Origin: Candidatus Babelota bacterium
GTDB lineage: Bacteria; Babelota; Babeliae; Babelales; UBA12411
Length of the DNA: 64,000 nt
Reading direction: 5' to 3'
NCBI GenBank assembly: GCA_003511165.1
Contig: DOJW01000004.1
Coordinates: 4,015 to 68,014 of the forward strand
In this document: positions 1-64,000 of the stretch, piece by piece
Numbering within the stretch: the first letter of the stretch is position 1
How the letters are laid out: every line of letters begins with the position of its first letter
Translations under genes and position numbers: made by a program
Notes under the pieces: generated by a model
Databases searched by the model: none
The model's input: only the letters and a program-made list of their open reading frames with translations
What the model was told of the DNA's origin: nothing

Positions 1-1
1 T

Positions 2-898
2 CCAGCTACAGGTTTAACTGCAAAACCTAGAACCTATCTTAAACCTACTAATGTCTCATCAAATCCACCAGCAACTATAAATACTCCTGCGATTACTTTT
101 GTACCGGTAATAAGTTCAAGTTCAATAACTGCGCCGGGAACAGGACTAAATCCTGGAGCAACGCCTGAAACAAAACCGGGTATATTACCCGGTAATGGAC
201 AGGGACTAGCTCTTTTACCAAAAAGCGCACATCAACAACCTGGAATTATCCATCGATATTTATTAAAAACACCACATCCAAAATTTGATCCAAGTTTACT
301 TGGATGGCTATTTGGAGATGATGTAAATTATGATCCATCTTTATTTGCAACACCTCAGAATGAGGATCTTGGTCTATCTTGGCTTTTTGGAGATGAAAAT
401 ATAAATGAAAAAAAATTATCGACATCAAAACCTAAACAAAAACCTAAAGTTGAAGAACCAAAACCTAATGATGAAAAACCTAAAGTTGAAGAACCTAAAA
501 AAGAAGAAGTTGCTAACAAAGAAAATTTAGATAAACAAGAAGCAAAAGGTTCATCTTTAAAGCCTGAAGCAACAGTAGAAAAACGCCCAAAAGAAGAATC
601 TATCGACGCAAAACCTCAAATAGCAACACAATACTCTAAACCAGATAAAGATGACAAAAAAAATGATAATAAAAATCTTGATACATCTTCGCCTACATCA
701 AATGGTTATATCCCTTCTTATGGAGATTTAGATAAAAAGTCTAAAGATAAATCTAGAAAAGAAGAACTGTTCAGACCTTATAGCCCTTTTGATTTTCAAG
801 ACAAAAAAACTGAAAAATTTAAACCTGTAAATCATCCTGATTATTTAGATCCAAAAAAATCGCACGAACAACCGCTAGGATTTTTACCCAAAGCTTAA
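2..898 (+). CDS. 5'-truncated ORF running in from upstream of the window; Pro/Lys/Glu-rich low-complexity protein C-terminus
   Basis: My own translation: frame 2 is open from base 2 to TAA at 896-898. It is absent from the ORF track because no start codon lies in the window. It has a duplicated DPSL..WLFGD(D/E) motif and KPKVEEP repeats. The antisense ORF 246..428 is a shadow. Confidence 0.6.
   Translation, partial: PATGLTAKPRTYLKPTNVSSNPPATINTPAITFVPVISSSSITAPGTGLNPGATPETKPGILPGNGQGLALLPKSAHQQPGIIHRYLLKTPHPKFDPSLLGWLFGDDVNYDPSLFATPQNEDLGLSWLFGDENINEKKLSTSKPKQKPKVEEPKPNDEKPKVEEPKKEEVANKENLDKQEAKGSSLKPEATVEKRPKEESIDAKPQIATQYSKPDKDDKKNDNKNLDTSSPTSNGYIPSYGDLDKKSKDKSRKEELFRPYSPFDFQDKKTEKFKPVNHPDYLDPKKSHEQPLGFLPKA
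439..495 (+). repeat. Direct repeat with 36-bp period; AAACCTAAAGTTGAAGAACC occurs at 440-459 and 476-495
   Basis: Seen directly in the sequence. It encodes KPKVEEP twice inside the partial ORF. Confidence 0.8.
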
Positions 899-2040
899 AA
901 ACCTAGACCTTTTTTCTTGATGCTTTTCTGCGAAGAGATTAAAGAAACATTTTTCTCAATACCAATCTTAGATATTTGGTGATAAAAAAATTCACGATCT
1001 GCAGATTTAACAACAGCTTGTTCATGTGCCTCTGCGATAGAGATCGGATATCCATTTCCTTTTGATACTTGATCCAAAATCATCTGACAAATCAAATCTA
1101 TTTTTTTTCCATCTTTTGCTATCCATGCTGGCACTTCGATGCGAACAACTTCTGCACCAACATCCAAATAAAAAAAGAAAATTTTAAGATGCTTTGGATA
1201 ATCTGACATTATATTCGACTGGCTTTCAAACAAAATAGTACGTTCATATTTGTTTACAAAAAATTTAGTTATTGAAGTATCGATTAATTTATCAACTTGC
1301 TTACACGGAAAAGACTGAAATGATTTATGACATTCTATGCAATTTGCAGCAATGAACTGACACAAACCAATCTTTAACAAATTAACAAGCTCCTTACTCT
1401 TTGGATAACTAATGTACCCAGCTATCAATGTTTGATTTTCATAAAATTTATCTAAATAAGAAATATACATATCCAAAAAAGTTTGTTTCAAATCTGGAGC
1501 GCTTCCCTCCAAATGCCAAAATATTAACGTTCCATCAAACAAAACAACTGCTGGTTTATAAACTACCGATTGTTCAAACGAAAATTTAAATTCACTCTCT
1601 TCACGCTTAAAATCTACAAAATCTTTTGTACCAACCACTCCATCGCTAAATGAAAAATCTTCAAAAAGACAAACCTCTGGTTCACAAAAAAATTTTGCTT
1701 CGCTACTATTTTTGCCATATTTTAAAAAAATTCCACCCACATTAATTAAAAAACAATTACTCCCTACAGAGTTGCGATCAGGATAAATTTGAGATCCATC
1801 GATTGCTAAAACAGAATAATCTTTTAAAGTAGATTCAATTTTGTATGTTTTATTTAATTTTTCACTCCAACGGGGCAAAAGAAAAGAGCTTTTGCTATTT
1901 TCAACCTTCAGAGCAAAAGTCGAATCCTGACTGATCTTATCCCAAATATTTTTAGCAATCTCAACCTGGTCTAAATTATTTGGAAACAATTTAGAATTAA
2001 TAGATGAAAATTTCGCAAGCAATTTTAAATGGTCAAGCAC
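895..2040 (-). CDS. NurA-like nuclease domain protein
   Basis: 381 aa. Motifs in NurA-like order: VLAIDGSQIYPDR, VVLFDGTLIFWHL, GYISYPKSKELV, FFFYLDVGAEVVRIEVP. Recognised from memory of the family; no HMM was run. Confidence 0.5.
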   Translation of the reverse strand: MLDHLKLLAKFSSINSKLFPNNLDQVEIAKNIWDKISQDSTFALKVENSKSSFLLPRWSEKLNKTYKIESTLKDYSVLAIDGSQIYPDRNSVGSNCFLINVGGIFLKYGKNSSEAKFFCEPEVCLFEDFSFSDGVVGTKDFVDFKREESEFKFSFEQSVVYKPAVVLFDGTLIFWHLEGSAPDLKQTFLDMYISYLDKFYENQTLIAGYISYPKSKELVNLLKIGLCQFIAANCIECHKSFQSFPCKQVDKLIDTSITKFFVNKYERTILFESQSNIMSDYPKHLKIFFFYLDVGAEVVRIEVPAWIAKDGKKIDLICQMILDQVSKGNGYPISIAEAHEQAVVKSADREFFYHQISKIGIEKNVSLISSQKSIKKKGLGF

Positions 2041-2054
2041 AAACTTCCTAAAAA

Positions 2055-2666
2055 TTATTTTTTGAAGTATCGAAAAGTTGTATAAAAAATAAGATAAACA
2101 ACCAAAACTCTAGCGCCATTAATCTTTAAAAATAAAGGCAGATCCAAAGCCATTGAAGTAATAAATTCTAAAACAGAAGCTACACCTAAAATATGCATAA
2201 AATGATTTGATAAACCATCTGAAGATTTATCTTTATAAATTTTTAAAATTTGTGGAATTTGTGCAAGCGCACCAAACAAAATCGTAAACCAACCAGTGAT
2301 TGTTCCAACAAGCCCGGGAAGATAAAAAACTAAAGGCAATAGTGCAAAATTAATCAAACCAACACTCAGGAAAAAGTTCATAAAAAACTTTTTCCGCGTT
2401 TGATCGAACATAAAAAATTGTATAAGCAAAATTAACATTTCCAGCAATAAAATTGGAATCAAAATTTTGTATGAAATTGGCAAGTTAAAAAGAAATGTTT
2501 GATAAGCAAAAGTTAAATAAGCCCCAAACAAAAATATGAACATTAAAGAACTTATGCCTTCAACTGACTTTTTCTTGAAAACATAAATAATTTGAAAGAA
2601 AAACAAGATAAGATAAGTAAAATTAAACAACCAAGAAAATATAAACGCTAATTTCTGAATATCCAC
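2055..2666 (-). CDS. Seven-TM membrane protein with two PQ-loop repeats
   Basis: 203 aa with about 7 hydrophobic helices. Clear PQ-loop AQIPQILKIYKDKSSDGLS before TM6, and a degenerate first copy FFQIIYVFKKKSVEGIS after TM1. Confidence 0.6.
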   Translation of the reverse strand: MDIQKLAFIFSWLFNFTYLILFFFQIIYVFKKKSVEGISSLMFIFLFGAYLTFAYQTFLFNLPISYKILIPILLLEMLILLIQFFMFDQTRKKFFMNFFLSVGLINFALLPLVFYLPGLVGTITGWFTILFGALAQIPQILKIYKDKSSDGLSNHFMHILGVASVLEFITSMALDLPLFLKINGARVLVVYLIFYTTFRYFKK

Positions 2667-2842
2667 AAATCCCCCACAAAAACTATAAATTTTGCGATTC
2701 CTATTATTTTATAATAAACAATTTCCATTTAAAAAGAAAAACATTAGAAAAAACGCTAAAATAAGCCTTTTTACCGTCAACCCATTTGATTTTTCCCATC
2801 GAAACTGGGAAACTAATAAATATCAAAATAAATAGCGAAAAT

Positions 2843-2875
2843 AAAGGATTTTTATGAATTTTAAGAAATTTTTCA
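2843..2875 (+). repeat. 33-bp segment (RBS, ATG and first codons) identical to 4023-4055
   Basis: AAAGGATTTTTATGAATTTTAAGAAATTTTTCA is present at both paralog starts. Confidence 0.9.
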
Positions 2876-4023
2876 GTTTTTTGGTTTTAATATTTGTTTC
2901 TACAAATTTTATTTTACAATCTACTCCACAAACAGGACCTAAAAATAAAAAAGGGGGAACAACTCATCAATCCAGATCATTACTTAACGACGACTCAAAT
3001 AACACACTTTTCGAATTAGATTTGGACAAACAACAGAAGAAACCACATTTAACACTAATCGAAAGACTTAAAGACGAATTATTCAAATTTAAAAAAACAA
3101 ATTCGCCAAGAAGTAGAAGTCAAAGCCCTAACTATTTTGGAAATTCAAATAATAACACTAATGCTCAACCAGCAAACACTCATCCTTTCCTTGCCGGACT
3201 AGATTCAACAAACTCTAAACAAATCATTTTTATTATAAATTCTGCAAAATACGAGAAAGAAATTGTTGAAATTTTAAATGAAATGGCAGCTCTTTTTAAC
3301 TCCATAAAACAAAATGATGAAGAACTATGGTTTGTGATTGTTCAAGCAAATAAATTTCTTAGAGATATAATTTCCGCTTGCGTTGAATTAAATGAAGCAT
3401 TACCAAACGATTTAAGAGTTAATTTTCATAATTTAACTATCAATTGTGATCATATTTTTAGATTCGATACTAGACATCAAGCAGGTTTTCACTTTTTAGC
3501 AGATAAACAAGATTTAGTAGTCATGCAAGATACAATAGAAGAAGATACACAATCACATGTATTTTGTGCTCATCACCATGCAAACAAAGCATGTCCTCAT
3601 GGTAAATTTTCTACATTTTTCCCACAGCATATGACACACGCTGATGTTATCGAATCTGTAAGACAAAGTTTCTACCAACTCAAAATAGCATTCGGTGAAA
3701 GCAAGTATATTGCATTCAACTTAAAATATCAGATTTATTTAGAAGTATTTTTGAAAAATGAAAATGGAATAATAACTATCACATCTGCATTTCCCATTCT
3801 TTATTTTATAGAAAATGGAAGTAATTCTCCTAACCATCCATTCTCTAAAGGACAAATTTCAACAGCTATACGAGAAGCAAAAAATAATATTGATTTCTTT
3901 ACAAGATATAAAACAGATAGAGAAACAACTATTTTAGATCTAGCATCTATTCTAAAAAATAAAAATTTAACCAAAGCAGAATCTGGAATTTACGTCGAAG
4001 TATCAAATAATCTTCTTCAATAA
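2854..4023 (+). CDS. Secreted (Sec-leader) protein with C-terminal EndoU-like ribonuclease module, paralog 1
   Basis: 389 aa. Leader MNFKKFFSFLVLIFVSTNFIL. C-terminal motifs DHIF-x7-AGFHFL, AHHH, GKFSTFFP, ITSAFPILYF resemble the EndoU/XendoU H-H-K signature. AAGGA RBS lies 6 nt upstream of the ATG. Confidence 0.55.
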   Translation: MNFKKFFSFLVLIFVSTNFILQSTPQTGPKNKKGGTTHQSRSLLNDDSNNTLFELDLDKQQKKPHLTLIERLKDELFKFKKTNSPRSRSQSPNYFGNSNNNTNAQPANTHPFLAGLDSTNSKQIIFIINSAKYEKEIVEILNEMAALFNSIKQNDEELWFVIVQANKFLRDIISACVELNEALPNDLRVNFHNLTINCDHIFRFDTRHQAGFHFLADKQDLVVMQDTIEEDTQSHVFCAHHHANKACPHGKFSTFFPQHMTHADVIESVRQSFYQLKIAFGESKYIAFNLKYQIYLEVFLKNENGIITITSAFPILYFIENGSNSPNHPFSKGQISTAIREAKNNIDFFTRYKTDRETTILDLASILKNKNLTKAESGIYVEVSNNLLQ

Positions 4024-4055
4024 AAGGATTTTTATGAATTTTAAGAAATTTTTCA
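4023..4055 (+). repeat. 33-bp segment identical to 2843-2875
   Basis: Same RBS and start sequence as paralog 1. Confidence 0.9.
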
Positions 4056-5776
4056 AATTTATTACATTTTCAGTTTTAATTTTTATTTCTACAGATTTTT
4101 TGCTAAAAGCTACTCCGCCAGACACTCCACCAGACACTCCTGAATCTAAAAAAGATGAAACTCCAAAAAGTAGAAAAACACCAAGAAAAGGTCATATCGC
4201 ATTACCTATGGATAGCGATGAAAGCTCTTCAGAAAAAGATGATTCTGAACAATTTAGCGAAGATGGTGATCCCGCGGTAAAACTCACTTTTGGGGCTCCT
4301 GGAAATATTCCAAAAGCATCCTTTTTATTCCCTCCTAAAACTACAACTCATCATAAGCTCAAAAAGAAAAAAGAAGCCGAAGACGGCGATCAACTTTCAG
4401 ATGAAGATACTCCTACAGCAGGACCTATTGGTTTCACTACTGCAAAAAAATCTGATGTTGCAAAATTTTCGAAAGGCACATTTGCTTATCTCTCAAAAGA
4501 CTCACTAGATGAAGATGACGCTAAAAGCAAAACCTTACATAAAAAAAGAATAAGCAATAGCGTCGCAAGCAGTTCATCATCATCATCATCATTAGCAGCA
4601 GCTCCACCGGAATCACATGCAAAACGTACACGCATTAAAAAAAGTCTTACTACCGCTTCCCATTCAAGACAAAAATTTTTAGATCAACAAGCAGATCCTT
4701 TTGCTGAATTGGAAGATGAAGATGATACCGCTCCCTCTGAAAAACTAAAACAAATATTAGATGCTCTAAAAGAATTACCCCTAACTCCGGGATCAGGCTC
4801 TAGCTCTGTAGGTTTCAGCTTCATGCCCTTGCCCCCAGAACAGCAAATGAGACCGCCTTTTTCGCCAATGGAATCACCGATACTAAATCATCCTATTATA
4901 AAAAAAATAGATCGTCGCAAATCCCAAGAAATAACTCTTTTAATAAGGTCTACACAAGAAGAAAATGAAAAAATTGCAATTTTAAATTTAATGGCAGAAT
5001 TTTTAAGATTCATAAAAAACAACGATGAAATAACTTGGTTTGATATTGTTCAAAAAAACAGATTTCTTCAAAATATAATTTCCGCCTGTGTTGAATTAAA
5101 TCAAAGACTCCCCATAAATTTAAGAAAGAATCTAAATAATTTAATCATCGATTACCGCCATATTTTTGAAATGCAACATCAATCAGGGTTTCACTTTCTA
5201 GGGGATAAAGAAACACTTATTCTGCCAGAAACTAAAGAAGAAAATCCTATAACACAGGTATTTTGCGCGTATCACCATGTTAGCGGAGAGTGCCCCAATG
5301 GTAAATTTTCTACATTTTTTCCTCAACGCATGTCTAAAAGAGATGTAATAGAATCTGTAAGAAATAGCTTCAATCTACATAAAATAGCATCTAGTGAAAG
5401 TAAATATATTTCGTTCGATGCACAATATAATATTTATTTAGAAGTATTTTTGAAAAATGAAAATGGGATAATAACTATCACATCAGCATTTCCTATTCTT
5501 TATTTTATTCAATTAGATCGTGAACATAATATTGCTTTAAATAATTCACCTTACTCTCCTGAAGTAATTTTAAAATCTATAAGAGAGGCAACAAAAAAAG
5601 AAGATCTCGATATTTTAATTAAATACAAAACGGAAAGAAGAACAACTATTTTAGATATAGCTCCTATTCTAAAATTAAAAAATGCAACTAAAGCAGAATC
5701 TGGAATTTACGTCGAAGTATCAAATGAATTTATTGAAGGGATAGAACAATCAGCCAGCGCGTCGTCTTCAAGCTAA
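4034..5776 (+). CDS. Secreted protein with long acidic/Ser/Pro-rich disordered region and C-terminal EndoU-like module, paralog 2
   Basis: 580 aa. Same leader and same C-terminal motifs as paralog 1 (RHIF-x6-SGFHFL, YHH, GKFSTFFP, ITSAFPILYF). About 280 aa of low-complexity sequence lie between the leader and the module. A 35-bp identical run links 5432-5466 and 3733-3767. Confidence 0.55.
   Translation: MNFKKFFKFITFSVLIFISTDFLLKATPPDTPPDTPESKKDETPKSRKTPRKGHIALPMDSDESSSEKDDSEQFSEDGDPAVKLTFGAPGNIPKASFLFPPKTTTHHKLKKKKEAEDGDQLSDEDTPTAGPIGFTTAKKSDVAKFSKGTFAYLSKDSLDEDDAKSKTLHKKRISNSVASSSSSSSSLAAAPPESHAKRTRIKKSLTTASHSRQKFLDQQADPFAELEDEDDTAPSEKLKQILDALKELPLTPGSGSSSVGFSFMPLPPEQQMRPPFSPMESPILNHPIIKKIDRRKSQEITLLIRSTQEENEKIAILNLMAEFLRFIKNNDEITWFDIVQKNRFLQNIISACVELNQRLPINLRKNLNNLIIDYRHIFEMQHQSGFHFLGDKETLILPETKEENPITQVFCAYHHVSGECPNGKFSTFFPQRMSKRDVIESVRNSFNLHKIASSESKYISFDAQYNIYLEVFLKNENGIITITSAFPILYFIQLDREHNIALNNSPYSPEVILKSIREATKKEDLDILIKYKTERRTTILDIAPILKLKNATKAESGIYVEVSNEFIEGIEQSASASSSS
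4574..4591 (+). repeat. (TCA)6 trinucleotide microsatellite inside a poly-Ser tract
   Basis: Read directly. Part of an SSSSSSSS run in the 580-aa protein. Confidence 0.9.
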
Positions 5777-5807
5777 ATAAATAATTTTATAAAAATATAA
5801 AATAAAA

Positions 5808-5836
5808 AGAGATCGAAAACATCGATCTCTTTTTTT
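5808..5836 (+). terminator. Rho-independent terminator after EndoU-like paralog 2
   Basis: 9-bp stem AGAGATCGA/TCGATCTCT, 5-nt loop, then TTTTTT. Confidence 0.8.
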
Positions 5837-5906
5837 GTGACTTAAACTTTCAAAAATGATAAATTTATACACATTAATGCAAAACAAATTTAAAAAGGAA
5901 AATAGT

Positions 5907-6587
5907 ATGATTTTAGTTTCTATTGAAGGTAATGCAGGAGCTGGAAAAACAACCTTTTTCAAGGTGCTAGAATCAAAACTTAAAGGCAAAAATATCAACG
6001 CCGCTTTTATTCCGGAACCTGTAAATAAATGGTTAAATATAAAAGATGAAAAAGGCGAAAATTTACTAGGCAATTTTTATAAAAACACCCCCAGATGGGC
6101 ATACACTATACAAACAGCAGCGTTTTTTACCAAACTAGACGCAATTATGCAAGCAGCGCAAACAAAAGTAGATTTCATCATCACAGAAAGATCGATTTAT
6201 TCCGATCAAAAAATATTTATCCCGGCAATAAAAATTGATAATAATATTTCAGATTTTGAAGAAGAAATTTACTCTCTATCAAAACCACTATTTCAAACTG
6301 TGACTCAAAATTTAAAAATTAAAAATGTAATTTATTTAAGATGCTCTCCTCAAACGGCTATGAAACGAATTGCATCAAGAGGAAGACCTGAAGAAACAGT
6401 AACACCTTTTGCATACATACAATCACTTCATGATAAACATGAACAGTGGTTAATGGATTCTAAAAACTCATTTAAAGTTCTAACAATTGATAATGAACTA
6501 GATTTTGATACAGAAAAACATGAAACACAATTTGATGAGATGATAGATCAAGTAATTAAATTTTTGAATAATCTAAAACAACAATAA
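5907..6587 (+). CDS. Deoxynucleoside kinase (dNK family)
   Basis: P-loop GNAGAGKTT, ERSIYSD and RGRPEE motifs typical of the dAK/dGK/dCK family. The start is moved to MILVSIEG, which has an AAGGA RBS 7 nt upstream. The track start at 5856 lies just after the terminator. Confidence 0.8.
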   Translation: MILVSIEGNAGAGKTTFFKVLESKLKGKNINAAFIPEPVNKWLNIKDEKGENLLGNFYKNTPRWAYTIQTAAFFTKLDAIMQAAQTKVDFIITERSIYSDQKIFIPAIKIDNNISDFEEEIYSLSKPLFQTVTQNLKIKNVIYLRCSPQTAMKRIASRGRPEETVTPFAYIQSLHDKHEQWLMDSKNSFKVLTIDNELDFDTEKHETQFDEMIDQVIKFLNNLKQQ

Positions 6588-6589
6588 TA

Positions 6590-6622
6590 AAAAAGGGCGG
6601 AAAATATTTTCCGCCCTTTTTT
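6590..6622. terminator. Bidirectional rho-independent terminator between convergent dNK and pepA
   Basis: GGGCGG(AAAA)..(TTTT)CCGCCC hairpin flanked by an A-run and a T-run. Confidence 0.8.
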
Positions 6623-6635
6623 ATTATTTTACTTT

Positions 6636-8153
6636 TTATTGATGTTTCAAAATATACTCTACAAGCAATCTAATACCAGCTCCGCTCGCACCTTTGATAC
6701 CTGGAACATCACTAGCGACTCCAGCAATATCCAAATGTGCCCACGGAATATTTTTATCTACAAAATTTTCTAAAAATAGTCCCGCTGTGATCGTTCCTGC
6801 TCCATAAGTTGATTTACCAGTATTTGAAAGATCTGCAAAATCAGATTCTATTGCAGGTTTATATTCATCATCGAGAGGAAGTTGCCATACCTTATCACCT
6901 GTTATTTGACCTGCAATTTCTAACTCTTTTACTAATTTTTCATCTCGACTCAATAAACCAGCATAAAAATGTCCCAACGCTATTTCAACAGCTTTTGTCA
7001 AAGTTGCAATATCAATAATAACAGTTGGTTTATAAAATTTTTGCAAATAACAAAGTGCATCTGCAAGTATTAATCTACCTTCTGCATCAGTACTTTTAAT
7101 CTCTGCAGTTTTACCATTCATAAATGTGACAATATCATCCTGTCGACTACTTTTACCACTTGGCATATTTTCTACAACAGGCGCAACCACAACAACATCA
7201 ACATCTGGTTTAATTTCAGAAATTGCTTTGATCGTTGCCATAACAGCTGCAGCACCACACATATCATATTTCATACCAGTCATACCAGCAGATGGTTTTA
7301 GACTAATTCCACCAGAATCGAATGTTACACCTTTTCCAACCAAACCAATAAGTGATGCATTTTTCACATCCGATTTGTACTCAACAATTATAAATTTTCC
7401 ATCTTGATCTGAACCAGCATCAACACAAGCAAATCCACCCATTCCAAGCTCGATCGCTTTATCTCGTCCGAAAACGCTATATTTCAAATTTGCAGATTTT
7501 GCTAATGCTTCGACCTCTTTTGCAAAAACAGTTGGGGTCAAAACATTGGGTGGAGTATCCGCCCAATGACGTGCCATATTCATAGCTTTGCCGATAGTCA
7601 TACCTTGAAACAAAAACTCTTCGATCAACGCTTTTTCTTCTGCCAAAACTTCTTTTTCGCCGTTGGTCAAAATAATTTCGCCACTAAACTCTTCTTTTTT
7701 ATCTGCTTTAAACGCTGTAAATTCATAATTTGCGATTTGAGCGGAAACTGCAATCTGCTTAACAATTTCAGAAATTTTTAGATCTTTTCGCTCATGCATG
7801 TAAGGAATGGATAAAACTCCAGATTTGATTTCTAAATTTTTCATTGTTTTAACAAGTTTATCAATTGCTTTGCGTAAATGATCAAGTTTTTTATCCCAAG
7901 AGATATCAATTTTTCCTATTCCTACAAAAACAAACTGAACAAGTTCTCCAGCTCTAAGACCACTCAAAACAAAACTTTGACCACATTTACCTTCAAATTT
8001 ATGTTTTTTCAAAATTTCACTTAAATGCGGATAACAATCTTTTTCGATAACTTTCAAATTTGGTGAGATAGAAAAATTTTCTTCAAGCAGGAAAAAATAT
8101 CCCTCTGCTCTGTTTTCCCAAAATGAATTTTCTGATAAACGAATTGAAATCAT
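6636..8153 (-). CDS. pepA: Leucyl aminopeptidase (M17)
   Basis: 505 aa. VGKGVTFDSGG, MKYDMCGAA and STDAEGRLILADAL motifs. Confidence 0.9.
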   Translation of the reverse strand: MISIRLSENSFWENRAEGYFFLLEENFSISPNLKVIEKDCYPHLSEILKKHKFEGKCGQSFVLSGLRAGELVQFVFVGIGKIDISWDKKLDHLRKAIDKLVKTMKNLEIKSGVLSIPYMHERKDLKISEIVKQIAVSAQIANYEFTAFKADKKEEFSGEIILTNGEKEVLAEEKALIEEFLFQGMTIGKAMNMARHWADTPPNVLTPTVFAKEVEALAKSANLKYSVFGRDKAIELGMGGFACVDAGSDQDGKFIIVEYKSDVKNASLIGLVGKGVTFDSGGISLKPSAGMTGMKYDMCGAAAVMATIKAISEIKPDVDVVVVAPVVENMPSGKSSRQDDIVTFMNGKTAEIKSTDAEGRLILADALCYLQKFYKPTVIIDIATLTKAVEIALGHFYAGLLSRDEKLVKELEIAGQITGDKVWQLPLDDEYKPAIESDFADLSNTGKSTYGAGTITAGLFLENFVDKNIPWAHLDIAGVASDVPGIKGASGAGIRLLVEYILKHQ

Positions 8154-8236
8154 TTTTTAAACCTTTCAAAAAAGTAATTAATTGCACAGCAATAATAGCT
8201 TAAGGTTTAAAAATTGAAAATGAAAATAACAAGTAT

Positions 8237-8623
8237 TTATCTACTATTTGAATTGTTAAAAGGCGCTAAACCTTTTTTTAAAACAACGAGAGGAAGAAGT
8301 GCACATTTGATACGATTGGGACCAAGAGTGATACCAACCTCTTTGATAAAGGTTTCAGGTGAAATATTTAAAACTTCAGATATTTTTTTATTTTTACACA
8401 TTTCAGTAAGAATTGATGCCGAAGCTTGGCTCAAGACGCAACCACTAGAAACAAATTTTAAATCGCAAATCAAATCATCTTGTATTTTACCTTCGATTGA
8501 GACTTTGTCTCCACAAGAAGGATTTTCATCCGCTACTTTAAAATCTGGATTTTCTAAATGACCACAATTTTTAGGATTTTTAAAATGATCCATTAATTCT
8601 TTTTGATAAATCTGCATGCTCAC
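8237..8623 (-). CDS. sufU: Fe-S cluster scaffold, SufU/IscU-like
   Basis: 128 aa. NPSCGD and SGCVLSQASAS motifs. Lies immediately downstream of sufS. Confidence 0.8.
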   Translation of the reverse strand: MSMQIYQKELMDHFKNPKNCGHLENPDFKVADENPSCGDKVSIEGKIQDDLICDLKFVSSGCVLSQASASILTEMCKNKKISEVLNISPETFIKEVGITLGPNRIKCALLPLVVLKKGLAPFNNSNSR

Positions 8624-8627
8624 AAGT

Positions 8628-9965
8628 TTAATCTTTCTTTAAAGAATTGATCGCTTCATTCAAAGTCAATAATAACAAGTCAACTTCTTCCAAATTATTA
8701 TAAAGATAAAAACTTACACGCAAAGAAGAATCTTTGCCTAGCATATTCATAAAAGGTTGAGCACAGTGATTTCCAGCTCTCACCATTATTCCACGCATAT
8801 CAAGGTAAGCTGCTATATCGTGAGGATGGATTCCTTTAATATTGAAACTTACAAGATGCCCATCTTTTCTAATCAAATTTTTATTTCCTAAAATTTCAAT
8901 GTCTTTGATAGATTCAAGACCATCTAAAAGTTTACTACAAAGCTTCGCTTCATGTTCCTTTAATGCATTGAAATCTATATTGGAATTTATATAATCCAAA
9001 GCTGCACCTAAACCAATCACACCTGCGATCGGAGGAGTTCCTGCTTCAAATTTATGAGGCGCTTCTTTCCATATCGATTTTTTAACATCTGCACTGTAAA
9101 CCATTGATCCACCAAATCTGAAAGGTTCTATAGAATCATGTAAATCTTTTTTGATATATAAAATACCAACACCTGTTGGACCTAACAGTTTATGAGATGA
9201 AAATGCTAAAAAGTCAGCTCCCCATTTCTGCACATCGACTTTGCAATGAGCAATCATCTGCGAAGCATCAATTAAAATTTTGGCACCAACTTCTCTTACT
9301 CTTTTGATAAAATCTTCGAATACAAAATTTTCAAAATCAAAAATTGGACCTATCACATTAGAATAAGGAGCAAAAGCAATTAATTTGGTTTTATTTGAAA
9401 TAACTTTTTTCCAAAAATCATAATCTAACTTTGGTACTACTATTTTTTGCTCATCAAGCTCACCATAAACACCAATATTATCTAAATTTAATTCTTCTTC
9501 TTTTTGCTCAAAGCCAACAACAAAATTATTGGAATCGAAAGGAAAATATTTTATTGAAACGCCTAAATCTTTTGAAATAACTTGCCATGGAAGAAAATTG
9601 GAAACATGTTCCGTTGGTGAAAGTAAAATTTCATCACCTTTTGAGAGATTTTGCCTTGCCCAAGTTTGAGCTACAAAATTTATAGAATCGGTCGCACCAT
9701 AAGTGAAAATAATTTCTTTAGAATCAGCATTGATGAATTTCGCTACTTTTTCTCGAGTTGCTTCAAATTTAGCAGTATTTTGCTCACTTAAATCATAAAT
9801 TCCGCGATGAACATTCGAGTTAGAATTTTTATAAAAATCGGTAATTGCATCAATAACAGAAATCGGCTTTTGTGAAGTCGCAGCACTATCAAGGTAAATT
9901 AACTCTTTTGGAGCACCTTTTTTACCAAAAATAGGAAAATCTGATCTAATTTTCTTAAAATTCAT
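8628..9965 (-). CDS. sufS: Cysteine desulfurase, SufS/CsdA class
   Basis: 445 aa. SSHKLLGPTGVGILY (PLP Lys) and RAGNHCAQP (catalytic Cys). Contains an extra acidic insertion of about 40 aa (GFEQKEEELNLDNIG...). Confidence 0.85.
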   Translation of the reverse strand: MNFKKIRSDFPIFGKKGAPKELIYLDSAATSQKPISVIDAITDFYKNSNSNVHRGIYDLSEQNTAKFEATREKVAKFINADSKEIIFTYGATDSINFVAQTWARQNLSKGDEILLSPTEHVSNFLPWQVISKDLGVSIKYFPFDSNNFVVGFEQKEEELNLDNIGVYGELDEQKIVVPKLDYDFWKKVISNKTKLIAFAPYSNVIGPIFDFENFVFEDFIKRVREVGAKILIDASQMIAHCKVDVQKWGADFLAFSSHKLLGPTGVGILYIKKDLHDSIEPFRFGGSMVYSADVKKSIWKEAPHKFEAGTPPIAGVIGLGAALDYINSNIDFNALKEHEAKLCSKLLDGLESIKDIEILGNKNLIRKDGHLVSFNIKGIHPHDIAAYLDMRGIMVRAGNHCAQPFMNMLGKDSSLRVSFYLYNNLEEVDLLLLTLNEAINSLKKD

Positions 9966-10114
9966 TATTTCACCACTAAGTTAAACTCTTTTAGCATTTC
10001 TTATAAACGCTTTAGATCCATTTTAAATGATTCTGCAAATAAATCATCTGCTAGACAGGATAATGTGCAAAAAACTCAAAAAACCCACTTTTTTTGTATC
10101 ATAACTAATATTTA

Positions 10115-10597
10115 TTAATAATATCCGTCAAGTTCGCCAGCTTGATGCAATTGATATTTAACGTTGCTTGATAATCTTTGCCATGAAATTAATTTCTGTC
10201 TTAATTCTGTCATCTTTATATCGCATGCAATCCTTGCATCTGGAGATTCCGGATCTAATACTCCAGGGCTTTTCTCATAATAACCGATTGTTTCATTTAA
10301 TTCTCGAATTGGTTTATTACAAGCAAACAATACTGAGCTAGTAATTATAGAACCTTTTTCTAAAAGAAATTCTGCTATTGTAAACAAATCAACTCTTTCA
10401 CAAGCTCTTTGCAACGGTAAAAAAAATTTTTCATCTTTTTCATCTATACAACTTGGATTTAAACTAACCAAAAATCTAACAAATTCAAGATTGCCTGCTT
10501 TGATAGCATCAAAAATCGCATGATGCACACCCAATAAATTAGATTCCCCTAATATTGAAAAAAACAAAAATGTTAATAATTTAAAATACTTTTTCAT
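10115..10597 (-). CDS. Short ankyrin-like secreted protein, paralog of 11304..11984
   Basis: 160 aa. The leader MKKYFKLLTFLFFSILG is encoded by 50 bp identical to the 11304 paralog. One ANK-like unit (IFDAIKAGNLEFVRFLV...LPLQRACE). Confidence 0.6.
   Translation of the reverse strand: MKKYFKLLTFLFFSILGESNLLGVHHAIFDAIKAGNLEFVRFLVSLNPSCIDEKDEKFFLPLQRACERVDLFTIAEFLLEKGSIITSSVLFACNKPIRELNETIGYYEKSPGVLDPESPDARIACDIKMTELRQKLISWQRLSSNVKYQLHQAGELDGYY
10548..10597 (-). repeat. 50-bp perfect repeat of 11935-11984 covering the leader-coding 5' end
   Basis: CCTAATATTGAAAAAAACAAAAATGTTAATAATTTAAAATACTTTTTCAT on the plus strand at both loci. Confidence 0.9.
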
Positions 10598-10644
10598 GGT
10601 ATTCCCCCAACTTATTTTTAATTTAATTGAATTCTAACTTCATA

Positions 10645-11292
10645 TTATTGAATAAGTTCCATAGAAGTAGCCCCCCTACTTTTTAGAAACGTTATTGTAT
10701 TCTTTAAATTTTCTATAACTTCAGATTGCAAATCTATTTTTTCTTGAAATTCATCTAAAAATTTTTCTGTAAATTTAGCATCCACCTTCATTAAATAGTT
10801 ATATGTTTTTCCCAACTCTTTAAAATAAGGCATTTCAATGGCGTTATATTTAATAATTGCAGTATCTAAAATCGAATCCCCAAAGGAGTTAACATAAGAA
10901 ACATCCGCTCCATTATTAACTAATAACTTAACCAAATGATGTGGAATATTTTTATATACTGCTACCTGCAAAACAGAAAAACCAGGTAATCTTGTTTCAA
11001 CTACGTTTACATCTACCACAACATACAAGATTAAAAATTTAAAAATTTTTTCTAAAATTTCACGCTTATCTAAATCTTCTTCGTCGCCTAATCTCTCACA
11101 TAATTTAAATAAAGGATTTACACCTCTTTCATCGACAAAATTTACAGATTCAGGATCTTCTTCAACCAAAAGTTTAATTCGCTCATAATCTGCATTTTCT
11201 ACCACATCAAAGATTTCATGATGTTCTGCAAATATGCTAAAAGCACTCCCAAGTATTGATAAAAATATTAATAGTTTTAAACTTTTTTTCAT
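10645..11292 (-). CDS. Ankyrin-repeat protein with Sec-type leader
   Basis: 215 aa. Leader MKKSLKLLIFLSILGSAFSIFA. ANK unit GFSVLQVAVYKNIPHHLVKLLVNNGADVSYVNSFGDSILDTAI. Confidence 0.7.
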   Translation of the reverse strand: MKKSLKLLIFLSILGSAFSIFAEHHEIFDVVENADYERIKLLVEEDPESVNFVDERGVNPLFKLCERLGDEEDLDKREILEKIFKFLILYVVVDVNVVETRLPGFSVLQVAVYKNIPHHLVKLLVNNGADVSYVNSFGDSILDTAIIKYNAIEMPYFKELGKTYNYLMKVDAKFTEKFLDEFQEKIDLQSEVIENLKNTITFLKSRGATSMELIQ

Positions 11293-11303
11293 AAATAATT
11301 TTA

Positions 11304-11984
11304 TTAAGCTTCTGATCTAAGACTCTTCTGAATCAAAGAAATTAGGGTTTCAAATTTATTTAACACTACACTTTGGGTTGCAAATTCAGATTGAAGATCT
11401 ATTAAACATTTTTCGTTATATTCAAGCACTCTCAAAAAGCTAGGAAGATAACTTGATGGTGTTAATTTTAAAATATTTTCTTGATGATATTTTATTGATA
11501 ACTTCAACGGCCGATAAATGATTAAAACAGCACATAGCTTATTCTCAGCAACATTTAAAACTGAATCTCCAAAAGAATTTATATAAGAAACCCTTGCCCC
11601 TTTTTCAATTAATGATGCAATGGAATCATATGAAAGATCATTTTGCACTGCACATTGTAAAACTGAAAAATTGGGAATATTCGGTTCAATAAAATTTACA
11701 TCTGCATCCGTACTCTGTAAAAAATATAAAAATATTTTTTCTAAATTTTTACGTCTATTAAAATCCTCTTCCGAACCATATATATCACACAATTTAAACA
11801 AAGGAGTAACACCTTTTTCATCAATACAATTTACACATGTACAATCTTGCCTTATCAATGTTTTAATTCCTTCAAAATCCGCCAAAACTAAAGTATCAAA
11901 AATTACATGATGCACTCCAAATAAATTCGACGCGCCTAATATTGAAAAAAACAAAAATGTTAATAATTTAAAATACTTTTTCAT
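11304..11984 (-). CDS. Ankyrin-repeat protein with Sec-type leader
   Basis: 226 aa. ANK unit FSVLQCAVQNDLSYDSIASLIEKGARVSYINSFGDSVLNVAE. Confidence 0.7.
   Translation of the reverse strand: MKKYFKLLTFLFFSILGASNLFGVHHVIFDTLVLADFEGIKTLIRQDCTCVNCIDEKGVTPLFKLCDIYGSEEDFNRRKNLEKIFLYFLQSTDADVNFIEPNIPNFSVLQCAVQNDLSYDSIASLIEKGARVSYINSFGDSVLNVAENKLCAVLIIYRPLKLSIKYHQENILKLTPSSYLPSFLRVLEYNEKCLIDLQSEFATQSVVLNKFETLISLIQKSLRSEA
11935..11984 (-). repeat. 50-bp perfect repeat of 10548-10597
   Basis: See 10548-10597. Confidence 0.9.
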
Positions 11985-12703
11985 AAATAACCTTCCATTT
12001 TTATGAATTTAGGATTTAGGTAGTGAAATAAATTCATCATTTTTAATAAATCGTGGACAATTTTACGCTGACAATCAAAAGGGAAACTTAGATGCTCTTC
12101 TAAATGAAATTGATGTTTTTCTCGTTGTTGTATTAAATCTTCTAATGAATATCCACAATATTTAGAACATTCCATATCCCTAATTTTTTTTATTTTATTT
12201 TTATGAGAATTAATTTCTTTCCGAAGCGCATCTAAAACTACTTTTTCCTTTAAATAATTTTTTTCTGCTATATCCAATACAGAATTTCCAGATAAATTTA
12301 CATAAGAAATATCTGCGCCCTTTTTTACCAATAATTCAATTAAAGAATATGAAATATCTTTATCAATAGCATATTGTAAAATTGAAAATTTTGGCGCTGT
12401 TTCTAAAACTGAATTTACATTCACATCTGTATATTTAACTATATATCTAAAAATATTTTTTAATTTTTTACGTCTATCAAAATCCTCTTCCGAACCATAT
12501 AAATCACATAATTTAAATAAAGGCGAAACTCCATTTTCATCAACAAAATTTACAGATTCAGGCTCTCTTTCCAATACCAAAAGAACTTTGCTATAACTAG
12601 CTTTTTCTATCGCATCAAAAATTGCATGATGCTCACAAAACAAATTGGAAACGGAAATTAATGCAAGAAATGCAAAAGTTAATAATTTAAAACCTTTTTT
12701 CAT
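11981..12703 (-). CDS. Ankyrin-repeat protein with Sec-type leader
   Basis: 240 aa. ANK unit FSILQYAIDKDISYSLIELLVKKGADISYVNLSGNSVLDIAE. Overlaps the next paralog by 4 bp. Confidence 0.7.
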   Translation of the reverse strand: MKKGFKLLTFAFLALISVSNLFCEHHAIFDAIEKASYSKVLLVLEREPESVNFVDENGVSPLFKLCDLYGSEEDFDRRKKLKNIFRYIVKYTDVNVNSVLETAPKFSILQYAIDKDISYSLIELLVKKGADISYVNLSGNSVLDIAEKNYLKEKVVLDALRKEINSHKNKIKKIRDMECSKYCGYSLEDLIQQREKHQFHLEEHLSFPFDCQRKIVHDLLKMMNLFHYLNPKFIKMEGYL

Positions 12704-12757
12704 AAATAACCCCCAAATTTAACAAATTTTGATATTTAAACGCTGGATGATTGTTAT

Positions 12758-12785
12758 ATTCTAATTGAAAATAAAAATAAATCAA
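12758..12785 (-). promoter_or_regulatory. Candidate sigma70-type promoter for the ankyrin array
   Basis: On the minus strand: TTGATT, 16 nt spacer, TAGAAT, about 55 nt upstream of the ATG at 12703. Confidence 0.35.
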
Positions 12786-12833
12786 CCGCTAAAATAAAGA
12801 ACTATTTTAATCGATTTTTTATTAAATTTGAAT

Positions 12834-12870
12834 AAAAAAAGAGGCGATTTAATTAAAAACCGCCTCTTTT
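12834..12870 (-). terminator. Rho-independent terminator after the 12908..13420 gene
   Basis: GAGGCG/CGCCTC stem with a 14-nt AT loop. A-run on the plus strand is a T-run on the minus strand. Confidence 0.55.
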
Positions 12871-12907
12871 AAAGGTTTTTTACTAAAAATATGATTTTTA
12901 CTTAGTT

Positions 12908-13420
12908 TTATCTTCTAATAGCTTCTAAAATTCGTAATTGATTAGAAATAGCATGACGTAAAACTTTACAAAGTAGATAATCTAAATATGAAACTTCATT
13001 TGCGGCAAGAGAAATCAAACTCTCATCTATATCGCTTATTAATGATGTAATATCTTTTTTTGCTTTATCTAAATCATTTACCAACAATCTCGCCACAAAA
13101 TTAAATCGCACAATAAAATGTGCTGAGCTTCCAAAAATATACCCCGCATAACCACAGCCTCTTTGAGGGAGCCTTACATTTTTGTACTCATACATCACTG
13201 AGCCTAAAAAAGAATTCGCATCTACAAAAAAACCATTTTCTACATCATACGCTTCAAAAATAAAGGCCGGATTTTCTGAAATCCACTTATCCAAATATTT
13301 TGAATCTTTATTTTGCACAGAAGCATCAAATGCAGTCATCAACACTGGTGGATAAGCTTCAATTTTTGATATAAATGATAAGCTCAACAACGCACAACAA
13401 ACAGTTAATATTTTTTTCAT
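12908..13420 (-). CDS. Hypothetical secreted protein
   Basis: 170 aa. Leader MKKILTVCCALLSLSFISKIEA. No recognisable domain. Confidence 0.6.
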   Translation of the reverse strand: MKKILTVCCALLSLSFISKIEAYPPVLMTAFDASVQNKDSKYLDKWISENPAFIFEAYDVENGFFVDANSFLGSVMYEYKNVRLPQRGCGYAGYIFGSSAHFIVRFNFVARLLVNDLDKAKKDITSLISDIDESLISLAANEVSYLDYLLCKVLRHAISNQLRILEAIRR

Positions 13421-13431
13421 ATTAAATTCCT

Positions 13432-15372
13432 TTATGAAAGACGTGTACCATTTTTGATTTCTGATCCAACAGTTACAAATGTCATGGATTTATCATCTTT
13501 TGCAAAAAGCATCATACCTTGTGACTCAAATCCAAGCATCTTGCGTGGCTTTAGGTTCAAAACATAAACACCTTTTTTACCAATCAAATCAGTCGGCGTA
13601 AAGTATTGACGAACACCTGATAAAATTTGCTTTTTGCCTAAAGATCCAAAGTCTACTTCAAGCTTATAAAGCTTATCTGAACCGTCAATAACTTCACATG
13701 ATAAAATTTCGCCAACACAAAGTTGAACTTTTGCAAAATCTTCAATCCCGATTTCATCCACAGTTGCAACACCTTCAACCTTTTCTTTTTTAGAAGATTC
13801 TTTTTTAACGTCCACGGCTGCTTCACTTTTTTCTGCAGGCCTCTCAAAAAGAGCTTCTTTAGGTTTTGTTATTTTAAAATTTTTGTCCCAGATATTTTTT
13901 CGCAAAATCTCTTCATTGTTTATAGTCAAATCAATTTTATGCCCTATGCAAGAAATCAACTCTTCCATCTTTTTTGGCATTACAGGCCAAAGCAAATGTG
14001 CAACTGAATAAAGTGAATTGCAAACAACAGCTATCGTTTCCTCAAACTCATCTTTATTTTTTTTAACAGATTCCCAAGGCTTGCGATCATTGAAATATGC
14101 ATTTACTTGCGAAATAAATGTCCACAATTTTGAAAGCGCAATGTGATATTGATAATGATTTAATTCATCACAATATTCTTTAAACATTTCTTCGCTTTTT
14201 ATTTTTAGTATTTCAGATGCTGGATCAAAAACTTCTGGTGAATTAATTTCCGAAAATCCATTATTAATTGCAAGTACTGTAGTTCTACTCAAAAGATTTC
14301 CGAGATTATTCGCCAAATCTGAAGAAATACGGCCTTCTAAATCCTCAATACTAAATTGGCTATCTTGATTTACGGAGACACTTTTTAGTAAATAATATCG
14401 AACTTGCTCCACACCATATTTTGACGCTAATTCTTGTGGATCAACAGCATTTCCAAGAGATTTGGACATTTTATTTTCACCAGACAAAATATAACCATGG
14501 ACCAATAATTTTTTAGGCATTGATAAACCTGAAGCCATCAAAAAAGCGGGCCAATAAACAGCATGAAATCGTAAAATATCTTTTCCCATTACTTGAACAT
14601 TTGCAGGCCACCAAAAATCAAAATCTTCTTGCTGCTGTTTATTTGATGATAAATATCCAACTGCACTTAAATAATTATTTAATGCATCAGCCCAAACATA
14701 AACCGTTTGTCCACTTTCAAGAGGGAAAGGAATTCCCCAAGTCACGCCTTTGCGTGAAATGCTCAAATCTTGTAAACCGCCGCTAACAAATGAAATAACT
14801 TCATTAAGTTTTTCTTTTGGAGTTATAAATTCTGGATTTTGTTTATAAAACTCGAGCAATCTATCTTGATATGCAGAAAGTCTAAAAAAATAATTTTCTT
14901 CGGATAATTCTCTTAACTCTCTTTTACAAGAAGGACAAACTTTTTCATCTGTTGCTTTTTCTAGCGTGACAAACGTTTCACAGGGAACACAATACAAACC
15001 GCTGTAAACAGATTTATAAATGTCACCTTTTTCATAAAGATTCTTAATCCACTGTGTCACCATTTCTTGGTGCTGATTATCCGTTGTACGAATAAATTTG
15101 TCATAATCTATTTCGTAGAGTTCCCACATTTTTTTGAAATCAACAACTATTTTGTCAACAAATTCCTTTGGCTGCATTTTATTCTCTGCAGCCTTTTCAG
15201 CAACTTTTTGACCATGTTCATCTGTACCGGTTAAGAAAAAAACCTTCTTACCAAGAAGTCTATTAAAGCGCGCAGAAACATCTGCTAAAAGAGTTGAATA
15301 CAAGGTACCAATATGTGGTTTGGAATTAACATAATAAATGGGAGTTGTAACATAAAATTTATTTTTGTTCAT
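13432..15372 (-). CDS. metG: Methionyl-tRNA synthetase with C-terminal tRNA-binding (Trbp111/EMAPII-like) domain
   Basis: 646 aa. PHIGTLYS (HIGH-like), KMSKSLGN, CPxC..CPSC zinc knuckle. C-terminal FAKVQL..GEI...SDKLYKLEVDFG. Confidence 0.92.
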   Translation of the reverse strand: MNKNKFYVTTPIYYVNSKPHIGTLYSTLLADVSARFNRLLGKKVFFLTGTDEHGQKVAEKAAENKMQPKEFVDKIVVDFKKMWELYEIDYDKFIRTTDNQHQEMVTQWIKNLYEKGDIYKSVYSGLYCVPCETFVTLEKATDEKVCPSCKRELRELSEENYFFRLSAYQDRLLEFYKQNPEFITPKEKLNEVISFVSGGLQDLSISRKGVTWGIPFPLESGQTVYVWADALNNYLSAVGYLSSNKQQQEDFDFWWPANVQVMGKDILRFHAVYWPAFLMASGLSMPKKLLVHGYILSGENKMSKSLGNAVDPQELASKYGVEQVRYYLLKSVSVNQDSQFSIEDLEGRISSDLANNLGNLLSRTTVLAINNGFSEINSPEVFDPASEILKIKSEEMFKEYCDELNHYQYHIALSKLWTFISQVNAYFNDRKPWESVKKNKDEFEETIAVVCNSLYSVAHLLWPVMPKKMEELISCIGHKIDLTINNEEILRKNIWDKNFKITKPKEALFERPAEKSEAAVDVKKESSKKEKVEGVATVDEIGIEDFAKVQLCVGEILSCEVIDGSDKLYKLEVDFGSLGKKQILSGVRQYFTPTDLIGKKGVYVLNLKPRKMLGFESQGMMLFAKDDKSMTFVTVGSEIKNGTRLS

Positions 15373-15389
15373 AAAAACTTCCTAAATAA

Positions 15390-16616
15390 TTATTTTGCTG
15401 TTGCCATAACGACTGGCTCTAACATCTTTGCTGGCTCTGATTTTAAATTCTTTAAAATTCTGTTCCATCGAATAAATTTTGTCCACAAATCAATTGGATG
15501 TTTTATAAAATCAAAAAACCAAAAAGATTCTAAACTATCAATCGAATATACCACAAAGCTTGCTCTGCCATAAATTCGATCTGCATCCAAAAATCCCCAA
15601 AATCGGCTGTCATAACTATTTTTTCTATTATCACCCATCATCCAATATTTACCTTGAGGAACAACCATTGGACCAAAAATATCAACGTTTTTACCATTAC
15701 GTTCAATTGTAGGAGTAAATGGCATAAGAACCCAAGCAGATGTAGAGCCAGGCTTCAAAACAACTTCTTCAGAATGCATACGATAAAAAGGTTGCTCTAA
15801 CAGATCTTTTGAAGGGTCAAACGAATAACCTATTGGATCTGATCTATAACGTAAAAATGCAGGAACTGGTAATAATCCAATTCTATCAAAATCAAAAAAT
15901 CCAGACGCTTTTTCAAGCACAATTAGCGGATATTTATTAACATAAGGCTCATCAAGTTTTTTACCATTTACATAAACAACTGTTTTACCATTTTCAATCT
16001 TTCCTTCGATAGTATCCCCTGGCAATCCGACAACTCTTTTTACAATATTATCAGGTCCAGCTTCTAAACCAACAATTGGAATAGGTAACCCAACATATTT
16101 TTGCCACCAATATTTCAATTTATTACTTTGATCAAATTTGAAAGTTTGGGATGAAAACATAACAAGATCACCACGCTGAGGTTTCCTTCCAAAGCTATAA
16201 GCCATATTATTTCCCCAAACACGATCACCTACTAAAAGATTAACTTCTGCTGATCCGGAAGGAACTTGATAAAGACCAAAAACAAAATTTCTTAATATAA
16301 AAATAACCACCAAAGCAGTAGCCAAAGCTTCTAACCACTGTCTCCACTCCGGTTTTGTTATTTCATTTAATTCTTTATAAACTTTTCTAAATCTTTTTAC
16401 TTTCTTTTTAAGTTCAGGAGTTATTTTGCTCAAACTTTCGAAATCTTTTTTCAACGAAACTGATAGCAAATCTAACTCTTCAATCATCTTTGAAGATTTA
16501 GAAATTAAATCTTCTTTTTTATGTTTTTTCCAATAATCTATTCGCGAAGTAAACCGAGATTTATTAGAAAAATATTTTTCATTCCACTTTTCAAAAATCT
16601 TTTTAAATTTATTCAT
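15390..16616 (-). CDS. lepB: Signal peptidase I with extended N-terminal cytoplasmic region
   Basis: PSGSAEVNL (catalytic Ser box), KRVVGLPGD (Lys box), GDNRKNSYDSRFWG. ATG at 16616 has an AAGGA RBS 7 nt upstream. The track start at 16637 is GTG. Confidence 0.85.
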   Translation of the reverse strand: MNKFKKIFEKWNEKYFSNKSRFTSRIDYWKKHKKEDLISKSSKMIEELDLLSVSLKKDFESLSKITPELKKKVKRFRKVYKELNEITKPEWRQWLEALATALVVIFILRNFVFGLYQVPSGSAEVNLLVGDRVWGNNMAYSFGRKPQRGDLVMFSSQTFKFDQSNKLKYWWQKYVGLPIPIVGLEAGPDNIVKRVVGLPGDTIEGKIENGKTVVYVNGKKLDEPYVNKYPLIVLEKASGFFDFDRIGLLPVPAFLRYRSDPIGYSFDPSKDLLEQPFYRMHSEEVVLKPGSTSAWVLMPFTPTIERNGKNVDIFGPMVVPQGKYWMMGDNRKNSYDSRFWGFLDADRIYGRASFVVYSIDSLESFWFFDFIKHPIDLWTKFIRWNRILKNLKSEPAKMLEPVVMATAK

Positions 16617-16666
16617 ACAAAATTCCTTATGCTCCACTCTTTATCTTTTATATCTTTTTTAAAATT

Positions 16667-17797
16667 TCATGAGATTCTTATAGACAACCACAATTCATCT
16701 AAAACATCTAAAGGGATATCATTATGCAACGTATCCAATTTTTTAAACATTTCTTCCGATGGAAAAAATGACTTATTTTGAAAAACACTTTTATCTATCA
16801 ATTCATAAGAAACCTTATTTACAGGATTAAATCCAAAATCATTTGAATTCATCGCATTAACAGTAGAACTTACTAAATAATCTATAAATTTATATGTCAA
16901 CTCTTCTTTTTGAGACTTTTCTAAAATAGCTAAATTTTCAATCGTTAACAACGATCCCTCTTTTGGAATAATAAATGCAAATTCATCTTTCATTTTAGGA
17001 TTATTGATCAACATCTTTCTAAAAAATAAACTTTCACAAGGGACTACAGGAACAATGCCTGCATACAAAAAATAATCTATCTTTTCACTTGAATAACTCT
17101 CTACATATTTCCGCTGCTTTATCAAAAGATCTCTTATCTCTTTCAGTTGATTTTTGCTCTGCTCGATCGGCTTTCCAAAAAGATATAAGGATGTTAAAAA
17201 AAGAATTTCACGAGGATCTGATGGCATAGCTATTTTATATTTTTCCCAATTTTCTGGATCAAAAATAAGCCCCCAGGTAGGATCTTGCATAACTTTGTCA
17301 AAAGATTCTTTTTTATAAGCAAGTCCAAAAATAGACCATGAATGAGGTACTGAATATTTATTTTGTGGATCAAAATATCGATTAATAAATCGTTTATCAA
17401 TTTGTTCAAAATTTGAAATCTTAGAAATATTTAATGACTTAAGTAGATTAAACTTGATCAAAGACTCTATCATATAATCTGTAGTTATTAACAGGTCATA
17501 ACCTGCGCCTTTATCTATTTTTAACTTTGCAAGCAATTCATCATTTGATTCAAAATACGTCACATGAACTTTTATACCGGTTTGTTCCTCAAACTTTTTC
17601 ACTGATTCTTGCGAAATCATATCAGTAAAAGTAAGCACATGTATTGATCTTTCATTTCTATAAAAATAATTAATTATACGAGGAGAATACAGACAAAATA
17701 AAAGCAAAAAGAAAATAAAGGAGAAAATAAAAAAACGGATAAAAATAGATGCCAAATTTAATTTTTCCCAAATAAATTTATTCCACATCATGTCCAA
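16667..17797 (-). CDS. potD: Spermidine/putrescine ABC transporter substrate-binding protein, N-terminal TM anchor
   Basis: 376 aa. PotD-like sequence. Last gene of the potABCD order. Confidence 0.8.
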   Translation of the reverse strand: MDMMWNKFIWEKLNLASIFIRFFIFSFIFFLLLFCLYSPRIINYFYRNERSIHVLTFTDMISQESVKKFEEQTGIKVHVTYFESNDELLAKLKIDKGAGYDLLITTDYMIESLIKFNLLKSLNISKISNFEQIDKRFINRYFDPQNKYSVPHSWSIFGLAYKKESFDKVMQDPTWGLIFDPENWEKYKIAMPSDPREILFLTSLYLFGKPIEQSKNQLKEIRDLLIKQRKYVESYSSEKIDYFLYAGIVPVVPCESLFFRKMLINNPKMKDEFAFIIPKEGSLLTIENLAILEKSQKEELTYKFIDYLVSSTVNAMNSNDFGFNPVNKVSYELIDKSVFQNKSFFPSEEMFKKLDTLHNDIPLDVLDELWLSIRIS

Positions 17798-18575
17798 ACA
17801 CCTGGTCTAAAACTTTAAATAAACATAGCGCTAAAACAAACAAACTACTTACAGCAAGCAAAATTGTTGAAATAGCATTAATTCGCGGATCGATTCCCTT
17901 GCGCACCATTGAATAAACATACACGGATAATGTTTGAATTTTTTCTCCGGAACAAAAAAACGCAATAAAAAAATCATCTAGTGAAAGTGTAAAAACTAAA
18001 AAAGCAGAAGCTATCATAGAAGGTGCGAGTAAAGGTATTACAATTTTTCTAAAAGTGTGTAACGGTAACGCCCCTAAATCCGCAGAGGCCTCCGTAAGAG
18101 TCGGGTCCAATTCTATAAATCTCGCTCTAATTATAGGCACTACAAAACCAAGACCTATCAGAGCATGCCCTGCAATCAAACTGCCATAACCAAGCGGAAT
18201 TTTTAAAAAGGTAAACAACGATAGTAATCCAATAGCCAAAATAATTTCAGGTAAAATAATGTTTGTATGAAAAATATTAAATAAAAAAAACGGACGCCAC
18301 CATTTACTTGCAACCACCAAAAAAGAACCTAGCGTTACACTCAAAAAAGTAGAAACAGAAGCTACAATTAAAGATGTTTTCAAAGCCTGTAATAAATCGG
18401 GTGTAGACCATAAAGCTTTAAACCAACGAAGCGAAAAGCCTGACCATGCAAAAGGAACAGATGAATCATTAAAAGAAAATATTACCAAAACAAAAATTGG
18501 CAAATATAAAAATGCATAAACAAAAAAAACAAATAAAACATGTACTATTTTTGCAAACCATTTTTTATTATTCAT
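17778..18575 (-). CDS. potC: Spermidine/putrescine ABC transporter permease
   Basis: 265 aa, 6 TM. EAA-like loop EASADLGALPLHTFRKIVIPL. Confidence 0.8.
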   Translation of the reverse strand: MNNKKWFAKIVHVLFVFFVYAFLYLPIFVLVIFSFNDSSVPFAWSGFSLRWFKALWSTPDLLQALKTSLIVASVSTFLSVTLGSFLVVASKWWRPFFLFNIFHTNIILPEIILAIGLLSLFTFLKIPLGYGSLIAGHALIGLGFVVPIIRARFIELDPTLTEASADLGALPLHTFRKIVIPLLAPSMIASAFLVFTLSLDDFFIAFFCSGEKIQTLSVYVYSMVRKGIDPRINAISTILLAVSSLFVLALCLFKVLDQVFGHDVE

Positions 18576-19465
18576 TCTTCTATTCTCATGCTGAAGCGAT
18601 TTTTAAATATTTTTTTTGAAATTAAAACAAATACATAAACAAATAAAAAAAACAAAAGTAAGAACAAAATACCTGCTGATGCAAATGCAAATCCAGTTTC
18701 CCACTCTCGCAAAAGCAAAAATTTATCAACAATCACCGTTCCCCAAAAAGCTTTTTTTGCTCCACCCAGTAGCGCTGGGACAGCGAATTCACCAAAAGCA
18801 GGAACAAATACAAGTAAAAAACCTGTATACATACCAGGAAGTGAAAGAGGAAATATAACTCTTCTAAAAGTAACAAATTTACTTGCGCCAAGATCTGCAG
18901 ACGCTTCAAATAATTTTCTATCAGTTTTTTCTAAAATTATATAAATAGGCAAAATCATAAATGGCAAAAAACAGTAAATCATACCAAGCAAAACAGAAAA
19001 AGTATTATTAACCATATGAAGTGGCTGTGAAATAATATTCAAAGAATACAAAACTCTACTTATCAATCCCCTTTTTTCAAGTAAAAAAAACCATGCATAA
19101 ACTTCCACAATAATATTTGTCCATGAAGGAAGAACTAGTAAAAAAAGAAAAAACATTTTTAATCTTCTTACTCGAAAAGCCAGAAAATAAGCAACAGGAT
19201 ACGCTATAAACATACAAATCACAGCGGTTGCAAACGCTAGATAAAAAGAATTGAAAACAACGTGTAAATAAATAGGTTTTAATATTCTTTCATAATGAGA
19301 AAACGTCCATCCGATAAATCCATAACTTTCTGAATAATCTCTAAAACTAAAAATGAAAATAACTAAAAGAGGAATATACAAAAAGAAAATCTGCCATATA
19401 ATGGCAGGAAATGCTAACAGATAAGGATACTCCTCTTGGAGAATTCTTTTTAAAAAGCCCATCAT
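18572..19465 (-). CDS. potB: Spermidine/putrescine ABC transporter permease
   Basis: 297 aa. EASADLGASKFVTFRRVIFPL loop. Confidence 0.8.
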   Translation of the reverse strand: MMGFLKRILQEEYPYLLAFPAIIWQIFFLYIPLLVIFIFSFRDYSESYGFIGWTFSHYERILKPIYLHVVFNSFYLAFATAVICMFIAYPVAYFLAFRVRRLKMFFLFLLVLPSWTNIIVEVYAWFFLLEKRGLISRVLYSLNIISQPLHMVNNTFSVLLGMIYCFLPFMILPIYIILEKTDRKLFEASADLGASKFVTFRRVIFPLSLPGMYTGFLLVFVPAFGEFAVPALLGGAKKAFWGTVIVDKFLLLREWETGFAFASAGILFLLLFFLFVYVFVLISKKIFKNRFSMRIEE

Positions 19466-20553
19466 CTCTCCAACAAAATAACGTTTTCTTTTTGAAAATA
19501 TAAATGAACTTTATCATTTGCAAGAATATCTTCTTGAGGAAAATGTTCTTCATTCTGTTCAAAAACTGTTAATAGTTTTCCATTCTTAAGACGCACCTGA
19601 TATTGAGTAAATCTACCCTGATAAACAACGTTAATAACTTTTCCTGTTAAATGATTAGAAAATCCTTCTTTTTCTTTCTTGCTTATCAATATTTTTTCAG
19701 GACGCAAACTTAAAAATATTCTTCTACCAGAAATAAACCAACTTTTTTTATTTGGAACATCCAAAAATAGACTTCCTAAATTTTCTACCTCAAGCCATAC
19801 AAGATTATCTCTAACATGAAGAATCCCTTCAATAATATTAGTATTGCCTACAAATGTTGCAACAAATCGCGAAGCAGGAAACTCATAAATTTCTTTTGGC
19901 GTTCCAATTTGCTCAATTCTTCCATTTTTATTAAAAATTGCAATGCCATCAGCAACTGTTAAAGCTTCTGATTGATCATGTGTTACATAAATAAATGTTG
20001 TTCCAAAATTATGTTGCAAATCTAACAATTCAATAAGCATTTGCTCTCTTAGATTGAAATCAAGAGCGGCAAGAGGTTCATCTAAAAGCAAAACATCCGG
20101 CTCATTAACGATAGCCCTTGCAAGAGCAACTCGTTGCTGTTGCCCACCAGATAAATTATTAATATTTTTGAATTCATGACCCGCAAGACGAACAAGCGAA
20201 AGCGTATGCATTACTTTGCTTTTAATATCCGATTCTTTCATTTTTTTTACACGCAAACCATATGCAACGTTTTCAAAAACAGAAAGATGTGGAAATAATG
20301 CATATTGTTGAAAAACTGTATTTACTCGCCTTTTAAAAATAGGTTGATTGGTAATATCTTCATCACCTAAATAAATTTTGCCACTATCTACAGGTTCAAA
20401 TCCACCAATTAATCGAAGCAATGTAGTTTTGCCGCACCCGCTGGGACCGAGCAAAGAAAAAAATTTCCCTGAAGGAATTTCCAGATTTAAATTGTCTAGT
20501 ATTAAATCGCCATGGAATGATTTTGAAACATTTTCTATTCTAATTTTTTTCAT
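19462..20553 (-). CDS. potA: Spermidine/putrescine ABC transporter ATPase
   Basis: Walker A GPSGCGKTT, signature LSGGQQQRVALARA, Walker B LLLDEP. ATG at 20553 preferred; the track start at 20562 is TTG. Confidence 0.88.
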   Translation of the reverse strand: MKKIRIENVSKSFHGDLILDNLNLEIPSGKFFSLLGPSGCGKTTLLRLIGGFEPVDSGKIYLGDEDITNQPIFKRRVNTVFQQYALFPHLSVFENVAYGLRVKKMKESDIKSKVMHTLSLVRLAGHEFKNINNLSGGQQQRVALARAIVNEPDVLLLDEPLAALDFNLREQMLIELLDLQHNFGTTFIYVTHDQSEALTVADGIAIFNKNGRIEQIGTPKEIYEFPASRFVATFVGNTNIIEGILHVRDNLVWLEVENLGSLFLDVPNKKSWFISGRRIFLSLRPEKILISKKEKEGFSNHLTGKVINVVYQGRFTQYQVRLKNGKLLTVFEQNEEHFPQEDILANDKVHLYFQKENVILLER

Positions 20554-20584
20554 AGTATCCAAAATAAATCCTTGCCCTATTTAA

Positions 20585-21328
20585 TTAATTTTTCTTCATT
20601 TTTTTCGCGAACATTGCCGGTAAAACCAAATCCGCAATTGTACATGGTATCAATACAGCAAATATTAAATAAACAAATACGAAACTAATATATTTTCCCC
20701 AGTCAGAAAAACCATAACTAACTAGATATAAAATTGACGCCATTGCGCTTATAAATATATGCAAAAAATGTGAACCTTTTGAATAAAAAATTTTCAAAGT
20801 ACCAAAATGTCTGCTTAAAACATAACCATTTATTATTCCAATAACTAAAAAAGGTAAAACCACATCCAAGTGCGAAATAAAACACCAATGAAATTTCATA
20901 TCAATTCCAAGATATGTTCCACCTAAATAAGGAAGTAAAGAATCAGACATGGTACAAAAAACCGCTGGAATTAAAATACCAGCTAACAGTCCCCCAAAAA
21001 TGCTCACTGAATACCTAGTAAAAGTCAAAATCACACCGGTAGCGGAAAAAACAATATGTAAAAAGTGAAAATTATGAAAAAGCTTATGCGCAGTTAAATT
21101 TGAAATAGGAATAGAAGTTAATAGACCCAAAATGATCATACTAATCGAAACGGAAAATACTGCATATGGAAAATGGCAAGCAATTTCTGATCTAAGAGAA
21201 TGGTGCAAATGCTGACCATCTGGATGCATACTACAAGTATGGGTAGAACAGGATTTTATATCTTTAGTCGCTACTTTCTTGCTCGAACCCCTCATCCAAA
21301 AATCTTTAAACTTTTTCAAATTATTCAA
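20585..21328 (-). CDS. His-rich polytopic membrane protein (possible metal-ion transporter; function uncertain)
   Basis: 247 aa, about 6 TM. Motifs MHPDGQHLHH, HNFHFLH, SHFLH. Lies 22 bp upstream of potA on the same strand. Confidence 0.6.
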   Translation of the reverse strand: MNNLKKFKDFWMRGSSKKVATKDIKSCSTHTCSMHPDGQHLHHSLRSEIACHFPYAVFSVSISMIILGLLTSIPISNLTAHKLFHNFHFLHIVFSATGVILTFTRYSVSIFGGLLAGILIPAVFCTMSDSLLPYLGGTYLGIDMKFHWCFISHLDVVLPFLVIGIINGYVLSRHFGTLKIFYSKGSHFLHIFISAMASILYLVSYGFSDWGKYISFVFVYLIFAVLIPCTIADLVLPAMFAKKMKKN

Positions 21329-21442
21329 TCCCCTATCCGAAGAAATTTAAAACTCAAACAAAACATTATACTTTAATAGCAAATATCGCAAATAAACACC
21401 AATTTTAACGCAAAAAAACAAAAATTTAAATAGTTCCCAAAC

Positions 21443-21471
21443 TTGATATTATCCAACTTATCTTGTAATAT
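21443..21471 (+). promoter_or_regulatory. Sigma70-type promoter for tRNA-Glu
   Basis: TTGATA (21443-21448), 17 nt spacer, TAATAT (21466-21471). The tRNA 5' end is 15 nt downstream. Confidence 0.55.
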
Positions 21472-21485
21472 TCTTAACATGTTTT

Positions 21486-21560
21486 GGCCCCATCGTCTAA
21501 CGGTTAGGACATTGCCCTCTCACGGCAGAAATAGGGGTTCGATTCCCCTTGGGGCTACCA
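21486..21560 (+). tRNA. tRNA-Glu, anticodon CUC, CCA encoded
   Basis: Folded by hand. 7-bp acceptor stem (G1:U71 wobble), D stem GTCT/GGAC, anticodon stem TTGCC/GGCAG, loop CT-CTC-AC, 4-nt variable loop, T arm AGGGG-TTCGATT-CCCCT. Backbone is very similar to the E. coli tRNA-Glu I recall. Confidence 0.9.
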
Positions 21561-21591
21561 AAATAATCGAAACACTGTTTGAAAGGCTTTA

Positions 21592-22845
21592 ATGATAATA
21601 TTAATATCATCTATTTTCAGCCTCTCAGTTTTTTTAATTTTCTTACTAAAAAAATATCAAACCCTTTGCAAAATCGAATTTGTGCAAATTTCTAACTCTC
21701 GAAACAAAAAAACTCTTAATCCCCAAAAACCAAATATCTTAGTCATTTGCTCCGAAATCGGTTTTGGAGGTCGAGAAGTTGCAACGATTAACCTCTACAA
21801 CAATTTGATTGAAAACGGATTTAAAACATCAATTTTGGTATCGCAAAACAGCGGAATGCAGCAACAACTAAAAAATCTTAAGATCGCACACTATTCTATT
21901 TTCTCAAAAAGAATTTTTAAAAAACAACGATTTTGGGGACTTACAAAAAACATCCTAAAGGTTTGCAATGAAAATGATATAAATATTATTCATTGCAACT
22001 CTTGGAAAGAGATAATTGCAGCTAAAAAAGCTGGTAAAAAATTAAATATCCCGGTGCTTTTATCTCAGCATGATTTTAGTAGAATCAGGCCTAAGTACCT
22101 AAAAAATTTGGCGGCTGTTTTTGCCGGAAGCAAGCCAATAAAAGAACTAATTAAACAAAGAGTAAAAAATATAAAAATAGTCGAATTTTTGCCTCCATTT
22201 TTCAATGCTCAACCTTTTTTAAACTTTGATAAATCGTTATCACTTTCAAAAGAAGATTTCTTCAAAAAACATTTCGATATTGAATTAGAACCGAATATCC
22301 CTTTTGCAGTTTGTATCGCAAATGTAGCAAAAAACAAAAATCAAACTATTTTGCTAAAAGCTATGCAAAAACTTATTTATAAAAACAATAAACCATTGCA
22401 AATTATCTTTGTGGGAAACAATAAAGGTGAATATTTTGAAGAATGTCAAAAACTTGTTTCTGCTTTAAAACTTGAAAAATTTGCTTATTTTGTTGGGTTT
22501 TCCAGCTTAACTGCAGAAATTTTGTTTTATTCTGATTTTAAAATTTTACCAAGCAAGCAGGAAGCGTTTGGAATCGTTTTATTAGAAGCCGCGCTTATGA
22601 AAAAAGCATCCATTGGAGCAACTACCACTGGCGCTGAAAATGTAATTCTAAATAATCAAACAGGATTATTATTTGAAAATGATAATGCAAACGACCTTGC
22701 AAACAAAATTAAACTTTTTTTAGACAATAAAGAATTAGTAGCAAAATTCGGTGAAAATGCTTATAAACTTGTATCCGAAAACTATTTACCTTCTATCACA
22801 ATAAAAAAATTGGAACATTCTTATAATCAAATTATTCAAAAATAA
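21592..22845 (+). CDS. Glycosyltransferase, GT-B fold (group 1 / GT4-like), N-terminal TM helix
   Basis: 417 aa. C-terminal PSKQEAFGIVLLEAALMKKASIG...TGLLFE (E-x7-E region). Confidence 0.8.
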   Translation: MIILISSIFSLSVFLIFLLKKYQTLCKIEFVQISNSRNKKTLNPQKPNILVICSEIGFGGREVATINLYNNLIENGFKTSILVSQNSGMQQQLKNLKIAHYSIFSKRIFKKQRFWGLTKNILKVCNENDINIIHCNSWKEIIAAKKAGKKLNIPVLLSQHDFSRIRPKYLKNLAAVFAGSKPIKELIKQRVKNIKIVEFLPPFFNAQPFLNFDKSLSLSKEDFFKKHFDIELEPNIPFAVCIANVAKNKNQTILLKAMQKLIYKNNKPLQIIFVGNNKGEYFEECQKLVSALKLEKFAYFVGFSSLTAEILFYSDFKILPSKQEAFGIVLLEAALMKKASIGATTTGAENVILNNQTGLLFENDNANDLANKIKLFLDNKELVAKFGENAYKLVSENYLPSITIKKLEHSYNQIIQK

Positions 22846-22862
22846 CTTTCAAAATGAGCAAT

Positions 22863-22893
22863 AAAAAAGGGCACTTTTTCAAGTGCCCTTTTT
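22863..22893. terminator. Bidirectional terminator between the glycosyltransferase gene and rplQ
   Basis: GGGCACTT-TTTC-AAGTGCCC hairpin with a flanking A-run and T-run. Confidence 0.85.
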
Positions 22894-22907
22894 ACTTTGT
22901 ATTTTAT

Positions 22908-23264
22908 TTATACCCACTCAAGTCTTGCAACAAAAGCTGTATCGCTAGATCTTCTTCCCAAAGGAATCACCCTTGTATATCCACCTGGACGGTCAACATA
23001 TTTAGGAGCTATTTCTTTTATAAGTTTTTCTACAGCTTTATTGTCATAAGGTAAATGTTTTTTAATACGCCTTATTGTATTAAAATTCCAACCTTCTCTT
23101 GCAATTGTTATAAGCTTTTCAGAAACACTTCTAACTTCTGCAATTCTAGGTTTTGTAGTCTGTAAGCAACCATAATTTATAAAATGTATAATTTGGTTTC
23201 TTATCATTGCCTTCCGATGAGAAGGCTTTACGTTAAGCTTTCTTCTTCCATATTGATGATTCAT
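22908..23264 (-). CDS. rplQ: 50S ribosomal protein L17
   Basis: 118 aa. GRRKLNVKPSHRKAM..TT..RA.E.R typical of bL17. Follows rpoA. Confidence 0.93.
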   Translation of the reverse strand: MNHQYGRRKLNVKPSHRKAMIRNQIIHFINYGCLQTTKPRIAEVRSVSEKLITIAREGWNFNTIRRIKKHLPYDNKAVEKLIKEIAPKYVDRPGGYTRVIPLGRRSSDTAFVARLEWV

Positions 23265-24319
23265 GACTTTAATGCACCTTCTTGTTCTTTAATAACTTTT
23301 TTCAAATCCAACTCTTTTACATTCATTCCAAGACCCAAGTTGAATGCTTTAAGAATTTCTCTTACTTCTTTTAGAGACTTTCTTCCAAAGTTTTTAACTT
23401 TTAAAAGTTCTTCTTCTGTTAAATTTACTAAATCGATAACTCTTTTTACACCGGCACTTACAAGGCAGTTGTGAGCTCGAACAGAGAATTCAAGTTCTTC
23501 AATTGGTTTGAGAAATAATTCGACTGGAAGGCCTTTTGTTGGACTGTTTTGGACATCACCACTTACAACTTCTTCAACTTTTTCTTCTACTTTGGAGATT
23601 TCATTAAATTGAATCTCTGGAGCAGACAAGAAATGTTCTAATTGAGTTCTTAAAACAGATGTTGCGTAATAAACAGCATCTTGAGGAGAAATTACACCAT
23701 TTGATGAAACAGATAAAATTAATTTATCATAATCAATAGCTTGCCCAACACGTGTTTTTTCTACTTTGTATTCTACTCTTGATATTGGTGAGAATGCTGC
23801 ATCAAGATAAATTTTACCATCTTCTTGAATAGATTCACCAAGCGGCCATTGTGCTATTTGATATCCTCTTCCTGAATGAACAAAGAATTCGATATCCAAT
23901 TCACCGTCAACTGCTAAATGAGCTAAAACATGTTCTTTATTTAAAGGTTCAAGATGACTATCTGCCACAATATCTGCAACGGTTACAGCGCCTTCTCTTT
24001 TTACAGAAAGATGCATTTTACCAGGCAAACCTGTGTGATTTTTTATTACAACGCCTTTAATATTCAATAAAATATTTAAAACATCTTCAATCACACCATC
24101 GATAACAGAAAACTCATTATTTACGCCCTTAATTATCACTGCAGTTACCGCAGATCCTTCGATAGCAGCAAGCAAAGTTCTTCTCAGAGCATTTCCAAGC
24201 GTTGTTCCAAAGCCTGGCTCTAACGGTTGAACTACTAACTCACCATATGTATCTGAAGATTTTTTGGTATCCCATTTCAAAGTAGGCAAAGTCAACGCTT
24301 TATACGTTTTGTTTTGCAT
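23261..24319 (-). CDS. rpoA: DNA-directed RNA polymerase alpha subunit
   Basis: GTTLGNALRR, plus a C-terminal domain with LELSVRAHNCL-like ELEFSVRAHNCL. The MQNK start has a G-rich RBS; the track start is 24331. Confidence 0.93.
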   Translation of the reverse strand: MQNKTYKALTLPTLKWDTKKSSDTYGELVVQPLEPGFGTTLGNALRRTLLAAIEGSAVTAVIIKGVNNEFSVIDGVIEDVLNILLNIKGVVIKNHTGLPGKMHLSVKREGAVTVADIVADSHLEPLNKEHVLAHLAVDGELDIEFFVHSGRGYQIAQWPLGESIQEDGKIYLDAAFSPISRVEYKVEKTRVGQAIDYDKLILSVSSNGVISPQDAVYYATSVLRTQLEHFLSAPEIQFNEISKVEEKVEEVVSGDVQNSPTKGLPVELFLKPIEELEFSVRAHNCLVSAGVKRVIDLVNLTEEELLKVKNFGRKSLKEVREILKAFNLGLGMNVKELDLKKVIKEQEGALKS

Positions 24320-24396
24320 CCATACCCCCATATCAAAAAATTACTAACACAATTCTGCCTCTAAAAAAGAAGTAAAAACTTCTTTTAATTTCAATA

Positions 24397-25014
24397 TTAC
24401 TTAGAATACAATTCAACAATTAAGTGTTCTTCGATCTTATCTTTAATATCATCGCGAACAGGATCTCTTAGAACAGTTCCTTTATGATCTTTTTTGTTTA
24501 ATTCAAGCCAGTCTGGAACTTTTATAGCAAGAGCCATTCTTTTTTCGATAACATTTTTGACAAAAGCTTCTTTTGCAAGAGAACTTCCTGTTAATGAAAT
24601 AACATCGCCAACTTTTACTAAGCAAGAAGGAGATTTTACTCTTTTGCCATTTACTAAAACATGTCCATGAACAACTAATTGTCGTGATTGATTTCTTGAT
24701 GTTGTCATTTTCAATCTATAAACAACATTATCAATTCGTCTTTCCAAATAAGAAAGCAATGTTTCTCCGGTAACACCTTTATGCTTTGATGCCATCTCAA
24801 AAAATTTATGGAATTGACGTTCTCTTAGTCCATAAATAAGTCGCAATCTTTGTTTTTCACGAAGCTGAACACCATACTCTGAAAGCTTCTTTGTGCCAAT
24901 TTTTCTTCCATGCTCTCCTGGAGAAGTTGGTCTGCGCTCTAGAACTCTGCAACCAACCTTTGGGCAGATTTCTAACTGGCGAAATTTTTTATAAAATGAA
25001 GTCTTGATTCCCAT
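24397..25014 (-). CDS. rpsD: 30S ribosomal protein S4
   Basis: 205 aa. YGVQLREKQ, S4 domain RLD..VYRL. Confidence 0.93.
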   Translation of the reverse strand: MGIKTSFYKKFRQLEICPKVGCRVLERRPTSPGEHGRKIGTKKLSEYGVQLREKQRLRLIYGLRERQFHKFFEMASKHKGVTGETLLSYLERRIDNVVYRLKMTTSRNQSRQLVVHGHVLVNGKRVKSPSCLVKVGDVISLTGSSLAKEAFVKNVIEKRMALAIKVPDWLELNKKDHKGTVLRDPVRDDIKDKIEEHLIVELYSK

Positions 25015-25062
25015 ATCAATCCTGTATTTAAAATTAAGTTGTTTCTATTAAAATACTTTAAA

Positions 25063-25446
25063 TTATACTCTACGTTTCTTTGGAGGTCTGCAACCATTGT
25101 GAGGCAATGGAGTTACATCTCTCAAAACTGTTACTGCTAATCCTGTAGATTGCAATGCTCTTACAACAGCATCTCTTCCAGATCCAGGACCTTGCATATT
25201 AACTTCAACAGTTCTAACGCCTAAATCAACTAAATCTTTTGCAACTTTATTAGCAATTTGAGTAGCCGCAAAAGGAGTTCCTTTTCTGGCACCCTTAAAA
25301 CTTAGCTGGCCTGCGCTTGCTCGTGTTATAACGTCACCACTCATAGTCGTTGCTGAAACTAGTGTATTATTGAAAGTAGCTTTAACATGTACTAAAGCCA
25401 TCTCAACTTTTAACGCTTTATTTTTAGTCTTCTTTTTATATGCCAT
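25063..25446 (-). CDS. rpsK: 30S ribosomal protein S11
   Basis: 127 aa. HV.ATFNNT, GFKG.RK.TPFAA. Confidence 0.93.
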   Translation of the reverse strand: MAYKKKTKNKALKVEMALVHVKATFNNTLVSATTMSGDVITRASAGQLSFKGARKGTPFAATQIANKVAKDLVDLGVRTVEVNMQGPGSGRDAVVRALQSTGLAVTVLRDVTPLPHNGCRPPKKRRV

Positions 25447-25479
25447 AATAACTTTCCGTTACTTTAAACATTCTAACTT

Positions 25480-25869
25480 TTATTTCTTAGTTGGAGCTTT
25501 TTTAAGAGCAACTGCTGATCCAGCTTTTCTTGGACCTTTTCTTGTTCTTGCATTTGTTTTCGTTCTTTGGCCTCTAACTGGAAGCGATTTTTTATGTCTA
25601 TGTCCCCGATAAGATCCAATTTCTTGAAGTCGTTTAATATTCAAAGTGATCTCTTTTTTCAAATCACCACCAATAGTATAATCATTGGTTATTTTTCTTT
25701 GAATAATAGAAGCCTCTTCATCCGTCAAATCGTAAACTCTTTTATCTGGATTTACGCCGGTTTCTTTTAAGATATCTTTAGACAACTTTAAACCTATTCC
25801 ATAAATATAAGTCAAAGCAACTTCTATTCTTTTATCTTTAGGGAGATATATACCTGATATACGAGCCAT
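25480..25869 (-). CDS. rpsM: 30S ribosomal protein S13
   Basis: The MARISG start has a [27 protein letters not shown]. Confidence 0.93.
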
Positions 25870-25924
25870 TAACTCCTCCAACCCAATACTTTAATTGAAT
25901 TCATAAATAAAAAACCTTTATCTC

Positions 25925-26041
25925 TTAACCTTGTCGTTGTTTATGTCTAGGATTTTTCTTACAAATAACCCTAACAACACCGTTTCTTTTCACAATTTTA
26001 CAATCTGCGCACATTTTCTTTATTGATGTTCTTACTTTCAT
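25925..26041 (-). CDS. rpmJ: 50S ribosomal protein L36 (Zn-binding C-C-C-H form)
   Basis: Not in the ORF track (38 aa). My translation: [38 protein letters not shown]. Canonical position between infA and rpsM. Confidence 0.9.
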
Positions 26042-26113
26042 ATGTCTTTCCCAAAACGCTAAATAAATAAAAAATTACAAAATTTAATTAAAAAAACATG
26101 AAATTTTTAATTT

Positions 26114-26371
26114 TTACAGATTTTCAATGTTTTCAATTTGCTTATTTTTACTGAGTCTTGATACTATTCTGCCCTTAGTCAGGTCATAAGTTGAAATTTC
26201 AATTAAAACTTTGTCCCCTTCAACAAGTTTTATGTAGTTCATTCGCATTTTACCTGAAATATGAGCCAAAACCAAATGCCCGTTTTCTAATTTTACCCGA
26301 AATTTTGCATTAGGCAACGTTTCTTCTACAATACCTTCAACTTTTATTATATCTTCCTTAGTTTTCATCAT
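26114..26371 (-). CDS. infA: Translation initiation factor IF-1
   Basis: 85 aa. S1-like fold: [28 protein letters not shown]. Confidence 0.92.
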
Positions 26372-26391
26372 AAACTAATTATTCCTTTGTT

Positions 26392-27144
26392 TTATAAACG
26401 GGTAAGAATTTCCGGTCCACTTTCAGTAACCAAAATAGTATCTTCAACATGCCCCGCCAGCCCCCCATCTAAAGTTTTCACAGTCCATCCATCAGATTCT
26501 ATAAAAATTTCATAACCTTTTTCTGTAATCATAGGCTCAATTGCAAATGTCATTCCAGGTCTTAAAACAGTATCACTATTCCCCTTTTGATAAAAATTAG
26601 GAATTTCAGGCAACTCATGAATATTTTTTCCAATCCCATGACCTGCAAAATTGCGAACTATTTCAAAACCTTCATCTTTAACTATCTTTTCAATTGTTTT
26701 AGAAATATCTGAAACTTTTTTTCCGATTTGAACTTCTAAAATTCCACTGTCTAATGCTTTTTGAGATATTTCTACTATTTTTTTTACAGATTCTGACACA
26801 TTTCCTACGAAATATGATCTTGTAAGATCTGCACAATAATTTTTATAAGCCCCAACTACATCAATTTTTATCAAATCTCCAGTTTTTAAAATGATATTTT
26901 TTGAAGGAACCCCATGAATCACAACATCATTAATTGAAATACATGTTGCGTGTTTATAACCAGCATATCCCTTACAAACAGGTTTTAAACCAACTTCATG
27001 CATGTTCTTTTCTATAAAAAAATCTATTTCAAAACTATCGATTCCTGGTTCTATGATAATTTTTACTTTTTCCATAATTTCAGCAAGCAACTTACCAGCT
27101 GTTCGCATTTTATCAATCGCTTGCTTATTCTTTATAACTATCAT
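26392..27144 (-). CDS. map: Methionine aminopeptidase type I
   Basis: 250 aa. HG.PS...L..GD.I.IDV, GHGIG, EPM motifs. Confidence 0.92.
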   Translation of the reverse strand: MIVIKNKQAIDKMRTAGKLLAEIMEKVKIIIEPGIDSFEIDFFIEKNMHEVGLKPVCKGYAGYKHATCISINDVVIHGVPSKNIILKTGDLIKIDVVGAYKNYCADLTRSYFVGNVSESVKKIVEISQKALDSGILEVQIGKKVSDISKTIEKIVKDEGFEIVRNFAGHGIGKNIHELPEIPNFYQKGNSDTVLRPGMTFAIEPMITEKGYEIFIESDGWTVKTLDGGLAGHVEDTILVTESGPEILTRL

Positions 27145-27163
27145 ACAACCTTATATCTAAAAT

Positions 27164-28474
27164 TTATCTTCCGTAGCGAGTTCTTAATCTTCCAGTTGAT
27201 AAAAATCCTTCATATCGCCTTTCTATCAAATATGATTCAACTTGAGCTGATGTATCCATTGCAACGCCAACTGTAATTAATAAACCGGTTCCACCAAATA
27301 ATGCTGGAAAATGAAAAATAGCCGCTAAAATATCCGGCAATATTACTAAAGTTGCTAAATAAATAGCACCTGGGAAGCAAACTCTTGTCAAAACATAATT
27401 AAAAAATTCAGCTGTTTTTCTTCCGGGTCTTATACCAGGAACAAAGCCACCCGATTTTTTCAAATTTTCAGACAATTCTTCTGGATTTATAATTACCGCA
27501 GTATAAAAATATGCAAAGAAAATAATTAAAAACACCATCAAAACATCGTAAATCAAACCACGTGGAGTTACCCATTCTGATAAACCTGAAAAAAATTGAA
27601 ACTTTTTTGCTAATAAATTAGAAAGCATCATTGGTAAAGTTATAATTGACCCTGCAAAAATAACTGGAATTACGTTTGCCGTGTTCAATCTAAATGGAAT
27701 ATAGGAGCTTTGCGCACTATATATTTTATTCCCGACAATTCTTCTTGCATATTGAACTGGAATTTTTCTTTCACCTTTTTCTAAGAAAATAACACATGCA
27801 GTAACTGCAATAGTAATTGCTATAAGCAACAATCCTAAAAGAGGTTCAAATTGTCCAAGTCTAATATCACTAATAACACGCCATATTGCCCCAGGAAGAT
27901 CGGCAACAATTCCACCGAAAATGATCATGGAACTTCCGTTTCCTATTCCATGAGCTCCTATTTGCTCTCCAAGCCACATGACAAATAATGCGCCAACAGA
28001 CATAACCAACATTCCTGTTAATCTAAAACTCCATCCTGGAGCTATAGCAAGATTTTGATTTTCTGCGTACAAAATAAGCCAAAAACTTTGTATCAAACTT
28101 AAAAGCAATGTTAAATATCTTGTATACTGATTAATTATTCTTCGACCATAATCACCTTCTTTATGAAGCGCTTCAAGCGATGGTACAACCATCGTTAAAA
28201 CTTGCATCATAATAGAAGCTGTGATGTAAGGCGAAATTCCCAATGCGAATATAGAAAATCTAGTTAAAGCTCCCCCTGAAATCAAATTCAAATACCCCAA
28301 AAAACCACTCGCTGCATTATTCATAAATTGGAGTAATCGAACTTCATCGATTCCAGGAATAGGTATATGTGCTCCAAATCGACATAAAGCCAATATCCCT
28401 AACGTAAAAAGTACTTTTTTTCTTAACTCAGAAACTAAAAAGACGTTTTTAAAGTTACGAAGCAGAACTACCAC
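27164..28474 (-). CDS. secY: Preprotein translocase subunit SecY
   Basis: 436 aa, 10 TM. GISPYITASI and GGFVPGIRPG motifs. Confidence 0.93.
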   Translation of the reverse strand: MVVLLRNFKNVFLVSELRKKVLFTLGILALCRFGAHIPIPGIDEVRLLQFMNNAASGFLGYLNLISGGALTRFSIFALGISPYITASIMMQVLTMVVPSLEALHKEGDYGRRIINQYTRYLTLLLSLIQSFWLILYAENQNLAIAPGWSFRLTGMLVMSVGALFVMWLGEQIGAHGIGNGSSMIIFGGIVADLPGAIWRVISDIRLGQFEPLLGLLLIAITIAVTACVIFLEKGERKIPVQYARRIVGNKIYSAQSSYIPFRLNTANVIPVIFAGSIITLPMMLSNLLAKKFQFFSGLSEWVTPRGLIYDVLMVFLIIFFAYFYTAVIINPEELSENLKKSGGFVPGIRPGRKTAEFFNYVLTRVCFPGAIYLATLVILPDILAAIFHFPALFGGTGLLITVGVAMDTSAQVESYLIERRYEGFLSTGRLRTRYGR

Positions 28475-28922
28475 TAGAATTCTCCTTAATTAAATTAACG
28501 GCACCGCCAGATTTTTCTATAGCTTCAATGGCCGACTTACTAAACATATCAGCATGAACAACTAATTTTTTAGAAAGGGTTCCCTTACCCAAAATTTTAA
28601 TTGCCATTGATTTTGATCGTCCCTTAACAAGCCCTTTTTCTGTCAGTGAAACTAGATTTACTATCTCTCCAGAATTAAATTTTAATTCTAAATCACAAAT
28701 GTTAACGCAACATACTTCCTTCTTAAAAGCATTAACAAAACCTCTTTTAGGCAATCTTCGTGAAATAGGCATTTGTCCACCCTCGAAGAAAGCTTTTACA
28801 TGTGCGCCAGATCTTGCTTTTTGACCTTTGTGACCTCTTGTGGAAGTACCACCCAAATCTCCACCTCGTCCTACTACTTTTCTATCTTTTTTTAATTTAT
28901 TTAACTTGTTCAACTGCATCAT
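28455..28922 (-). CDS. rplO: 50S ribosomal protein L15
   Basis: 155 aa. RKVVGRGG..GGT..RGHKGQK.RSG. Confidence 0.92.
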   Translation of the reverse strand: MMQLNKLNKLKKDRKVVGRGGDLGGTSTRGHKGQKARSGAHVKAFFEGGQMPISRRLPKRGFVNAFKKEVCCVNICDLELKFNSGEIVNLVSLTEKGLVKGRSKSMAIKILGKGTLSKKLVVHADMFSKSAIEAIEKSGGAVNLIKENSSGSSAS

Positions 28923-29439
28923 TTTTTACTCCGATCATTTCTTTTACAGTTTTACCACGCAAATATGCAATTTTTTTTGCAGCTCTAAGTTTCAATAAAG
29001 CATCTATTGTTGCCTTAACAACATTAGTAGGATTTTTAGAACCTATTGATTTGGTTAAAATATCTTTTACCCCAACAGCTTCCATAACTGCTCTAACAGC
29101 TCCCCCAGCAATTACGCCAGTACCTTTTGATGCAGATCTTATAACGACCTTGCTAGCTCCATGTTTTCCAATAATCCCAAAAGGGACTGTTGTTTTATAA
29201 AGAGGAATTTCTATCATACTCTCTTTAGCTTTTTTAACAGCTTTTGCGATAGCGAGAGAAACATCTCTACTTTTACCTTGAGCCATGCCAACAGATCCTG
29301 AATTATTACCAACCACAACTAATGCAGAAAAAGCAAATCTTCTTCCACCGGTAATAACTTTAGCAACTCTACGAACCTTCAGAACCTTTTCAACTAATTC
29401 TTCAGTTGTCTGTGGCAATTTCTTTTTAGCTTCTGCCAT
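28897..29439 (-). CDS. rpsE: 30S ribosomal protein S5
   Basis: 180 aa. RV.KV..GGRRF.F.ALVVVGN..G.VG. Confidence 0.93.
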   Translation of the reverse strand: MAEAKKKLPQTTEELVEKVLKVRRVAKVITGGRRFAFSALVVVGNNSGSVGMAQGKSRDVSLAIAKAVKKAKESMIEIPLYKTTVPFGIIGKHGASKVVIRSASKGTGVIAGGAVRAVMEAVGVKDILTKSIGSKNPTNVVKATIDALLKLRAAKKIAYLRGKTVKEMIGVKNDAVEQVK

Positions 29440-29498
29440 AAATGTATCCTAATCTACTTACTCTTAAAAATATTTTATATCTATCAAAACTATATATT

Positions 29499-29852
29499 TT
29501 AAAAATTCAAGCCACTTTCTCTTAATCCATCAGCCAAAGCAGCAACTCTTCCATGATAAGCATATTTACCACGATCAAAAAAAACTTTTTCGACGGATTT
29601 AGATTTAGCTATTTTACCTAATTCAATTCCAACCTTTTTTGCTATTTCAGCCTTTGTTCCTTTTTCTTTCAAAACCAAGGAAGAAAAACTAGCCAAAGTT
29701 GAATGAGTGCTATCATCAATTATTTGAGCATAAATCTGATTTAAACTTCTAAAAACTGATACTCTTGGAAGTATACCTCTACTTACAAAAGAATTTTTTA
29801 CTCTAAACTTTCTTCTTTTAGCTCTTATTTTCAGTTTTTTCTCGTAGCTCAC
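29499..29852 (-). CDS. rplR: 50S ribosomal protein L18
   Basis: 117 aa. R..V.RS...IYAQ.IDD, FDRG.Y.YHGRV.ALA. Confidence 0.92.
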   Translation of the reverse strand: MSYEKKLKIRAKRRKFRVKNSFVSRGILPRVSVFRSLNQIYAQIIDDSTHSTLASFSSLVLKEKGTKAEIAKKVGIELGKIAKSKSVEKVFFDRGKYAYHGRVAALADGLRESGLNF

Positions 29853-29881
29853 AAATTTTCCCTTTTAGATACCAAACTTAA

Positions 29882-30427
29882 TTATGCAGCTGTTTTAGAT
29901 TTTCCAGCTTTTCTAATAACAAATTCATTTTCTCTAATAATTCCAGTCCCTTTATAAGGTTCAACCGGTCTAAAAGACCTTATTGTATCACAAGTTTGTC
30001 CAAGCAATCTTTTATCACCAGCTTTAACATTTAAAAGTTGTCCTGTTTTATCAACTGTAATTTCTACACCAACTGGAATTTCAAAATCAATTTTATGGCT
30101 GTAACCCAAAGAAAATATCATTTTTTTGCCTGTTATTTGTGCTTTAAATCCCAAGCCAACTATTTTTATATTTTCTTCAAATCCAGTGTCTATACCCTTA
30201 ATTTCATTAGCGAGTAAAGCTCTGTGTAATCCCCAATTCATTTTTGCGTCTTTGTCCATCTTACCGTTTACACCCAAAATCAAGGTGCCTTTTTCATGTT
30301 TAATGTTTAATGAAGCAGGAAGAACATGAGTAATTTTACCTTTTGTTGCACTTAAAGAAATTACATTATCTTTAATTTCAACTTTCACAGAATTTAATAA
30401 TATCGGTTTTCTGCCAATTTTTGACAT
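29882..30427 (-). CDS. rplF: 50S ribosomal protein L6
   Basis: 181 aa. SKIGRKPI start, PEPYKGKG-like VEPYKGTGI. Confidence 0.92.
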   Translation of the reverse strand: MSKIGRKPILLNSVKVEIKDNVISLSATKGKITHVLPASLNIKHEKGTLILGVNGKMDKDAKMNWGLHRALLANEIKGIDTGFEENIKIVGLGFKAQITGKKMIFSLGYSHKIDFEIPVGVEITVDKTGQLLNVKAGDKRLLGQTCDTIRSFRPVEPYKGTGIIRENEFVIRKAGKSKTAA

Positions 30428-30439
30428 TGCTTTTACCTT

Positions 30440-30835
30440 TTACCAAACGTGACAAATAACTTCGCCACCAACTGACAATTCTTTAGCTTTTTTATCTGCA
30501 ACTATTCCAAGATTTGTTGTTAAAATAGCAACTCCAAGACCACCTATGACAGATCGCATTTTACTAACACCTTCATAAGTACGTTTACCTGGCTTGCTAA
30601 TACGAACTATTTCATGGATTACAGATTCGCCATCAACATATTTTAAATAAACTTTTAAAAGACTTTTTTTATTTTCGTCTTCTATTTTTTGAAAATCTTT
30701 TATAAAACCTTCTTCTTTCAAAACTTGAGCAATTCCCAATTTTTCATTTGAAAAAGGAGCAGTAACAGAACGCTTGGTAGCTCTTATTCCGTTTCTGATT
30801 ATAGTTAAAAAATCACCGATCGAATCTATTGACAT
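30440..30835 (-). CDS. rpsH: 30S ribosomal protein S8
   Basis: 131 aa. DSIGDFLT.IRNG and GGEV.C.VW end. Confidence 0.93.
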   Translation of the reverse strand: MSIDSIGDFLTIIRNGIRATKRSVTAPFSNEKLGIAQVLKEEGFIKDFQKIEDENKKSLLKVYLKYVDGESVIHEIVRISKPGKRTYEGVSKMRSVIGGLGVAILTTNLGIVADKKAKELSVGGEVICHVW

Positions 30836-30859
30836 TTTTTCCTCGTAAAATCAAATTTC

Positions 30860-31045
30860 TTACCAACTTGCTTTTTTAACACCTGGCAATAAACCTTGCA
30901 AGGCATATTTTCTAAAACAAAGCCTGCACAACATAAACATTCTCATAAAACCACGTGGCCTTCCACACAATTTGCAACGATTTCTTTTTCTTGTAGAAAA
31001 TTTTGGTTCTTTATTTGCTTTTTCTATGAGACTTTTCTTTGCCAT
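30860..31045 (-). CDS. rpsN: 30S ribosomal protein S14, short Zn-binding (type Z) form
   Basis: 61 aa. C-x2-C...C-x2-C (CKLCGRPRG...CRLCFR). Confidence 0.92.
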
Positions 31046-31048
31046 AAC

Positions 31049-31597
31049 TTATTCCTTAACCTTTTGAAACGGCATATTAAAGCTTTTCAATAAAGCATAA
31101 ACATGCTTATCATTCTTAGAAGAAGTTTCAATTGTAATATTTAAACCTCTGGATATTTCTACTTTGTCATAATCAACTTCTGGAAATATCATCCAATCTT
31201 TTATTCCCAAATTATAATTTCCATTTCCATCGAAACTTACTTTAACACCTTGGAAATCCTTGTTTCGAGGCAATGCCAAATTAATTAGCTTATCCAAAAA
31301 GTTATACATTCTTTGGCCCCTAAGAGTAACTTTTACTCCTATTGCCGATCCTTCTTTTAATTTAAATCCCGCAACAGATTTTTTTGCATAAGTTGTTAGA
31401 CCTGCTTGTCCAGCAATTAATCCTATAACTTCTTTTACAGCCGCTACAGCTTTTGCATCTGATACAGATTCTTTAATACCAGTATTCAAAACAATTTTAT
31501 TAACCTTAGGAACTTCCATTTCATTGCTTAAGTTTAATTCTTTTTGAAGAGCTGGTTTTAATTTTGTTTTATATATTTCTTCTAATCGCATAGCCAT
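31049..31597 (-). CDS. rplE: 50S ribosomal protein L5
   Basis: 182 aa. Canonical position and sequence (F.G....FDG.GNY..G). Confidence 0.93.
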   Translation of the reverse strand: MAMRLEEIYKTKLKPALQKELNLSNEMEVPKVNKIVLNTGIKESVSDAKAVAAVKEVIGLIAGQAGLTTYAKKSVAGFKLKEGSAIGVKVTLRGQRMYNFLDKLINLALPRNKDFQGVKVSFDGNGNYNLGIKDWMIFPEVDYDKVEISRGLNITIETSSKNDKHVYALLKSFNMPFQKVKE

Positions 31598-31617
31598 ATT
31601 ATTTCCTTAAAACTCGA

Positions 31618-31932
31618 TTAAAATTCTTCTTTACATCGATGACATACTCGAACTTTGTTTTTATCTTCTTTAATTTTTACTTGCATGCGACAAGACTTTT
31701 TACACGAAGAACAAACCGGCATTACTCTGCAAAGAGGAATATAAGCTTCTTCTTTGATAATTCCGCCTTTTTCACCTGATCTTTTAGCTTTAACATGCCG
31801 AGTTACTATTGCAATATTTTTTACTAATACTGCATCCTTTTTTGTGTCAATATCGATAACTCGACCTTCTTTGCCCTTATCTTTACCTGATAGAACAACA
31901 ACCAAGTCATCCTTTTTAATTCTACTTAGCAT
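31618..31932 (-). CDS. rplX: 50S ribosomal protein L24 (with CxxC...CxxC C-terminus)
   Basis: KOW motif VLSGKDKGKEGRV. ATG at 31932 has a GAGGAAG RBS; the track start at 31944 is GTG. Confidence 0.9.
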   Translation of the reverse strand: MLSRIKKDDLVVVLSGKDKGKEGRVIDIDTKKDAVLVKNIAIVTRHVKAKRSGEKGGIIKEEAYIPLCRVMPVCSSCKKSCRMQVKIKEDKNKVRVCHRCKEEF

Positions 31933-31952
31933 TATCTTCCTCACTGCAAAAT

Positions 31953-32321
31953 TTATAAAACTTCGGGAGCTAAAGAAATTATTTTCGAATAACCACCAGA
32001 TCTTAATTCTCTTGCAACTGGACCTGAAATTCGTGTTCCAATCATTTGCCCTGCTTTATCTAAAATCACAGCCGCATTATCATCAAAACGAATATAACTT
32101 CCATCTTCTCTTCTAAATTCTTTTCTTGTACGAACAATAACTGCATCCCAAACTTCACCTTTTTTAACAGTGCCGCCGGGAATCGCGCTTTTAACTGCGA
32201 TTTTTATAATATCTCCCAAATAAGCAAATCGTTTGTTTGTTCCACCAGGAACTCCGATAACCATAACGCTTTTTGCACCTGAGTTATCTGCAACATTGAG
32301 TTTTGTTTGTTTTTGTACCAT
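31953..32321 (-). CDS. rplN: 50S ribosomal protein L14
   Basis: 122 aa. [16 protein letters not shown]. Confidence 0.94.
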
Positions 32322-32340
32322 AATCTATGCCCAAACTTTA

Positions 32341-32613
32341 TTAGTTAGAACTACGAATTATTTTGCATAAAACCATATGCTTGGTCTTTGATAAAGGTCT
32401 GCATTCTGCAAATTCAACCCAATTTCCGACTTTTGCACTATTCTTTTCATCATGAACCTTGTATTTCTTGGAACGCTTAATAACTTTTCCCAACACAGGA
32501 TGTTTTAATGTTCTTGTAACCTCAACAACAATGGTCTTATCCATTTTATCTGAGACTACTTCGCCTTCCATCTTCTTAGATTCATTTATTTTTATTGCTT
32601 CAAGTTCTGCCAT
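32341..32613 (-). CDS. rpsQ: 30S ribosomal protein S17
   Basis: 90 aa. G.VVSDKMDKT.VV.V, K.HDE.N. Confidence 0.92.
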   Translation of the reverse strand: MAELEAIKINESKKMEGEVVSDKMDKTIVVEVTRTLKHPVLGKVIKRSKKYKVHDEKNSAKVGNWVEFAECRPLSKTKHMVLCKIIRSSN

Positions 32614-32635
32614 TTGATATACCCACCAAGCTAAT

Positions 32636-32833
32636 TTAGCTATTATTATTTTTTTGTTGTTTTATCAAAGTTAAAGCTCGAGCTATGCGTCTTTTAAGTT
32701 TCTTAAATTGTGAGTAATCTTTTACAGACGTAGTTGAAACATTTAACTTCAAATTAAAATATTCTTTTTTCAATTGCTCTACTTCTAATATTAGAGCTTT
32801 ATTATCTAGAGTTGTTAAATCTGTTTTATTCAT
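32636..32833 (-). CDS. rpmC: 50S ribosomal protein L29
   Basis: 65 aa. Canonical position between rplP and rpsQ. IARALT motif. Confidence 0.88.
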   Translation of the reverse strand: MNKTDLTTLDNKALILEVEQLKKEYFNLKLNVSTTSVKDYSQFKKLKRRIARALTLIKQQKNNNS

Positions 32834-32856
32834 AAAGTAAAACCTTTATTCACTTC

Positions 32857-33291
32857 CTAATTTTTAACTTCTTCTACAACAGTTGCTTCTTTTCTAATAA
32901 ATTTAGTCTTCATAGGAAGTTTATAGGAAACCTGATTTAAAGCTTCCTTAGCCTCGCTTTCTGATAACCCTTTTAACTCGAATAAAATTCGACCTCTTTT
33001 AACAACCGCTACCCAAACCTCTGGATTTCCTTTTCCCTTTCCCATTCTAGTTTCAGCTGGTTTTTTAGAAATTGGTTTATCAGGAAATACCCTAATAAAT
33101 AAATCTCCACCTTTTTTAAGCCTTCTAGAAATAGATACACGGGAAGCTTCTATTTGTCGCGCTGTTACCCATGCAGGCTCTACCGCAACCAACCCAAAAT
33201 CTCCAAAAGCAAGCTCACGCGCTCCTTTTGAAAGTCCAGTCATTCTACCTCTTTGGGATTTTCTAAATTTAGTTTTTTTCGGCATTAACAT
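32857..33291 (-). CDS. rplP: 50S ribosomal protein L16
   Basis: 144 aa. [24 protein letters not shown]. Confidence 0.94.
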
Positions 33292-33308
33292 GACGTTTCT
33301 CTACCTTA

Positions 33309-33932
33309 TTAATATTCGCCTTTACAAATCCAAACTTTAACACCTATTAATCCGTAAGTAGTTTTAGCTTCTGCACAAGCATATTCAATGTGGGATCTTA
33401 ATGTATGCAAAGGAATGGAACCCAATTTCAACCACTCTATTCGCGCAATTTCAGCACCGCCCAATCTTCCAGAGCAACAAATTTTAATACCTTTAGTTCC
33501 GCTTTTTATAGCTGCAAACCCGGCTTTTTTCATCAATTTTTTAACATTTGCTCTTTTTTCTAACTGTTCTGCGATGCTTATAGCAACCAATTGAGCATTT
33601 GCTTCAGGAACTTTTATTTCTTGAACAGAAATATCAACTTGTTTATTGAATTCCTTATACATTGCGTCTCTAAGCTGCAAAATACCTTGTCCTTTTTTAC
33701 CGATAACGCTTCCAGGGCGACCAGAAAATAAAACAATTTTTACGTTATCCCCTGCTTTATCAATAACAATTTTCGCAATTTCGGATCTATCAAGATTAGC
33801 AAGAAGAAAATTTCTCATTTTTATATCTTCAAGCAATCCAACTCCATAAGATCCTTTTTTAGCAAACCAATGAGCTTGCCAATCTTCGTATACTCCTAAT
33901 CTAAATCCTAAAGGATGTACCTTCTGTCCCAC
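33309..33932 (-). CDS. rpsC: 30S ribosomal protein S3
   Basis: 207 aa. MGQKVHP.GFRLG, KH domain, GRLGGAEIAR.E. Confidence 0.94.
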   Translation of the reverse strand: MGQKVHPLGFRLGVYEDWQAHWFAKKGSYGVGLLEDIKMRNFLLANLDRSEIAKIVIDKAGDNVKIVLFSGRPGSVIGKKGQGILQLRDAMYKEFNKQVDISVQEIKVPEANAQLVAISIAEQLEKRANVKKLMKKAGFAAIKSGTKGIKICCSGRLGGAEIARIEWLKLGSIPLHTLRSHIEYACAEAKTTYGLIGVKVWICKGEY

Positions 33933-33963
33933 AAATCACCTCAAATAAAGAGTTTATGAAATT

Positions 33964-34299
33964 TTACTTACTTTCTAATACTATTTTTATGTGACTTAAT
34001 CTTTTTCTTTGCGCCGCAGCTCGTCCCATTGCAGATGGTTTAGAATATTTAATAATAGGCCCTTGATCAACCACTATTTCTTTAATGTAAAGATTCTCCA
34101 TACCAATATCTTTTTGAAGATTCTTTGCATTTGAATAAGCTGAGTAAACAAGTTTTTCAACTGGTTCTACCATTTTAACTCTGCACATCTTAAGCCAAGC
34201 CAAAGCTTTGTCTACAGAATTTCCCCTAACTACATCTGCATATAGTCTCAATTTATAAGGAGAAACTCTAACATATCTACTACTAGCCCTAAACAGCAT
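33964..34299 (-). CDS. rplV: 50S ribosomal protein L22
   Basis: 111 aa. R.SP.K.RL.AD..RG, RA.GRA....R.SHI. Confidence 0.92.
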   Translation of the reverse strand: MLFRASSRYVRVSPYKLRLYADVVRGNSVDKALAWLKMCRVKMVEPVEKLVYSAYSNAKNLQKDIGMENLYIKEIVVDQGPIIKYSKPSAMGRAAAQRKRLSHIKIVLESK

Positions 34300-34316
34300 A
34301 TTTTTCCCATCCTAAA

Positions 34317-34607
34317 TTATTTAGATTCTGTAACAGCAGCCGCTTTACGTTGTCCACTGTGTACCCTAAAAGTTCTTGTAAAAGAAAATTCACCTAATGA
34401 ATGTCCTACCATATTTTCAGTTATGAAAATGGGATTAAATTTTTTCCCATCATGAACCGCAATAGTTAGGCCAACAAACTCCGGAGTGATAACACTGGAT
34501 CTAGCCCAAGTTTTTATCATTTCTTTTTTTCCGGAAGATCTTACTTTATCTATTTTTTCTTGTAATTTAGGTGATACATAAGGGCCTTTTTTTAACGACC
34601 TTGCCAT
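34317..34607 (-). CDS. rpsS: 30S ribosomal protein S19
   Basis: 96 aa. [23 protein letters not shown]. Confidence 0.94.
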
Positions 34608-34643
34608 AATATATTAATCCTTTGTCTTTCTAACAGAACATTA

Positions 34644-35462
34644 CTACGGTTTACGACGTCTAATAATAGCATCATTGCTTCTTTTTCTTGTTCGCATACC
34701 CTTACAACATTTTCCCCAAGGAGTAACTGGGTGTGATCCTGATTTAGATCTACCTTCTCCACCACCATGAGGGTGATCTACTGGATTCATAGCCATACCT
34801 CGAACAGCAGGTCTGAATCCCAAATGTCTTGTTCTGCCTGCTTTTCCTAATGTAATATTTCTATAATCTGCGTTAGACAATATTCCGATAGTTGCCCAAC
34901 AATTTAAAGAAATTTTTCGAATTTCACTTGAAGGCATTTTTAAAATTGCGAATTCACCTTCTTTAGCCATTAATTGAACCGAGGTTCCTGCGCTACGTGC
35001 AAATTTTCCGCCTCTTCCTGCATACAATTCAACATTATGAACAAAAAACCCTACGGGTATTTTTCTTAATGGTAAAGAATATCCAACCTTGGCTTCTGCA
35101 TCAACACTTGCCATTACTTCGCTGCCAACTTTCAATCCATCTGGTGATAAAATATAGCTTTTAGCACCATTTTTGTAAACAACTAAAGCTATAGAAACGT
35201 TTCTGTTTGGATCATATTCCAAAGCAATTACAGACCCGCTAATATCTCTATGAATTCTTTTAAAATCAATTATTCTGTATTTTCTTTTAGCTCCACCGCC
35301 ACGATGTCTAACAGTAATTCTTCCGTACGCATTTCGTCCGCCAGTTTTAGGTAACGCTGTTACCAAACTTTTTTCTGGATCCTTTTTGGTCAAATGCTTT
35401 GTAGAAATAAACTGCTGGGCTCTTAAAGATGGATTTTCTGGTTTTCTAGATATAATCGCCAT
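34644..35462 (-). CDS. rplB: 50S ribosomal protein L2
   Basis: 272 aa. GRN..GRIT.RHRGGG.KR.YR.IDF, MNPVDHPHGGGEG. Confidence 0.95.
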   Translation of the reverse strand: MAIISRKPENPSLRAQQFISTKHLTKKDPEKSLVTALPKTGGRNAYGRITVRHRGGGAKRKYRIIDFKRIHRDISGSVIALEYDPNRNVSIALVVYKNGAKSYILSPDGLKVGSEVMASVDAEAKVGYSLPLRKIPVGFFVHNVELYAGRGGKFARSAGTSVQLMAKEGEFAILKMPSSEIRKISLNCWATIGILSNADYRNITLGKAGRTRHLGFRPAVRGMAMNPVDHPHGGGEGRSKSGSHPVTPWGKCCKGMRTRKRSNDAIIRRRKP

Positions 35463-35464
35463 AA

Positions 35465-35806
35465 TTATTCCTTACCTTTTGAAAGATTTTCTTCTTTCTT
35501 CAAGCCCATTGTTTCAAATTGATCTCCTAAATCAATTTTGTAACCTTTTTTCAAAGTAACAATAGCTTTCTTGACATCAGATGAAACAAAAGATCTTCGA
35601 CCAGATGTTTTGTTTTTTCCATGTAAATTAATAATTCGAACCGTATCTACTTCAACTTTCCATATTTTTTTTACAGCATCTCTAACCAAAATTTTGTTAG
35701 CTGCATTATTAACCAAGAAAGTTATTTTCCCCAAGGTTCGCCTTTGCTCTAGGCTCTTTGTGGTACTAATAGTACCTTTGATAACATCAAAAATATTCAA
35801 TTCCAT
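35465..35806 (-). CDS. rplW: 50S ribosomal protein L23
   Basis: 113 aa. Canonical position. F.V...A.K..V..AV....V.V..V. Confidence 0.88.
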
Positions 35807-36441
35807 TTTGCAACCATGCTTTTAAATAAGTCTGAATCTTTTTTAAGAAATACCCAATTTTTAACACATGTAAGATCAAATGCATTAGGTTGATCAAAAA
35901 ATAAAATATTTACGTTAGGAATATTTCTGAAAGATGAAAAACTTTTAGAATCATTAAAATCTAAAAAGATAACTGTTTTATCTTTGTGCAAATTTAAATT
36001 TTTCAAAATTTTATAAACATCTTTAGTTTTTGGATTTGTCTCATTACTTGAAAAATCCACACATTTTATCTTATCACCTTCAAGCATTGAATAAAAAATG
36101 TTATTAAAAGCCACAACTTTTTGATTAGCAGAAAGTTTTAATTTTCTGGTTCTTGGTTGAGGTCCAAAAATAACTCCACCTTTTCTCCAAAGAGGAGAAC
36201 TGGCTGTTCCTGCTCGAGCTCGACCTGTACCTTTTTGCTTCCATGGTTTTTTACCGGAAAAAGCAACCTCGCTTCTATCTTTACAAGCTACTGTTCCTTG
36301 TCTCCAATTAATAAGCAACGATCTTATTGCTAAAGAATAAGCTTTAGTTGAAATTTCCCTTTTAGGAAGGTCAAATCCCAAATCCAAATTTCCTTGCTTT
36401 TGCCCATCGGCATTAAATACTGAAATTACTTCCATTGCCAT
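35797..36441 (-). CDS. rplD: 50S ribosomal protein L4
   Basis: 214 aa. [15 protein letters not shown]....P.WR.GGV.FGP. Confidence 0.93.
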
Positions 36442-37070
36442 TACCCTTGTTTAGAAATTTCTAATAAAGTATTCTTTTTACCTGGAACAGAGCCCTTAAT
36501 ATATAAACATCCGATATTTTTATCAATTCGAACTATCTTCAATTTTCTTACTGTAAATCTTCGAGATCCAAGCTGTCCTGGTAATTTCTTACCCTTTATA
36601 ACCTCTCCCTGAGTTCTCATGTGTCCAATTGCTCCGGGAGCACGATGAAACATTGAACCGTGACTTGCTGGCCCACCGGCAAATCCCCATCGTTTAACAA
36701 CACCCTGAAAACCTTTACCGATTGAGGTTCCCGCTACATTGATGATTTCGCCTTCAGATAAAGAAACATTGGATAAATCTAATTTTTGGCCAATAACTAC
36801 TTTATTTTCGCTTTCTTGGTCTATCGAAACTTCTCTAACTTTAGAAAAATATTCTTTTTTATTAGAGAGCCAATTTTCAGAAAACTTATTTTCTAAGTAT
36901 TTCTTTTTTAATTTACCCACCTGCACAGCAGAATAACCATCTTTTTTAACAGATTTAAGTTGCGTAACAACCCAATCTGAAAAATATATTACTGATACAG
37001 GTACAACTTTTTTATTCTGATCGAAAATTTGGGTCATTCCTATTTTTTCACCAATTAAACCTTTTAGCAT
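36441..37070 (-). CDS. rplC: 50S ribosomal protein L3
   Basis: 209 aa. G.IG.K.GMTQIF, GKGFQG..KRW.F.GG.ASHG. Confidence 0.94.
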
Positions 37071-37085
37071 AAAATTGACCCTCTC

Positions 37086-37391
37086 TTACTTAATTTCAAC
37101 GTCAACTCCTGCTGAAATATTTAATTTCATCAGAGCATCCATTGTTTGTTCTGTTGGAGAAACTATATCTAAAACTCTCTTATGAGTAATAATCTCAAAC
37201 TGTTCTCGAGATTTTTTATCGACGTGAGGAGATCGCAAAACTGTAAAAATTTGTTTTCTATTAGGCATAGGAACAGGTCCTACTAAATTAGAACCTGTTC
37301 TTTTTACCGCTAAAACTATTTGTTTTACAGCGCCGTCTAACAGTCGATGATCATAAGATTTTAAAGTTAATCTTATTTTCTGTTTTTTCAT
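37086..37391 (-). CDS. rpsJ: 30S ribosomal protein S10
   Basis: [21 protein letters not shown] at 37391 preferred; the track start at 37400 is TTG and abuts the tuf stop. Confidence 0.92.
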
Positions 37392-37400
37392 TTTATACAA

Positions 37401-38591
37401 CTATTCGATTATTTCTGTTACAACACCCGCACCAACTGTTCTTCCACCTTCGCGCACTGCAAATTTAAGCTCTTTTTCCATAGCAATTGGAGAAATAAGT
37501 TCAATTATTAACAGAACATCATCTCCTGGCATGACCATTTCTCGACCTTCAGGAAGAGTAATTACTCCCGTGACATCTGTAGTTCTGAAATAAAATTGAG
37601 GTCTATAACCATTAAAGAATGGGCTATGACGGCCACCTTCTTCTTTGCTTAATGTAACAACCTGAGCTTTAAATTTCTTATGAGGCTTGATTGATCCGAT
37701 AGTTGCAAGAACTTGTCCTCTATTGACTTCTTCTTTTTTGATACCACGAACCAACAAACCAACGTTGTCACCAGCTTGACCTTCATCAAGGGTTTTTTGG
37801 AACATTTCAACGCCTGTAACTGTTGTTTTCATTGTAGGTCCGAGTCCGACGATCTCAACATCTTGACCAACCTTAATTTTACCAGATTCAATTCTTCCGG
37901 TTACAACTGTTCCACGACCTGAAATTGAAAAAACGTCTTCAATTGGCATTAAAAATGCTTTATCTGAATCTCTTTTTGGATCTGGAATATATGAATCTAC
38001 AGCTTCCATAAGTTTTTCAATGGCTTTTGAACCTATTTCACTTGTATCGCCTTCCAATGCCTTAAGAGCTGATCCCCTTATTACAGGAATATCTTTGCCT
38101 GGGAAGTTATATTTGCTTAATAATTCTCTTATTTCATCTTCAACTAAATCTACAAGATCTGGATCGTCAACCATATCAACTTTGTTTAAGAAAACAACAA
38201 TATATGGAACACCAACTTGTCTAGCAAGCAAAATATGTTCTCTTGTTTGAGGCATTGCTCCATCAGCAGCAGAAACTACCAAAATAGCTCCATCCATCTG
38301 AGCAGCTCCTGTAATCATGTTTTTAACATAATCAGCGTGACCTGGACAATCTACGTGAGCATAGTGTCTTTTTGCTGTTTCATATTCAACGTGAGAAGCT
38401 GATATTGTAATACCACGTTCTCTTTCTTCTGGAGCCTTATCAATTTGATCAAATGGTACAGCTACAGATGTTCCGCTTTTAGACAAAACTGTAGTGATAG
38501 CAGCTGTCAAGGTTGTTTTTCCATGATCAACGTGACCAATTGTTCCTATATTTACGTGAGTTTTATTTCTCACAAAAACGCCTTTTGCCAT
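37401..38591 (-). CDS. tuf: Elongation factor Tu
   Basis: The [24 protein letters not shown] start is at 38591. [12 protein letters not shown]. Confidence 0.96.
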
Positions 38592-38637
38592 TCCAATTCC
38601 TTCCGAAATTATCAATTCTTAACTTGAAATTTACTTT

Positions 38638-40710
38638 CTATTTTTTATTTACAATCTCATCTTGTACATTTTTAGGAACTTCTCTGTAAGCAAAGAATTC
38701 CATCGAAGATGAAGCTCTTCCTTTGGTTAACGATCGCAATGCAGTAGTATAACCAAACATTTCAGATAATGGAACCTCTGCCCTTATTACCTGGATTCCC
38801 TTTTTAGATTCCATACCTAAAATTCTTCCTCTTCTGGAGTTTAAATCTCCAATTACGTCGCCCATTGCCTCCTCTGGAGTCAACGCTTCGACTCTCATTA
38901 TAGGCTCAAGCAATACCGGAGACGCTTTTGCCATTCCATCCCTCAAAGCCATAGATGCTGCTATTTTAAATGCCATTTCTGAAGAATCAACATCATGGTA
39001 AGATCCATCATAAACAACAACTTTTACATCAACTACAGGGAACCCTGCTAGAATTCCTGAAGTTTCAGCCTCTACTACACCCTTTTCAATTCCAGGTATA
39101 TATTCTCTTGGAACAGACCCACCTACAATTTTATTTTCAAAAATACATCCCGCACCTCGTTCTTGAGGTGAAATCTCAAGCCAAACATGGCCATATTGCC
39201 CGCGTCCACCGGACTGTTTAATGTATTTACCTTCAGATTTGATAGATTTTTGAATAGTTTCCTTGAAGGCAACTTGAGGTTTTCCAACAACTGATTCAAC
39301 TTTATGCTCTCTTTTGAGACGATCCACTATAATCTCTAAGTGCAACTCGCCCATTCCGGAAATAACGGTTTGCCCTGTTTCTTCGTTGTATGAATATCTA
39401 AAAGAAGGATCTTCTTGCATCATTTTTCTAAGAGACAAGACAAGTTTTTCATAACCACCTCGCTCTTTAGGTTCAATAGCAATACTTACAACTGGTTCTG
39501 GAAATACAATAGACTCTAAATGAACTGATCTATCATCTTCCCCGCATAAAGTATCACCCGTTGTAGTATCTTTTAATCCTACAATCGCAATAATATCTCC
39601 CGCTTTTGAATCTGCAGCGTCTTCTCTTTTATTTGCATGCATTTTAACTAAGCGAGTTACTCGTTCTTTTTTATTTTTAGAAGTATTCATAATGTAAGAA
39701 CCAGCCTCTAACTTACCAGAATAAATTCTTGCAAATGTTAAAGAACCAACAAAAGGATCTGTCATAATCTTAAATGCTAAAGCGCAAAAGGGACCGTCTG
39801 GATCTGGATTAAAAGAAACTTCTTCCTTAGTATCCGCGTCAATACCTTTCATAGGAGGTATTTCAAGAGGTGATGGTAAATAAGCAACAACCGCATCAAG
39901 CAATAACTGAACGCCTTTGTTTTTAAAAGCAGAACCACAAAATACTAACGTTAACTTTTGATCGCAAACACCTTTTCTAAGCGCCTCTTTTACTTCGTCA
40001 GTAGAAATCGCTTCACCATTAAGATATTTCTCAGCCAAATTATCATCAAAATCGCAAGCTCTTTCAACAATATCGATATACATTTTGTCAGTTTTTTCTT
40101 TTAGATCTGCAGGAACTTCAACCCAATTAACAATAGCTCCCTTGGACGCTTCATCAAATGTTGCCATTTTCTTAGAAACAACATCGACAATCCCTTTGAA
40201 ATTCTCTTCTTGGCCAACAGGAATTTGCATAGGAAGAGGATCCCCGCTCAATTTTTCATCTATCTCTTGAACAACTGAAAAATAATCGGCCCCAATTCTA
40301 TCCATTTTATTTACAAAAGCTATTCTTGGAACATGATATCGATCCGCTTGTCGCCAAACAGTTTCAGATTGAGGCTCAACACCACCAACACCACAAAATA
40401 CAGCAACAGCACCGTCAAGAACTCGCAATGATCGCTCAACTTCTATTGTAAAATCTACGTGACCGGGTGTATCTATAAGATTTATTCTATAATCTTTCCA
40501 AAAACATGTAGTAGCAGCCGAGGTAATAGTAATTCCTCTTTCTTGCTCCTGCTCCATCCAGTCCATTGTAGCTTCGCCTTCATGGACTTCACCAATTTTG
40601 TGAGAAATACCAGTGTAATAAAGAATTCGCTCTGACACCGTAGTTTTTCCAGCGTCAATATGCGCCATAATTCCGATATTTCTATATTTTTTTAAATAAT
40701 CATTACTCAT
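38638..40710 (-). CDS. fusA: Elongation factor G
   Basis: 690 aa. [21 protein letters not shown]. Confidence 0.96.
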
Positions 40711-40745
40711 AATTTACATCTCATTAGATAATACAAAATTCTAAT

Positions 40746-41228
40746 TTACCAAGCATAGTGAGAGAAAGCTCTATTTGATTCTGCCATTTTGTGAACTTCT
40801 AATTTTTTCTTAATGGCATTTCCTCTTCCCTCTGAAGCTTCTAACAACTCCGCCGCTAACTTCTCGCTCATGCTTTTATCGCTTCTTGCTTGAGCCGATG
40901 ATTTAATCCATCTAAAAGATAAAGCTAAAGCTCTTGCAGTTCGAACTTCTACAGGAATTTGGTAAACACCGCCACCAACTCTTCTAGGTTTAACTTCAAC
41001 CAAAGGTCTTACTTGATCGATAGCTTTTTCAAAAATAATAAAAGCTTTTTTGTCATCGCTGTTAGTTTTTTTAGCAATAACGTCAAAAGCTCCATAAACT
41101 ATAGAACGTGCTAAATCTTTTTTTCCACGTTCCATTATTACATTGATAAATTTTTGGACGACTTCAGATTTAAATCGAGGATCAACTCCGATTTCTCTTG
41201 TTATATTAACCGACTTACGTCTTGGCAT
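40746..41228 (-). CDS. rpsG: 30S ribosomal protein S7
   Basis: 160 aa. MPRR start, end ...ANRAFSHYAW. Confidence 0.94.
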   Translation of the reverse strand: MPRRKSVNITREIGVDPRFKSEVVQKFINVIMERGKKDLARSIVYGAFDVIAKKTNSDDKKAFIIFEKAIDQVRPLVEVKPRRVGGGVYQIPVEVRTARALALSFRWIKSSAQARSDKSMSEKLAAELLEASEGRGNAIKKKLEVHKMAESNRAFSHYAW

Positions 41229-41608
41229 TATTTAGTTCCCTTCTTTCTCTTGGCACCGTACAAAGAACGACTTTGAGTTCTTGCCTCGACTCCAGCTGAG
41301 TCCAAAGTACCTCTAATTATGTGATATCTTACACCTGGTAAATCCTTTACTCTTCCCCCTCTTATCAAAACAACTGAGTGTTCTTGCAAGTTATGACCCT
41401 CTCCTGGGATGTATGCAGTTACTTCTCTTCCAGTTGTTAATTTTACACGGGCAACTTTACGCAAAGCAGAGTTTGGTTTCTTTGGTGTAACGGTGTAAAC
41501 CCTTATGCAAGTTCCTCTTCTTTGAGGGCAACTTTTTAATGCAGGGGCCTTTGTGTCTGAGCTAACTTTGGTTCTAGAACCACGGATAAGTTGATTAACT
41601 GTAGGCAT
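41228..41608 (-). CDS. rpsL: 30S ribosomal protein S12
   Basis: 126 aa. [32 protein letters not shown]. Confidence 0.96.
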
Positions 41609-41970
41609 ACTCTAAAGTCCTAATTTTAAAACTGATTAATAAAATTAAAATTTTCTCGAAAAATTTACGCTAAATTTGTTCATTAGTACTAAGCTAAATA
41701 TTAATATTTAAGAAATTTAGGCTTATATAAAGTTAATAATAACAAGATTAGGATATATTTTTTCTAACTTTTTTCAAGTAAAAAATATCTTTAAAATTTT
41801 CCGCTTCACATTTCTTAATAAAAATTAAATCCCCCAAGTTCAGGCAAAAGCTTAACAAAATCGTTGTATTTATAACAAAAACTTTATTCAATCGACTATT
41901 TGAAAAATTAAAACTAAAAAATCGTCCTCAAAATGAATTTTCAAATATTATTTTTTATCAAACTCAATTC

Positions 41971-42000
41971 TTGCCATTTCAACCACGTAAAATGTATACT
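41971..42000 (+). promoter_or_regulatory. Candidate sigma70 promoter for rseP
   Basis: TTGCCA (41971-41976), 18 nt spacer, TATACT (41995-42000), 52 nt before the ATG. AAGGA RBS at about 42041. Confidence 0.45.
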
Positions 42001-42052
42001 AAAAAAGTCTTAAAATTGCATTTTTATTAGTTTTTAGCGAAAAAGGAAATAT

Positions 42053-43141
42053 ATGATTCTATCGTCGGCAACCAAAGCATTCCCCGTTTTATACGCAATT
42101 ATCGGTTTTGGGCTTTTAATAATAGTTCATGAATTAGGCCACTTTTTATTCTGCAAAGCATTCGGTATATCCACCCCCACTTTTTCTATCGGAATGGGTC
42201 CTACTATTTTTCAAAAAAAGATTGGTACTACAAACTTTAAGCTTTCAGCACTTCCTCTCGGCGGCTATGTAGAAATCGCAGGCCTAGCAGAACCCGGACA
42301 AGGTGAGCAAAAACACTCTCAAGAAGAGGGAGATGGCGCCTTTAAATCAAAACCATACTGGCAAAAACTATTTGTACTCGCCGGCGGAGTAACTTTTAAT
42401 CTTCTTTTCGCATATTTAGTCTTCATTTTCATATTTATGATAGGCTTCCCCAAATCAGAAATTTTTATCCAAGAAGTTGAAAAAACTTGCCCAGCTGCAA
42501 CCGCTGGAATTCTTGCTGGAGACAAACTAATAAAAATAGGCGAATCCAATATCAAAGAAAATCCTGAGCTACTCAAAATAGAAAGAGAAAAAATCTTAAG
42601 CGGAAAATATACAAACGTAATTTTAACAGTCTTAAGAAACAACGAATTAAAAGAGTTCAAAGTACAATTCGACCTCTCAAATAAAGAAAAACCAAAATTG
42701 GGAGTAATTTTTAACTTCGGTTTTGCAGAAGAAAAAGAAAGATTTGCACCACTCGAAGCTATAAAAAAAGGAATCTATACCACCAACCAATATATTTACG
42801 TAACCGTATATTCTCTTACACAAATGTTTAAAAATAAATCACTAAAAGGTGCTGGCGGCCCTGTTTTAATAATTTCTGAAACTGTAAAATTCGCACAAAA
42901 AGGATTTTTCTACCTTTTCATGTTTTTAGCAATAATTAGCATAAGTCTTGCAATAATGAATTTGATACCCCTTCCGGTTCTTGACGGCGGACAAATATTA
43001 TTCACAACCATTGAAGCTATTATTGGTAAAGAAATACCTATAAATATTAAAAATTACATAAGCATAGGTTCAATATTTTTACTTTTACTGACATTCCTGT
43101 ACATAACTTATAACGACATTTTGTATCTGATAAAAAGATAA
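42053..43141 (+). CDS. rseP: Site-2 (M50) zinc metalloprotease RseP/YaeL-like with one PDZ domain
   Basis: 362 aa. HELGHFL zinc motif in TM1, PLGGYV, PDZ-like AGILAGDKLIKIG, C-terminal NLIPLPVLDGG. Confidence 0.9.
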   Translation: MILSSATKAFPVLYAIIGFGLLIIVHELGHFLFCKAFGISTPTFSIGMGPTIFQKKIGTTNFKLSALPLGGYVEIAGLAEPGQGEQKHSQEEGDGAFKSKPYWQKLFVLAGGVTFNLLFAYLVFIFIFMIGFPKSEIFIQEVEKTCPAATAGILAGDKLIKIGESNIKENPELLKIEREKILSGKYTNVILTVLRNNELKEFKVQFDLSNKEKPKLGVIFNFGFAEEKERFAPLEAIKKGIYTTNQYIYVTVYSLTQMFKNKSLKGAGGPVLIISETVKFAQKGFFYLFMFLAIISISLAIMNLIPLPVLDGGQILFTTIEAIIGKEIPINIKNYISIGSIFLLLLTFLYITYNDILYLIKR

Positions 43142-43145
43142 AAAC

Positions 43146-43180
43146 AAAAAGGGCTGCGAAATTCGCAGCCCTTTTGTTTT
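43146..43180. terminator. Bidirectional terminator between rseP and lpxC
   Basis: GGGCTGCG-AAATT-CGCAGCCC hairpin with an A-run before and a T-run after. Confidence 0.85.
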
Positions 43181-43193
43181 AAAATTACCTGTC

Positions 43194-44096
43194 TTAAATC
43201 AACATCCAATCACTTGGATTTTTTAAATAATGTTCTACAATTTTACGGTTAAAGTTATGCCCAGTTCGCTTAGCTTTTATCTTTCCAGCCAATTTAAAAC
43301 CGGTTAAGGATAAATCCCCAAGAAGATCCAATAATTTGTGTCTAACAAATTCATCCTCGAATCTACGCTCATTTACATAACCATTTTTTGTTATAACTAC
43401 GGTATTTTCAAGGGATGCACCTTTGGCTAGACCATTTTGTTGCATAAAAGGTAATTGCTCTAAAAATCCAAATGTTCTAGCAGGTGAAATTTCATTTATA
43501 AACAAATCTTGAGTTAAACAACAGTTAATCTCCGCTGCACCCAAAACGGGATTTTCAAATTCAGCTTTATAATCTATGTATAAATTTTTATCAAACTTCT
43601 CAAGCACGCTTCCATCTTTTTCATTCAAGCAAAAATACTTTTGAGCAGGTGAAAAAATAAGTTCTCGTTCATGCTGCAAATCTTCAAAATAAAGCATTTT
43701 TCTTGGAGTTAAAAAGTTTTTTTTAGCATTTTGAACATCTATGCCAACTCTCAAAATCTCTTTAATAAAAGGAAAAGAACTTCCATCTAAAATAGGAATT
43801 TCCTCACCATCCACTTCTATCATCAAATTATCTATTTGCAAGCAAGTCACAGCCGCAAGAAGATGTTCTATCGTTCCAATTCGCCATTCACTAGAACTTA
43901 AAGATGTTGAATATTGAGAATTATCAGGACAAACTTTACCAACCTCTATTTTAACATTTGGATATTTTATATTTCTAAAAATTATCCCACTATTTTCATT
44001 TGCTGGTTTTAAAGTAACCTTACAACTCAAACCAGAATGAACCCCTATCCCGTCAAAAGATAATTCTTCTTTAATAGTTTTTTGACTTATTTCCAT
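43194..44096 (-). CDS. lpxC: UDP-3-O-acyl-N-acetylglucosamine deacetylase
   Basis: 300 aa. GIGVHSG, TIEHLLAA, HKLLDLLGDL, GHN.N. Confidence 0.92.
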   Translation of the reverse strand: MEISQKTIKEELSFDGIGVHSGLSCKVTLKPANENSGIIFRNIKYPNVKIEVGKVCPDNSQYSTSLSSSEWRIGTIEHLLAAVTCLQIDNLMIEVDGEEIPILDGSSFPFIKEILRVGIDVQNAKKNFLTPRKMLYFEDLQHERELIFSPAQKYFCLNEKDGSVLEKFDKNLYIDYKAEFENPVLGAAEINCCLTQDLFINEISPARTFGFLEQLPFMQQNGLAKGASLENTVVITKNGYVNERRFEDEFVRHKLLDLLGDLSLTGFKLAGKIKAKRTGHNFNRKIVEHYLKNPSDWMLI

Positions 44097-44233
44097 TTTT
44101 TTATTTAACCTAATAAATTTTCAAAACGATAAAATACAATGAAAATTTTACTAAATATTGAAAACAATAAACTAAAATAACTCTCCAAAATTTATTTTGC
44201 AAAAAGCTCAAAAAATTTATTTAAACAACAAAG

Positions 44234-44265
44234 AAAAAAGGCAGTTCGCTTGAACTGCCTTTTTT
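44234..44265 (-). terminator. Rho-independent terminator directly after rplM
   Basis: GGCAGTTC-GCTT-GAACTGCC hairpin. The A-run on the plus strand gives a T-run on the minus strand. Confidence 0.8.
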
Positions 44266-44281
44266 AAAACTTTTAATTGTT

Positions 44282-44710
44282 TTATTTTGCTGGTACAGAA
44301 ACTTGTCCTTCATGAGGATGCTCTTTTCCTGCATATACTTTTAGCTTGCTAAAAATCTGTCTATTTAACTTATTTTTAGGAAGCATTCTCTTAACTGCAA
44401 GTTCGATAAGTTTTGTAGGATCCTTCTTCATAAACGCTTCAGCTGTAAATTCTTTCAACCCACTTCTGTAGCCTGTGTAATGAGAATATATTTTACCATC
44501 CCATTTGTTACCGGTTAAAACAATCTTCTCACAATTGGTAACTATAACGTAATCACCACAATCAACATGAGGAGTATATTCTGGTTTATCTTTACCTCTA
44601 AGAATATCTGCAATTTCTGTTGCAAGTCTTCCTAAAACTCTACCAGAGGCATCGATTACTCGCCATTGAGGATCACGATTTTCTTTTTTTACTATAAAAC
44701 TTTTGTTCAT
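44282..44710 (-). CDS. rplM: 50S ribosomal protein L13
   Basis: W.VIDA.G..LGRLA..IA..LRGK.KP.YTPH.D.GD.V.V.N. The start is moved to MNKSF, which has an AGGTG RBS 11 nt upstream. The track start is 44743. Confidence 0.92.
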   Translation of the reverse strand: MNKSFIVKKENRDPQWRVIDASGRVLGRLATEIADILRGKDKPEYTPHVDCGDYVIVTNCEKIVLTGNKWDGKIYSHYTGYRSGLKEFTAEAFMKKDPTKLIELAVKRMLPKNKLNRQIFSKLKVYAGKEHPHEGQVSVPAK

Positions 44711-44884
44711 ATCCATAAAAGCACCTACTAACCATACTTTCAAGCTTGATAATATTTAATAAAATCTCTAAAAAGAATAAAAATTAAAAGGTATAAATAT
44801 ACTCCTAATTTTCTAAAGATTTTCTGATTTTAAAACAAAAAACTCAATGGGTCAATTATAAAAACAACATTCCTCTCAAAAAAC

Positions 44885-46546
44885 TCATTTTTGAGCCCGT
44901 TTTTCAATCATCGACTCTATAAAAGCAACAAATAAAGGATGCGGCTTTAGATAGGAAGATAAGAATTCAGGATGGAATTGAACACCAAGCATAAATTTAT
45001 GGTCTTTTAATTCCGAAATCTCGACCAAATTTTTATTTTTGTAAATTCCCGAAAAAACCATTCCGTTATTTTCAAATTCCTTTTTGAACTTATTATTAAA
45101 TTCATATCTATGCCTATGTCTTTCTAAAACAGTTTCTACGGCATAAGCATTCGCCGCCTTTGTTTTAGATTTCAAATGACAAGGAAATGCGCCAAGTCGC
45201 ATAGACCCGCCCTTCGATGTTACAAAAGTTTGGTCTTCAAGCAGTTCTATAACTGGATTTTTACAAGAAAGTTCAAACTCTTCACTATTTGCATCTTTTA
45301 ACTTCAAAACATTCCTTGCAAACTCTATGATCATTATTTGCATTCCAAGGCAAATACCAAAATATGGAAGATTGTTTTCTCGGGCAAATCGAGCTGCATA
45401 AATCTTTCCTTCCACGCCGCGATTGTCAAAACCACCAGGAACTAGAATTCCATCTACTCCTTTGAAAAGAGATATAGCCTTTTTATAACTTCCAGCTTGT
45501 TCTATTTTTTCCGCATCTAAAACAACTATTTCAATATCGCGATCACAATTTAATGCAGCAGCATTTAACGCTTCGATGATACTTATATAAGGATCACTAA
45601 TACCAACATATTTCGCTACAAACCCTATTTTTAACGTCTTTTTCTTTTTTACAATTTTCGCAACAAGATTTTCCCAGCAGCTTAAATTTGCTTTTTTTAT
45701 TTTTGAAATTTGAAATTTTTGTTGAATTTTTTCTGCTAATTTTTGCTCATTTAATTCTAAAAATAACCTAAATACGGGCTTTCTTGTCGGTACTGTAAAA
45801 ATCAAATCTTCGCTTACACCACACATTAAAGATAATTTTTTCAAAGATTTAACATCGATATCTTTATCAACTCGTAAAAATATAGCATCTGGAACAATGC
45901 CCGCTTTTTTCAAAAACATAATACTATGCTGAGTTGGTTTTGTTTTAAACTCATTAGCCCATTCTAAATAAGGAACATAACTTAAATGTGCATGCAAAAA
46001 ACGATCATATCCAACTTCAAGTCGCAATTGTCTAATAGCTTCTAAAAAAACTTCTCCCTCGATATCTCCAACCGTACCACCTATTTCTATAAGTAAATAA
46101 TCTGGTTTTGTTTTTAAAGCTAAAGATAAAATTCTACCTTTGATAGCATCAACTACATGAGGTACCAGCTGTATACATTTACCAAGAAAATAACCAGCTC
46201 TCTCTTTATCCAAAACTTCTTGAAAAATTTGCCCCGCAGAAACTGAGGACTCTTTTGTCAATTGGATACCAAGAGTACGCTCATAATGCCCAAGATCCAT
46301 ATCTGTCTCAGCACCATCTTGCGTAACAAATACTTCACCGTGAACAAGCGGTGACATAGTTCCAGGATCAACGTTTAAATAAGGATCCATTTTAACTATT
46401 GAAATATTTTTACCACAATTTTTGAGCAATGTTCCGATTGATGAAACTAAAATCCCTTTACCAATCGAGGAACAAACTCCTCCAGTCACCACAATAAAAT
46501 TGGTATTTAACTTTGAAAACTGTTCTAACAAATTTTTTTCAGTCAT
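44885..46546 (-). CDS. pyrG: CTP synthase
   Basis: 553 aa. VTGGV.SS.GKG, GICLGMQ, HRHRYE.N. Confidence 0.95.
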   Translation of the reverse strand: MTEKNLLEQFSKLNTNFIVVTGGVCSSIGKGILVSSIGTLLKNCGKNISIVKMDPYLNVDPGTMSPLVHGEVFVTQDGAETDMDLGHYERTLGIQLTKESSVSAGQIFQEVLDKERAGYFLGKCIQLVPHVVDAIKGRILSLALKTKPDYLLIEIGGTVGDIEGEVFLEAIRQLRLEVGYDRFLHAHLSYVPYLEWANEFKTKPTQHSIMFLKKAGIVPDAIFLRVDKDIDVKSLKKLSLMCGVSEDLIFTVPTRKPVFRLFLELNEQKLAEKIQQKFQISKIKKANLSCWENLVAKIVKKKKTLKIGFVAKYVGISDPYISIIEALNAAALNCDRDIEIVVLDAEKIEQAGSYKKAISLFKGVDGILVPGGFDNRGVEGKIYAARFARENNLPYFGICLGMQIMIIEFARNVLKLKDANSEEFELSCKNPVIELLEDQTFVTSKGGSMRLGAFPCHLKSKTKAANAYAVETVLERHRHRYEFNNKFKKEFENNGMVFSGIYKNKNLVEISELKDHKFMLGVQFHPEFLSSYLKPHPLFVAFIESMIEKRAQK

Positions 46547-46554
46547 AACTCACC

Positions 46555-47841
46555 TCACAATTTTTCTTTCTTATTCACCATTTCTTCTATTTCATCTACA
46601 TTTCGTTGCAAATTTTCGCTCAAACAAATAGAACCATCTTCAACGATTAAAAAATCATCTTCAATCCGGATTCCTATATTTTCTTGAGGTATATAAATCC
46701 CTGGCTCTATAGTAATAACATTTCCAAATACTAAAGGCACAGAGGCGCTACCAACATCATGCACATCAAGCCCTAAAAAATGACCTATTCCGTGCACAAA
46801 ATATTGCCCCAACCCATATTCTTCAAAAAATCTAACCGCTAAATGCTGCAGCGATTTATCAGGCTCATTTGGATTATTTAGATACATTCCTGCTCGTGCA
46901 ATAGATTTAATATATTTTTGAGCATCTAACACAATACTATAAACTTCTTTTTGCCGTACACTAAATTTGCCATTAACCGGATAAGTTCTAGTTAAGTCTG
47001 CAGCATAATTTCCAGCTTCAGCGCCGATATCGACAACAACCAAGTCCCCTTTTTTTAGCTTTTCACTTTTACTTGTATAATGCAAAATCGTAGAATTTTT
47101 ACCACTTGCAACAATACTAGGAAATGCTGCATTTAATCCTTTTGAAATAAAAACAGATTCAATCACGGCTTGAACATCAGACTCATAAATATCCGGCATG
47201 ATTAACCTTGCTACTGCTTGGTGGGCAAGAGATGTAACACTAATAGCTTTTTGAATCTCTAAAACTTCACATTTTTCCTTTATGTTTCGCATTCGCTCAA
47301 TAATAGGCGAAAGATCAAAAGAAATATCCTTCAAATGATCAAGCTTCGAAACTAAAAATCTAAAACAATAAACTGGAAATAAATTTTTATGATTCAAAGT
47401 GTTTAATATTGCAAAAACACCAATATCATCTTTTTTCAAAAAGACATATAAATCTGAAAGTAAGTTTTCATACTCATCAGCAGAGAATAGCGGATTCAGT
47501 GAATACCCTATGCAAGGCTTACCTAATTGTTTTACTTCACTAAAATCAGCAATCTTCGAATCATTTATAGAGGAAACCCATTGCTCTCTTTTTGCGCTAT
47601 AATTTGGCAAATATAAAATCTCTCTACCATCAAAATACAAAAGTAAAACCGCTCCTGGTTCATTCAAGCCTGTTAAATAATAAAAAGAGCTATGCTGGCG
47701 AAATAAATGTCTATCATTTTCAAAATCAGCAAAAAATATCGCTACTCCATTTTGAAGTTCGAGACATTTTTCTTTTAATATTTCAATTACTCTTTTACGC
47801 CTTTCTTTAAAACAAAAAAAGCTTTTTTCCGGCTTTGTCAT
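46555..47841 (-). CDS. pepP: Xaa-Pro aminopeptidase (M24B)
   Basis: 428 aa. DIGAE..NYAADLTRT, HGIGHFLGLDVHD, EPGIY, RIEDD. Confidence 0.85.
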   Translation of the reverse strand: MTKPEKSFFCFKERRKRVIEILKEKCLELQNGVAIFFADFENDRHLFRQHSSFYYLTGLNEPGAVLLLYFDGREILYLPNYSAKREQWVSSINDSKIADFSEVKQLGKPCIGYSLNPLFSADEYENLLSDLYVFLKKDDIGVFAILNTLNHKNLFPVYCFRFLVSKLDHLKDISFDLSPIIERMRNIKEKCEVLEIQKAISVTSLAHQAVARLIMPDIYESDVQAVIESVFISKGLNAAFPSIVASGKNSTILHYTSKSEKLKKGDLVVVDIGAEAGNYAADLTRTYPVNGKFSVRQKEVYSIVLDAQKYIKSIARAGMYLNNPNEPDKSLQHLAVRFFEEYGLGQYFVHGIGHFLGLDVHDVGSASVPLVFGNVITIEPGIYIPQENIGIRIEDDFLIVEDGSICLSENLQRNVDEIEEMVNKKEKL

Positions 47842-47867
47842 ATGACCTCCAAAAATAAATTTATTTT

Positions 47868-50204
47868 TTAATAATAATCTTCTGGCGCTTCTATGATTTT
47901 AGTTTCAGGTTTAAACCTTCCTCCAAAAGACCCTAGGGATTCTAATTTAAATGAAAAAACAAACCCTCTTTCACTTCTCACAATTCCCTGTTGTCTATAA
48001 CGTTTTTCTTGCAAACCAAACGAAATGCCCCAACAATGTCCATTTAACTTTACATCTAAACGATGACATAAAGCATTTATATTTTGAAACAAAGAAATTA
48101 AAGAATTTTCAGGAGAAAAAAATTGACCTTCATAAGATATTCTCATCGCCTTGTTAGCCTGCATACTAAAACCAAAAAGATAAAAGGATGGCACATTAGA
48201 AAGCAATTGACGAATAACCTGTTCTTTTCTGCTTTGAAATACCCAACCAACATGTGCATCAAAATTTTTAAAATTTATTGAAGCTTCAGCCTCATTATCA
48301 AATATCGTAAAATTATGCATATCATATTGCTGTAGTAAATTAAAACGAAAAAAATCATATTCGTAAGAAAAATCAACCTTAAAAGGCATCAAGTGATTTT
48401 GTCCTATTGCCCTATCAAGATAAAAAAGATCTGGACTCTTATAAAAGTCATACGCTTGCCCCAAAGTTAAGCCCGCACAACCCTTTCTAAAATACCAGTT
48501 ATTTCTAAGTTCTAGCCCTATTTTATTGTTCGGATAAATTCTATCCCATTCATCGATAAATCCCCAATCATCTTGCTTGATTTTAGGAATAAATTTGTAA
48601 GTTAAAACTGGCTGAAAAAAGAAATCATTTTCGCTCTTGGTACCAATTTTGGTAAATTCTGGAAAAGCCCATTCAGCATCACCTTGCAAAAGAGCTCTCG
48701 CCGCACATTGATCATCCAATCTAATTTCACTATAAGCAGATCTATTAGTGCTAACATATGGTGTAATATAATTTGATTTACTTCTAAACTGAATATTAGG
48801 AGAAAGAGCAATACGAATGATATTTCTTTTAAATTTTAAATAATTTTCAAGAACGCCTTCATAAAACAAACGTAATGTTGAAAAATTTTCAAAAGGAACA
48901 GGTTCATACGACGAAACAACATCATTACCTACAATTGTCTTAAAAATTATTTTTCTTGATAAATTTGCATAATCAACAAATAAATCATGTTTATATTTTG
49001 CAAATTTGCTCAAGGAATAAAAATTTGAATTCCATTCAAAATGAGGAACCCTCGACCGAACCATACGCTCATCAAGCTCGAATTTACTTGTATTAGAAAA
49101 TGTAAAATCTTCTCTAAAAACTTTATCACGATCAACCTTTGCAAAAATAAGTCCATTATTTTTACTATGCCATCGACTTATAAAAGAGTTATAAAATTTA
49201 TCTTCAACCGAATCAGGTAAGCCTAAAAAATCATACCCTATCCTCTTGTCGGAGCCAAAGTCTACATTAACTAAATTATCTATTTTAAAATTTTTAAATT
49301 TTAAAGGTTGAAAATGTTTAGCCTGAATAGATGTTCGCCATTCATCTTTTGAAATTATTTTAAAATCTTCTTCTACATAAGCCTGATATTCTTTTGCAAA
49401 TTTTGTATTAACTAAGGTGTAGTCATCATTGTTTCTACCCCATCTAAACTCGTCGTAAAAAACATATCCCTTTTTATTTTTCCAGTTAACCCCTAAGGTC
49501 GTATCCATTCTTGGTCTAATTTCCCAATAATATTCTTGAGTTAAACCAAAACCCAACTTCTTATCCAAAGTAAATTTAGGAACTAAAAATCCAGATTTTG
49601 ATTGTGCTTGAGCAGGAATAACTATTTTAGGAATTAAAAAAACTGGAATATTCTTTACCCTTAAAGATATTCCCTTACCTTTAATCACATATTTATACAA
49701 CTTTGCTTCATCTGCATGCAAATGCCAATGTGGACTAGGGTGATCACAAGGTGTGTAAACTAAATCTGAAAGCTTCCAGGTAAACTCATCTCTTTTTTCT
49801 GCTTTTTTTGCCGAGATATATCGCTGATCCATTTGAATTTTTACATTATCCGCATAACCAGTTTTTTTATCCAAATCTAGATAAATTTTATCTGCAAGCA
49901 TTAAAAAGTCAGGAGTTTCAAGCTTCACAAAACCAAAAGGAGCGGCGGTCGCCTCTATGAATTGCTTTTCTTTATCAGCCTCTACACGATCAGCCCAAAT
50001 ATGAACATTTTGATCAACCAAAACTTCAACATTTTCTTCAAAAATTATTTTATTTAAACTTATGATTCTCTGAGAGACACTGTTAATTCGTACTACTCTA
50101 AAAGATTCGACAACATCCCGAACCACAGCTTTTGATTGTGATACATAAAACGAAAATAGTAAAAACGAATAAATAAATAAACGTTTCAAAATGGCCTTCT
50201 GCAA
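47868..50204 (-). CDS. lptD: LPS-assembly outer-membrane protein LptD/OstA
   Basis: 778 aa. Signal peptide, N-terminal OstA-like region, large aromatic-rich beta-barrel-type C-terminus. Adjacent envelope genes. Confidence 0.75.
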   Translation of the reverse strand: MQKAILKRLFIYSFLLFSFYVSQSKAVVRDVVESFRVVRINSVSQRIISLNKIIFEENVEVLVDQNVHIWADRVEADKEKQFIEATAAPFGFVKLETPDFLMLADKIYLDLDKKTGYADNVKIQMDQRYISAKKAEKRDEFTWKLSDLVYTPCDHPSPHWHLHADEAKLYKYVIKGKGISLRVKNIPVFLIPKIVIPAQAQSKSGFLVPKFTLDKKLGFGLTQEYYWEIRPRMDTTLGVNWKNKKGYVFYDEFRWGRNNDDYTLVNTKFAKEYQAYVEEDFKIISKDEWRTSIQAKHFQPLKFKNFKIDNLVNVDFGSDKRIGYDFLGLPDSVEDKFYNSFISRWHSKNNGLIFAKVDRDKVFREDFTFSNTSKFELDERMVRSRVPHFEWNSNFYSLSKFAKYKHDLFVDYANLSRKIIFKTIVGNDVVSSYEPVPFENFSTLRLFYEGVLENYLKFKRNIIRIALSPNIQFRSKSNYITPYVSTNRSAYSEIRLDDQCAARALLQGDAEWAFPEFTKIGTKSENDFFFQPVLTYKFIPKIKQDDWGFIDEWDRIYPNNKIGLELRNNWYFRKGCAGLTLGQAYDFYKSPDLFYLDRAIGQNHLMPFKVDFSYEYDFFRFNLLQQYDMHNFTIFDNEAEASINFKNFDAHVGWVFQSRKEQVIRQLLSNVPSFYLFGFSMQANKAMRISYEGQFFSPENSLISLFQNINALCHRLDVKLNGHCWGISFGLQEKRYRQQGIVRSERGFVFSFKLESLGSFGGRFKPETKIIEAPEDYY

Positions 50205-50788
50205 GATAATGCCTTATAGATTGTAACTCGATCCATATTTTCTAAATTTGAACCAATTGGAACACCGCTAGCAAGTCTCGAAATCTTCAAATTTGATACT
50301 TGTAACTTGGAAGCAATATAATTTGCAGTAGCTTCGCCTTCTGGTGTTGGGTTTGTTGCCAAAATCAATTCTGTAATATTTGACTGCAAAATTCTTTTTA
50401 CCAAAAAATCAATTGTCAAATCACTTGGACCTATTCCTTCAAGCGGCGATAAAACCCCACCCAAAACATGGTAAACACCATTGTAACCGCCAGCTTTTTC
50501 TATCGCTGCAAGCTCATGCCATGATTCCACAACGCAAATCATATCTTTATCTCTTTTGGTCGCTGCGCAAATCAAACAAAGATTACCGTCTTCACACCAA
50601 TTAAAACAATTCTGACATTTTTTAACTTTATGCTTGGCATCCAAAATAAGATTACAAAATCTTTCCAAATCTTTTTCATTAGATTCCATCAGATGCATCG
50701 CAACACGATAAACATTTTTGGAAGCTAAATATGGAATATTTTGTAAACTTCGGACAAGCCGCTCAAGCGACGGTAACCCTTTTAACAT
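50186..50788 (-). CDS. recR: Recombination protein RecR
   Basis: 200 aa. C4 zinc finger CQNC...CLIC, Toprim VVES, ATNPT.EGEATA.YI. Confidence 0.93.
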   Translation of the reverse strand: MLKGLPSLERLVRSLQNIPYLASKNVYRVAMHLMESNEKDLERFCNLILDAKHKVKKCQNCFNWCEDGNLCLICAATKRDKDMICVVESWHELAAIEKAGGYNGVYHVLGGVLSPLEGIGPSDLTIDFLVKRILQSNITELILATNPTPEGEATANYIASKLQVSNLKISRLASGVPIGSNLENMDRVTIYKALSCRRPF

Positions 50789-50790
50789 TT

Positions 50791-52365
50791 TTAACTTGCT
50801 CTAAAATACATTTTTCTTAAGTAAGTTTCACCGACTCCAAGAATATTCTTTGTAAGCCAATATAAAACTAATCCGGCTGCAAAATTTGCAAAAAGAACTG
50901 TTACAAATATTGACATAAACCACATCATAATCTTTTGTTTGTCATCAGAGACTGGAGTCATCTTTTGTTGCCAAATCATAGAAATTCCCATCAAAATTGG
51001 CAAAACATAATAAGGATCTTTTGAAGACAAATCCACGATCCATCCAAAGAATGGCGCTTGGTATAAATCCATATAGTTCGCAAGTACTTTATATAAAGCC
51101 ATCATAATAGGTAAATCGAGAAGTAATGGTAAACATCCTGCAAGTTGTCCTGTTGGTGAGAGATTATTTTCTTTATGAAATCTCATAATCTCTTCTTGTT
51201 GACGCTTCATATCGCCTTTAAATTTTTCTCTGATTCTTGATATTTGTGGCTGAAATCTTTGATATTTTTCCATAACATTCGCACTTTTCATCGTAAGAGG
51301 CAAAAGAGGAATTTTTATCAAAATAGCAAGGAGAATAATTGCAAGACCATAGTTATGAACAAGTCCATAAATCCAAGAAAGTAATTTTAAAATAAATTTG
51401 CAAAGCCATGAGAACCAACCAAAATCAAGTAAACTTTCTAATCGACTATCAACAGCTGCTAAATCTTCAATATCTTTAGGCCCAAAATAAAAGGAAAGAT
51501 TCCAAGTTGTTTTTTCTTTAACTTGTGCACCTTCTAAAATTGAAAATAAATTGTTATTCAAATTTTTATAATAAGCTCTTTGAGTAAAATGCTCTGTGTC
51601 CCCTACAAGCGCATGAGCAAAGTATCTATCTTCAGAGCCAAATATTTCAGGCATAATCCATGCACTGTCGGCTTCACTTTCCTTTGTGGATGTAAATTTC
51701 TTAAGAGATTTTTTAACAGAATCTAAATAAAAACCATTATTTGAATCATTTGATAATTCATTTAAAAATGGAGCTGGAAAAAAAAGTCTTGGTTTGATTG
51801 GGTTTATATTTGTACTTTTTGGGGTGAATTCCAAATTCAAATCGATTTGATAAACCTTTTTAGAAACAGAGTAAATTTTCTTAATGATCCAATTTTCAGA
51901 TTCTGCAACATACGAAACATTTATTTTATCTTGTAAATCCTGTTTATTTTCAAGCTTGTAGAAATATGGAGTCTTTTCGTCCAAAGCTAAAAGCAAGCAA
52001 CTTTCTTCTCTTTGAAAAAAATCTTTAGGGTAAACAGATTTTAAAGCCTTATTTTCTTTGCCCGGTCTTTTATTGTACTCGACCGAAGAGATCACGCCGC
52101 CAAAGCTTGAAAATGCAATTTTATAAAGCTCTGTCTCAACAGGAGTCACAATTTCTTGAACCGTAATTTTTTTATCTATAAAATCTATTTCTTTATTCAG
52201 CGGCTTTAGCTGCTCTTCTTTTGAAGGAATTCTAACACCTTGTCCCGGCTGAACATTTTCTACCACTGCCGTATCTTTTGAGTCGTTCCTATGTAAAAAA
52301 TATTGCAAAAATATAACCGTCATCGAAGATAACACTAACGTCAAAAATAATTTTTTATCCATCAA
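50791..52365 (-). CDS. yidC: Membrane protein insertase YidC
   Basis: 524 aa. N-terminal TM plus periplasmic domain. C-terminal Oxa1 core (P.Q....KYK.D..K...E.M.L.K....NP..GCLP.L.Q.PI). Confidence 0.9.
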   Translation of the reverse strand: MMDKKLFLTLVLSSMTVIFLQYFLHRNDSKDTAVVENVQPGQGVRIPSKEEQLKPLNKEIDFIDKKITVQEIVTPVETELYKIAFSSFGGVISSVEYNKRPGKENKALKSVYPKDFFQREESCLLLALDEKTPYFYKLENKQDLQDKINVSYVAESENWIIKKIYSVSKKVYQIDLNLEFTPKSTNINPIKPRLFFPAPFLNELSNDSNNGFYLDSVKKSLKKFTSTKESEADSAWIMPEIFGSEDRYFAHALVGDTEHFTQRAYYKNLNNNLFSILEGAQVKEKTTWNLSFYFGPKDIEDLAAVDSRLESLLDFGWFSWLCKFILKLLSWIYGLVHNYGLAIILLAILIKIPLLPLTMKSANVMEKYQRFQPQISRIREKFKGDMKRQQEEIMRFHKENNLSPTGQLAGCLPLLLDLPIMMALYKVLANYMDLYQAPFFGWIVDLSSKDPYYVLPILMGISMIWQQKMTPVSDDKQKIMMWFMSIFVTVLFANFAAGLVLYWLTKNILGVGETYLRKMYFRAS

Positions 52366-52505
52366 AAACCCTTTTAAACTTAAACAAAAACATTTCGTTG
52401 CAAATTTTAATAAGTAATATGTTAGAGAATTTTATAAGAATTCGCAAAAATTAATGCCCTAAGGTAATAAACTATACACAAAATCCAAACATTACTTCAC
52501 AAAAC

Positions 52506-52535
52506 TTGCCAAAAAACATTATTTTCAAATAATAG
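52506..52535 (+). promoter_or_regulatory. Candidate sigma70 promoter for the DOT1-like gene
   Basis: TTGCCA (52506-52511), 18 nt spacer, TAATAG (52530-52535). AGGA RBS before the ATG at 52571. Confidence 0.4.
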
Positions 52536-52570
52536 AAGTCATTAAAAATGATAATAAGGATAGGAAAACA

Positions 52571-53251
52571 ATGAAAAAAAGCCTAATTTTAATCTTAGTT
52601 TGCTCACTTATGGTTTCAAACTCTGTAATTTGCAAAACAAAACAACAAACAATAAATCCAATAAAACAAAAAATTGAAAAACTATATTTAAATAAAAATG
52701 GATTTAACATTAGCCCAAAAGAATATGAAAAAATTACAAATCAAGGCGGAGCTCCAACTTATGGCGAAATCACATATGAATCTCTAGAAACAATCATAAA
52801 AGATTTGAAAATGACAAAAAAAGATATTTTTTGTGATCTGGGATGCGGAATAGGAAAAGTATGCGTGCAAGTACGGCTTACAACTCCTGTAAAAAAAAGT
52901 ATCGGAATAGAATTATCTGAAAGCAGAGTCAAACAAGCTCAAGAAATAAAGACACTTCTTGAAAGAAAACAATTAATATCAAACAAAGGTGGTAAAATAT
53001 TAAAATTTTATAAACAAAATATTCTTGAAGCAGACCTAAAAGATGTTACTGTAGTCTTTATGTGTTCAACATGCTTCTCAGAAGATTTGATGAAAAAAAT
53101 CACAAAAAAACTTTCCTCATGTAAAAAAGGACTAAAAGTTGTTACATTAAAACAACTTCCTGCAAATAAACAATTTGTTTTACAACAGGAAAAAAATCTT
53201 GCGATGAGTTGGTCTTCTGCTTCCCCTGTTTATTTTTATAAATTAAATTAA
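52571..53251 (+). CDS. DOT1-like SAM-dependent methyltransferase with Sec-type leader
   Basis: 226 aa. Leader MKKSLILILVCSLMVSNSVICK. YGEITYESLETIIKDLKMTKKDIFCDLGCGIGKVCVQV...GIE aligns by eye to the human DOT1L core as I recall it ([38 protein letters not shown]...GVE). Confidence 0.65.
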   Translation: MKKSLILILVCSLMVSNSVICKTKQQTINPIKQKIEKLYLNKNGFNISPKEYEKITNQGGAPTYGEITYESLETIIKDLKMTKKDIFCDLGCGIGKVCVQVRLTTPVKKSIGIELSESRVKQAQEIKTLLERKQLISNKGGKILKFYKQNILEADLKDVTVVFMCSTCFSEDLMKKITKKLSSCKKGLKVVTLKQLPANKQFVLQQEKNLAMSWSSASPVYFYKLN

Positions 53252-53295
53252 AAAGCATCTATAAAATGGAACCGTTTCAAATTTAAGGAATTTTA

Positions 53296-54255
53296 ATGTT
53301 TTCAAATCCATTAATTGTCGAAAATCTTACAAAGAAATTTTATCCCAAAAATTTCTTTGGTTTTAAACAAAATAAAAAAGTTTTTAATGCCGTTAACAAT
53401 ATTTCTTTTGAATTAAAACAAGGAGAAATTTTAGGATTTCTTGGGCCAAACGGAGCTGGAAAAACAACAACCATTCAAATGCTTTTAAGCGTTTTAAAAC
53501 CAACAAGCGGATCGATTAAATTTTTTGATAAAGATCTCTCTAAAAATAGGCAAATTTTACAACATATTTCATATGCAAGTGGATATATGAAACTTCCAAG
53601 CTCTCTAACGGTAAAACAATCTCTTTATATGCAGGGAATGCTTTATAGTTTAAAATTTTCTGAATTAAAAGAAAAAGCAGAACAATACTTGCAAATATTT
53701 AATATCAAACATCTGGAAAACAAAGAATGCACATCTCTTTCAGCAGGCCAAACAACATCTGCTTTGCTCGCCAAAACATTTATGGTCAACCCTAAAATTG
53801 TACTACTTGATGAACCAACGGCTGCGCTCGATCCAGTAAGTGCAAAAAATGCTCGCGAATTTATTCTCAAAGAAAATAAAAAAAATGGAACTTCTATCCT
53901 CATAACTTCGCACAACATGACAGAAGTAGCAGAGCTTTGCGATCGTATACTTGTTTTGCGTAATGGAGAAATCATAGCAAATAATACTCCAGAAATTCTT
54001 GCAGCGACAATTTCAATAGCTCGAGTTCAATTAATGGTTGGAGATGGTTTAAAAAGAACAGAAAATTATGCACTCGAACAAAATTTAAAATATAAAATTG
54101 AAGGAAGACATATTGAAATCGAAATAGACGAGCACAAAATTTCGCAACTTCTTACAGCGCTAGCTCAACTTAAAATCATTTATACCCAGATTTCTATAGA
54201 TAAACCAACATTAGAAGATTATTTTTTATCACTTGTTAAAAAACAAGCAAACTAA
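53296..54255 (+). CDS. ABC transporter ATP-binding protein (ABC-2/DrrA-like)
   Basis: 319 aa. Walker A GPNGAGKTT, signature LSAGQTTSALLA (degenerate), Walker B VLLDEPT. Confidence 0.85.
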   Translation: MFSNPLIVENLTKKFYPKNFFGFKQNKKVFNAVNNISFELKQGEILGFLGPNGAGKTTTIQMLLSVLKPTSGSIKFFDKDLSKNRQILQHISYASGYMKLPSSLTVKQSLYMQGMLYSLKFSELKEKAEQYLQIFNIKHLENKECTSLSAGQTTSALLAKTFMVNPKIVLLDEPTAALDPVSAKNAREFILKENKKNGTSILITSHNMTEVAELCDRILVLRNGEIIANNTPEILAATISIARVQLMVGDGLKRTENYALEQNLKYKIEGRHIEIEIDEHKISQLLTALAQLKIIYTQISIDKPTLEDYFLSLVKKQAN

Positions 54256-54282
54256 ATCAACTTTGTAAATAAAGGATCATTA

Positions 54283-55077
54283 ATGAAATTTAAATTTAAA
54301 AGAGTATGTGCCATAGTTTATAGACATATTTTAATTCTTAAAGATGGATTTGAAGTTTTCAATTTCTTTTATTGGACGCTTTTAGACATTTTGCTATTTG
54401 GATTTTTAGGAAGATACATGCAAATGCAACAGGGAGGCGACCCTCTCAATGTTACAGTTTTGCTTGCAAACCTAACGCTTTGGTACATAGTTGTAAGAGC
54501 AACTTTAATGATTTCTCTATCTTTGATGAGAGAATTTTATGACTATAATTTTGTAGCAATTTTTTCTACACCTCTAACAATCATTGAATGGTTAATTGCT
54601 TGTATAATTCTTGGTACAATCGGAGCCTTAATCAATTTTGTAATAGGTTGCGCTTTAGTTTTCTTACTTTTTGGATTTAATGTTTTATCATTAGGACTAT
54701 TTTTAATCCCCGTAATAATTTCACTTTTAATTTCTGGATGTGCATTAGGATTTTTGACTTCAACCATTTTAGTTACTTGGGGAAAAAAAGCAGAAACTTT
54801 AGCATTTGCCCTAGCGTGGTTTTTCGTTCCATTTAGCGGCGCATATTATTCTGCATCAATCTTACCTCCAAAAGTTATAGCTATCGCAAAATATGTTCCT
54901 ATGTATCATGCATTTGAAAGCGTAAGAGCTTTTGTTCACGGAAAAGAATATATAAGCCATCTGATTAAAAGTTTTCAACTAAATATAATTTGTTTAATTA
55001 TCATAGTTTTAGTATTCATTTTTATGTTTAATAAAAGCAAAGAAAAAGGATTAACAAAATTAGAAGTTAACTCGTAA
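54283..55077 (+). CDS. ABC-2 type transporter permease
   Basis: 264 aa, 6 TM. Follows the ATPase by 27 bp. Confidence 0.75.
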   Translation: MKFKFKRVCAIVYRHILILKDGFEVFNFFYWTLLDILLFGFLGRYMQMQQGGDPLNVTVLLANLTLWYIVVRATLMISLSLMREFYDYNFVAIFSTPLTIIEWLIACIILGTIGALINFVIGCALVFLLFGFNVLSLGLFLIPVIISLLISGCALGFLTSTILVTWGKKAETLAFALAWFFVPFSGAYYSASILPPKVIAIAKYVPMYHAFESVRAFVHGKEYISHLIKSFQLNIICLIIIVLVFIFMFNKSKEKGLTKLEVNS

Positions 55078-55114
55078 AAAATTATCAATTTTGAATTTTT
55101 TTTAAAAAAAGTAC

Positions 55115-55142
55115 TTACTAATTTTTTTTTCTTAAATATAAT
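55115..55142 (+). promoter_or_regulatory. Candidate sigma70 promoter upstream of the DUF952-like gene
   Basis: TTACTA, 16 nt spacer, consensus TATAAT (55137-55142). Implies a 5' leader of about 140 nt. Confidence 0.4.
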
Positions 55143-55285
55143 GTTAATTCTAAAGGGTAATAAAAGTTTATTATTTCACTTTAGGGTTAAAATTAACAAC
55201 AATGACTTACTAGATTTCGATGAAGTGAAATCGTGAAAGTCAAAACAAAATAAAGAAACGATAAGAAAGAAAGGATCCGATTCTT

Positions 55286-55780
55286 ATGAATAAAGCATTA
55301 TACATGTCATTAATAGCAGCAACATTGGTTTTAGCACCTTCATGCGGCAACAAAAAAGAAGAAGTTAAACAAGAAGAAACAACACAAGTAGCAGAACAAA
55401 AACCAGTAGCATTATCAGAAGTTTTAAAAGCTGATGCTCTTTACAAAGTTGTTCCTGCAGTAAACTTCAACAAAGAAAATGCTGATGACAGCGTAAAACT
55501 ACTTGAAATGGACAAAGAATTTATTCATGCAGCAAAAGGCACACAAGTAGAAAACGTTCTTAAAAAGTTCTTCAATGGCCAAAAAGATATCGTAATCCTT
55601 GAACTTGATGAAAAATTACTCACAGAAAAAGGCTTAACAGCAAAAATGGAACAAAATAAAGAAGGTGGCGAAGTATTCCCACACCTTGTCGGCGAAAAGA
55701 AAATGATCCCTGCAGCTGCTGTTCTTTCAGTTGTTTCAGTTGAAGAACAACCAGAAGGCTCTTGGATGGCAAAAAAATAA
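55286..55780 (+). CDS. Probable lipoprotein with DUF952-like C-terminal domain
   Basis: 164 aa. Leader ...LVLAPSC (imperfect lipobox). FIHAA..TQ...V.KFF.GQKDIVILELDE..L......E......FPHLVG.....AAAV matches the DUF952 pattern I recall (FIH..Q....F...L.ID...L...E...FPHiYG...AV). Confidence 0.55.
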   Translation: MNKALYMSLIAATLVLAPSCGNKKEEVKQEETTQVAEQKPVALSEVLKADALYKVVPAVNFNKENADDSVKLLEMDKEFIHAAKGTQVENVLKKFFNGQKDIVILELDEKLLTEKGLTAKMEQNKEGGEVFPHLVGEKKMIPAAAVLSVVSVEEQPEGSWMAKK

Positions 55781-55844
55781 ATTAATTCTCAGAGAATTTA
55801 AAACTTGGCGATTTAGCTAAAGTTTTATCCTAGAAGAAATTTAA

Positions 55845-55872
55845 GGCTTGGCAAATTTGCCAAGCCTTTTTT
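55845..55872 (+). terminator. Rho-independent terminator
   Basis: GGCTTGGCA-AAT-TTGCCAAGCC hairpin followed by TTTTTT. Confidence 0.85.
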
Positions 55873-55926
55873 GTTTGTTAGAATAAAGTAAAACTTGATC
55901 AAAACCTATTTAGAAATCGGATATAA

Positions 55927-57996
55927 ATGAAAAAGCAGATTTTACTTTTAATATTTTTAGCAAACATTTTCACCCCTTTATTTTCAGAAGATGAAATTCC
56001 AACCCTCGCTCAAAAAATTTGTGACATCAACATGAAATCTTTTCCAAGAGAAGACAGTTCCTGGGAAACTCATACCATGCTTGAATATGTAAATCATTTA
56101 AAAGAACATATTTCACATCCATCTTCTAGTGTTAAACGCAATATGGGTTTTGAGTTTTTCAACAAATATGAAAAAACTAATTCTTTAAAAGTCGACCATG
56201 ATAACTCAACGCTTTGGGAAGACTTAGACTTATTTCGTGGCAAAAAAGATTTAAGCAAATATACAGCAAACTCACTTAGTCGAGAAGAAACTGAAATTGG
56301 TAAAATCAGTTTTTATGAAATGTTGTCTAATCCAACAGCCGATACAAAATTATTAAAAAAGCGACAAGAACTAATAAAATTTTTCATTGCTAATCCGCAA
56401 GTTGCAAAAGATTGTAAAAATGCACTTGCTCAAATCGCCTCTTCCGAAAACTTCTTACTCGCATTTTTGGGTCACGATGAGTTAGAACACAACGCGAATG
56501 ATGCATTCTTCAATAATGTTTTAACTAAAAAATTAAATGATTCACAAGTAGCTCTTTTGATCAAAAATAGTTTGGCTAATGCCAATCGCTTACGGTATTT
56601 CGCTCTAGATGTTTTTTTAATAACAGTATTTATTTCTTATGGAACATTAAACCTCACAGGAGTCATTGATAGTCCAGCATGGCTGCGCAAAATTACTTAT
56701 GATTACAAAAACTTCGACAGAGGAATTCTTATAGAATGTCTTAAATTTGTACAAACAAAAATTCCACAGTCAGCCATACTTTTACAGCTGTTACAAAATA
56801 AATATGTTCAATCGTCATTAATATTAGGTGCAGGGGTATGGAGCGCTACTGAACTCACAAATCATTTTGACTGGGTTTATGGGAAAATAAAATTTGAACA
56901 ACTACTTCAAGAATATATGTATCATTTAGCAAAAGTCACAGACGGTATCAAAAAGCTACAAGAATGCTGCAATAAAAATCCAATTTTAGCAGAGTTCGAA
57001 GAGTTTAAACCGCTTCTAAAATTTTTTGATAACAATGAAAAACATGCATCAACACTTCAAGATACGCTCAGTTTGTTTCAACAATCTACTTTCAATAAAC
57101 CTGGCTCAATATTCTGTAACCATGGGGCAGTATTCAAAGCCTATGGTTTAATGAAAAATTTAAAAGATGAGTATAAAAAAGCAATCGTAGCAACAGCAAG
57201 AATTGATGTTTACGTTTCTCTTGCAACACTTGTAAAAGAATTTGAAGATAAACCTGTTTCTTTTACATTTCCACAATATGTAGAAAATTCAACAACTCCT
57301 TTTATCGAACTTAATGATTTTTGGCATCCAATTTTAGATCCAAAGAAAGCTGTACCAAATTCGATAGAACTTGGAATTAACAACCAAAGATCAAATGTCA
57401 TTCTCACCGGTCCAAATGAAGGTGGAAAATCAACTGTATTAAAATCTTTAACTTTATCAATTTGGCTTGCACAAACCTGCGGAATTGCTCCTGCAAAAAA
57501 TATGTGCTTCACTCCTTTTGTAAATATCTCAACATACTTAAACATCACAGATGACATCGGAGCCGGAAATTCATTATTCAAAGCAGAAGTTTTGCGTGCA
57601 CAAAAATTGATAGATTCAATCAAAAGCTCTAAACCCAAAGAATTTAGCTTTTCAGTGTTCGACGAAGTATTCAACGGCACGTCGCCAATCGAAGGATCGG
57701 CTGCCGCACACAGCGTCGCAAAGCATTTAGGAAGTTTTTCACAAAGCATCTGCCTGATCGCTACACATTTTGATTTATTAACAATGCTCGAAGATGAAAC
57801 TACTAATTTCCAAAACTACAAAGTTTCTGTTATCAAAGATATAGATGAAAAAATAATTTCTTATCCGTATAAATTAGAATTTGGTAAATCAGAGCAACAC
57901 ATCGCTTTAGATGTTTTAAAAAATCAGGGATTTGATTCATCAATTATTAAAGATGCGCAAGAAAAGGTTAAATCTATTTCATTTTCTTTTATGTAA
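55927..57996 (+). CDS. MutS-family ATPase (domains III and V only) with N-terminal leader and internal TM hairpin
   Basis: 689 aa. GPNEGGKST (Walker A), DDIGAGNSLFKAEV, FDEVFNGTS (Walker B), ATHF. No mismatch-binding domain I and no Smr or endonuclease domain. Hydrophobic segments at residues 1-20, about 225-245 and about 295-315. Confidence 0.7.
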   Translation: MKKQILLLIFLANIFTPLFSEDEIPTLAQKICDINMKSFPREDSSWETHTMLEYVNHLKEHISHPSSSVKRNMGFEFFNKYEKTNSLKVDHDNSTLWEDLDLFRGKKDLSKYTANSLSREETEIGKISFYEMLSNPTADTKLLKKRQELIKFFIANPQVAKDCKNALAQIASSENFLLAFLGHDELEHNANDAFFNNVLTKKLNDSQVALLIKNSLANANRLRYFALDVFLITVFISYGTLNLTGVIDSPAWLRKITYDYKNFDRGILIECLKFVQTKIPQSAILLQLLQNKYVQSSLILGAGVWSATELTNHFDWVYGKIKFEQLLQEYMYHLAKVTDGIKKLQECCNKNPILAEFEEFKPLLKFFDNNEKHASTLQDTLSLFQQSTFNKPGSIFCNHGAVFKAYGLMKNLKDEYKKAIVATARIDVYVSLATLVKEFEDKPVSFTFPQYVENSTTPFIELNDFWHPILDPKKAVPNSIELGINNQRSNVILTGPNEGGKSTVLKSLTLSIWLAQTCGIAPAKNMCFTPFVNISTYLNITDDIGAGNSLFKAEVLRAQKLIDSIKSSKPKEFSFSVFDEVFNGTSPIEGSAAAHSVAKHLGSFSQSICLIATHFDLLTMLEDETTNFQNYKVSVIKDIDEKIISYPYKLEFGKSEQHIALDVLKNQGFDSSIIKDAQEKVKSISFSFM

Positions 57997-58092
57997 AAAA
58001 TTATCAACCAAACTTTTTTAATTTGAGTTTTTAAAACTCATGCAGTAACATGTTTTTGTTTGTTATTTTTCATTAAACATAAAGGAGTAAAA

Positions 58093-59307
58093 ATGAAAAT
58101 AAAAATCCAATCTTTAATAATTTCACTTGCCTTAATTGCACCTCAGATTTACAGCCAAGACACATGTGAAAAAGAATGTTGCACAACTCAAGAACAGTCT
58201 AAAACAAATATAACCCCGGCAACATCGAGTCAACTGGACCAAATAAAACAATTAATAGAACAGCTACGAGAAGAACTTGCAACCGTGTTCAAAAATTTAA
58301 ATGCAAATAAAGAAAGCTGTGAAGAAATAAATAAATTTTTCAAATCTGCGGAAAATGATTTAAATCCTCAAACAGTAGATAGAGTCTTAGAAAATCTAAA
58401 AGCTTTAACCCATTATGTTTATGATCAAATTTTTTGGATACTTGGAATGCGCGAAAGAGGAGTTACATACAAAACCGCAAAAGAAGATTTTGCCTCTTTA
58501 TATAAACTTTATAGCGAAAAGTTTTTAACACTTCCTGTCATGAAAAATGTCGGATTAAAAATCGACGAACTAGCAAAACGAGAAGATAAAACTATCGATA
58601 TAAACATTGAATCTCTAAAACTTAGCATCGAGCTTTTCAAAAATATGAAAACAATTTATGCAACAGTAAGAGAAATGAATCATGATTTGGAAGATCAAGA
58701 TCGAATATCTGATTTAGAAAAAGATATAAACGAATTAGAAACATATCTAAAAGATTACGATCAATCAAAGTATGCTATCGCAAACGAAAAACAATTTGAA
58801 ACAATAAAAAAATATATTCAAACACTAAAACAAGCGGTAGAAAAATTCAAAAAATTCTTATCTACTGAAAGAATAGAAAAACTACAAAGTTATCTATCTT
58901 GGATAGAAGAACATATAACTACAAAAAACTGCGGTATTATTTGTAATGATTTAATCGACCAGTTAAAAGAAGAATTATGCGATTATTACAATCACATATT
59001 ACCTGTATATCCAGAAATTTCAGATAACAAATATGATCTAATTACTGAAATGGTAAAAAATAATCCTGAACTTATCAAAATCCAACAAAATATATTTGAT
59101 CATTTTGGAACCATATTAATTGATGATCTAGAAGACTCAAAAGAAATTAATTTCCAAGCAATTTTAGGTGAAGCTGATGTCTTCAACAAAAATATGAATA
59201 AAAAACTTATCATTGTAGAAGCGATGGTAAAAGAAATAGAAAATCTTGATACATTTGCAAAAACATTTAACGAAGTCTTTGAGAAAATTAAAAACGAAAA
59301 CAAATAA
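58093..59307 (+). CDS. Secreted coiled-coil-rich hypothetical protein
   Basis: The start is moved to the ATG with an AAGGAG RBS 5 nt upstream; the track start at 58060 is TTG. Leader MKIKIQSLIISLALIAPQIYSQ, CEKECC motif, then long heptad-like E/K/L-rich sequence. Confidence 0.6.
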   Translation: MKIKIQSLIISLALIAPQIYSQDTCEKECCTTQEQSKTNITPATSSQLDQIKQLIEQLREELATVFKNLNANKESCEEINKFFKSAENDLNPQTVDRVLENLKALTHYVYDQIFWILGMRERGVTYKTAKEDFASLYKLYSEKFLTLPVMKNVGLKIDELAKREDKTIDINIESLKLSIELFKNMKTIYATVREMNHDLEDQDRISDLEKDINELETYLKDYDQSKYAIANEKQFETIKKYIQTLKQAVEKFKKFLSTERIEKLQSYLSWIEEHITTKNCGIICNDLIDQLKEELCDYYNHILPVYPEISDNKYDLITEMVKNNPELIKIQQNIFDHFGTILIDDLEDSKEINFQAILGEADVFNKNMNKKLIIVEAMVKEIENLDTFAKTFNEVFEKIKNENK

Positions 59308-59325
59308 CAAAATTTTATAAACAAT

Positions 59326-59359
59326 AAAAAGAGGCTCGGAAATTTTCGAGCCTCTTTTT
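59326..59359. terminator. Bidirectional terminator between convergent genes
   Basis: GAGGCTCG...CGAGCCTC hairpin with a flanking A-run and T-run. Confidence 0.85.
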
Positions 59360-59381
59360 ATTCGATATTCAGATTTAGCAA

Positions 59382-59648
59382 TTACCTATTACGTAACTCT
59401 CTTTCTAATTCGGCCAATTGAAGTCTTGCCAAACATCCTAAATAATCAGACAGCGGATCTGCCTCCAATTCGCCAATCAGCTCCATCAATTTTGTATAAT
59501 CTCCGTATTCCATGTACTTTCTTTCTCTAACAGTTGCAATTGTTTCCCTAAACTCTTTAAGCACCTCTGCATCTGGTCTACCTACTACAAAACATGGTGT
59601 TGCAATCGCGGCCGCAAAAGCAAATATAATTAAACGTTTGTTTTTCAT
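59382..59648 (-). CDS. Small secreted helical hypothetical protein
   Basis: 88 aa from ATG 59648. Leader MKNKRLIIFAFAAAIATPCFVVG. Lies between the mnmG stop and the terminator. Confidence 0.5.
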   Translation of the reverse strand: MKNKRLIIFAFAAAIATPCFVVGRPDAEVLKEFRETIATVRERKYMEYGDYTKLMELIGELEADPLSDYLGCLARLQLAELERELRNR

Positions 59649-59674
59649 ACGATTTTCCAATCCTTGTAAAATGA

Positions 59675-61546
59675 TTAATAAAATAAATTTGTTTTAATTT
59701 TTTCGCAAATGCGAATTTGAAATATGAGAAGTGATATTGCAGCTGGAGTCATACCAGGAATGAGCTGTGCTTGAGCAATATTTGCAGGTTTAAATTTTGT
59801 TAATTTTTGTTGTAGCTCGACACATAATCCAGGTAAATCTTTGTAATCAAAATTTTGTGGAATGTGTAAACTTTGATATCGAGAAGCTTTTTCAACTTCA
59901 CGAACTTCGCGTTGCAAATAACCTTCGTATTTTATCTCTGCATGGATATTGAGCAAAACTCTGCTATTTAATAAATATTGATACTCCAAATTATTTTGTA
60001 ATAATTTTTCTGCAAGCAGTTCTTTTGCCCGCTGTTTTATCTCATCTGTAAACTCTATAACAAAAAATGATTTATACAGTTCATCATTTCGATTTACTGA
60101 TTTTATAAGTTCAACAGATTTTTGAATGATATTTTTTTCTCTCAAAAATTGTTCATACATTTCATCACTAATTAATCCCAAATCTCTTGCATGAGGCATT
60201 AGTCGCAAAAATGTATTATCTTGTCGCAAAAGAAGTCTACGTTCAGCGCGCGATGTAAACATTCGATAAGGCTCATCAATACCGATAGTCACAAGATCAT
60301 CAATCATAACGCCAATATAACTTTCATTACGATTTAAAATAAAAGGGTCTTTATTATTAACTTTTAAATGCGCATTTATCGCAGCGACCAATCCTTGGCC
60401 AGCTGCTTCTTCGTATCCGGTTGTTCCATTTATTTGTCCTGCAAAAAATAAATTTTCTACATTTTTTGCTTCAAGCGAATGTTTTAAATTTGTTGGCGGC
60501 AAAAAATCATATTCGATTGCGTATCCGGCGCGCGCAATTTCTGCATTTTCAAAACCTTTGATACTACGAATATAATCAATTTGAACATCAAGCGGCAAAG
60601 ATGTTGAAAGACCAGCTGGATAAACTTCATCACTTTCTAAACCTTCAGGCTCAACAAAAACATGATGTGTTTTGCGATCTGGAAATCTTGCAACTTTGTC
60701 TTCGATCGAAGGACAATATCTTGGTCCAATTCCTGTGATAGCACCACCAAATCTAGCTGATCGTGCGAAATTGCTTCGAATAATTTCGTGAGTACTTTCA
60801 TTTGTGGCAGTTACAAAACATGAAACTTTTTCTTCGCTTTGCACACCATCAAATTCATAAAGAAAGTCTAGTTGATGAGATTCGTGCTGATCAAATTTTG
60901 AGTAATCAAGTGATGATTTCAAAAGCCTTGGAGGTGTTCCTGTTTTTAATCTTCCAAGTTTTATGCCCAAAATTTCTTGCAACGAACCTGTCAAAAATGT
61001 TGCAGCCGGTTCACCCTCTCTCCCAGAACTGTGATTTTTTAAACCGATATGAACAGTTCCATTCAAAAATGTACCAACAGTGACAACGACAGATTTTGCA
61101 AAAAATTCTTCGCCAGATGCTACTTTAATACCGATCACTTTATTTTTATTTTCTAGTTTTTCAAATAAAAGCGAAGCAACTTCTCCTTGAAATATTTCTA
61201 AATTTTTAGTTTGAGATAAAATTTCTTGCGCCAATTTTGAATATTTAAATTTATCAACTTGAACTCGTAGTCCTTGTACAGCTGGACCCTTGCTAGTATT
61301 TAACATTCGTGCTTGCAAATGTGATTTACTACAAAGTTTTGGCATCAAACCATTAAAAGCTGCGATTTCATAAACAATGTGACCTTTACCCAGTCCACCT
61401 ATCGATGGATTGCATGGACACCAGGCTATTCGATCTTTTTTTATTGTTACAAGTAATGTTTTTGATCCCAAATTAGCAGCAACGTATGCTGCTTCACAAC
61501 CGGCATGTCCACCACCAACAATAATCACATCATATTTTTCAAGCAT
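59675..61546 (-). CDS. mnmG: tRNA uridine-5-carboxymethylaminomethyl modification enzyme MnmG (GidA)
   Basis: YDVIIVGGGHAGCEAA, GPRYCPSIEDK, FFAGQINGTTGYEEAA. ATG at 61546 has an AGGTGG RBS. Confidence 0.95.
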   Translation of the reverse strand: MLEKYDVIIVGGGHAGCEAAYVAANLGSKTLLVTIKKDRIAWCPCNPSIGGLGKGHIVYEIAAFNGLMPKLCSKSHLQARMLNTSKGPAVQGLRVQVDKFKYSKLAQEILSQTKNLEIFQGEVASLLFEKLENKNKVIGIKVASGEEFFAKSVVVTVGTFLNGTVHIGLKNHSSGREGEPAATFLTGSLQEILGIKLGRLKTGTPPRLLKSSLDYSKFDQHESHQLDFLYEFDGVQSEEKVSCFVTATNESTHEIIRSNFARSARFGGAITGIGPRYCPSIEDKVARFPDRKTHHVFVEPEGLESDEVYPAGLSTSLPLDVQIDYIRSIKGFENAEIARAGYAIEYDFLPPTNLKHSLEAKNVENLFFAGQINGTTGYEEAAGQGLVAAINAHLKVNNKDPFILNRNESYIGVMIDDLVTIGIDEPYRMFTSRAERRLLLRQDNTFLRLMPHARDLGLISDEMYEQFLREKNIIQKSVELIKSVNRNDELYKSFFVIEFTDEIKQRAKELLAEKLLQNNLEYQYLLNSRVLLNIHAEIKYEGYLQREVREVEKASRYQSLHIPQNFDYKDLPGLCVELQQKLTKFKPANIAQAQLIPGMTPAAISLLIFQIRICEKIKTNLFY

Positions 61547-62744
61547 AAATCCCACCTACGGATGCCCAAACAGTACCTTCAAAAGGATATCTCCTAACAG
61601 TTCTTCGCAGCGGAGATTGCCATGCAATAAAAATATGTTCCAATTGTTCTCTAAGCATGCCCACTTGTTCACGAGTGACATTACAACCATCTATTTTGAT
61701 AGCTCTCAGATTTTTTGCCATTCGAATAAATTCAGCAATAAATTCTGATGATAAATTTGGATTCTGGGATATATCCAAAGCCTGAATTAATGGACAAATC
61801 GTTAATAATGTTAATAATGCAGAACCCGAAATATTTGAACCTGGAATAGATAAAGTTTTGAGATTTGGACAACTTTGTAAAAAATTAATTAAAAAATCTT
61901 CTGGATATTCAGATGTATTACTCAATTCTAATCGCCCCAATCTTTTACATAATTCTTTGTTTTTTGAAAATTCTTGCAAAATTTTTGGAATAGTAAATCT
62001 AAAACCTAAAGATTTCAAATTTGGCAGAGAATTAACAAAAGTAGCTACATCCTCCAAGGCCAAATTCGTTCTACCACAAAAATCAAACTCCTCAATATTT
62101 TGGTTCCCAACCAAAGGCTGAAGCTGTTCTTTTGTTATTTCAAGACCCAAACTTAATACCAAGTTTTCAGATTTATAAATTTCACTCGCAAGGAATACGG
62201 GAACTATGGCTTTTGATAAACCTCCGATTGTAAGATTTAAAGAATAACTTAAAATATCCTTATTTCTTTTTAAATTAATTTTCAAACCTTTTAATATAGC
62301 TTCCCAACGATCGCCTTTACTCAAAGAACAATTTAATTCAACATTTCTCCATATAGGCCTATCAGTAAAAAAACGTTCAAGATTTTGTGGAGAAAACATC
62401 ATAAAATAATTTAGACTTATACTCTCTAAATATGGGAATCTTATTTCTAATGCATTTAATTTTTCATCATCCCAAGGTCGAACTTTACAAACCTGTCCAC
62501 CCGGTAATAAATCTACTCCCGGAATTACAAACATTTGAGAATGTTGAGTTAAATTATAATCCCATCGCCTACAAACTCTTCTTAATTCATAAGCCCTAGG
62601 CACATCTTTATCAATAGTTTCACTTAAAACCGAAGCCAAAAGCTCATCTGGCAAATCACCTAAACCTGCCTCTATTTTTGATAACGGTAAAAACCCAAAA
62701 AACAGTAAAATTATTAAAAAAGTGTTAGTTTTCTTTAAAATCAT
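61539..62744 (-). CDS. F-box / cysteine-containing LRR (FBXL-like) protein with N-terminal hydrophobic leader
   Basis: 401 aa. F-box LPDELLASVLSETIDKDVPRAYELRRVCRRWDYNL. C-terminal CC-type LRRs (SCPNLKTLSIPGSNISGSALLTLLTICPLIQALDISQNPNLS). The stop overlaps the mnmG start by 8 bp. Confidence 0.7.
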   Translation of the reverse strand: MILKKTNTFLIILLFFGFLPLSKIEAGLGDLPDELLASVLSETIDKDVPRAYELRRVCRRWDYNLTQHSQMFVIPGVDLLPGGQVCKVRPWDDEKLNALEIRFPYLESISLNYFMMFSPQNLERFFTDRPIWRNVELNCSLSKGDRWEAILKGLKINLKRNKDILSYSLNLTIGGLSKAIVPVFLASEIYKSENLVLSLGLEITKEQLQPLVGNQNIEEFDFCGRTNLALEDVATFVNSLPNLKSLGFRFTIPKILQEFSKNKELCKRLGRLELSNTSEYPEDFLINFLQSCPNLKTLSIPGSNISGSALLTLLTICPLIQALDISQNPNLSSEFIAEFIRMAKNLRAIKIDGCNVTREQVGMLREQLEHIFIAWQSPLRRTVRRYPFEGTVWASVGGIYA

Positions 62745-62828
62745 AAAAAAGCCCTTATTTAAGAATAAAAAATATTCCTAATTATAAAGGCTTTTTAGAC
62801 TTTTAAAAGTGGTAAAAATTAAGATAAA

Positions 62829-64000
62829 TTATCGCTTCCAATTCAAAATATCATGTTTGCACCAAATACCTGCAATCACGACCGCTTCAATTCCACCTGC
62901 CTTAGCTGAAGCACTTGCCAAATATAAACCTTCAATTGGCGATTTAAAATAAGGAACATTCTTATTTTTTGACCTATCAAAAGCATATATCGCACCTTCA
63001 GGCATAGAAGTATATCTTTCAAAAGTGTAAGGCGTCGAAATATCACGCACAAGAATCTTTTTGCTTAAATTTGGAATGATAGTTTCTGCTTTAGCTATTA
63101 GCTGATTTGCCGTTTTTTCTTTTAACTCTGTATACTCAGGACTTTTTGAAGAATGAAAATCTTTGTAATCTATCAATTTAATTAGCGTAACAACAGATTT
63201 ATTAGCAGGCGCTAATGACTTATCTACATTGGTACTAATAAGCATATATAACCCATTATCCAAACTTACAACAAGGCTTGCTGGAATCTTAGACAAATCC
63301 ATATCAAGACCCAAATGAACCACAAATGCTGATGTCGACATTTTAAGATTTTTAATATCTAAAATGAATTTGTCTGAAAACTCTTTGGAGTCAACCAAAT
63401 TCAAAAATAAAGTTTTAGCATTTGCATTCGCAATCACAATCGAAGATTTGAAAATCTTATCACCAACACAAACACCTTCTACCGTTTTATCTTTTATCAA
63501 AACTTTATCAACTTTATGATCAGCTAAAACAACTCCACCATGACTTTCAATCAATTTTTTAAGAGCTAGAGCAAAACCCCCAGGACCGCCTTTTGGATAA
63601 TACCCACCAAATATAAAATAGCTCAAATTTGCTAGCAAAGCAGTAAGGGCGGGTGTTTTATCCGCTTCTAATCCTAAATATCCAAGAAGTGATTTTAAAA
63701 ATGCTTTTAAATTTTCATCTTTAAAAAATTCGTCCAATTTTTGTTGATAATTTTTATTCATCCACTTAGATATATTTTGACCAGAAGATAAAGACTGCAT
63801 CTTTTCTTTTCCAAACAACTCTACAAGTTGTTCTTTATCCAATCGAATGCCATAAAATTCAAAAACTAAAGGATCATTAATTTCTTCGTAAGCCGCCTTT
63901 GCTTGTGCAAAAAACAGTTTTATATTTTCAGATTCACTTGGAAATCTTGCGTAAAGATACTTAACAAAGCCTTCGTAATCATTTGGAAGAACTAATTTTT
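62829..64000 (-). CDS. FAD-dependent oxidoreductase, phytoene-desaturase (CrtI/COG1233)-like; N-terminus lies beyond the window
   Basis: My translation shows the frame stays open from 63842 to the window edge; the track start is an internal TTG. C-terminal GLYLASASAKAGGIEAVVIAG is typical of the CrtI-family FAD site. Confidence 0.6.
   Translation of the reverse strand, partial: KLVLPNDYEGFVKYLYARFPSESENIKLFFAQAKAAYEEINDPLVFEFYGIRLDKEQLVELFGKEKMQSLSSGQNISKWMNKNYQQKLDEFFKDENLKAFLKSLLGYLGLEADKTPALTALLANLSYFIFGGYYPKGGPGGFALALKKLIESHGGVVLADHKVDKVLIKDKTVEGVCVGDKIFKSSIVIANANAKTLFLNLVDSKEFSDKFILDIKNLKMSTSAFVVHLGLDMDLSKIPASLVVSLDNGLYMLISTNVDKSLAPANKSVVTLIKLIDYKDFHSSKSPEYTELKEKTANQLIAKAETIIPNLSKKILVRDISTPYTFERYTSMPEGAIYAFDRSKNKNVPYFKSPIEGLYLASASAKAGGIEAVVIAGIWCKHDILNWKR

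What the first reader, a model, noticed from the sequence alone, without database searches (positions are those of the whole stretch)
2854..5776. Tandem Sec-leader proteins with an EndoU-like His-His-Lys RNase module, lacking both a delivery domain and an immunity gene
Two + strand genes lie 10 bp apart. They share an identical 33-bp RBS/start segment, an MNFKKFF hydrophobic leader and a conserved C-terminal module of about 270 aa. Both modules contain H-I-F-x(6-7)-[AS]-G-F-H-F-L, then HH, then G-K-F-S-T-F-F-P, and end with I-T-S-A-F-P-I. The H-[VI]-F...G-F-H-x-[WL] and ...T-A-[YF] motifs are the signature I recall for eukaryotic XendoU/PP11. K-[ST]-x-F-P...T-a-[YF]-P is the signature I recall for bacterial EndoU toxin tips of polymorphic-toxin/CDI systems. 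Here there is no Rhs, filamentous or CdiA-type N-terminal region. No small downstream ORF could serve as immunity, because a strong terminator at 5808-5836 follows directly. Paralog 2 instead carries about 280 aa of acidic/Ser/Pro-rich sequence with basic clusters (KLKKKKE, KRTRIKK). In a host-dependent bacterium this looks more like an exported, host-RNA-directed RNase family than an interbacterial toxin. How the producer would be protected is unexplained.
Basis: partly seen in the sequence, partly recalled or inferred. Interest (0 to 1): 0.75.

Follow-up and report, generated by a model that had tools for sequence, protein, structure and literature searches.

The report
Exported EndoU RNase pair, no immunity gene
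Two neighbouring genes of a host-dependent Dependentiae (TM6) bacterium encode exported RNA-cutting enzymes of the EndoU toxin family that have no partner antidote gene, belong to a distinct sub-family found in Dependentiae and Chlamydiae-type genomes and unclassified MAGs, and so most likely act on host RNA rather than on rival bacteria.

Summary
Two + strand genes (2854-4023, 389 aa; 4034-5776, 580 aa) lie 10 bp apart. They share a 33-bp start segment, Sec-type leaders and a ~290-aa C-terminal module that is 56% identical, and a hairpin terminator follows. The EndoU assignment holds by sequence: both proteins hit Pfam PF14436 at or above its cut-off, and a family profile aligns to canonical bacterial EndoU domains at 99.5% probability with the His/His/Lys/Ser and S-A-F-P motifs in register. 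Fold evidence is weak: the top PDB hit is XendoU, but not significantly.

The new finding is that these proteins belong to a small, distinct EndoU clade. Members have a disordered Ser/Pro/acidic/basic N-terminus, the EndoU core, and a conserved ~80-aa C-terminal extension that canonical toxins lack. The gene is positionally conserved across Dependentiae genomes, beside pepA-sufU-sufS. Related copies occur in Chlamydiae-type MAGs, without signal peptides. No member has a conserved immunity gene, whereas 17 canonical Sec-EndoU loci share a ~105-aa downstream ORF.

The most likely function is an exported RNase acting on host RNA, either as an effector or for nucleoside scavenging. Sec export of the unfolded protein explains self-protection. 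This is a new variant of a known kind and moderately interesting. All function is inferred.

The parts
2843..2875 (+). Shared RBS/start segment of paralog 1 (AAAGGA Shine-Dalgarno-like, ATG at 2854, first 7 codons)
   Evidence: Identical 33-nt run with 4023-4055
2854..4023 (+). Paralog 1 gene (389 aa; NCBI hypothetical protein DEO28_03225)
   Evidence: ORF list; exact match to P0002
2854..2922 (+). Paralog 1 Sec-type leader, MNFKKFFSFLVLIFVSTNFILQS, with putative cleavage before TPQ
   Evidence: Two Lys in the first five residues, 15-aa hydropathy mean 2.28, no Cys; judged by inspection only, as SignalP is not available
2923..3168 (+). Paralog 1 short low-complexity linker (aa 24-105)
   Evidence: Composition; no Pfam match
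3169..3450 (+). Paralog 1 helical pre-domain (aa 106-199), shared with paralog 2 and partly with Dependentiae orthologs
3451..3798 (+). Paralog 1 EndoU catalytic core (aa 200-315): H200, H213, K251, S253/T254, E297, S311-A-F-P314
   Evidence: PF14436 match covers residues 200-315; motif coordinates; hhalign
3799..4020 (+). Paralog 1 clade-specific C-terminal extension (aa 316-389), ending in TTILDLA...GIYVEV
   Evidence: Family alignments A2 and A5; absent from canonical EndoU ORFs
4023..4055 (+). Shared RBS/start segment of paralog 2, lying in the 10-bp intergenic gap plus the first codons
4034..5776 (+). Paralog 2 gene (580 aa; NCBI hypothetical protein DEO28_03220)
   Evidence: ORF list; exact match to P0001, with precomputed PF14436
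4034..4111 (+). Paralog 2 Sec-type leader, MNFKKFFKFITFSVLIFISTDFLLKA, with putative cleavage before TPPD
   Evidence: judged by inspection
4112..4876 (+). Paralog 2 disordered Ser/Pro/acidic/basic region (aa 27-281). It holds TP-basic motifs (TPKSRKTPRK), an acidic Ser cluster (DSDESSSEKDDSE) and the basic clusters KKKK and KRTRIKK
   Evidence: Composition and clusters; only spurious sub-threshold Pfam hits
4877..5158 (+). Paralog 2 helical pre-domain (aa 282-375)
5159..5497 (+). Paralog 2 EndoU catalytic core (aa 376-488): H376, H387, K424, S426/T427, E470, S484-A-F-P487
   Evidence: PF14436 match covers residues 376-488 at 31.1 bits, or 33.8 bits on the trimmed domain; hhalign; AF2 model pLDDT 87.5
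5498..5773 (+). Paralog 2 clade-specific C-terminal extension (aa 489-580). It is alpha/beta and predicted to form one confident unit with the core
   Evidence: AF2 pTM 0.86, with pLDDT 79-96 across residue blocks 131-209 of the model; family conservation of D181, A183, G197 and Y199 in model numbering
5804..5834 (.). Hairpin intrinsic terminator closing the two-gene operon. It has an A-tract on one side and a T-tract on the other, so it may work in both directions
   Evidence: -15.9 kcal/mol, z -5.9

Best explanation
The two genes form an operon in a Candidatus Dependentiae (TM6) bacterium. Both encode catalytically intact EndoU-fold endoribonucleases with a His-His-Lys active site. By analogy with characterised EndoU enzymes, they should be metal-independent and leave 2',3'-cyclic phosphate ends. 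Each protein is made with a Sec/SPase I leader, so it crosses the inner membrane unfolded and folds only outside the cytoplasm. That export route, together with the lack of any domain for re-entry into bacteria, is why no immunity protein is needed. The proteins belong to a distinct EndoU clade built from a variable disordered N-terminal region, the EndoU core and a conserved ~80-aa C-terminal extension. The clade is vertically and positionally conserved in Dependentiae and has leaderless counterparts in Chlamydiae-type genomes. Their substrate is most likely host-cell RNA. They could act as effectors that damage or reprogramme host RNA, or as scavenging RNases that feed the bacterium's obligatory nucleoside salvage. 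The window's genome has duplicated the ancestral single gene and diversified the N-terminal region. Shown here: gene structure, EndoU homology, intact catalytic motifs, the clade-specific extension, synteny, and the absence of immunity and delivery domains. Inferred: export, enzymatic activity, host RNA as substrate, and the role of the extension.
For: EndoU homology rests on Pfam PF14436 at or above its cut-off for both proteins, on 18 of 20 family members hitting PF14436 and nothing else, and on hhalign of the family against canonical EndoU at 99.5%, E 4e-22, with all motifs aligned. The invariant family residues are the EndoU catalytic set: H16, G25, H27, K64, S66, P70, E110 and P127 in model numbering. 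For comparison, CdiA-CT STECO31 uses H187, H204, K261 and T262 (PMC9086364). Export is supported by the leader features and by signal peptidase I and YidC in the same window. In the cultured Dependentiae C. destructans, Sec is the export route, 44% of CDS carry signal peptides, the secretome is enriched in nucleases, and nucleotides come only from salvage of host nucleosides (PMC6561590). The clade and its extension are supported by an exhaustive search of 1.84 billion proteins, which gave only 23 hits, most sharing this architecture. Canonical EndoU ORFs end 2-6 aa after S-A-F-P, whereas clade members run 69-90 aa further. The AF2 model of core plus extension has pLDDT 87.5 and pTM 0.86. Synteny of NurA..EndoU..pepA-sufU-sufS holds in L003, L096 and L098, with pepA 50-64% identical and GC ranging from 35% to 50%. 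Named relatives include a Chlamydiae MAG (L045), a contig with a SWIB-domain neighbour, which from my own knowledge is Chlamydiae-like (L097), and a PVC-labelled MAG (L086). On immunity, there is no small ORF in the window. The downstream neighbours of relatives are convergent housekeeping genes or are not conserved. By contrast, 17 canonical Sec-EndoU loci share a ~105-aa downstream ORF. The general precedent is that toxin domains lacking immunity genes in endosymbionts have been interpreted as host-directed effectors (PMC3482391).
Confidence: 0.6

Rival explanations
1. Nutritional scavenging RNase. The exported enzymes simply degrade host RNA, in the vacuole, in lysed host material or in the periplasm, to oligonucleotides that are processed further to nucleosides for salvage. 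They would have no specific manipulation of host pathways. This is a sub-variant of the best explanation and is separated here because it predicts bulk, non-specific cleavage.
For: Dependentiae depend on salvage of host nucleosides, and their secretome is enriched in nucleases (PMC6561590). In this window a deoxynucleoside kinase gene lies immediately downstream on the same strand, at 5856-6587. Positional and vertical conservation across Dependentiae fits a core physiological role.
Against: The dNK adjacency is unique to this genome and is separated from the operon by a terminator. EndoU enzymes are endonucleases that leave cyclic-phosphate oligomers, not nucleosides. Long, fast-evolving disordered N-termini carrying enriched [ST]-P-x-[KR] and F-W-acidic-Ser motifs are hard to explain for a digestive enzyme. 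Chlamydiae-type members lack signal peptides.
Confidence: 0.25
2. Periplasmic or membrane-anchored bacterial enzyme with an endogenous role, such as envelope-associated RNA turnover or defence against imported nucleic acid. It would never be delivered to the host, and the leader would act as a signal anchor.
For: The gene is conserved in a syntenic position among housekeeping genes. No outer-membrane translocation system was identified in the window. The leader cleavage site (L-Q-S and L-K-A at positions -3 to -1) is not a textbook A-x-A.
Against: No RNA substrate is expected in the periplasm. The hypervariable disordered N-terminal regions of 80-340 aa and the leaderless Chlamydiae-type homologs do not fit a conserved envelope enzyme. 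Tandem duplication with N-terminal diversification occurs both here and in L093, which is a pattern typical of host-interaction genes.
Confidence: 0.1
3. Interbacterial (polymorphic-toxin type) EndoU toxins whose immunity gene is encoded elsewhere or has been lost.
For: PF14436 is predominantly a polymorphic-toxin domain. The nearest non-clade hits are Rhs-linked EndoU tips, P0019 and P0021.
Against: There is no delivery or trafficking domain. The toxin domain is not at the extreme C-terminus. No immunity ORF is present here or conserved in nine related loci, although canonical Sec-EndoU loci do carry one. The gene is vertically inherited at a fixed chromosomal site rather than sitting in a variable toxin cassette. 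An obligate intracellular lifestyle offers few bacterial competitors.
Confidence: 0.04

Closest known systems
Bacterial EndoU toxin domain (Pfam PF14436 EndoU_bacteria / Tox-EndoU of Zhang et al. 2012), e.g. CdiA-CT STECO31 (PDB 5HKQ) and Rhs-linked EndoU tips
   Same: The catalytic core is homologous: hhalign 99.5%, E 4e-22, with Pfam at or above its cut-off. The same H...G-x-H...K-x-S-T-F-F-P...[ST]-A-[FY]-P motif set is present (PMC9086364).
   Different: There is no Rhs, CdiA, LXG or other delivery region. The domain is not C-terminal, because a conserved ~80-aa alpha/beta extension follows. No cognate immunity gene is present. The gene is vertically inherited at a fixed locus. The clade is found in Dependentiae and Chlamydiae-type genomes.
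Small Sec-leader-only bacterial EndoU proteins (e.g. P0027-P0037; about 40 Granulosicoccaceae loci)
   Same: A signal peptide plus an EndoU domain with no delivery domain.
   Different: Those proteins are 170-250 aa, end 2-6 aa after S/T-A-F/Y-P, and have no long disordered region. Seventeen of them have a conserved ~105-aa ORF directly downstream, which is likely an immunity gene. The window's clade lacks that ORF, and its extension is unrelated to it (hhalign 0.1%).
Eukaryotic XendoU/PP11 (EndoU; PDB 2C1W) and nidovirus Nsp15 NendoU
   Same: The same superfamily and the same His-His-Lys chemistry. XendoU is the top Foldseek PDB hit.
   Different: There is no Pfam XendoU hit even at E<=10. 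The fold match is not significant (E 0.04, TM 0.33). The BFVD viral library gave no match. The extra elements sit C-terminal to the core, not N-terminal.
Immunity-less toxin-domain effectors of endosymbionts (concept of Zhang et al. 2012, PMC3482391: OTU, REase-8/9 and Ntox19 domains in Wolbachia, Amoebophilus, Parachlamydia)
   Same: A polymorphic-toxin catalytic domain, without an immunity gene, in an obligate intracellular bacterium, interpreted as host-directed.
   Different: That work does not describe an EndoU effector clade with this architecture, although its phyletic table lists Tox-EndoU in chlamydiae. Here delivery would start with Sec rather than through ankyrin- or repeat-rich giant proteins.
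'endoU' noted in Chromulinavorax destructans (Deeg et al. 2019, PMC6561590)
   Same: An EndoU-annotated gene in a cultured Dependentiae, placed in the context of host biopolymer breakdown.
   Different: It is mentioned once, is classed as cytoplasmic, and was not analysed. Orthology to this locus could not be checked, because that genome was not retrieved by my scans.

Membership tests
PF14436 EndoU_bacteria / Tox-EndoU (BECR fold RNase) | Significant match to the family profile | tested here: met
   Paralog 2 scores 31.1 bits (33.8 on the trimmed domain) and paralog 1 scores 25.3 bits, against a gathering cut-off of 25.3. Eighteen of 20 clade members hit. hhalign against canonical domains gives 99.5% probability, E 4e-22, over 119 columns.
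PF14436 EndoU_bacteria / Tox-EndoU (BECR fold RNase) | Catalytic His, His, Lys and Ser/Thr in the conserved motifs, plus the C-terminal [ST]-A-[FY]-P strand | tested here: met
   These residues are invariant in the 20-member alignment and aligned to the canonical motifs. Paralog 2 has H376, H387, K424, S426/T427 and S484-P487. Paralog 1 has H200, H213, K251, S253/T254 and S311-P314.
PF14436 EndoU_bacteria / Tox-EndoU (BECR fold RNase) | EndoU three-dimensional fold with the triad clustered in one active site | tested here: inconclusive
PF14436 EndoU_bacteria / Tox-EndoU (BECR fold RNase) | Endoribonuclease activity leaving 2',3'-cyclic phosphate ends | not testable with these tools
   This requires enzyme assays.
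Polymorphic toxin system (CDI, Rhs, T6SS or T7SS-delivered EndoU toxin) | N-terminal trafficking or delivery region (FHA/filamentous, Rhs, PAAR, LXG and the like) | tested here: not met
   Pfam and NCBIfam find no such domain at E<=10. The upstream sequence is a Sec leader, then low-complexity sequence, then a helical region.
Polymorphic toxin system (CDI, Rhs, T6SS or T7SS-delivered EndoU toxin) | Cognate immunity gene immediately downstream | tested here: not met
   A terminator and then dNK follow the operon, with no credible small ORF. No downstream ORF is conserved among related loci. In contrast, 17 canonical loci share a ~105-aa ORF.
Polymorphic toxin system (CDI, Rhs, T6SS or T7SS-delivered EndoU toxin) | Toxin domain at the extreme C-terminus, in a variable cassette-like locus | tested here: not met
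   Between 69 and 90 aa follow the core in clade members. The locus is syntenic across four Dependentiae genomes.
Eukaryotic XendoU/PP11 family (PF09412) | Match to the XendoU profile | tested here: not met
   XendoU is not listed for either protein, even at E<=10.
Sec/SPase I-exported protein | Tripartite leader with a basic n-region, a hydrophobic h-region and small residues at -1/-3 | tested here: met
   Each leader has two Lys in the first five residues, a 15-aa hydropathy mean of 2.28 or 2.07, and a c-region ending in ...LQS|TP or ...LKA|TP. There is no lipobox Cys and no second TM segment. This is an inspection-level test; SignalP was not available.
Sec/SPase I-exported protein | Processing and export machinery encoded by the organism | tested here: met
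   Signal peptidase I (Peptidase_S26) lies at 15390-16637 and YidC at 50791-52365. Sec is described as the export route in Dependentiae (PMC6561590).
Host-directed effector of an intracellular bacterium | Distribution restricted to host-associated lineages | tested here: inconclusive
   All clade members with a lineage assignment are Dependentiae (window, L003, L096, L098), Chlamydiae-type (L045, L097) or PVC-labelled (L086). Several remain unclassified (L001, L044, L084, L093). None lies in a cultured free-living genome among the 91 pattern hits.
Host-directed effector of an intracellular bacterium | Translocation into, or action on, the host cell | not testable with these tools
   This requires infection experiments.

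The most novel reading that the evidence does not exclude
The clade is an ancient EndoU effector shared across phyla (Dependentiae and Chlamydiota). It would be delivered by Sec in one phylum and probably by type III secretion in the other. Its disordered N-terminus would mimic eukaryotic short linear motifs: [ST]-P-x-[KR] motifs of the SPKK, CDK-site or NLS type, and an [RK]-F-[WFY]-x-S-acidic motif. These would route the RNase to a host compartment such as the nucleus or nucleolus. The conserved C-terminal extension would make activity depend on a host factor or on a specific host RNA, which would be the real reason no immunity protein exists. Under this reading the window's two paralogs are differently addressed versions of one warhead.
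Probability: 0.15. Interest if true: 0.75.

Novelty: new variant of a known kind. Interest (0 to 1): 0.48.

Why it matters
Dependentiae are a widespread, almost uncultured phylum of protist parasites, and no molecular effector of theirs has been characterised. This locus offers a concrete, testable candidate. It is a conserved, exported RNase with a known catalytic chemistry, mutable active-site residues and a clear read-out in host RNA cleavage with cyclic-phosphate ends. The finding also defines an EndoU sub-family that departs from the toxin-immunity paradigm. The sub-family is marked by a C-terminal extension, has no immunity gene, and is shared with Chlamydiae-type bacteria. It could show how interbacterial toxin domains are converted into host-directed tools, and what replaces immunity in that setting. 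The scale of the advance is modest, because the general principle was proposed in 2012 and Pfam already flags the domain.

Tried and rejected
- **Two-sequence structure prediction.** The model had pLDDT 41.6 and was unusable. It was replaced by a model built on a 20-sequence alignment.
- **Sequence searches of PDB.** Neither the single protein nor the family profile found a significant hit.
- **The search for related loci on genome contigs.** It failed twice for lack of a conserved stretch. A third run chose paralog-specific N-terminal patterns and found no relatives. I replaced it with a hand-designed degenerate DNA pattern.
- **Extension as a fused immunity domain.** hhalign against the ~105-aa downstream ORF family of canonical loci gave 0.1% probability. 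Rejected.
- **Extension as a duplicated EndoU/BECR unit.** hhalign gave 1.5% probability. Rejected.
- **Extension in other protein contexts.** A profile search found only a 58-aa fragment, and Pfam finds nothing there.
- **Gene conversion to explain the identical 33-bp start.** Similar identical runs of 33-36 nt occur elsewhere in the genes, and codon identity at conserved residues is uniformly high in this AT-rich genome. There is no special signal.
- **Lineage assignment of L001 and L093 from neighbours.** Pfam and NCBIfam gave nothing lineage-specific.
- **Organism names from cluster look-up.** None were returned.
- **The dNK neighbour as a conserved functional partner.** It is absent from the syntenic loci. 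Rejected.

Full report
**1. Observation**

The window is low-GC (28-37%) core chromosome of a Candidatus Dependentiae (TM6) bacterium. Both proteins match NCBI entries DEO28_03225 and DEO28_03220 exactly, and both are annotated as hypothetical.

ORFs 2854-4023 (389 aa) and 4034-5776 (580 aa) lie on the + strand, 10 bp apart. A 33-nt run covering the Shine-Dalgarno-like AAAGGA, the ATG and the first seven codons is identical in both genes. Other identical runs of 35 and 36 nt occur inside the genes, so this is conservation after duplication rather than a special element.

The C-terminal ~290 residues are 56% identical, E 5e-104. A hairpin at 5804-5834 folds at -15.9 kcal/mol with z -5.9 and is flanked by an A-tract and a T-tract; it closes the operon.

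Four corrections apply:
- The H-I-F to G-F-H spacing is x5 in one paralog and x7 in the other, not x6-7.
- The 'HH' doublet is conserved only among the nearest relatives.
- The module does not end at I-T-S-A-F-P-I. A further 75-95 conserved residues follow.
- The terminator coordinates are a few bases off.

**2. EndoU assignment**

Pfam PF14436 (EndoU_bacteria) matches residues 200-315 of paralog 1 at 25.3 bits, exactly the gathering cut-off. It matches residues 376-488 of paralog 2 at 31.1 bits. Pfam XendoU does not appear, even at E<=10.

An exhaustive HMMER search of 1.84 billion representative proteins with the two-paralog profile gave only 23 hits. I built a 20-member alignment of the hits that share the architecture (A2). 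Its invariant columns are the first His (H-I-F), G-x-H, the Lys and Ser of K-x-S-T-F-F-P, a Glu in Y-I-E, and the Pro of S-A-F-P.

A profile-profile comparison of A2 against 12 canonical bacterial EndoU domains (Rhs-linked and small secreted ones, A4) gave 99.5% probability, E 4e-22, over 119 columns, with all these motifs in register. Eighteen of the 20 members hit PF14436 individually and hit nothing else. For reference, the characterised CdiA-CT STECO31 EndoU toxin uses H187, H204, K261 and T262 (PMC9086364).

**3. What distinguishes these proteins**

The relatives retrieved fall into two kinds.
- **Classic polymorphic toxins.** P0018, P0019 and P0021 are of this kind (Rhs core motifs in P0019 and P0021), and they end right after S-A-F-P.
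- **The window's architecture.** The others have a Ser/Pro/Asp/Glu/Lys-rich, evidently disordered N-terminal region of 100-340 aa, the EndoU core, and a ~80-aa C-terminal extension ending in a 'h-h-h-D-h-A ... G-I-Y-h-x-h' motif.

I designed a degenerate DNA pattern spanning K-[FY]-S-T-F-F-P and S-A-F-P. It found exactly the two paralogs in the window, with 0 expected by chance, and 91 loci in 185,579 species-representative genomes.

Translating those loci gave a clean dichotomy. Fifty-two canonical ORFs, mostly 170-250-aa Sec-leader proteins and many from Granulosicoccaceae, end within about 20 aa of S-A-F-P (most within 2-6) and match only profile positions 8-128. Five loci (L044, L045, L084, L086, L093) carry 69-79 more residues and match the full profile.

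The extension is not covered by any Pfam family. It is unrelated to the EndoU core (hhalign 1.5%) and to the immunity-like ORFs of canonical loci (0.1%). A profile search with the extension alone retrieved only a 58-aa fragment. In the AF2 model it is an alpha/beta unit predicted with high confidence as part of one globule with the core.

**4. Genomic context and distribution**

In the window the operon sits between NurA and a PQ-loop gene (both on the - strand) upstream. Downstream lie dNK (+), then pepA, sufU and sufS (all -).

The closest relative, P0003, lies in a 35%-GC contig between a PQ-loop gene and a convergent pepA that is 64% identical. P0006 (L096) and P0007 (L098) lie between NurA and convergent pepA-sufU-sufS, with those neighbours 40-69% identical, in contigs of 40% and 50% GC.

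The EndoU gene is therefore a positional ortholog across deeply diverged Dependentiae. It is single-copy in those three genomes. The window's genome has a tandem duplication and an inserted dNK.

Other clade members lie in several kinds of genome:
- a MAG labelled Chlamydiae, next to a Pmp-like 1221-aa protein (L045);
- an NCBI MAG contig with a SWIB-domain neighbour, which from my own knowledge is characteristic of Chlamydiae (L097);
- a 'Verrucomicrobia'-labelled MAG that is syntenic (transaldolase-EndoU) with two unclassified MAGs (L086, L044, L084);
- unclassified contigs (L001/L002, L093, L095).

L093 carries two tandem copies, an independent duplication.

Members in Dependentiae-type loci have Sec-type leaders (window x2, P0003, P0007, P0009; P0006 is ambiguous). 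The Chlamydiae-type and unclassified members have none.

**5. Immunity and delivery**

No delivery domain is detectable. No credible small ORF lies in or beside the operon on either strand. In the relatives the downstream gene is convergent and housekeeping: a P-type ATPase, pepA, YebC or an M16 peptidase. Otherwise it is a non-conserved larger gene. Only L045 has a 112-aa ORF downstream, and it has no Pfam match.

As a positive control for the method, 17 of the canonical Sec-EndoU loci share a ~105-aa ORF immediately downstream. This is the expected signature of an immunity gene, although that ORF family has no Pfam match.

The absence of immunity is therefore a property of the clade and not an annotation gap. 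'Signal peptide plus EndoU with no delivery domain' is common in itself. What is unusual is the combination with the extension, the disordered region and the missing immunity gene.

**6. Mechanism**

Both leaders have two Lys in the n-region, a hydrophobic core and no lipobox, with putative cleavage before T-P. The window encodes signal peptidase I and YidC.

In the cultured Dependentiae Chromulinavorax destructans, Sec is the export route and 44% of CDS carry signal peptides. The secretome is enriched in nucleases and proteinases, outer-membrane vesicles are suggested as carriers, and nucleotides come only from salvage of host nucleosides (PMC6561590). That paper mentions an 'endoU' once, classed as cytoplasmic.

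I therefore propose the following. The pre-proteins are exported unfolded and fold only outside the cytoplasm, where the EndoU core cleaves host-derived RNA. Self-protection comes from that topology and from the lack of any bacterial re-entry module.

The evidence cannot decide whether the role is host manipulation (effector) or nucleoside scavenging. I favour the effector reading slightly for three reasons. The N-terminal regions are hypervariable and disordered. Duplication with N-terminal diversification has happened twice. Leaderless homologs exist in Chlamydiae-type genomes.

The general idea, that toxin domains without immunity in endosymbionts are host-directed effectors, is established (Zhang et al. 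2012, PMC3482391). An EndoU clade of this architecture is not described there or in the other papers I found.

**7. Side observations on the N-termini**

Across 25 clade members, [ST]-P-x(0-2)-[KR] occurs 75 times in the pre-core regions. Composition-preserving shuffles give 20.4 +/- 4.3, with a maximum of 35.

About 13 members carry an [RK]-F-[WFY]-x-S motif followed by a Ser/Asp/Glu-rich run, at P<=0.025 against shuffles. It sits right after the leader where a leader exists and near the N-terminus where none exists.

Neither motif is individually significant in the two window proteins. Paralog 2 does keep the same order of elements: leader, then TP-basic cluster (TPKSRKTPRK), then acidic Ser cluster (DSDESSSEKDDSE). 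These motifs resemble eukaryotic SPKK, CDK-site or NLS motifs and acidic-cluster motifs. That resemblance comes from my own knowledge and was not tested. It motivates the novel reading but does not establish it.

**8. Verdict**

The locus is best filed as a new variant of a known kind: an immunity-less EndoU clade bearing a C-terminal extension, found in host-associated bacteria and here tandemly duplicated and Sec-exported. Activity, export, substrate and the role of the extension remain inferences.

Interest is moderate at 0.48. The locus is a well-defined, testable effector candidate in a poorly understood phylum, but the concept is anticipated in the literature and Pfam already flags the domain.

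Noticed in passing
Relatives P0003, P0004, P0006, P0007, P0009, P0020, P0022, P0023; L044 4878-6020; L045 5664-6671; L093 4035-5009 and 5105-6385: A short N-terminal motif, [RK]-F-[WFY]-x-S followed by a Ser/Asp/Glu-rich run (for example GRFWGGSSSSDSDSD, SKFWATGSDSD, GRFFRSDSSDSSSSD), recurs in about 13 of 25 clade members at P<=0.025 against shuffles. It lies just after the signal peptide where one exists and near the N-terminus otherwise. It is absent or degenerate in the two window proteins.
   Followed up: partly
N-terminal regions of all 25 clade members (window 2923-3168 and 4112-4876 for the two paralogs): [ST]-P-x(0-2)-[KR] motifs (TPKRK, SPVKKRR, SPRK, TPKK and similar), which resemble SPKK, CDK-site or NLS motifs, occur 75 times against 20.4 +/- 4.3 in shuffles (maximum 35). 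They are not individually significant in the window proteins.
   Followed up: partly
L005, L021, L051, L058, L064, L067, L074, L080, L082, L083, L090 and others (17 loci, mostly Granulosicoccaceae): Small Sec-leader EndoU genes of free-living bacteria are followed by a conserved ~105-aa ORF (consensus M..L.FYRDE.G.P...G.D.RL..F..TD.Q.S...) that has no Pfam match. It is probably an undescribed EndoU immunity family.
   Followed up: partly
L093 4035-6385: An unclassified MAG (bacterium O_S4.2_bin.6, 39% GC) has two tandem clade members with divergent N-termini. This tandem duplication is independent of, and parallel to, the one in the window.
   Followed up: partly
window 5856-6587: A deoxynucleoside kinase gene sits between the EndoU operon and pepA only in this genome. 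The syntenic loci L003, L096 and L098 lack it, so it is a lineage-specific insertion or a loss elsewhere.
   Followed up: yes
window 10115-12703 (- strand): Four consecutive small ORFs of 160, 215, 226 and 240 aa lie here. Three give weak, sub-threshold ankyrin-repeat hits. They may form a tandem family of divergent ankyrin-type host-interaction proteins, as is typical of Dependentiae.
   Followed up: partly
window 6583-6628: A long perfect palindromic hairpin with a 20-bp stem (AATAATAAAAAAGGGCGGAAAATATTTTCCGCCCTTTTTTATTATT) lies between the convergent dNK and pepA genes. It looks like a bidirectional terminator.
   Followed up: no
window 47868-50204, 61539-62744, 62829-63842 (- strand): Three large ORFs of 778, 401 and 337 aa have no Pfam match at E<=1e-4.
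   Followed up: no
L044 3840-6020; L086 1737-3903; L084: In three MAGs (two 'uncultured bacterium', one 'Verrucomicrobia bacterium SZAS-7') the clade member lies directly after a transaldolase-like gene and a small zinc-ribbon-like ORF (both identified by eye from their sequences). In L044 and L084 it lies before a 367-376-aa signal-peptide protein. This is a second conserved synteny, different from the Dependentiae one.
   Followed up: partly
L011, L020 (Candidatus Heimdallarchaeum genomes): The degenerate DNA pattern matched in two Heimdallarchaeum chromosomes, but no in-frame EndoU motif ORF was recovered by my translation filter. These are probably chance matches. I did not examine them further.
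   Followed up: no

Follow-up and report, generated by a model that had tools for sequence, protein, structure and literature searches.

The question raised by this locus is whether a bacterium can carry a DOT1-type methyltransferase destined for export and, if so, where and on what this enzyme acts. In a 64,000-nucleotide stretch of DNA from Candidatus Babelota bacterium (contig DOJW01000004.1; hereafter the window), the first-pass annotation recognised by eye the catalytic core of human DOT1L behind a bacterial leader peptide, called it histone H3K79-type, and proposed that a secreted core would be a candidate nucleomodulin acting on host chromatin or on another protein of the host. Our analysis retains part of this proposal. 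The DOT1 core, the Sec-type leader and the export context of the phylum all support a secreted modifier of the host as a candidate role; the part that concerns H3K79 and chromatin is not supported.

The gene and its surroundings

The open reading frame was found exactly as first described (Table 1), and its 226-aa product is 100% identical to a hypothetical protein from Candidatus Dependentiae (MAG). The divergent orientation relative to yidC was also borne out, and the AGGA motif that resembles a Shine-Dalgarno sequence lies 5 nt before the ATG of the DOT1-like gene. The gene had further been credited with a candidate promoter of its own. The promoter-like site matches the consensus at 10 of 12 positions, but the intergenic region holds fewer such matches than its shuffled versions (9 observed vs a shuffle mean of 16), which leaves this candidate without statistical weight.

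Table 1. Features of the DOT1-like gene, its product and the adjoining region (positions in the window)
Feature	Position	Strand	Details and basis
yidC	50791..52365	-	Pfam 60KD_IMP match, 5e-50
Intergenic region common to the DOT1-like gene and divergent yidC	52366..52570	.	TTGCCA-16-AATAAT at 52506-52533 (+); AGGA at 52562-52565
DOT1-like class I SAM-dependent methyltransferase precursor	52571..53251	+	complete ORF, 226 aa + stop, ATG start
Sec-type leader (putative), aa 1-21	52571..52633	+	n-region MKK, h-region SLILILVCSLMV, c-region SNSVIC
Predicted mature catalytic domain, aa 22-226	52634..53248	+	AF2 pLDDT, Foldseek
Y64-G65-E66, DOT1-specific YGE loop	52760..52768	+	equals DOT1L Y136-G137-E138; loop-EF in LpDot1
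Motif I, D89-L-G-C-G-I-G95 (DxGxGxG), predicted SAM binding	52835..52855	+	aligns to DOT1L D161-G167
E114, post-I acidic residue	52910..52912	+	equals DOT1L E186; invariant, HMMER alignment
C165-S166-T167-C168, subfamily-specific loop after strand 4	53063..53074	+	alignments
W214...Y223, C-terminal segment	53210..53239	+	W214 and Y223 invariant in the subfamily

No terminator was found between the DOT1-like gene and the ABC genes downstream of it. Conserved neighbours were sought by tblastn of yidC, recR, the ABC ATPase, the ABC permease and the MutS-like protein against 80 related loci, and by all-against-all clustering of the ORFs that flank related loci. Since neither approach returned a partner or operon in which any neighbour family recurred in more than 9 of the 81 loci, we regard yidC and the ABC genes as incidental neighbours. 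This absence of a conserved partner gene fits a stand-alone accessory factor. Base composition gave no case for a foreign origin, the GC content of the gene (27–28%) being unremarkable next to that of the window (32%). The by-eye label LptD for the 778-aa ORF upstream of recR was dropped, as this ORF has no Pfam match.

Family, fold and active site

The protein matches the Pfam DOT1 profile (PF08123) with 91.2 bits (E = 8.3e-26; gathering cut-off 23) over profile positions 18–171 of 205. The second-best Pfam family, the generic Methyltransf_31, scores 31 bits, which leaves a margin of about 60 bits for DOT1. Both alignments to human DOT1L that had been drawn by eye were reproduced by HMMER: YGEITYESLETIIKDLKMTKKDIFCDLGCGIGKVCVQV..GIE pairs with the DOT1L segment ending in ..GVE, and VTVVFMCSTCFSEDL..KKGLKVVTLK pairs with SVIFVNNFAFGPEV..KEGGRIVSSK. 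Searching the PDB with a subfamily profile returned LpDot1 from Legionella pneumophila (1.6e-34), human DOT1L (1.8e-20), yeast Dot1 (1.3e-14) and archaeal aKMT (4e-14), with the first methyltransferase that is not of the DOT1 type appearing at 9e-10. The AlphaFold2 model is of high quality (pLDDT 92.5 overall and above 90 from about residue 30). Its best 50 Foldseek matches in the PDB all belong to the DOT1 family; they comprise LpDot1, human DOT1L, yeast Dot1, T. brucei DOT1A and aKMT, and the best of them is LpDot1 (PDB 9ne1) with a target-normalised TM-score of 0.81. The Pfam search and the structural comparison, both suggested as checks by the first-pass annotation, agree with the PDB profile search on a DOT1-family methyltransferase cut down to its catalytic core. 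The similarity is far above chance and specific to DOT1, and the closest solved relative is LpDot1 rather than human DOT1L.

These results refute the notion that the protein is a generic class I methyltransferase, acting on a small molecule, RNA or some other substrate, with only a Rossmann-fold likeness to DOT1. Such an enzyme would explain the weak, sub-threshold matches to many methyltransferase families, but not the Pfam margin, nor the uniformly DOT1-type structural matches, nor the YGE loop and the C-terminal Trp/Tyr, which are DOT1-specific. We give this notion next to no credence.

The SAM-binding motifs are intact in the alignments, and a G-x-E motif is invariant as well. D89, G91, G93 and G95 of motif I are invariant in the subfamily alignment and correspond to D161, G163, G165 and G167 of DOT1L; E114 corresponds to E186 and N150 to D222. 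The YGE loop, which covers the SAM pocket, is invariant in 73 of 73 and 78 of 78 aligned homologues, and is also found in LpDot1 and DOT1L. The loop after strand 4 is of a different kind, with C165-S-T-C168 in place of N241-N242-F243-A244 in DOT1L and N-S-S-T in LpDot1. Across the subfamily, the N241 position is variously C, A, S, N, H or G. Since N241 of DOT1L is the mutation-sensitive Asn that lines the lysine channel, and since the window protein has Cys165 in this position, its catalytic activity is presumptive. Another residue, Arg119, is peculiar to the subfamily of the window protein. At the C-terminal end, W214 aligns with the Trp of the LpDot1 sequence QMSW. We infer that W214 and Y223 are equivalent to W305 and Y312 of DOT1L; when the last 42 residues were run against the PDB with this equivalence in mind, no matches were returned.

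The first-pass annotation treated DOT1 as a purely eukaryotic chromatin enzyme. This view is outdated, as bacteria have a large subfamily of their own (607 clusters at 50% identity, E ≤ 1e-30), and Dependentiae homologues are already included in a published DOT1 tree (PMC10117894). The window protein appears to be a Sec-exported variant of this already known bacterial DOT1-like family. A search seeded with LpDot1, which also revealed an N-terminal hydrophobic segment in LpDot1 itself, contained only the Legionella clade and no eukaryotic sequences among the best 120 matches listed, and a rough NJ tree places the window protein and LpDot1 in different clades. Leaderless homologues occur in Myxococcota, which are free-living, in Acidobacteria and in CPR bacteria, and the loci from Legionellaceae and Francisellaceae (L073–L078) are leaderless as well. 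Given the leaderless relatives in free-living Myxococcota, effector function is not intrinsic to the family.

The leader and its conservation

By heuristic measures, the extreme N-terminus has the tripartite n/h/c layout of a signal peptide, with an n-region of charge +2 and a hydrophobic core of 13 aa. Of the 66 window ORFs, 21 begin with a hydrophobic segment; in hydropathy over 11 residues, this leader ranks first among them (3.29), and the ribosomal and other cytoplasmic proteins of the window all stay below 1.7. In the AF2 model, the leader forms a detached helix (residues 4–15) with a lower pLDDT of 64–76. The candidate signal peptidase I sites, S16-N-S18/V and V19-I-C21/K, are weak and are directly followed by two Lys; the flank charges of the window protein are balanced (+2/+2). 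On the whole, the N-terminus resembles a Sec signal peptide, which may be cleaved.

An N-terminal hydrophobic segment with a median length of 15 aa is present in 148 of 180 subfamily members (about 80%), and the leader is kept as a feature across orthologues while the leader sequence is not. Layout, hydropathy and this conservation corroborate the Sec-type leader of the first-pass annotation. The subfamily leaders have net charges of +1.5 in the N-flank and +0.6 in the C-flank, which is the N-in, domain-out pattern, and an [AVSTI]-x-A site is found in the c-region of 49% of the orthologues vs 10% in the Legionella clade. Read from sequence, the charge bias and the cleavage-site motifs indicate export of the catalytic domain. 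The bias is opposite in the Legionella LpDot1 clade (N-flank −0.15, C-flank +5.2), a pattern that would fit delivery of a cytoplasmic domain by type IV secretion. Of 38 copies from giant viruses, whose proteins are produced within the host cell, 37 are without a leader. Some orthologue leaders look like uncleaved TM anchors (23 of 148) or like those of lipoproteins (14 of 148), so that the conserved property may be envelope targeting instead of release.

Previous studies on Dependentiae provide the context for such a leader. In Babela, no secretion system other than type II was detected, and signal peptides are present on 79 of the 126 ankyrin proteins (PMC4378268). The TM6 core genome includes the type II system (PMC4776705), and in Chromulinavorax signal sequences are found on 44% of the CDS and OMVs were observed (PMC6561590). 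In the window itself, this type of leader also occurs on ankyrin-like, F-box-like/LRR and EndoU proteins. However, the share of signal sequences in Dependentiae is unusually high and in the window extends even to a MutS-domain-V protein, which cautions against taking a leader as proof of secretion into the host.

Destination and target

The reading that we lean towards, with modest confidence, is that of a Sec-exported DOT1-family effector that leaves the cell, probably through a type II secretion system or in OMVs, and methylates a host protein. The DOT1-family SAM-dependent protein methyltransferase would be made as a precursor inside a Dependentiae (TM6/Babeliales) intracellular parasite. 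The Sec-type N-terminal signal would then direct export across the inner membrane, where the leader would be removed, and the catalytic core of ~23 kDa would pass the outer membrane by one of the two probable routes toward the protist host. Inside the host, the enzyme would draw on the SAM present there and methylate a host protein, presumably on lysine. Because a SAM-dependent enzyme would be useless in a SAM-free periplasm, a SAM-containing destination seems implied. Since Dependentiae export eukaryote-like proteins via Sec and type II systems (PMC4378268, PMC4776705, PMC6561590), a secreted, host-directed modifier is the best reading. The leader-bearing ankyrin, F-box and Ulp1-like proteins of Babela and Chromulinavorax, for which export by Sec and then by type II systems or OMVs has been proposed, come from the same type of organism; in contrast to the window protein they are mostly protein-interaction repeats or hydrolases, and none is a DOT1-type methyltransferase.

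As for the target, the enzyme is probably not the H3K79 enzyme proposed in the first-pass annotation. The N-terminal helical domain and the DNA-binding tail of DOT1L are absent from the window protein. The alignment of the subfamily profile to DOT1L covers residues 96–273 only and ends where the 14-aa nucleosome loop begins. If W214 is taken as W305, 17 residues lie between the end of this alignment and the Trp, vs 32 in DOT1L. The window protein ends at residue 226, 12 residues past W214, and the C-terminal helix of DOT1L is without a counterpart. Hence, on alignment, the nucleosome/ubiquitin-binding loop (273–286) and the C-terminal helix (319–331) of DOT1L appear to be missing here. In addition, F131 of DOT1L aligns to Gly60, N241 to Cys165 and F243 to Thr167, and the export leader has no place in DOT1L. 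In DOT1L, F131 is needed to position H3K79; LpDot1 has Ala there, has no histone activity and methylates K518 of SFPQ (bioRxiv 10.64898/2026.01.11.698932). With nucleosome-recognition elements apparently absent and F131 and N241 both replaced, the label "histone H3K79-type" is not supported. As is the case for LpDot1, a non-histone protein is a more probable target than nucleosomal H3K79.

On these grounds, it is very unlikely that the protein is a secreted nucleomodulin, entering the nucleus of the host and methylating H3K79, or its protist equivalent, on chromatin, even though the DOT1 family and fold would suit it and a mature protein of this size could enter the nucleus passively. A precedent does exist in Rv2067c from Mycobacterium tuberculosis, a class I methyltransferase that the bacterium secretes and that modifies a host protein, namely at H3K79 (PMC10739865). 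This enzyme acts on non-nucleosomal H3 and uses another export route, and we detected no sequence relationship to the window protein. LpDot1, the nearest characterised relative, is without the same nucleosome elements and is inactive on histones.

LpDot1 (lpp3025) is a DOT1-like core of ~230 aa without accessory domains and, as here, stems from an intracellular parasite of protists. Both proteins have the YGE loop, motif I, the post-I Glu and the C-terminal Trp, and both are without the nucleosome loop, the C-terminal helix and F131 of DOT1L. However, they are only 27% identical. LpDot1 keeps the Asn equivalent to N241 in the sequence I-N-S-S-T(-L), where the window protein has M-C-S-T-C(-F), and Arg119 is specific to the subfamily of the window protein. 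In the LpDot1 clade, the N-terminal hydrophobic segment is longer and its C-flank strongly basic, which predicts a domain that stays in the cytoplasm, whereas leaders in the clade of the window protein are of the signal-peptide type. With its other loop, the opposite leader charge bias and its separate NJ clade, the window protein falls outside the Legionella-clade orthology. The archaeal aKMT from Sulfolobus (5fa8/5jwj; Foldseek 5e-11) is another minimal protein-lysine methyltransferase that is related to DOT1 and has a prokaryotic origin, but this cytoplasmic enzyme carries no leader and is without the N-terminal helices and a match in the YGE region; against its NCBIfam model (NF041081), the window protein scores 37.5 bits vs a cut-off of 200.

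Two alternatives place the enzyme elsewhere in the parasite. The leaders that resemble TM anchors or lipoproteins would retain it at the envelope, and the export-type topology would equally suit a periplasmic or membrane-tethered enzyme (lipoprotein or signal anchor) that methylates the surface or outer-membrane proteins of the parasite with host SAM entering through porins. The model for this alternative is lysine methylation of Rickettsia OmpB by PKMT1 and PKMT2, which reportedly shields the bacterium from host ubiquitylation. The structure of Rickettsia PKMT2 (5doo) gave a very weak match only (E = 0.24), and the relation to PKMT1/2 is negligible. Furthermore, the majority of the leaders resemble short signal peptides and carry AxA-type sites, LpDot1 as the closest characterised relative has its substrate in the host, and we know of no established case of periplasmic SAM-dependent protein methylation; a function in the envelope is fairly unlikely. 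The other alternative is a reverse signal-anchor that would hold the enzyme at the inner membrane with its domain facing the bacterial cytoplasm, where it would methylate bacterial proteins much as archaeal aKMT, a significant relative by profile, acts on chromatin proteins. The balanced flank charges with several Lys after the hydrophobic segment, the clear N-out/C-in charge pattern of the LpDot1 clade and the leaderless homologues in Myxococcota, Acidobacteria and CPR bacteria are compatible with this arrangement. Nevertheless, a 13-residue core followed by polar S-N-S is short for a membrane span, the subfamily overall has a positive N-flank and AxA sites, and the other eukaryote-like proteins of this organism have the same type of leader, which makes a cytoplasm-facing enzyme quite unlikely.

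A wider reading, to which we subscribe only tentatively, joins these observations. There may be a large, uncharacterised Sec-exported branch of bacterial DOT1-like enzymes, typical of Dependentiae and of protist-associated Alphaproteobacteria such as Finniella. One core would then carry opposite topology signals according to the secretion machinery available, with a cleavable export-type leader in Dependentiae, a cytoplasm-retaining anchor in Legionella and no signal in giant viruses, and the active-site loop would have been rebuilt as a conserved, CxxC-like C-S-T-C together with the subfamily-specific Arg119. If so, this loop and Arg119 could mean a new substrate class. More speculatively, the CxxC-like loop may act as a redox switch that holds the enzyme inactive under the oxidising conditions of the periplasm and lifts this block once the enzyme arrives in the reducing cytosol of the host.

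The characterisation of bacterial DOT1-like enzymes is very recent and confined to one organism, where LpDot1 rewires host RNA splicing and not chromatin (bioRxiv 10.64898/2026.01.11.698932). As the window protein shows, Dependentiae, a poorly known phylum with few cultured members, have a much larger sister branch, which is set apart by its export signal and its active-site loop. Should these enzymes reach the host, Dependentiae would have in them candidate effectors of a rare kind for this phylum, namely enzymes, which can be assayed directly, and they would constitute a natural experiment in which one eukaryote-like catalytic core was adapted to different secretion routes. An orthologue is present in Noda2021, a Dependentiae strain in culture (locus L045), which makes this question accessible to experiment.

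DOT1-family membership and the remodelled active site

The open reading frame proposed by the first-pass annotation as an H3K79-type DOT1 with a Sec leader is present as claimed, and an AGGA, Shine-Dalgarno-like, lies 5 nt 5' of its ATG. Its product, the window protein, is 100% identical to 'hypothetical protein DEO28_02920 [Candidatus Dependentiae bacterium]'. Pfam DOT1 (PF08123) matches it with an E-value of 8.3e-26 and 91.2 bits (cut-off 23), whereas no generic methyltransferase model scores above 31 bits. HMMER also reproduced both alignments to human DOT1L that had been made by eye. Among solved structures, a sequence search ranked 9ne1_A best (E 8e-13), followed by human DOT1L (1e-10), yeast Dot1 (6e-10) and archaeal aKMT (5e-9). 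A subfamily profile built from 73 homologues retrieved 9ne1 (1.6e-34), DOT1L (1.8e-20), yeast Dot1 (1.3e-14), aKMT (4e-14) and T. brucei DOT1A (6e-13) ahead of the first non-DOT1-type methyltransferase (9e-10). In a Foldseek search of the PDB with an AlphaFold2 model built on the same alignment (pLDDT 92.5, pTM 0.85), the best 50 matches were all DOT1-family structures, headed by 9ne1, 'a bacterial DOT1L methyl-transferase' (target-normalised TM-score 0.81). This structure is LpDot1 from L. pneumophila, which is 99% identical to the related protein P0220 and aligns with the window protein by BLASTP at 27% identity over 182 residues (E 3e-17). Given the Pfam margin and the structure matches, similarity to class I methyltransferases is not merely generic, and the window protein is a DOT1-family protein.

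The label 'H3K79-type', on the other hand, found no support. The residues that the window protein has in common with DOT1L are the SAM-binding set (see table). The profile alignment spans only residues 96-273 of DOT1L, ending where its 14-residue nucleosome-binding loop (273-286) starts. The DOT1L N-terminal domain is absent, and helix 319-331 and the DNA-binding tail have no counterpart in the window protein, which ends 12 residues past W214. In the alignment, DOT1L F131 is replaced by Gly60 and N241 by Cys165. The nucleosome-recognition elements of DOT1L are defined in a preprint on LpDot1, a protein that lacks the loop, the helix and F131, is inactive on histones and instead methylates K518 of the splicing factor SFPQ (bioRxiv 10.64898/2026.01.11.698932). 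The window protein is missing the same three elements. The loop after strand 4 reads M-C-S-T-C-F-S in its subfamily, V-N-N-F-A-F-G in DOT1L and I-N-S-S-T-L-F in LpDot1. Arg119, Trp214 and Tyr223 are subfamily invariants; W214 and Y223 may be equivalent to DOT1L W305 and Y312/313, and a direct search for this equivalence returned no matches. We did not find a description of an active-site loop rebuilt as C-S-T-C together with a subfamily-specific Arg.

Leaders and distribution across the family

All 66 substantial ORFs of the window went through a simple hydropathy screen, which detected an N-terminal hydrophobic segment in 21. Ribosomal and other cytoplasmic proteins scored below 1.7; the DOT1-like ORF topped the screen at 3.29. 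In the AlphaFold2 model the leader is a detached helix (residues 4-15) of lower confidence. What stands of the proposed 'typical Sec leader' is a hydrophobic leader of export type, a feature conserved in the subfamily. By hydropathy and flank-charge measures it is less clear-cut than the leaders of its family: its flank charges are balanced (+2/+2) and its candidate cleavage sites weak.

Across the subfamily (Dependentiae-type) it is the presence of a leader that is conserved, and not its sequence. A leader occurs in about 68 of 75 metagenomic homologues, in 104 of 140 further cluster representatives and in almost every Dependentiae/Babeliales or Finniella/Alphaproteobacteria genome locus. The 180 single-domain members classified comprise 94 with a short hydrophobic core (<=15 aa), 31 ambiguous, 23 TM-anchor-like and 32 with none; lipobox-like motifs occur in 14 of the classified members. 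The Legionella clade served as a control. A hydrophobic N-terminal segment is also present in 115 of 120 full-length proteins of this clade, but it is longer (15-23 aa, median 17 aa), precedes a strongly basic stretch and has the reverse charge bias, with a net charge of -0.15 in the N-flank and +5.2 in the C-flank (e.g. MLDFISSK-MLFLCLILFLILFWLCF-DKARKELRINRWQKK) against +1.5 and +0.6 in the Dependentiae-type subfamily. Among subfamily members, 49% have a c-region with an [AVSTI]-x-A site, compared with 10% in the Legionella clade. By the positive-inside rule, the charge pattern of the latter argues that its catalytic domain is kept in the cytoplasm. Examples of such Legionella proteins, which lie outside the window, are P0220, P0223, P0230 and P0266. 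The LpDot1 preprint does not mention a transmembrane or hydrophobic N-terminus (bioRxiv 10.64898/2026.01.11.698932). The segment may influence how the type IV system handles LpDot1 or where the protein is located in the host.

In BFVD the best match is a DOT1-domain protein of a Hyperionvirus. Giant viruses have their copies made within the host cell, and 37 of 38 such copies carry no hydrophobic leader, opening instead on a basic stretch. Those on IMG/VR giant-virus MAG contigs (L082-L118) measure 185-245 aa, and many open with an NLS-like stretch such as STRKVRISRKKTLK; L081 (40% identity, 21% GC) may instead come from a bacterium and have been mis-binned.

Searched against 1.84 billion representatives, the subfamily profile matched 4856 clusters (50% identity) at E<=1e-10, and 607 when the threshold was tightened to E<=1e-30. 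One-genome-per-species collections yielded 344 stretches with relatives, predominantly from Dependentiae/Babeliales, with others from Finniella and other Alphaproteobacteria, Myxococcota, Oligoflexia, Francisellaceae, Legionellaceae, CPR bacteria and one Acidobacteria MAG. In a rough NJ tree, built without bootstrap, the window protein falls within a Babeliales cluster and the leader-bearing lineages sit together, with leaderless Myxococcota and Francisellaceae/Legionellaceae groups outside and LpDot1 further off with CPR sequences. Some relatives carry 2-3 tandem DOT1-like domains per polypeptide (454-624 aa) behind an N-terminal hydrophobic segment. Bacterial DOT1-like proteins are already known, one of them characterised, and Dependentiae homologues have been mentioned in passing: a published tree lists 'Candidatus dependentiae' among homologues clustering with Legionella, protists and Megaviridae (PMC10117894). 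We found no description of the Sec-type export signal that the majority of this very large sister subfamily carries, nor of its charge bias opposite to that of the Legionella clade anchor.

Destination and substrate

An exported methyltransferase of host proteins is the best-supported account of an enzyme of this class with an intact cofactor site and an export-type leader. The leader would direct the precursor to Sec and across the inner membrane, where we expect it to be cleaved. The folded 23-kDa core would then be set free through the outer membrane, probably via a type II system or vesicles, and, once in the cytosol or nucleus of the host, would methylate a host protein with host SAM. The periplasm offers no obvious source of cofactor to an enzyme that depends on SAM, which argues for a destination past this compartment. 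One alternative is an enzyme resident in the envelope that would use host SAM to modify surface proteins of the parasite itself. We keep this alternative alive, as well as that of a membrane-anchored enzyme facing the cytoplasm; both draw support from family members whose leaders resemble anchors or those of lipoproteins, from the balanced leader flanks of the window protein and from leaderless relatives in free-living bacteria. The reading suggested at first, a true H3K79 nucleomodulin, has against it the LpDot1 precedent and the nucleosome-recognition elements that the window protein lacks. As a presumed exported methyltransferase, the window protein makes a solid and testable candidate effector from a phylum that has been little studied, if no categorical surprise.

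Gene surroundings and other leader-bearing proteins

The divergent orientation to yidC was borne out (Pfam 60KD_IMP, 5e-50). The gene's 'own candidate promoter' comes down to a 10/12 promoter-like match (TTGCCA-16-AATAAT) in an AT-rich window (32% GC), and the upstream region holds fewer such matches than its shuffles. The gap to the downstream ABC genes contains no terminator-like structure; co-transcription is possible, in an arrangement not conserved elsewhere. In 80 other genomes none of these neighbours keeps its place beside the homologue, and flanking gene families recur in 9 of the 81 loci at most; the DOT1-like gene therefore stands alone.

Features of the window, the window protein and its tandem-domain relatives
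Feature	Position	Strand	Details
DOT1-like ORF	52571-53251	+	ATG start, 226 codons + stop
Leader of window protein	residues 1-21		MKK / SLILILVCSLMV / SNSVIC
SAM-binding set	Y64-G65-E66, D89/G91/G93/G95, G112-x-E114, N/D150		invariant or nearly so in subfamily
Gap to ABC ATPase gene	53252-53295		44 bp, then ABC ATPase + ABC-2 permease genes
EndoU ORF	2854-4023	+	leader MNFKKFF…; bacterial EndoU nuclease domain, E 2e-5
EndoU ORF, adjacent	4034-5776	+	leader MNFKKFF…; bacterial EndoU nuclease domain, E 4e-7
Four tandem ankyrin-like paralogues	10115-12703	-	160-240 aa; near-identical leaders MKKYFKLLTFLFF...
778-aa ORF	47868-50204	-	clear signal peptide (…VSQSKA↓VV); 19-nt overlap with recR start
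DUF952 protein	55286-55780	+	lipoprotein-type leader (…LVLAPSC↓GNKK)
MutS domain V protein	55927-57996	+	689 aa, E 3e-30; signal-peptide-like leader (MKKQILLLIFLANIFTPLFS↓EDE)
F-box-like/LRR ORF	61539-62744	-	401 aa; signal-peptide-like leader (…LPLSKIEA↓GLGD); weak F-box-like + LRR matches
Tandem-domain relatives	L061 2916-4145; L062 3056-4282; P0076, P0077, P0078		L061, L062: Myxococcota MAGs

The ankyrin-like paralogues resemble the leader-bearing ankyrin arrays of Babela and Chromulinavorax; ankyrin-repeat matches are weak, below the Pfam cut-off, in three of the four. Since an F-box is functional only in a eukaryotic cell, the F-box-like ORF lends support to the idea that this organism's leader-bearing proteins reach its host. 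The EndoU ORFs may encode secreted nucleases. For the 778-aa ORF, a Pfam search at E<=1e-3 gave no match; position and size suggest a candidate LptD-like outer-membrane protein. The ankyrin-like, F-box-like/LRR and EndoU proteins, as a set of leader-bearing, eukaryote-like or host-directed proteins, fit the literature on the phylum. In Babela massiliensis, type II is the sole secretion system detected, and signal peptides are present on 79 of the 126 ankyrin proteins (PMC4378268). The TM6 core genome includes a type II system with gspD in two copies (PMC4776705). Chromulinavorax destructans has signal sequences on 44% of CDS and forms outer-membrane vesicles early in infection (PMC6561590). 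The leader on the MutS domain V protein is odd for a DNA-mismatch ATPase, and two further loci (L020 and L027) have relatives of this protein close to the DOT1-like gene.

Follow-up and report, generated by a model that had tools for sequence, protein, structure and literature searches.

The gene considered here lies on the reverse strand of the window, that is, the whole 64-kb stretch of DNA which was analyzed, and specifies a 401-residue product composed of a Sec-type leader, an F-box and approximately ten leucine-rich repeats (LRRs) of 25–26 residues (Table 1). Removal of the predicted leader would leave a mature protein of 375 residues. The open reading frame is far longer than would arise by chance in DNA of 32% GC, as estimated from the density of stop codons in such AT-rich sequence, and its GC3 is 0.199, against 0.18–0.25 for the neighbouring genes. 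The product is 100% identical to “hypothetical protein DEO28_02880” of a Candidatus Dependentiae bacterium (MAG), a Dependentiae record also matches the neighbouring MnmG at 100% identity, and the DNA of the F-box/LRR gene is identical across independent assemblies.

Table 1. Coordinates of the genes, protein segments and signals discussed in the text
Feature	Position	Strand	Remarks
F-box/LRR protein gene	61539..62744 (including stop codon)	(-)	401 aa
Sec-type signal-peptide-like leader	62667..62744	(-)	residues 1–26
F-box	62535..62666	(-)	residues ~27–70, LPDELLASVLS...LRRVCRRWDYNL; modelled as three helices
LRR solenoid	61641..62438	(-)	residues ~103–368; ~10 repeats of 25–26 aa
C-terminal tail	61542..61640	(-)	residues 369–401; modelled as disordered, pLDDT <50
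Overlap of F-box gene stop and mnmG start	61539..61546	(-)	8 nt, ATGCTTGA
SD-like AGGTGG of mnmG	61552..61557	(-)	inside the F-box ORF, 5 nt upstream of the ATG
mnmG (tRNA U34 cmnm5 modification enzyme)	59675..61546	(-)	623 aa; TIGR00136 763 bits, PF01134 506 bits
Small ORF	59382..59648	(-)	88 aa; 26 nt downstream of mnmG; signal-like leader
Terminator-like hairpin (13+9 bp), U6 end	62746..62796	(-)	directly before the F-box gene ATG
Intrinsic-terminator-like hairpin	59325..59360	(-)	GAGGCUCG...CGAGCCUC; A-run and U-run flanks
SPase I gene	15390..16637		within the 64-kb window

The probable transcriptional unit and its borders

The identity of mnmG is, on its TIGR00136 score, unambiguous. Its reading frame overlaps that of the F-box/LRR gene by 8 nt, since the TGA of the latter occupies positions 61541–61539 and the ATG of mnmG positions 61546–61544. 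This overlap had been claimed from a sequence-only reading of the window, and both the coordinates and the mnmG start, which is backed by 25 orthologues beginning M-x(2-4)-[FY]DVIVVG, agree with it. Its description as an unusual feature does not hold, at least ten same-strand gene pairs overlapping within the window. The last codons of the C-terminal tail contain the SD and start codon of mnmG, and the arrangement of overlapping stop and start, with the SD inside the upstream gene on the same strand, is that of translational coupling.

The F-box/LRR gene, mnmG and the 88-aa ORF plausibly form a three-gene unit on one strand, which the first of them may head as the earlier reading had it. The last of these, previously taken to end the operon with a small secreted protein, is indeed there with a signal-like leader, and profile searches gave no family match for it. 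Both ends of the unit carry strong hairpins. The first [dG -21.1 kcal/mol, z -4.46, 0/200 shuffles folding as well] begins 33 nt past the stop codon of an amine-oxidase-like gene, which lies on the same strand 84 nt upstream of the F-box/LRR gene; its 5' arm includes a TATAAT (62786–62781) and its 3' arm the AAGGG SD-like motif of the F-box/LRR gene. The second [dG -20.9 kcal/mol, z -5.43, 0/200 shuffles] sits between the small ORF and a convergent gene. The terminator scan missed both, probably because their stems reach into A/U runs, and they were found by folding. No promoter could be assigned, because the sigma-70 scan returned 25 sites as against 20.9 +/- 4.3 in shuffled sequences, none of them, including those inside the F-box ORF, above chance. 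The TATAAT in the upstream hairpin lacks a convincing -35 sequence. Rfam gave nothing near the locus. From the overlap, the SD and start of mnmG within the upstream gene, and the compactness of a unit bracketed by hairpins, transcriptional and translational coupling of the F-box/LRR gene to mnmG is likely.

The F-box and the leucine-rich repeats

The residues cited in the earlier description, which spoke of a “textbook F-box”, are found in the translated ORF (MILKKTNTFLIILLFFGFLPLSKIEA, then GLGDLPDELLASVLS...LRRVCRRWDYNL). Pfam searches placed F-box matches at residues 29–62, all below their gathering scores: PF12937 [F-box-like; 20.2 bits, E 5e-4, gathering score 24.3] and PF00646 [F-box; 12.5 bits, E 0.15, gathering score 20.5]. 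A gathering score is a curated cut-off and not a biological property, and an E value of 5e-4 is significant for a search with one protein. The consensus is satisfied (L31-P32-D-E-L-L ... V57-C-R-R-W61), all the signature positions being there, namely LPxELL, the hydrophobic heptad and VCRRW. Alignment by hhalign to eight Pfam-verified F-box segments gave a probability of 95% [E 4e-8, residues 26–118]. When the segment alone was compared with PDB sequences the F-box of Skp2 ranked first (LPDELL/VC+RW) at a non-significant E of 0.66. In the AlphaFold model a three-helix module of medium confidence (mature residues 7–20, 22–28 and 33–42; pLDDT 59–75) stands directly N-terminal of the repeats.

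In the model, strands recur every 25–26 residues in eight repeats, and cysteines occupy CC-type positions in approximately six of the ten (C265, C291 and C316, and those in ELNC, FDFC and IDGC). The match to PF24758 [LRR; 20.5 bits] falls below its gathering score of 27. The Pfam LRR_6/AMN1 profiles, which had been expected to recognize these repeats, gave no match at E<=1, and the search of NCBIfam returned only the XopAC LRR, at chance level. Against PDB sequences phmmer matched FBXL17 [3e-6], FBXL2 [4e-6], COI1 [1e-3] and SKP2 [8e-3], the alignment with SKP2 covering residues 30–309. The homologue search yielded 803 LRR matches; about 20 of the best 150 of these possess an N-terminal F-box, and these include Nematostella FBXL7, a Babeliales F-box protein and proteins of the Chlamydiota. 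A Chlamydiota protein (P0004, 1e-18) is among the better matches.

A model computed from the single sequence was dropped (pLDDT 46.5, unusable outside residues 250–350). The AlphaFold model based upon a 15-sequence alignment (pLDDT 68, pTM 0.62) displays three N-terminal helices followed by a regular beta/alpha solenoid. Foldseek placed F-box/LRR proteins solved with SKP1/ASK1 at each of ranks 1–19 of its PDB matches [E 1e-9 to 3e-6], with TM-scores of only ~0.48, large rmsd and 13–17% identity over the fold alignments. This result is not fully independent because the alignment behind the model consisted of F-box/LRR proteins. As judged by sequence comparison and by the modelled fold, the nearest relatives of the protein are FBXL proteins. 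What stands of the earlier description is thus the layout of an F-box followed by FBXL-type LRRs, to which profile, sequence and fold all point, and which is well supported despite the sub-threshold Pfam matches; the word “textbook” is too strong for them.

One might alternatively regard the product as an exported LRR protein outside the SCF pathway, engaged in binding or adhesion at the surface, in the periplasm or after secretion, its F-box-like stretch being degenerate and unable to bind Skp1. Many bacterial LRR proteins act in binding or adhesion, the export leader is of classical type, there are no orthologues which would show that the F-box has been kept by selection, and the sub-threshold Pfam scores and the non-significant PDB search with the segment alone also speak for this view. 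The repeats, however, appear to be of the 25–26-residue intracellular FBXL type, and bacterial surface LRR proteins typically have shorter repeat classes. The complete set of signature positions, the hhalign result and the full-length fold matches to F-box/LRR–SKP1 complexes likewise argue for a genuine F-box, and we regard the adhesin-like alternative as unlikely.

Two of the repeats (residues ~130–192) are longer than the others and, like the C-terminal 33 residues, poorly modelled. Together with the absence of paralogues and orthologues this might be taken as the mark of a decaying or non-functional gene acquired from a eukaryote long ago, whose ORF has stayed open only because its 3' end holds the ribosome-binding site and start codon of mnmG. 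But the constraint imposed by mnmG reaches no further than the final ~20 nt, too little to hold 1.2 kb open in stop-rich DNA of 32% GC; the GC content by codon position resembles that of the neighbouring genes; and the leader, the F-box motif and ten repeats are all intact. Such decay is therefore highly improbable.

The leader and possible delivery to the host

The leader shows the n-h-c organization of a signal peptide, as judged by inspection and a simple script: an n-region (MILKK), an h-region of 16 residues (TNTFLIILLFFGFLPL; maximal 12-residue Kyte-Doolittle hydropathy 2.87) and a c-region (SKIEA) followed by G27, with I at -3 and A at -1. It contains no cysteine and is therefore not a lipoprotein signal. 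The SKIEA c-region recurs in the ORF at 12908..13420. Besides SPase I, the window encodes YidC. With its length and hydropathy the h-region comes near the top of the range for cleaved signal peptides and would also suit an uncleaved signal anchor, the F-box/LRR module being then bound to a membrane (the bacterial inner membrane, or a host or vacuolar one after release) rather than soluble. Against such an anchor speak the good -3/-1 site (I-E-A) after the h-region, the c-region shared with another leader in the window and the presence of a gene for SPase I, and at the inner membrane an F-box facing the periplasm would be without a partner; we consider it rather improbable.

The hydrophobic N-terminus had been singled out as unusual. 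The leader is there, but in this phylum it is not an oddity: eukaryote-like effector candidates of the Dependentiae normally carry signal peptides (PMC4378268, PMC6561590), and similar leaders are found in the window on the eukaryote-like DOT1 and ankyrin-like proteins and on EndoU. In Babela signal peptides occur on 79 of the 126 ankyrin proteins, and type II is the sole secretion system detected (PMC4378268). Chromulinavorax has them on 44% of its CDS and 78% of its ankyrin proteins, and vesicles bud during its infection (PMC6561590). No secretion system is visible within the 64-kb window.

We suggest that the gene product is probably an F-box/LRR mimic of host proteins, made by an uncultured member of the Dependentiae (TM6), obligate intracellular parasites of protists. 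The leader would direct it into the Sec pathway, where signal peptidase I would cut after ...SKIEA. If published Dependentiae biology is a guide, the mature protein might then leave the cell by type II secretion or packed into outer-membrane vesicles, and so reach the host cytoplasm. There the three-helix F-box, by then only four residues away from the new N-terminus, would dock host Skp1 as do others of its family, and the solenoid of ~10 repeats would, again by analogy with the family, present some host protein to the SCF ligase (Skp1-Cul1-Rbx1), which would ubiquitinate it. That an F-box effector reaches host SCF in this particular manner, with a cleavable Sec signal and then type II secretion or vesicles in a bacterium that has neither type III nor type IV machinery, is a more tentative proposition, and on balance we are inclined to doubt it. 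The route would be one never demonstrated for this class of effector.

Comparison with known F-box proteins

With eukaryotic FBXL proteins (SKP2, FBXL2 and FBXL17; plant TIR1/COI1/MAX2) the candidate appears to share an N-terminal F-box followed directly by a curved solenoid of ~26-residue cysteine-containing LRRs, and with SKP2 a similar size (~10 repeats). Unlike these proteins, which have no leader, it carries a bacterial Sec-type leader, several degenerate repeats and no LRR_6 match, and its gene lies in a probable bacterial operon and has a bacterial codon composition.

Among characterised bacterial F-box effectors, AnkB, LegU1 and LicA of Legionella, VirF of Agrobacterium and the GALA proteins of Ralstonia bind host Skp1 and redirect SCF ubiquitination. 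They reach the host through type IV or type III machinery and have no cleavable signal peptide; the substrate domain of AnkB consists of ankyrin repeats and that of the Ralstonia proteins of 24-residue GALA-type LRRs. The likeness of our candidate to them is one of proposed mechanism, and lies in the use of Skp1/SCF by a bacterium living in or on eukaryotic cells. Its N-terminus is Sec-like, so that any delivery route would differ from theirs.

Closer in layout is NEX1a of Neochlamydia, which has an F-box with C-terminal LRRs, belongs to an obligate intracellular associate of protists and has been proposed to hijack SCF (Domman et al. 2014, PMC4209131, which also cites AnkB and other Legionella F-box proteins). 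The bacterial F-box plus LRR layout and the protist-associated obligate intracellular life are common to both. The NEX1a family, however, comprises 138 members, of which the tested representatives have a type III secretion signal (PMC4209131), whereas the present gene is single-copy, its product has a Sec leader, and the one secretion system detected in its phylum (in Babela) is type II.

The Dependentiae (TM6) themselves are known from no other way of life than intracellular parasitism of protists (PMC4776705, PMC6561590), and their published genomes already hold F-box, RING and LRR proteins. There is an F-box protein in Babela (PMC4378268), and TM6 genomes broadly carry F-box, LRR and WD40 domains (PMC4776705). 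The F-box and ubiquitin-system proteins of Babela massiliensis, TM6SC1 and the Babeliales protein MCF7799526.1 (P0035) thus come from the same phylum as our candidate, and a common scheme links them, in which signal peptides precede interaction domains of eukaryotic type and type II secretion is the suggested way out (PMC4378268, PMC4776705, PMC6561590). The Babeliales protein has two F-boxes and LRR_6, and its N-terminus is likewise hydrophobic; it is no orthologue, the similarity (26%) not extending beyond the LRRs and F-box motif. The candidate is a singleton in its lineage.

Since effector candidates of this kind have already been reported for the Dependentiae, it represents a new example and not a new kind, and adds a single-copy FBXL-like case to the ubiquitin-system mimics of a phylum on which hardly any experiments have been done. 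Its small size (375 mature residues), leader and compact F-box make it a convenient test case. It bears on a question raised in the literature, that of signal-peptide proteins acting in the host cytoplasm where type II secretion only is at hand. Were the Sec/type II route correct, substrates of the general secretory pathway could act on cytosolic ubiquitin ligases of the host, and the signal-peptide-bearing eukaryote-like proteins of the Dependentiae would be bona fide cytosolic effectors.

The mnmG junction in related genomes

No orthologue of the F-box/LRR protein was found, no homology match exceeding 37% identity, and neither the window nor the related loci contain a paralogue. Synteny was taken from MnmG homologues and their contigs; a contig scan with the MnmG protein alone matched only an unrelated Caldimicrobium locus, its pattern being too strict. 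The gene preceding mnmG is transcribed divergently in four relatives; the nearest MnmG shows no more than 68% identity. The junction of the F-box/LRR gene with mnmG is lineage-specific. Recent horizontal transfer was rejected as its origin, both GC and GC3 being like those of the neighbouring genes and no match exceeding the identity given above. The most fitting interpretation of the junction is that compaction and rearrangement of the genome produced it incidentally, with no functional link between the two genes; mnmG may here have lost the stand-alone position behind a divergent gene which it has in the four relatives. The overlap is of limited significance alone, and shows candidate effector genes wedged into housekeeping units of a compacted genome.

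Architecture and distribution of the F-box/LRR protein

The minus-strand ORF at 61539–62744 is real and, as read from the sequence, specifies a product of 401 residues. The N-terminal hydrophobic leader claimed for it in the sequence-only reading is present and has the layout of a Sec signal peptide; the absence of cysteine means that it is no lipoprotein signal. No other in-frame Met occurs before the end of the F-box, and the leader is an integral part of the protein; that it serves as an uncleaved membrane anchor we regard as improbable. Its SKIEA ending recurs in the leader of one other window ORF (12908–13420, minus strand, 170 aa), which neighbours four tandem leader-bearing paralogues.

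Pfam by itself is equivocal on identity. Of the families which the sequence-only reading had proposed searching, the F-box models match, but under cut-off (F-box-like 20.2 bits, E 5e-4, cut-off 24.3; F-box 12.5 bits), while LRR_6 gives zero matches in this protein. For PF24758, the LRR model of F-box proteins, the score is 20.5 bits (cut-off 27). Four lines beyond Pfam agree on an F-box/LRR architecture, which we consider very probable. Against all PDB sequences the best matches are FBXL17 (3e-6), FBXL2 (4e-6), COI1 (1e-3) and SKP2 (8e-3), the last alignment covering residues 30–309. An exhaustive phmmer search returned 803 proteins at E<=1e-3, every one matched via the LRR region; some 20 of the best 150 possess an N-terminal F-box, the Pfam-checked subset of these being bona fide F-box + LRR_6 proteins, and among those whose source was traced are Nematostella FBXL7 and, from Babeliales, an "F-box-like domain-containing protein." A profile built from eight Pfam-verified F-box segments of LRR matches aligns to residues 26–118 with 95% probability (E 4e-8); for the F-box segment alone the top PDB match was the Skp2 F-box, but this was not significant (E 0.66).

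The AlphaFold model (15-sequence alignment, pLDDT 68, pTM 0.62) combines three helices at the N-terminus with a regular beta/alpha solenoid whose strands are spaced 25–26 residues apart, two repeats (about 130–192) being modelled poorly. Every one of its 19 best Foldseek PDB matches (TM-scores about 0.48), which comprise FBXL17, FBXL2, SKP2, MAX2/D3, TIR1 and COI1, is an F-box/LRR protein whose structure was solved with SKP1/ASK1, a result not fully independent because the alignment behind the model is made up of F-box proteins. The PDB matches, the F-box profile and the Foldseek list support the proposal of an F-box followed by FBXL-type LRRs; an exported LRR protein acting outside SCF is unlikely.

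The protein is 100% identical to a record of a Candidatus Dependentiae (phylum TM6) metagenome-assembled genome, the adjacent MnmG is likewise 100% identical to such a record, and identical DNA with zero differences occurs in independent Logan assemblies. A search of 1.8 billion cluster representatives turned up no orthologue, the sole hit below 1e-30 being the query protein, and the window and related loci hold no paralogue. Its GC (0.318) and GC3 (0.199) resemble those of its neighbours, which rules out recent import. That the gene is decaying is very improbable.

The mnmG junction

MnmG is unambiguously identified (TIGR00136, 763 bits), and its start is backed by 25 orthologues beginning M-x(2-4)-[FY]DVIVVG, with AGGTGG 5 nt 5' of the ATG. 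The predicted 8-nt overlap of the F-box/LRR stop with this start, ATGCTTGA, agrees with both the coordinates and the orthologues. Together with the 88-aa ORF the two genes lie on one strand (spacings -8 and +26 nt) as a putative three-gene unit bracketed by two hairpins.

The upstream hairpin, which is long and AU-rich, looks like the terminator of a same-strand amine-oxidase-like gene and holds TATAAT and the SD-like AAGGG of the F-box/LRR gene. Expression must therefore proceed via read-through, a hairpin-embedded promoter or, for mnmG, an internal promoter that escaped detection; a promoter scan does not discriminate among these. The hairpin sequesters AAGGG, and may serve either as a terminator with an overlapping promoter or to control translation.

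The suggested comparison of mnmG synteny was run on four Dependentiae relatives (MnmG 62–68% identical). In these mnmG comes after a divergently transcribed glycosyltransferase-4/MraY-like gene and none has an F-box gene near it, and the junction is therefore lineage-specific, most simply explained by rearrangement of a compact genome. In related Dependentiae contig L004 a RING-finger (zf-C3HC4/zf-rbx1) protein (2407–3366, minus strand) lies two genes from mnmG, and in L007 an ankyrin protein (235–1668, plus strand) lies three genes away; in these relatives as well, housekeeping genes are interspersed with ubiquitin-system and repeat proteins.

Features of the F-box/LRR locus and of other genes in the window
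Feature	Position	Strand	Remarks
Leader	residues 1-26		MILKK-TNTFLIILLFFGFLPL-SKIEA; charged, hydrophobic, small-residue order
F-box	residues about 27-70		GLGDLPDELLASVLSETIDKDVPRAYELRRVCRRWDYNL
LRR run, then C-terminal tail	remainder of protein		tail of 33 residues
F-box/LRR TGA stop	61541-61539	-	
mnmG ATG	61546-61544	-	
Upstream hairpin + U6	62796-62746	-	abuts F-box ATG; dG -21.1, z -4.5 (folding)
Downstream hairpin	59360-59325	-	3' of 88-aa ORF; dG -20.9, z -5.4 (folding)
NurA-domain nuclease	895-2040	-	
EndoU pair	2854-4023 and 4034-5776	+	adjoining; both leader-bearing, each with MNFKKFF at its start; PF14436
Four tandem paralogous genes	10115-12703	-	160-240 aa; each leader MKK.FKLL.F
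Signal peptidase I	15390-16637	-	bears on export model
YidC	50791-52365	-	bears on export model

Leaders in Dependentiae and predicted mode of action

The sequence-only reading had considered leader and overlap unusual; in context they are not. F-box, LRR, WD40 and ankyrin domains have been reported from TM6 genomes generally (PMC4776705). Babela massiliensis encodes an F-box and a RING protein along with secreted deubiquitinases; 79 of its 126 ankyrin proteins bear signal peptides, and type II is the sole secretion system that was detected there (PMC4378268). Signal peptides are present on 44% of the CDS of Chromulinavorax and on 78% of its ankyrin proteins, and its infection is accompanied by vesicle budding (PMC6561590). 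The window follows suit: a DOT1 methyltransferase-domain protein, the four tandem ankyrin-like proteins and both EndoU nucleases have leaders. Judged by listed ORF starts, no fewer than 10 pairs of same-strand genes in the window overlap, by 1 to about 26 nt. A Sec leader on an F-box/LRR protein is an already published expectation within Dependentiae, and ours is a new orphan example of an already reported candidate-effector type.

On the preferred reading, Sec export and cleavage at G27 would be followed by release of the protein through type II secretion or within vesicles; its F-box would dock on host Skp1, and its LRRs would bring a host target to SCF. Genes for signal peptidase I and YidC lie nearby in the window. 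The predicted action is like that of eukaryotic FBXLs, the bacterial F-box effectors Legionella AnkB/LegU1, Ralstonia GALA and Agrobacterium VirF, and the Neochlamydia NEX1a F-box + LRR family (PMC4209131). Unlike the characterised bacterial F-box effectors, which have type III or type IV signals, it carries a Sec leader. That it is genuinely a Sec/T2SS-delivered SCF hijacker we propose only tentatively.

Weak ankyrin matches (PF12796, 21–27 bits, all under cut-off) were found in three of the four tandem paralogues. Chromulinavorax EndoU endonucleases have been reported and described as cytoplasmic (PMC6561590). The 415-aa leader-bearing protein at 58060–59307 (plus strand; or 404 aa, as called in L001) runs towards the putative shared terminator at 59325–59360; Pfam gives it only weak, scattered sub-threshold matches and no convincing family. 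The 226-aa protein at 52571–53251 (plus strand) has a signal-like leader, MKKSLILILVCSLMVSNSVICK, then a histone-methyltransferase domain of the DOT1 family (PF08123 at 91 bits, E 8e-26), and is a second eukaryote-type effector candidate, possibly directed at chromatin. The 689-aa protein at 55927–57996 (plus strand) matches MutS domain V at 106 bits and domain III weakly, and has a signal-like N-terminus, MKKQILLLIFLANIFTPLFS; for a MutS-family ATPase, such an export-type leader is odd.
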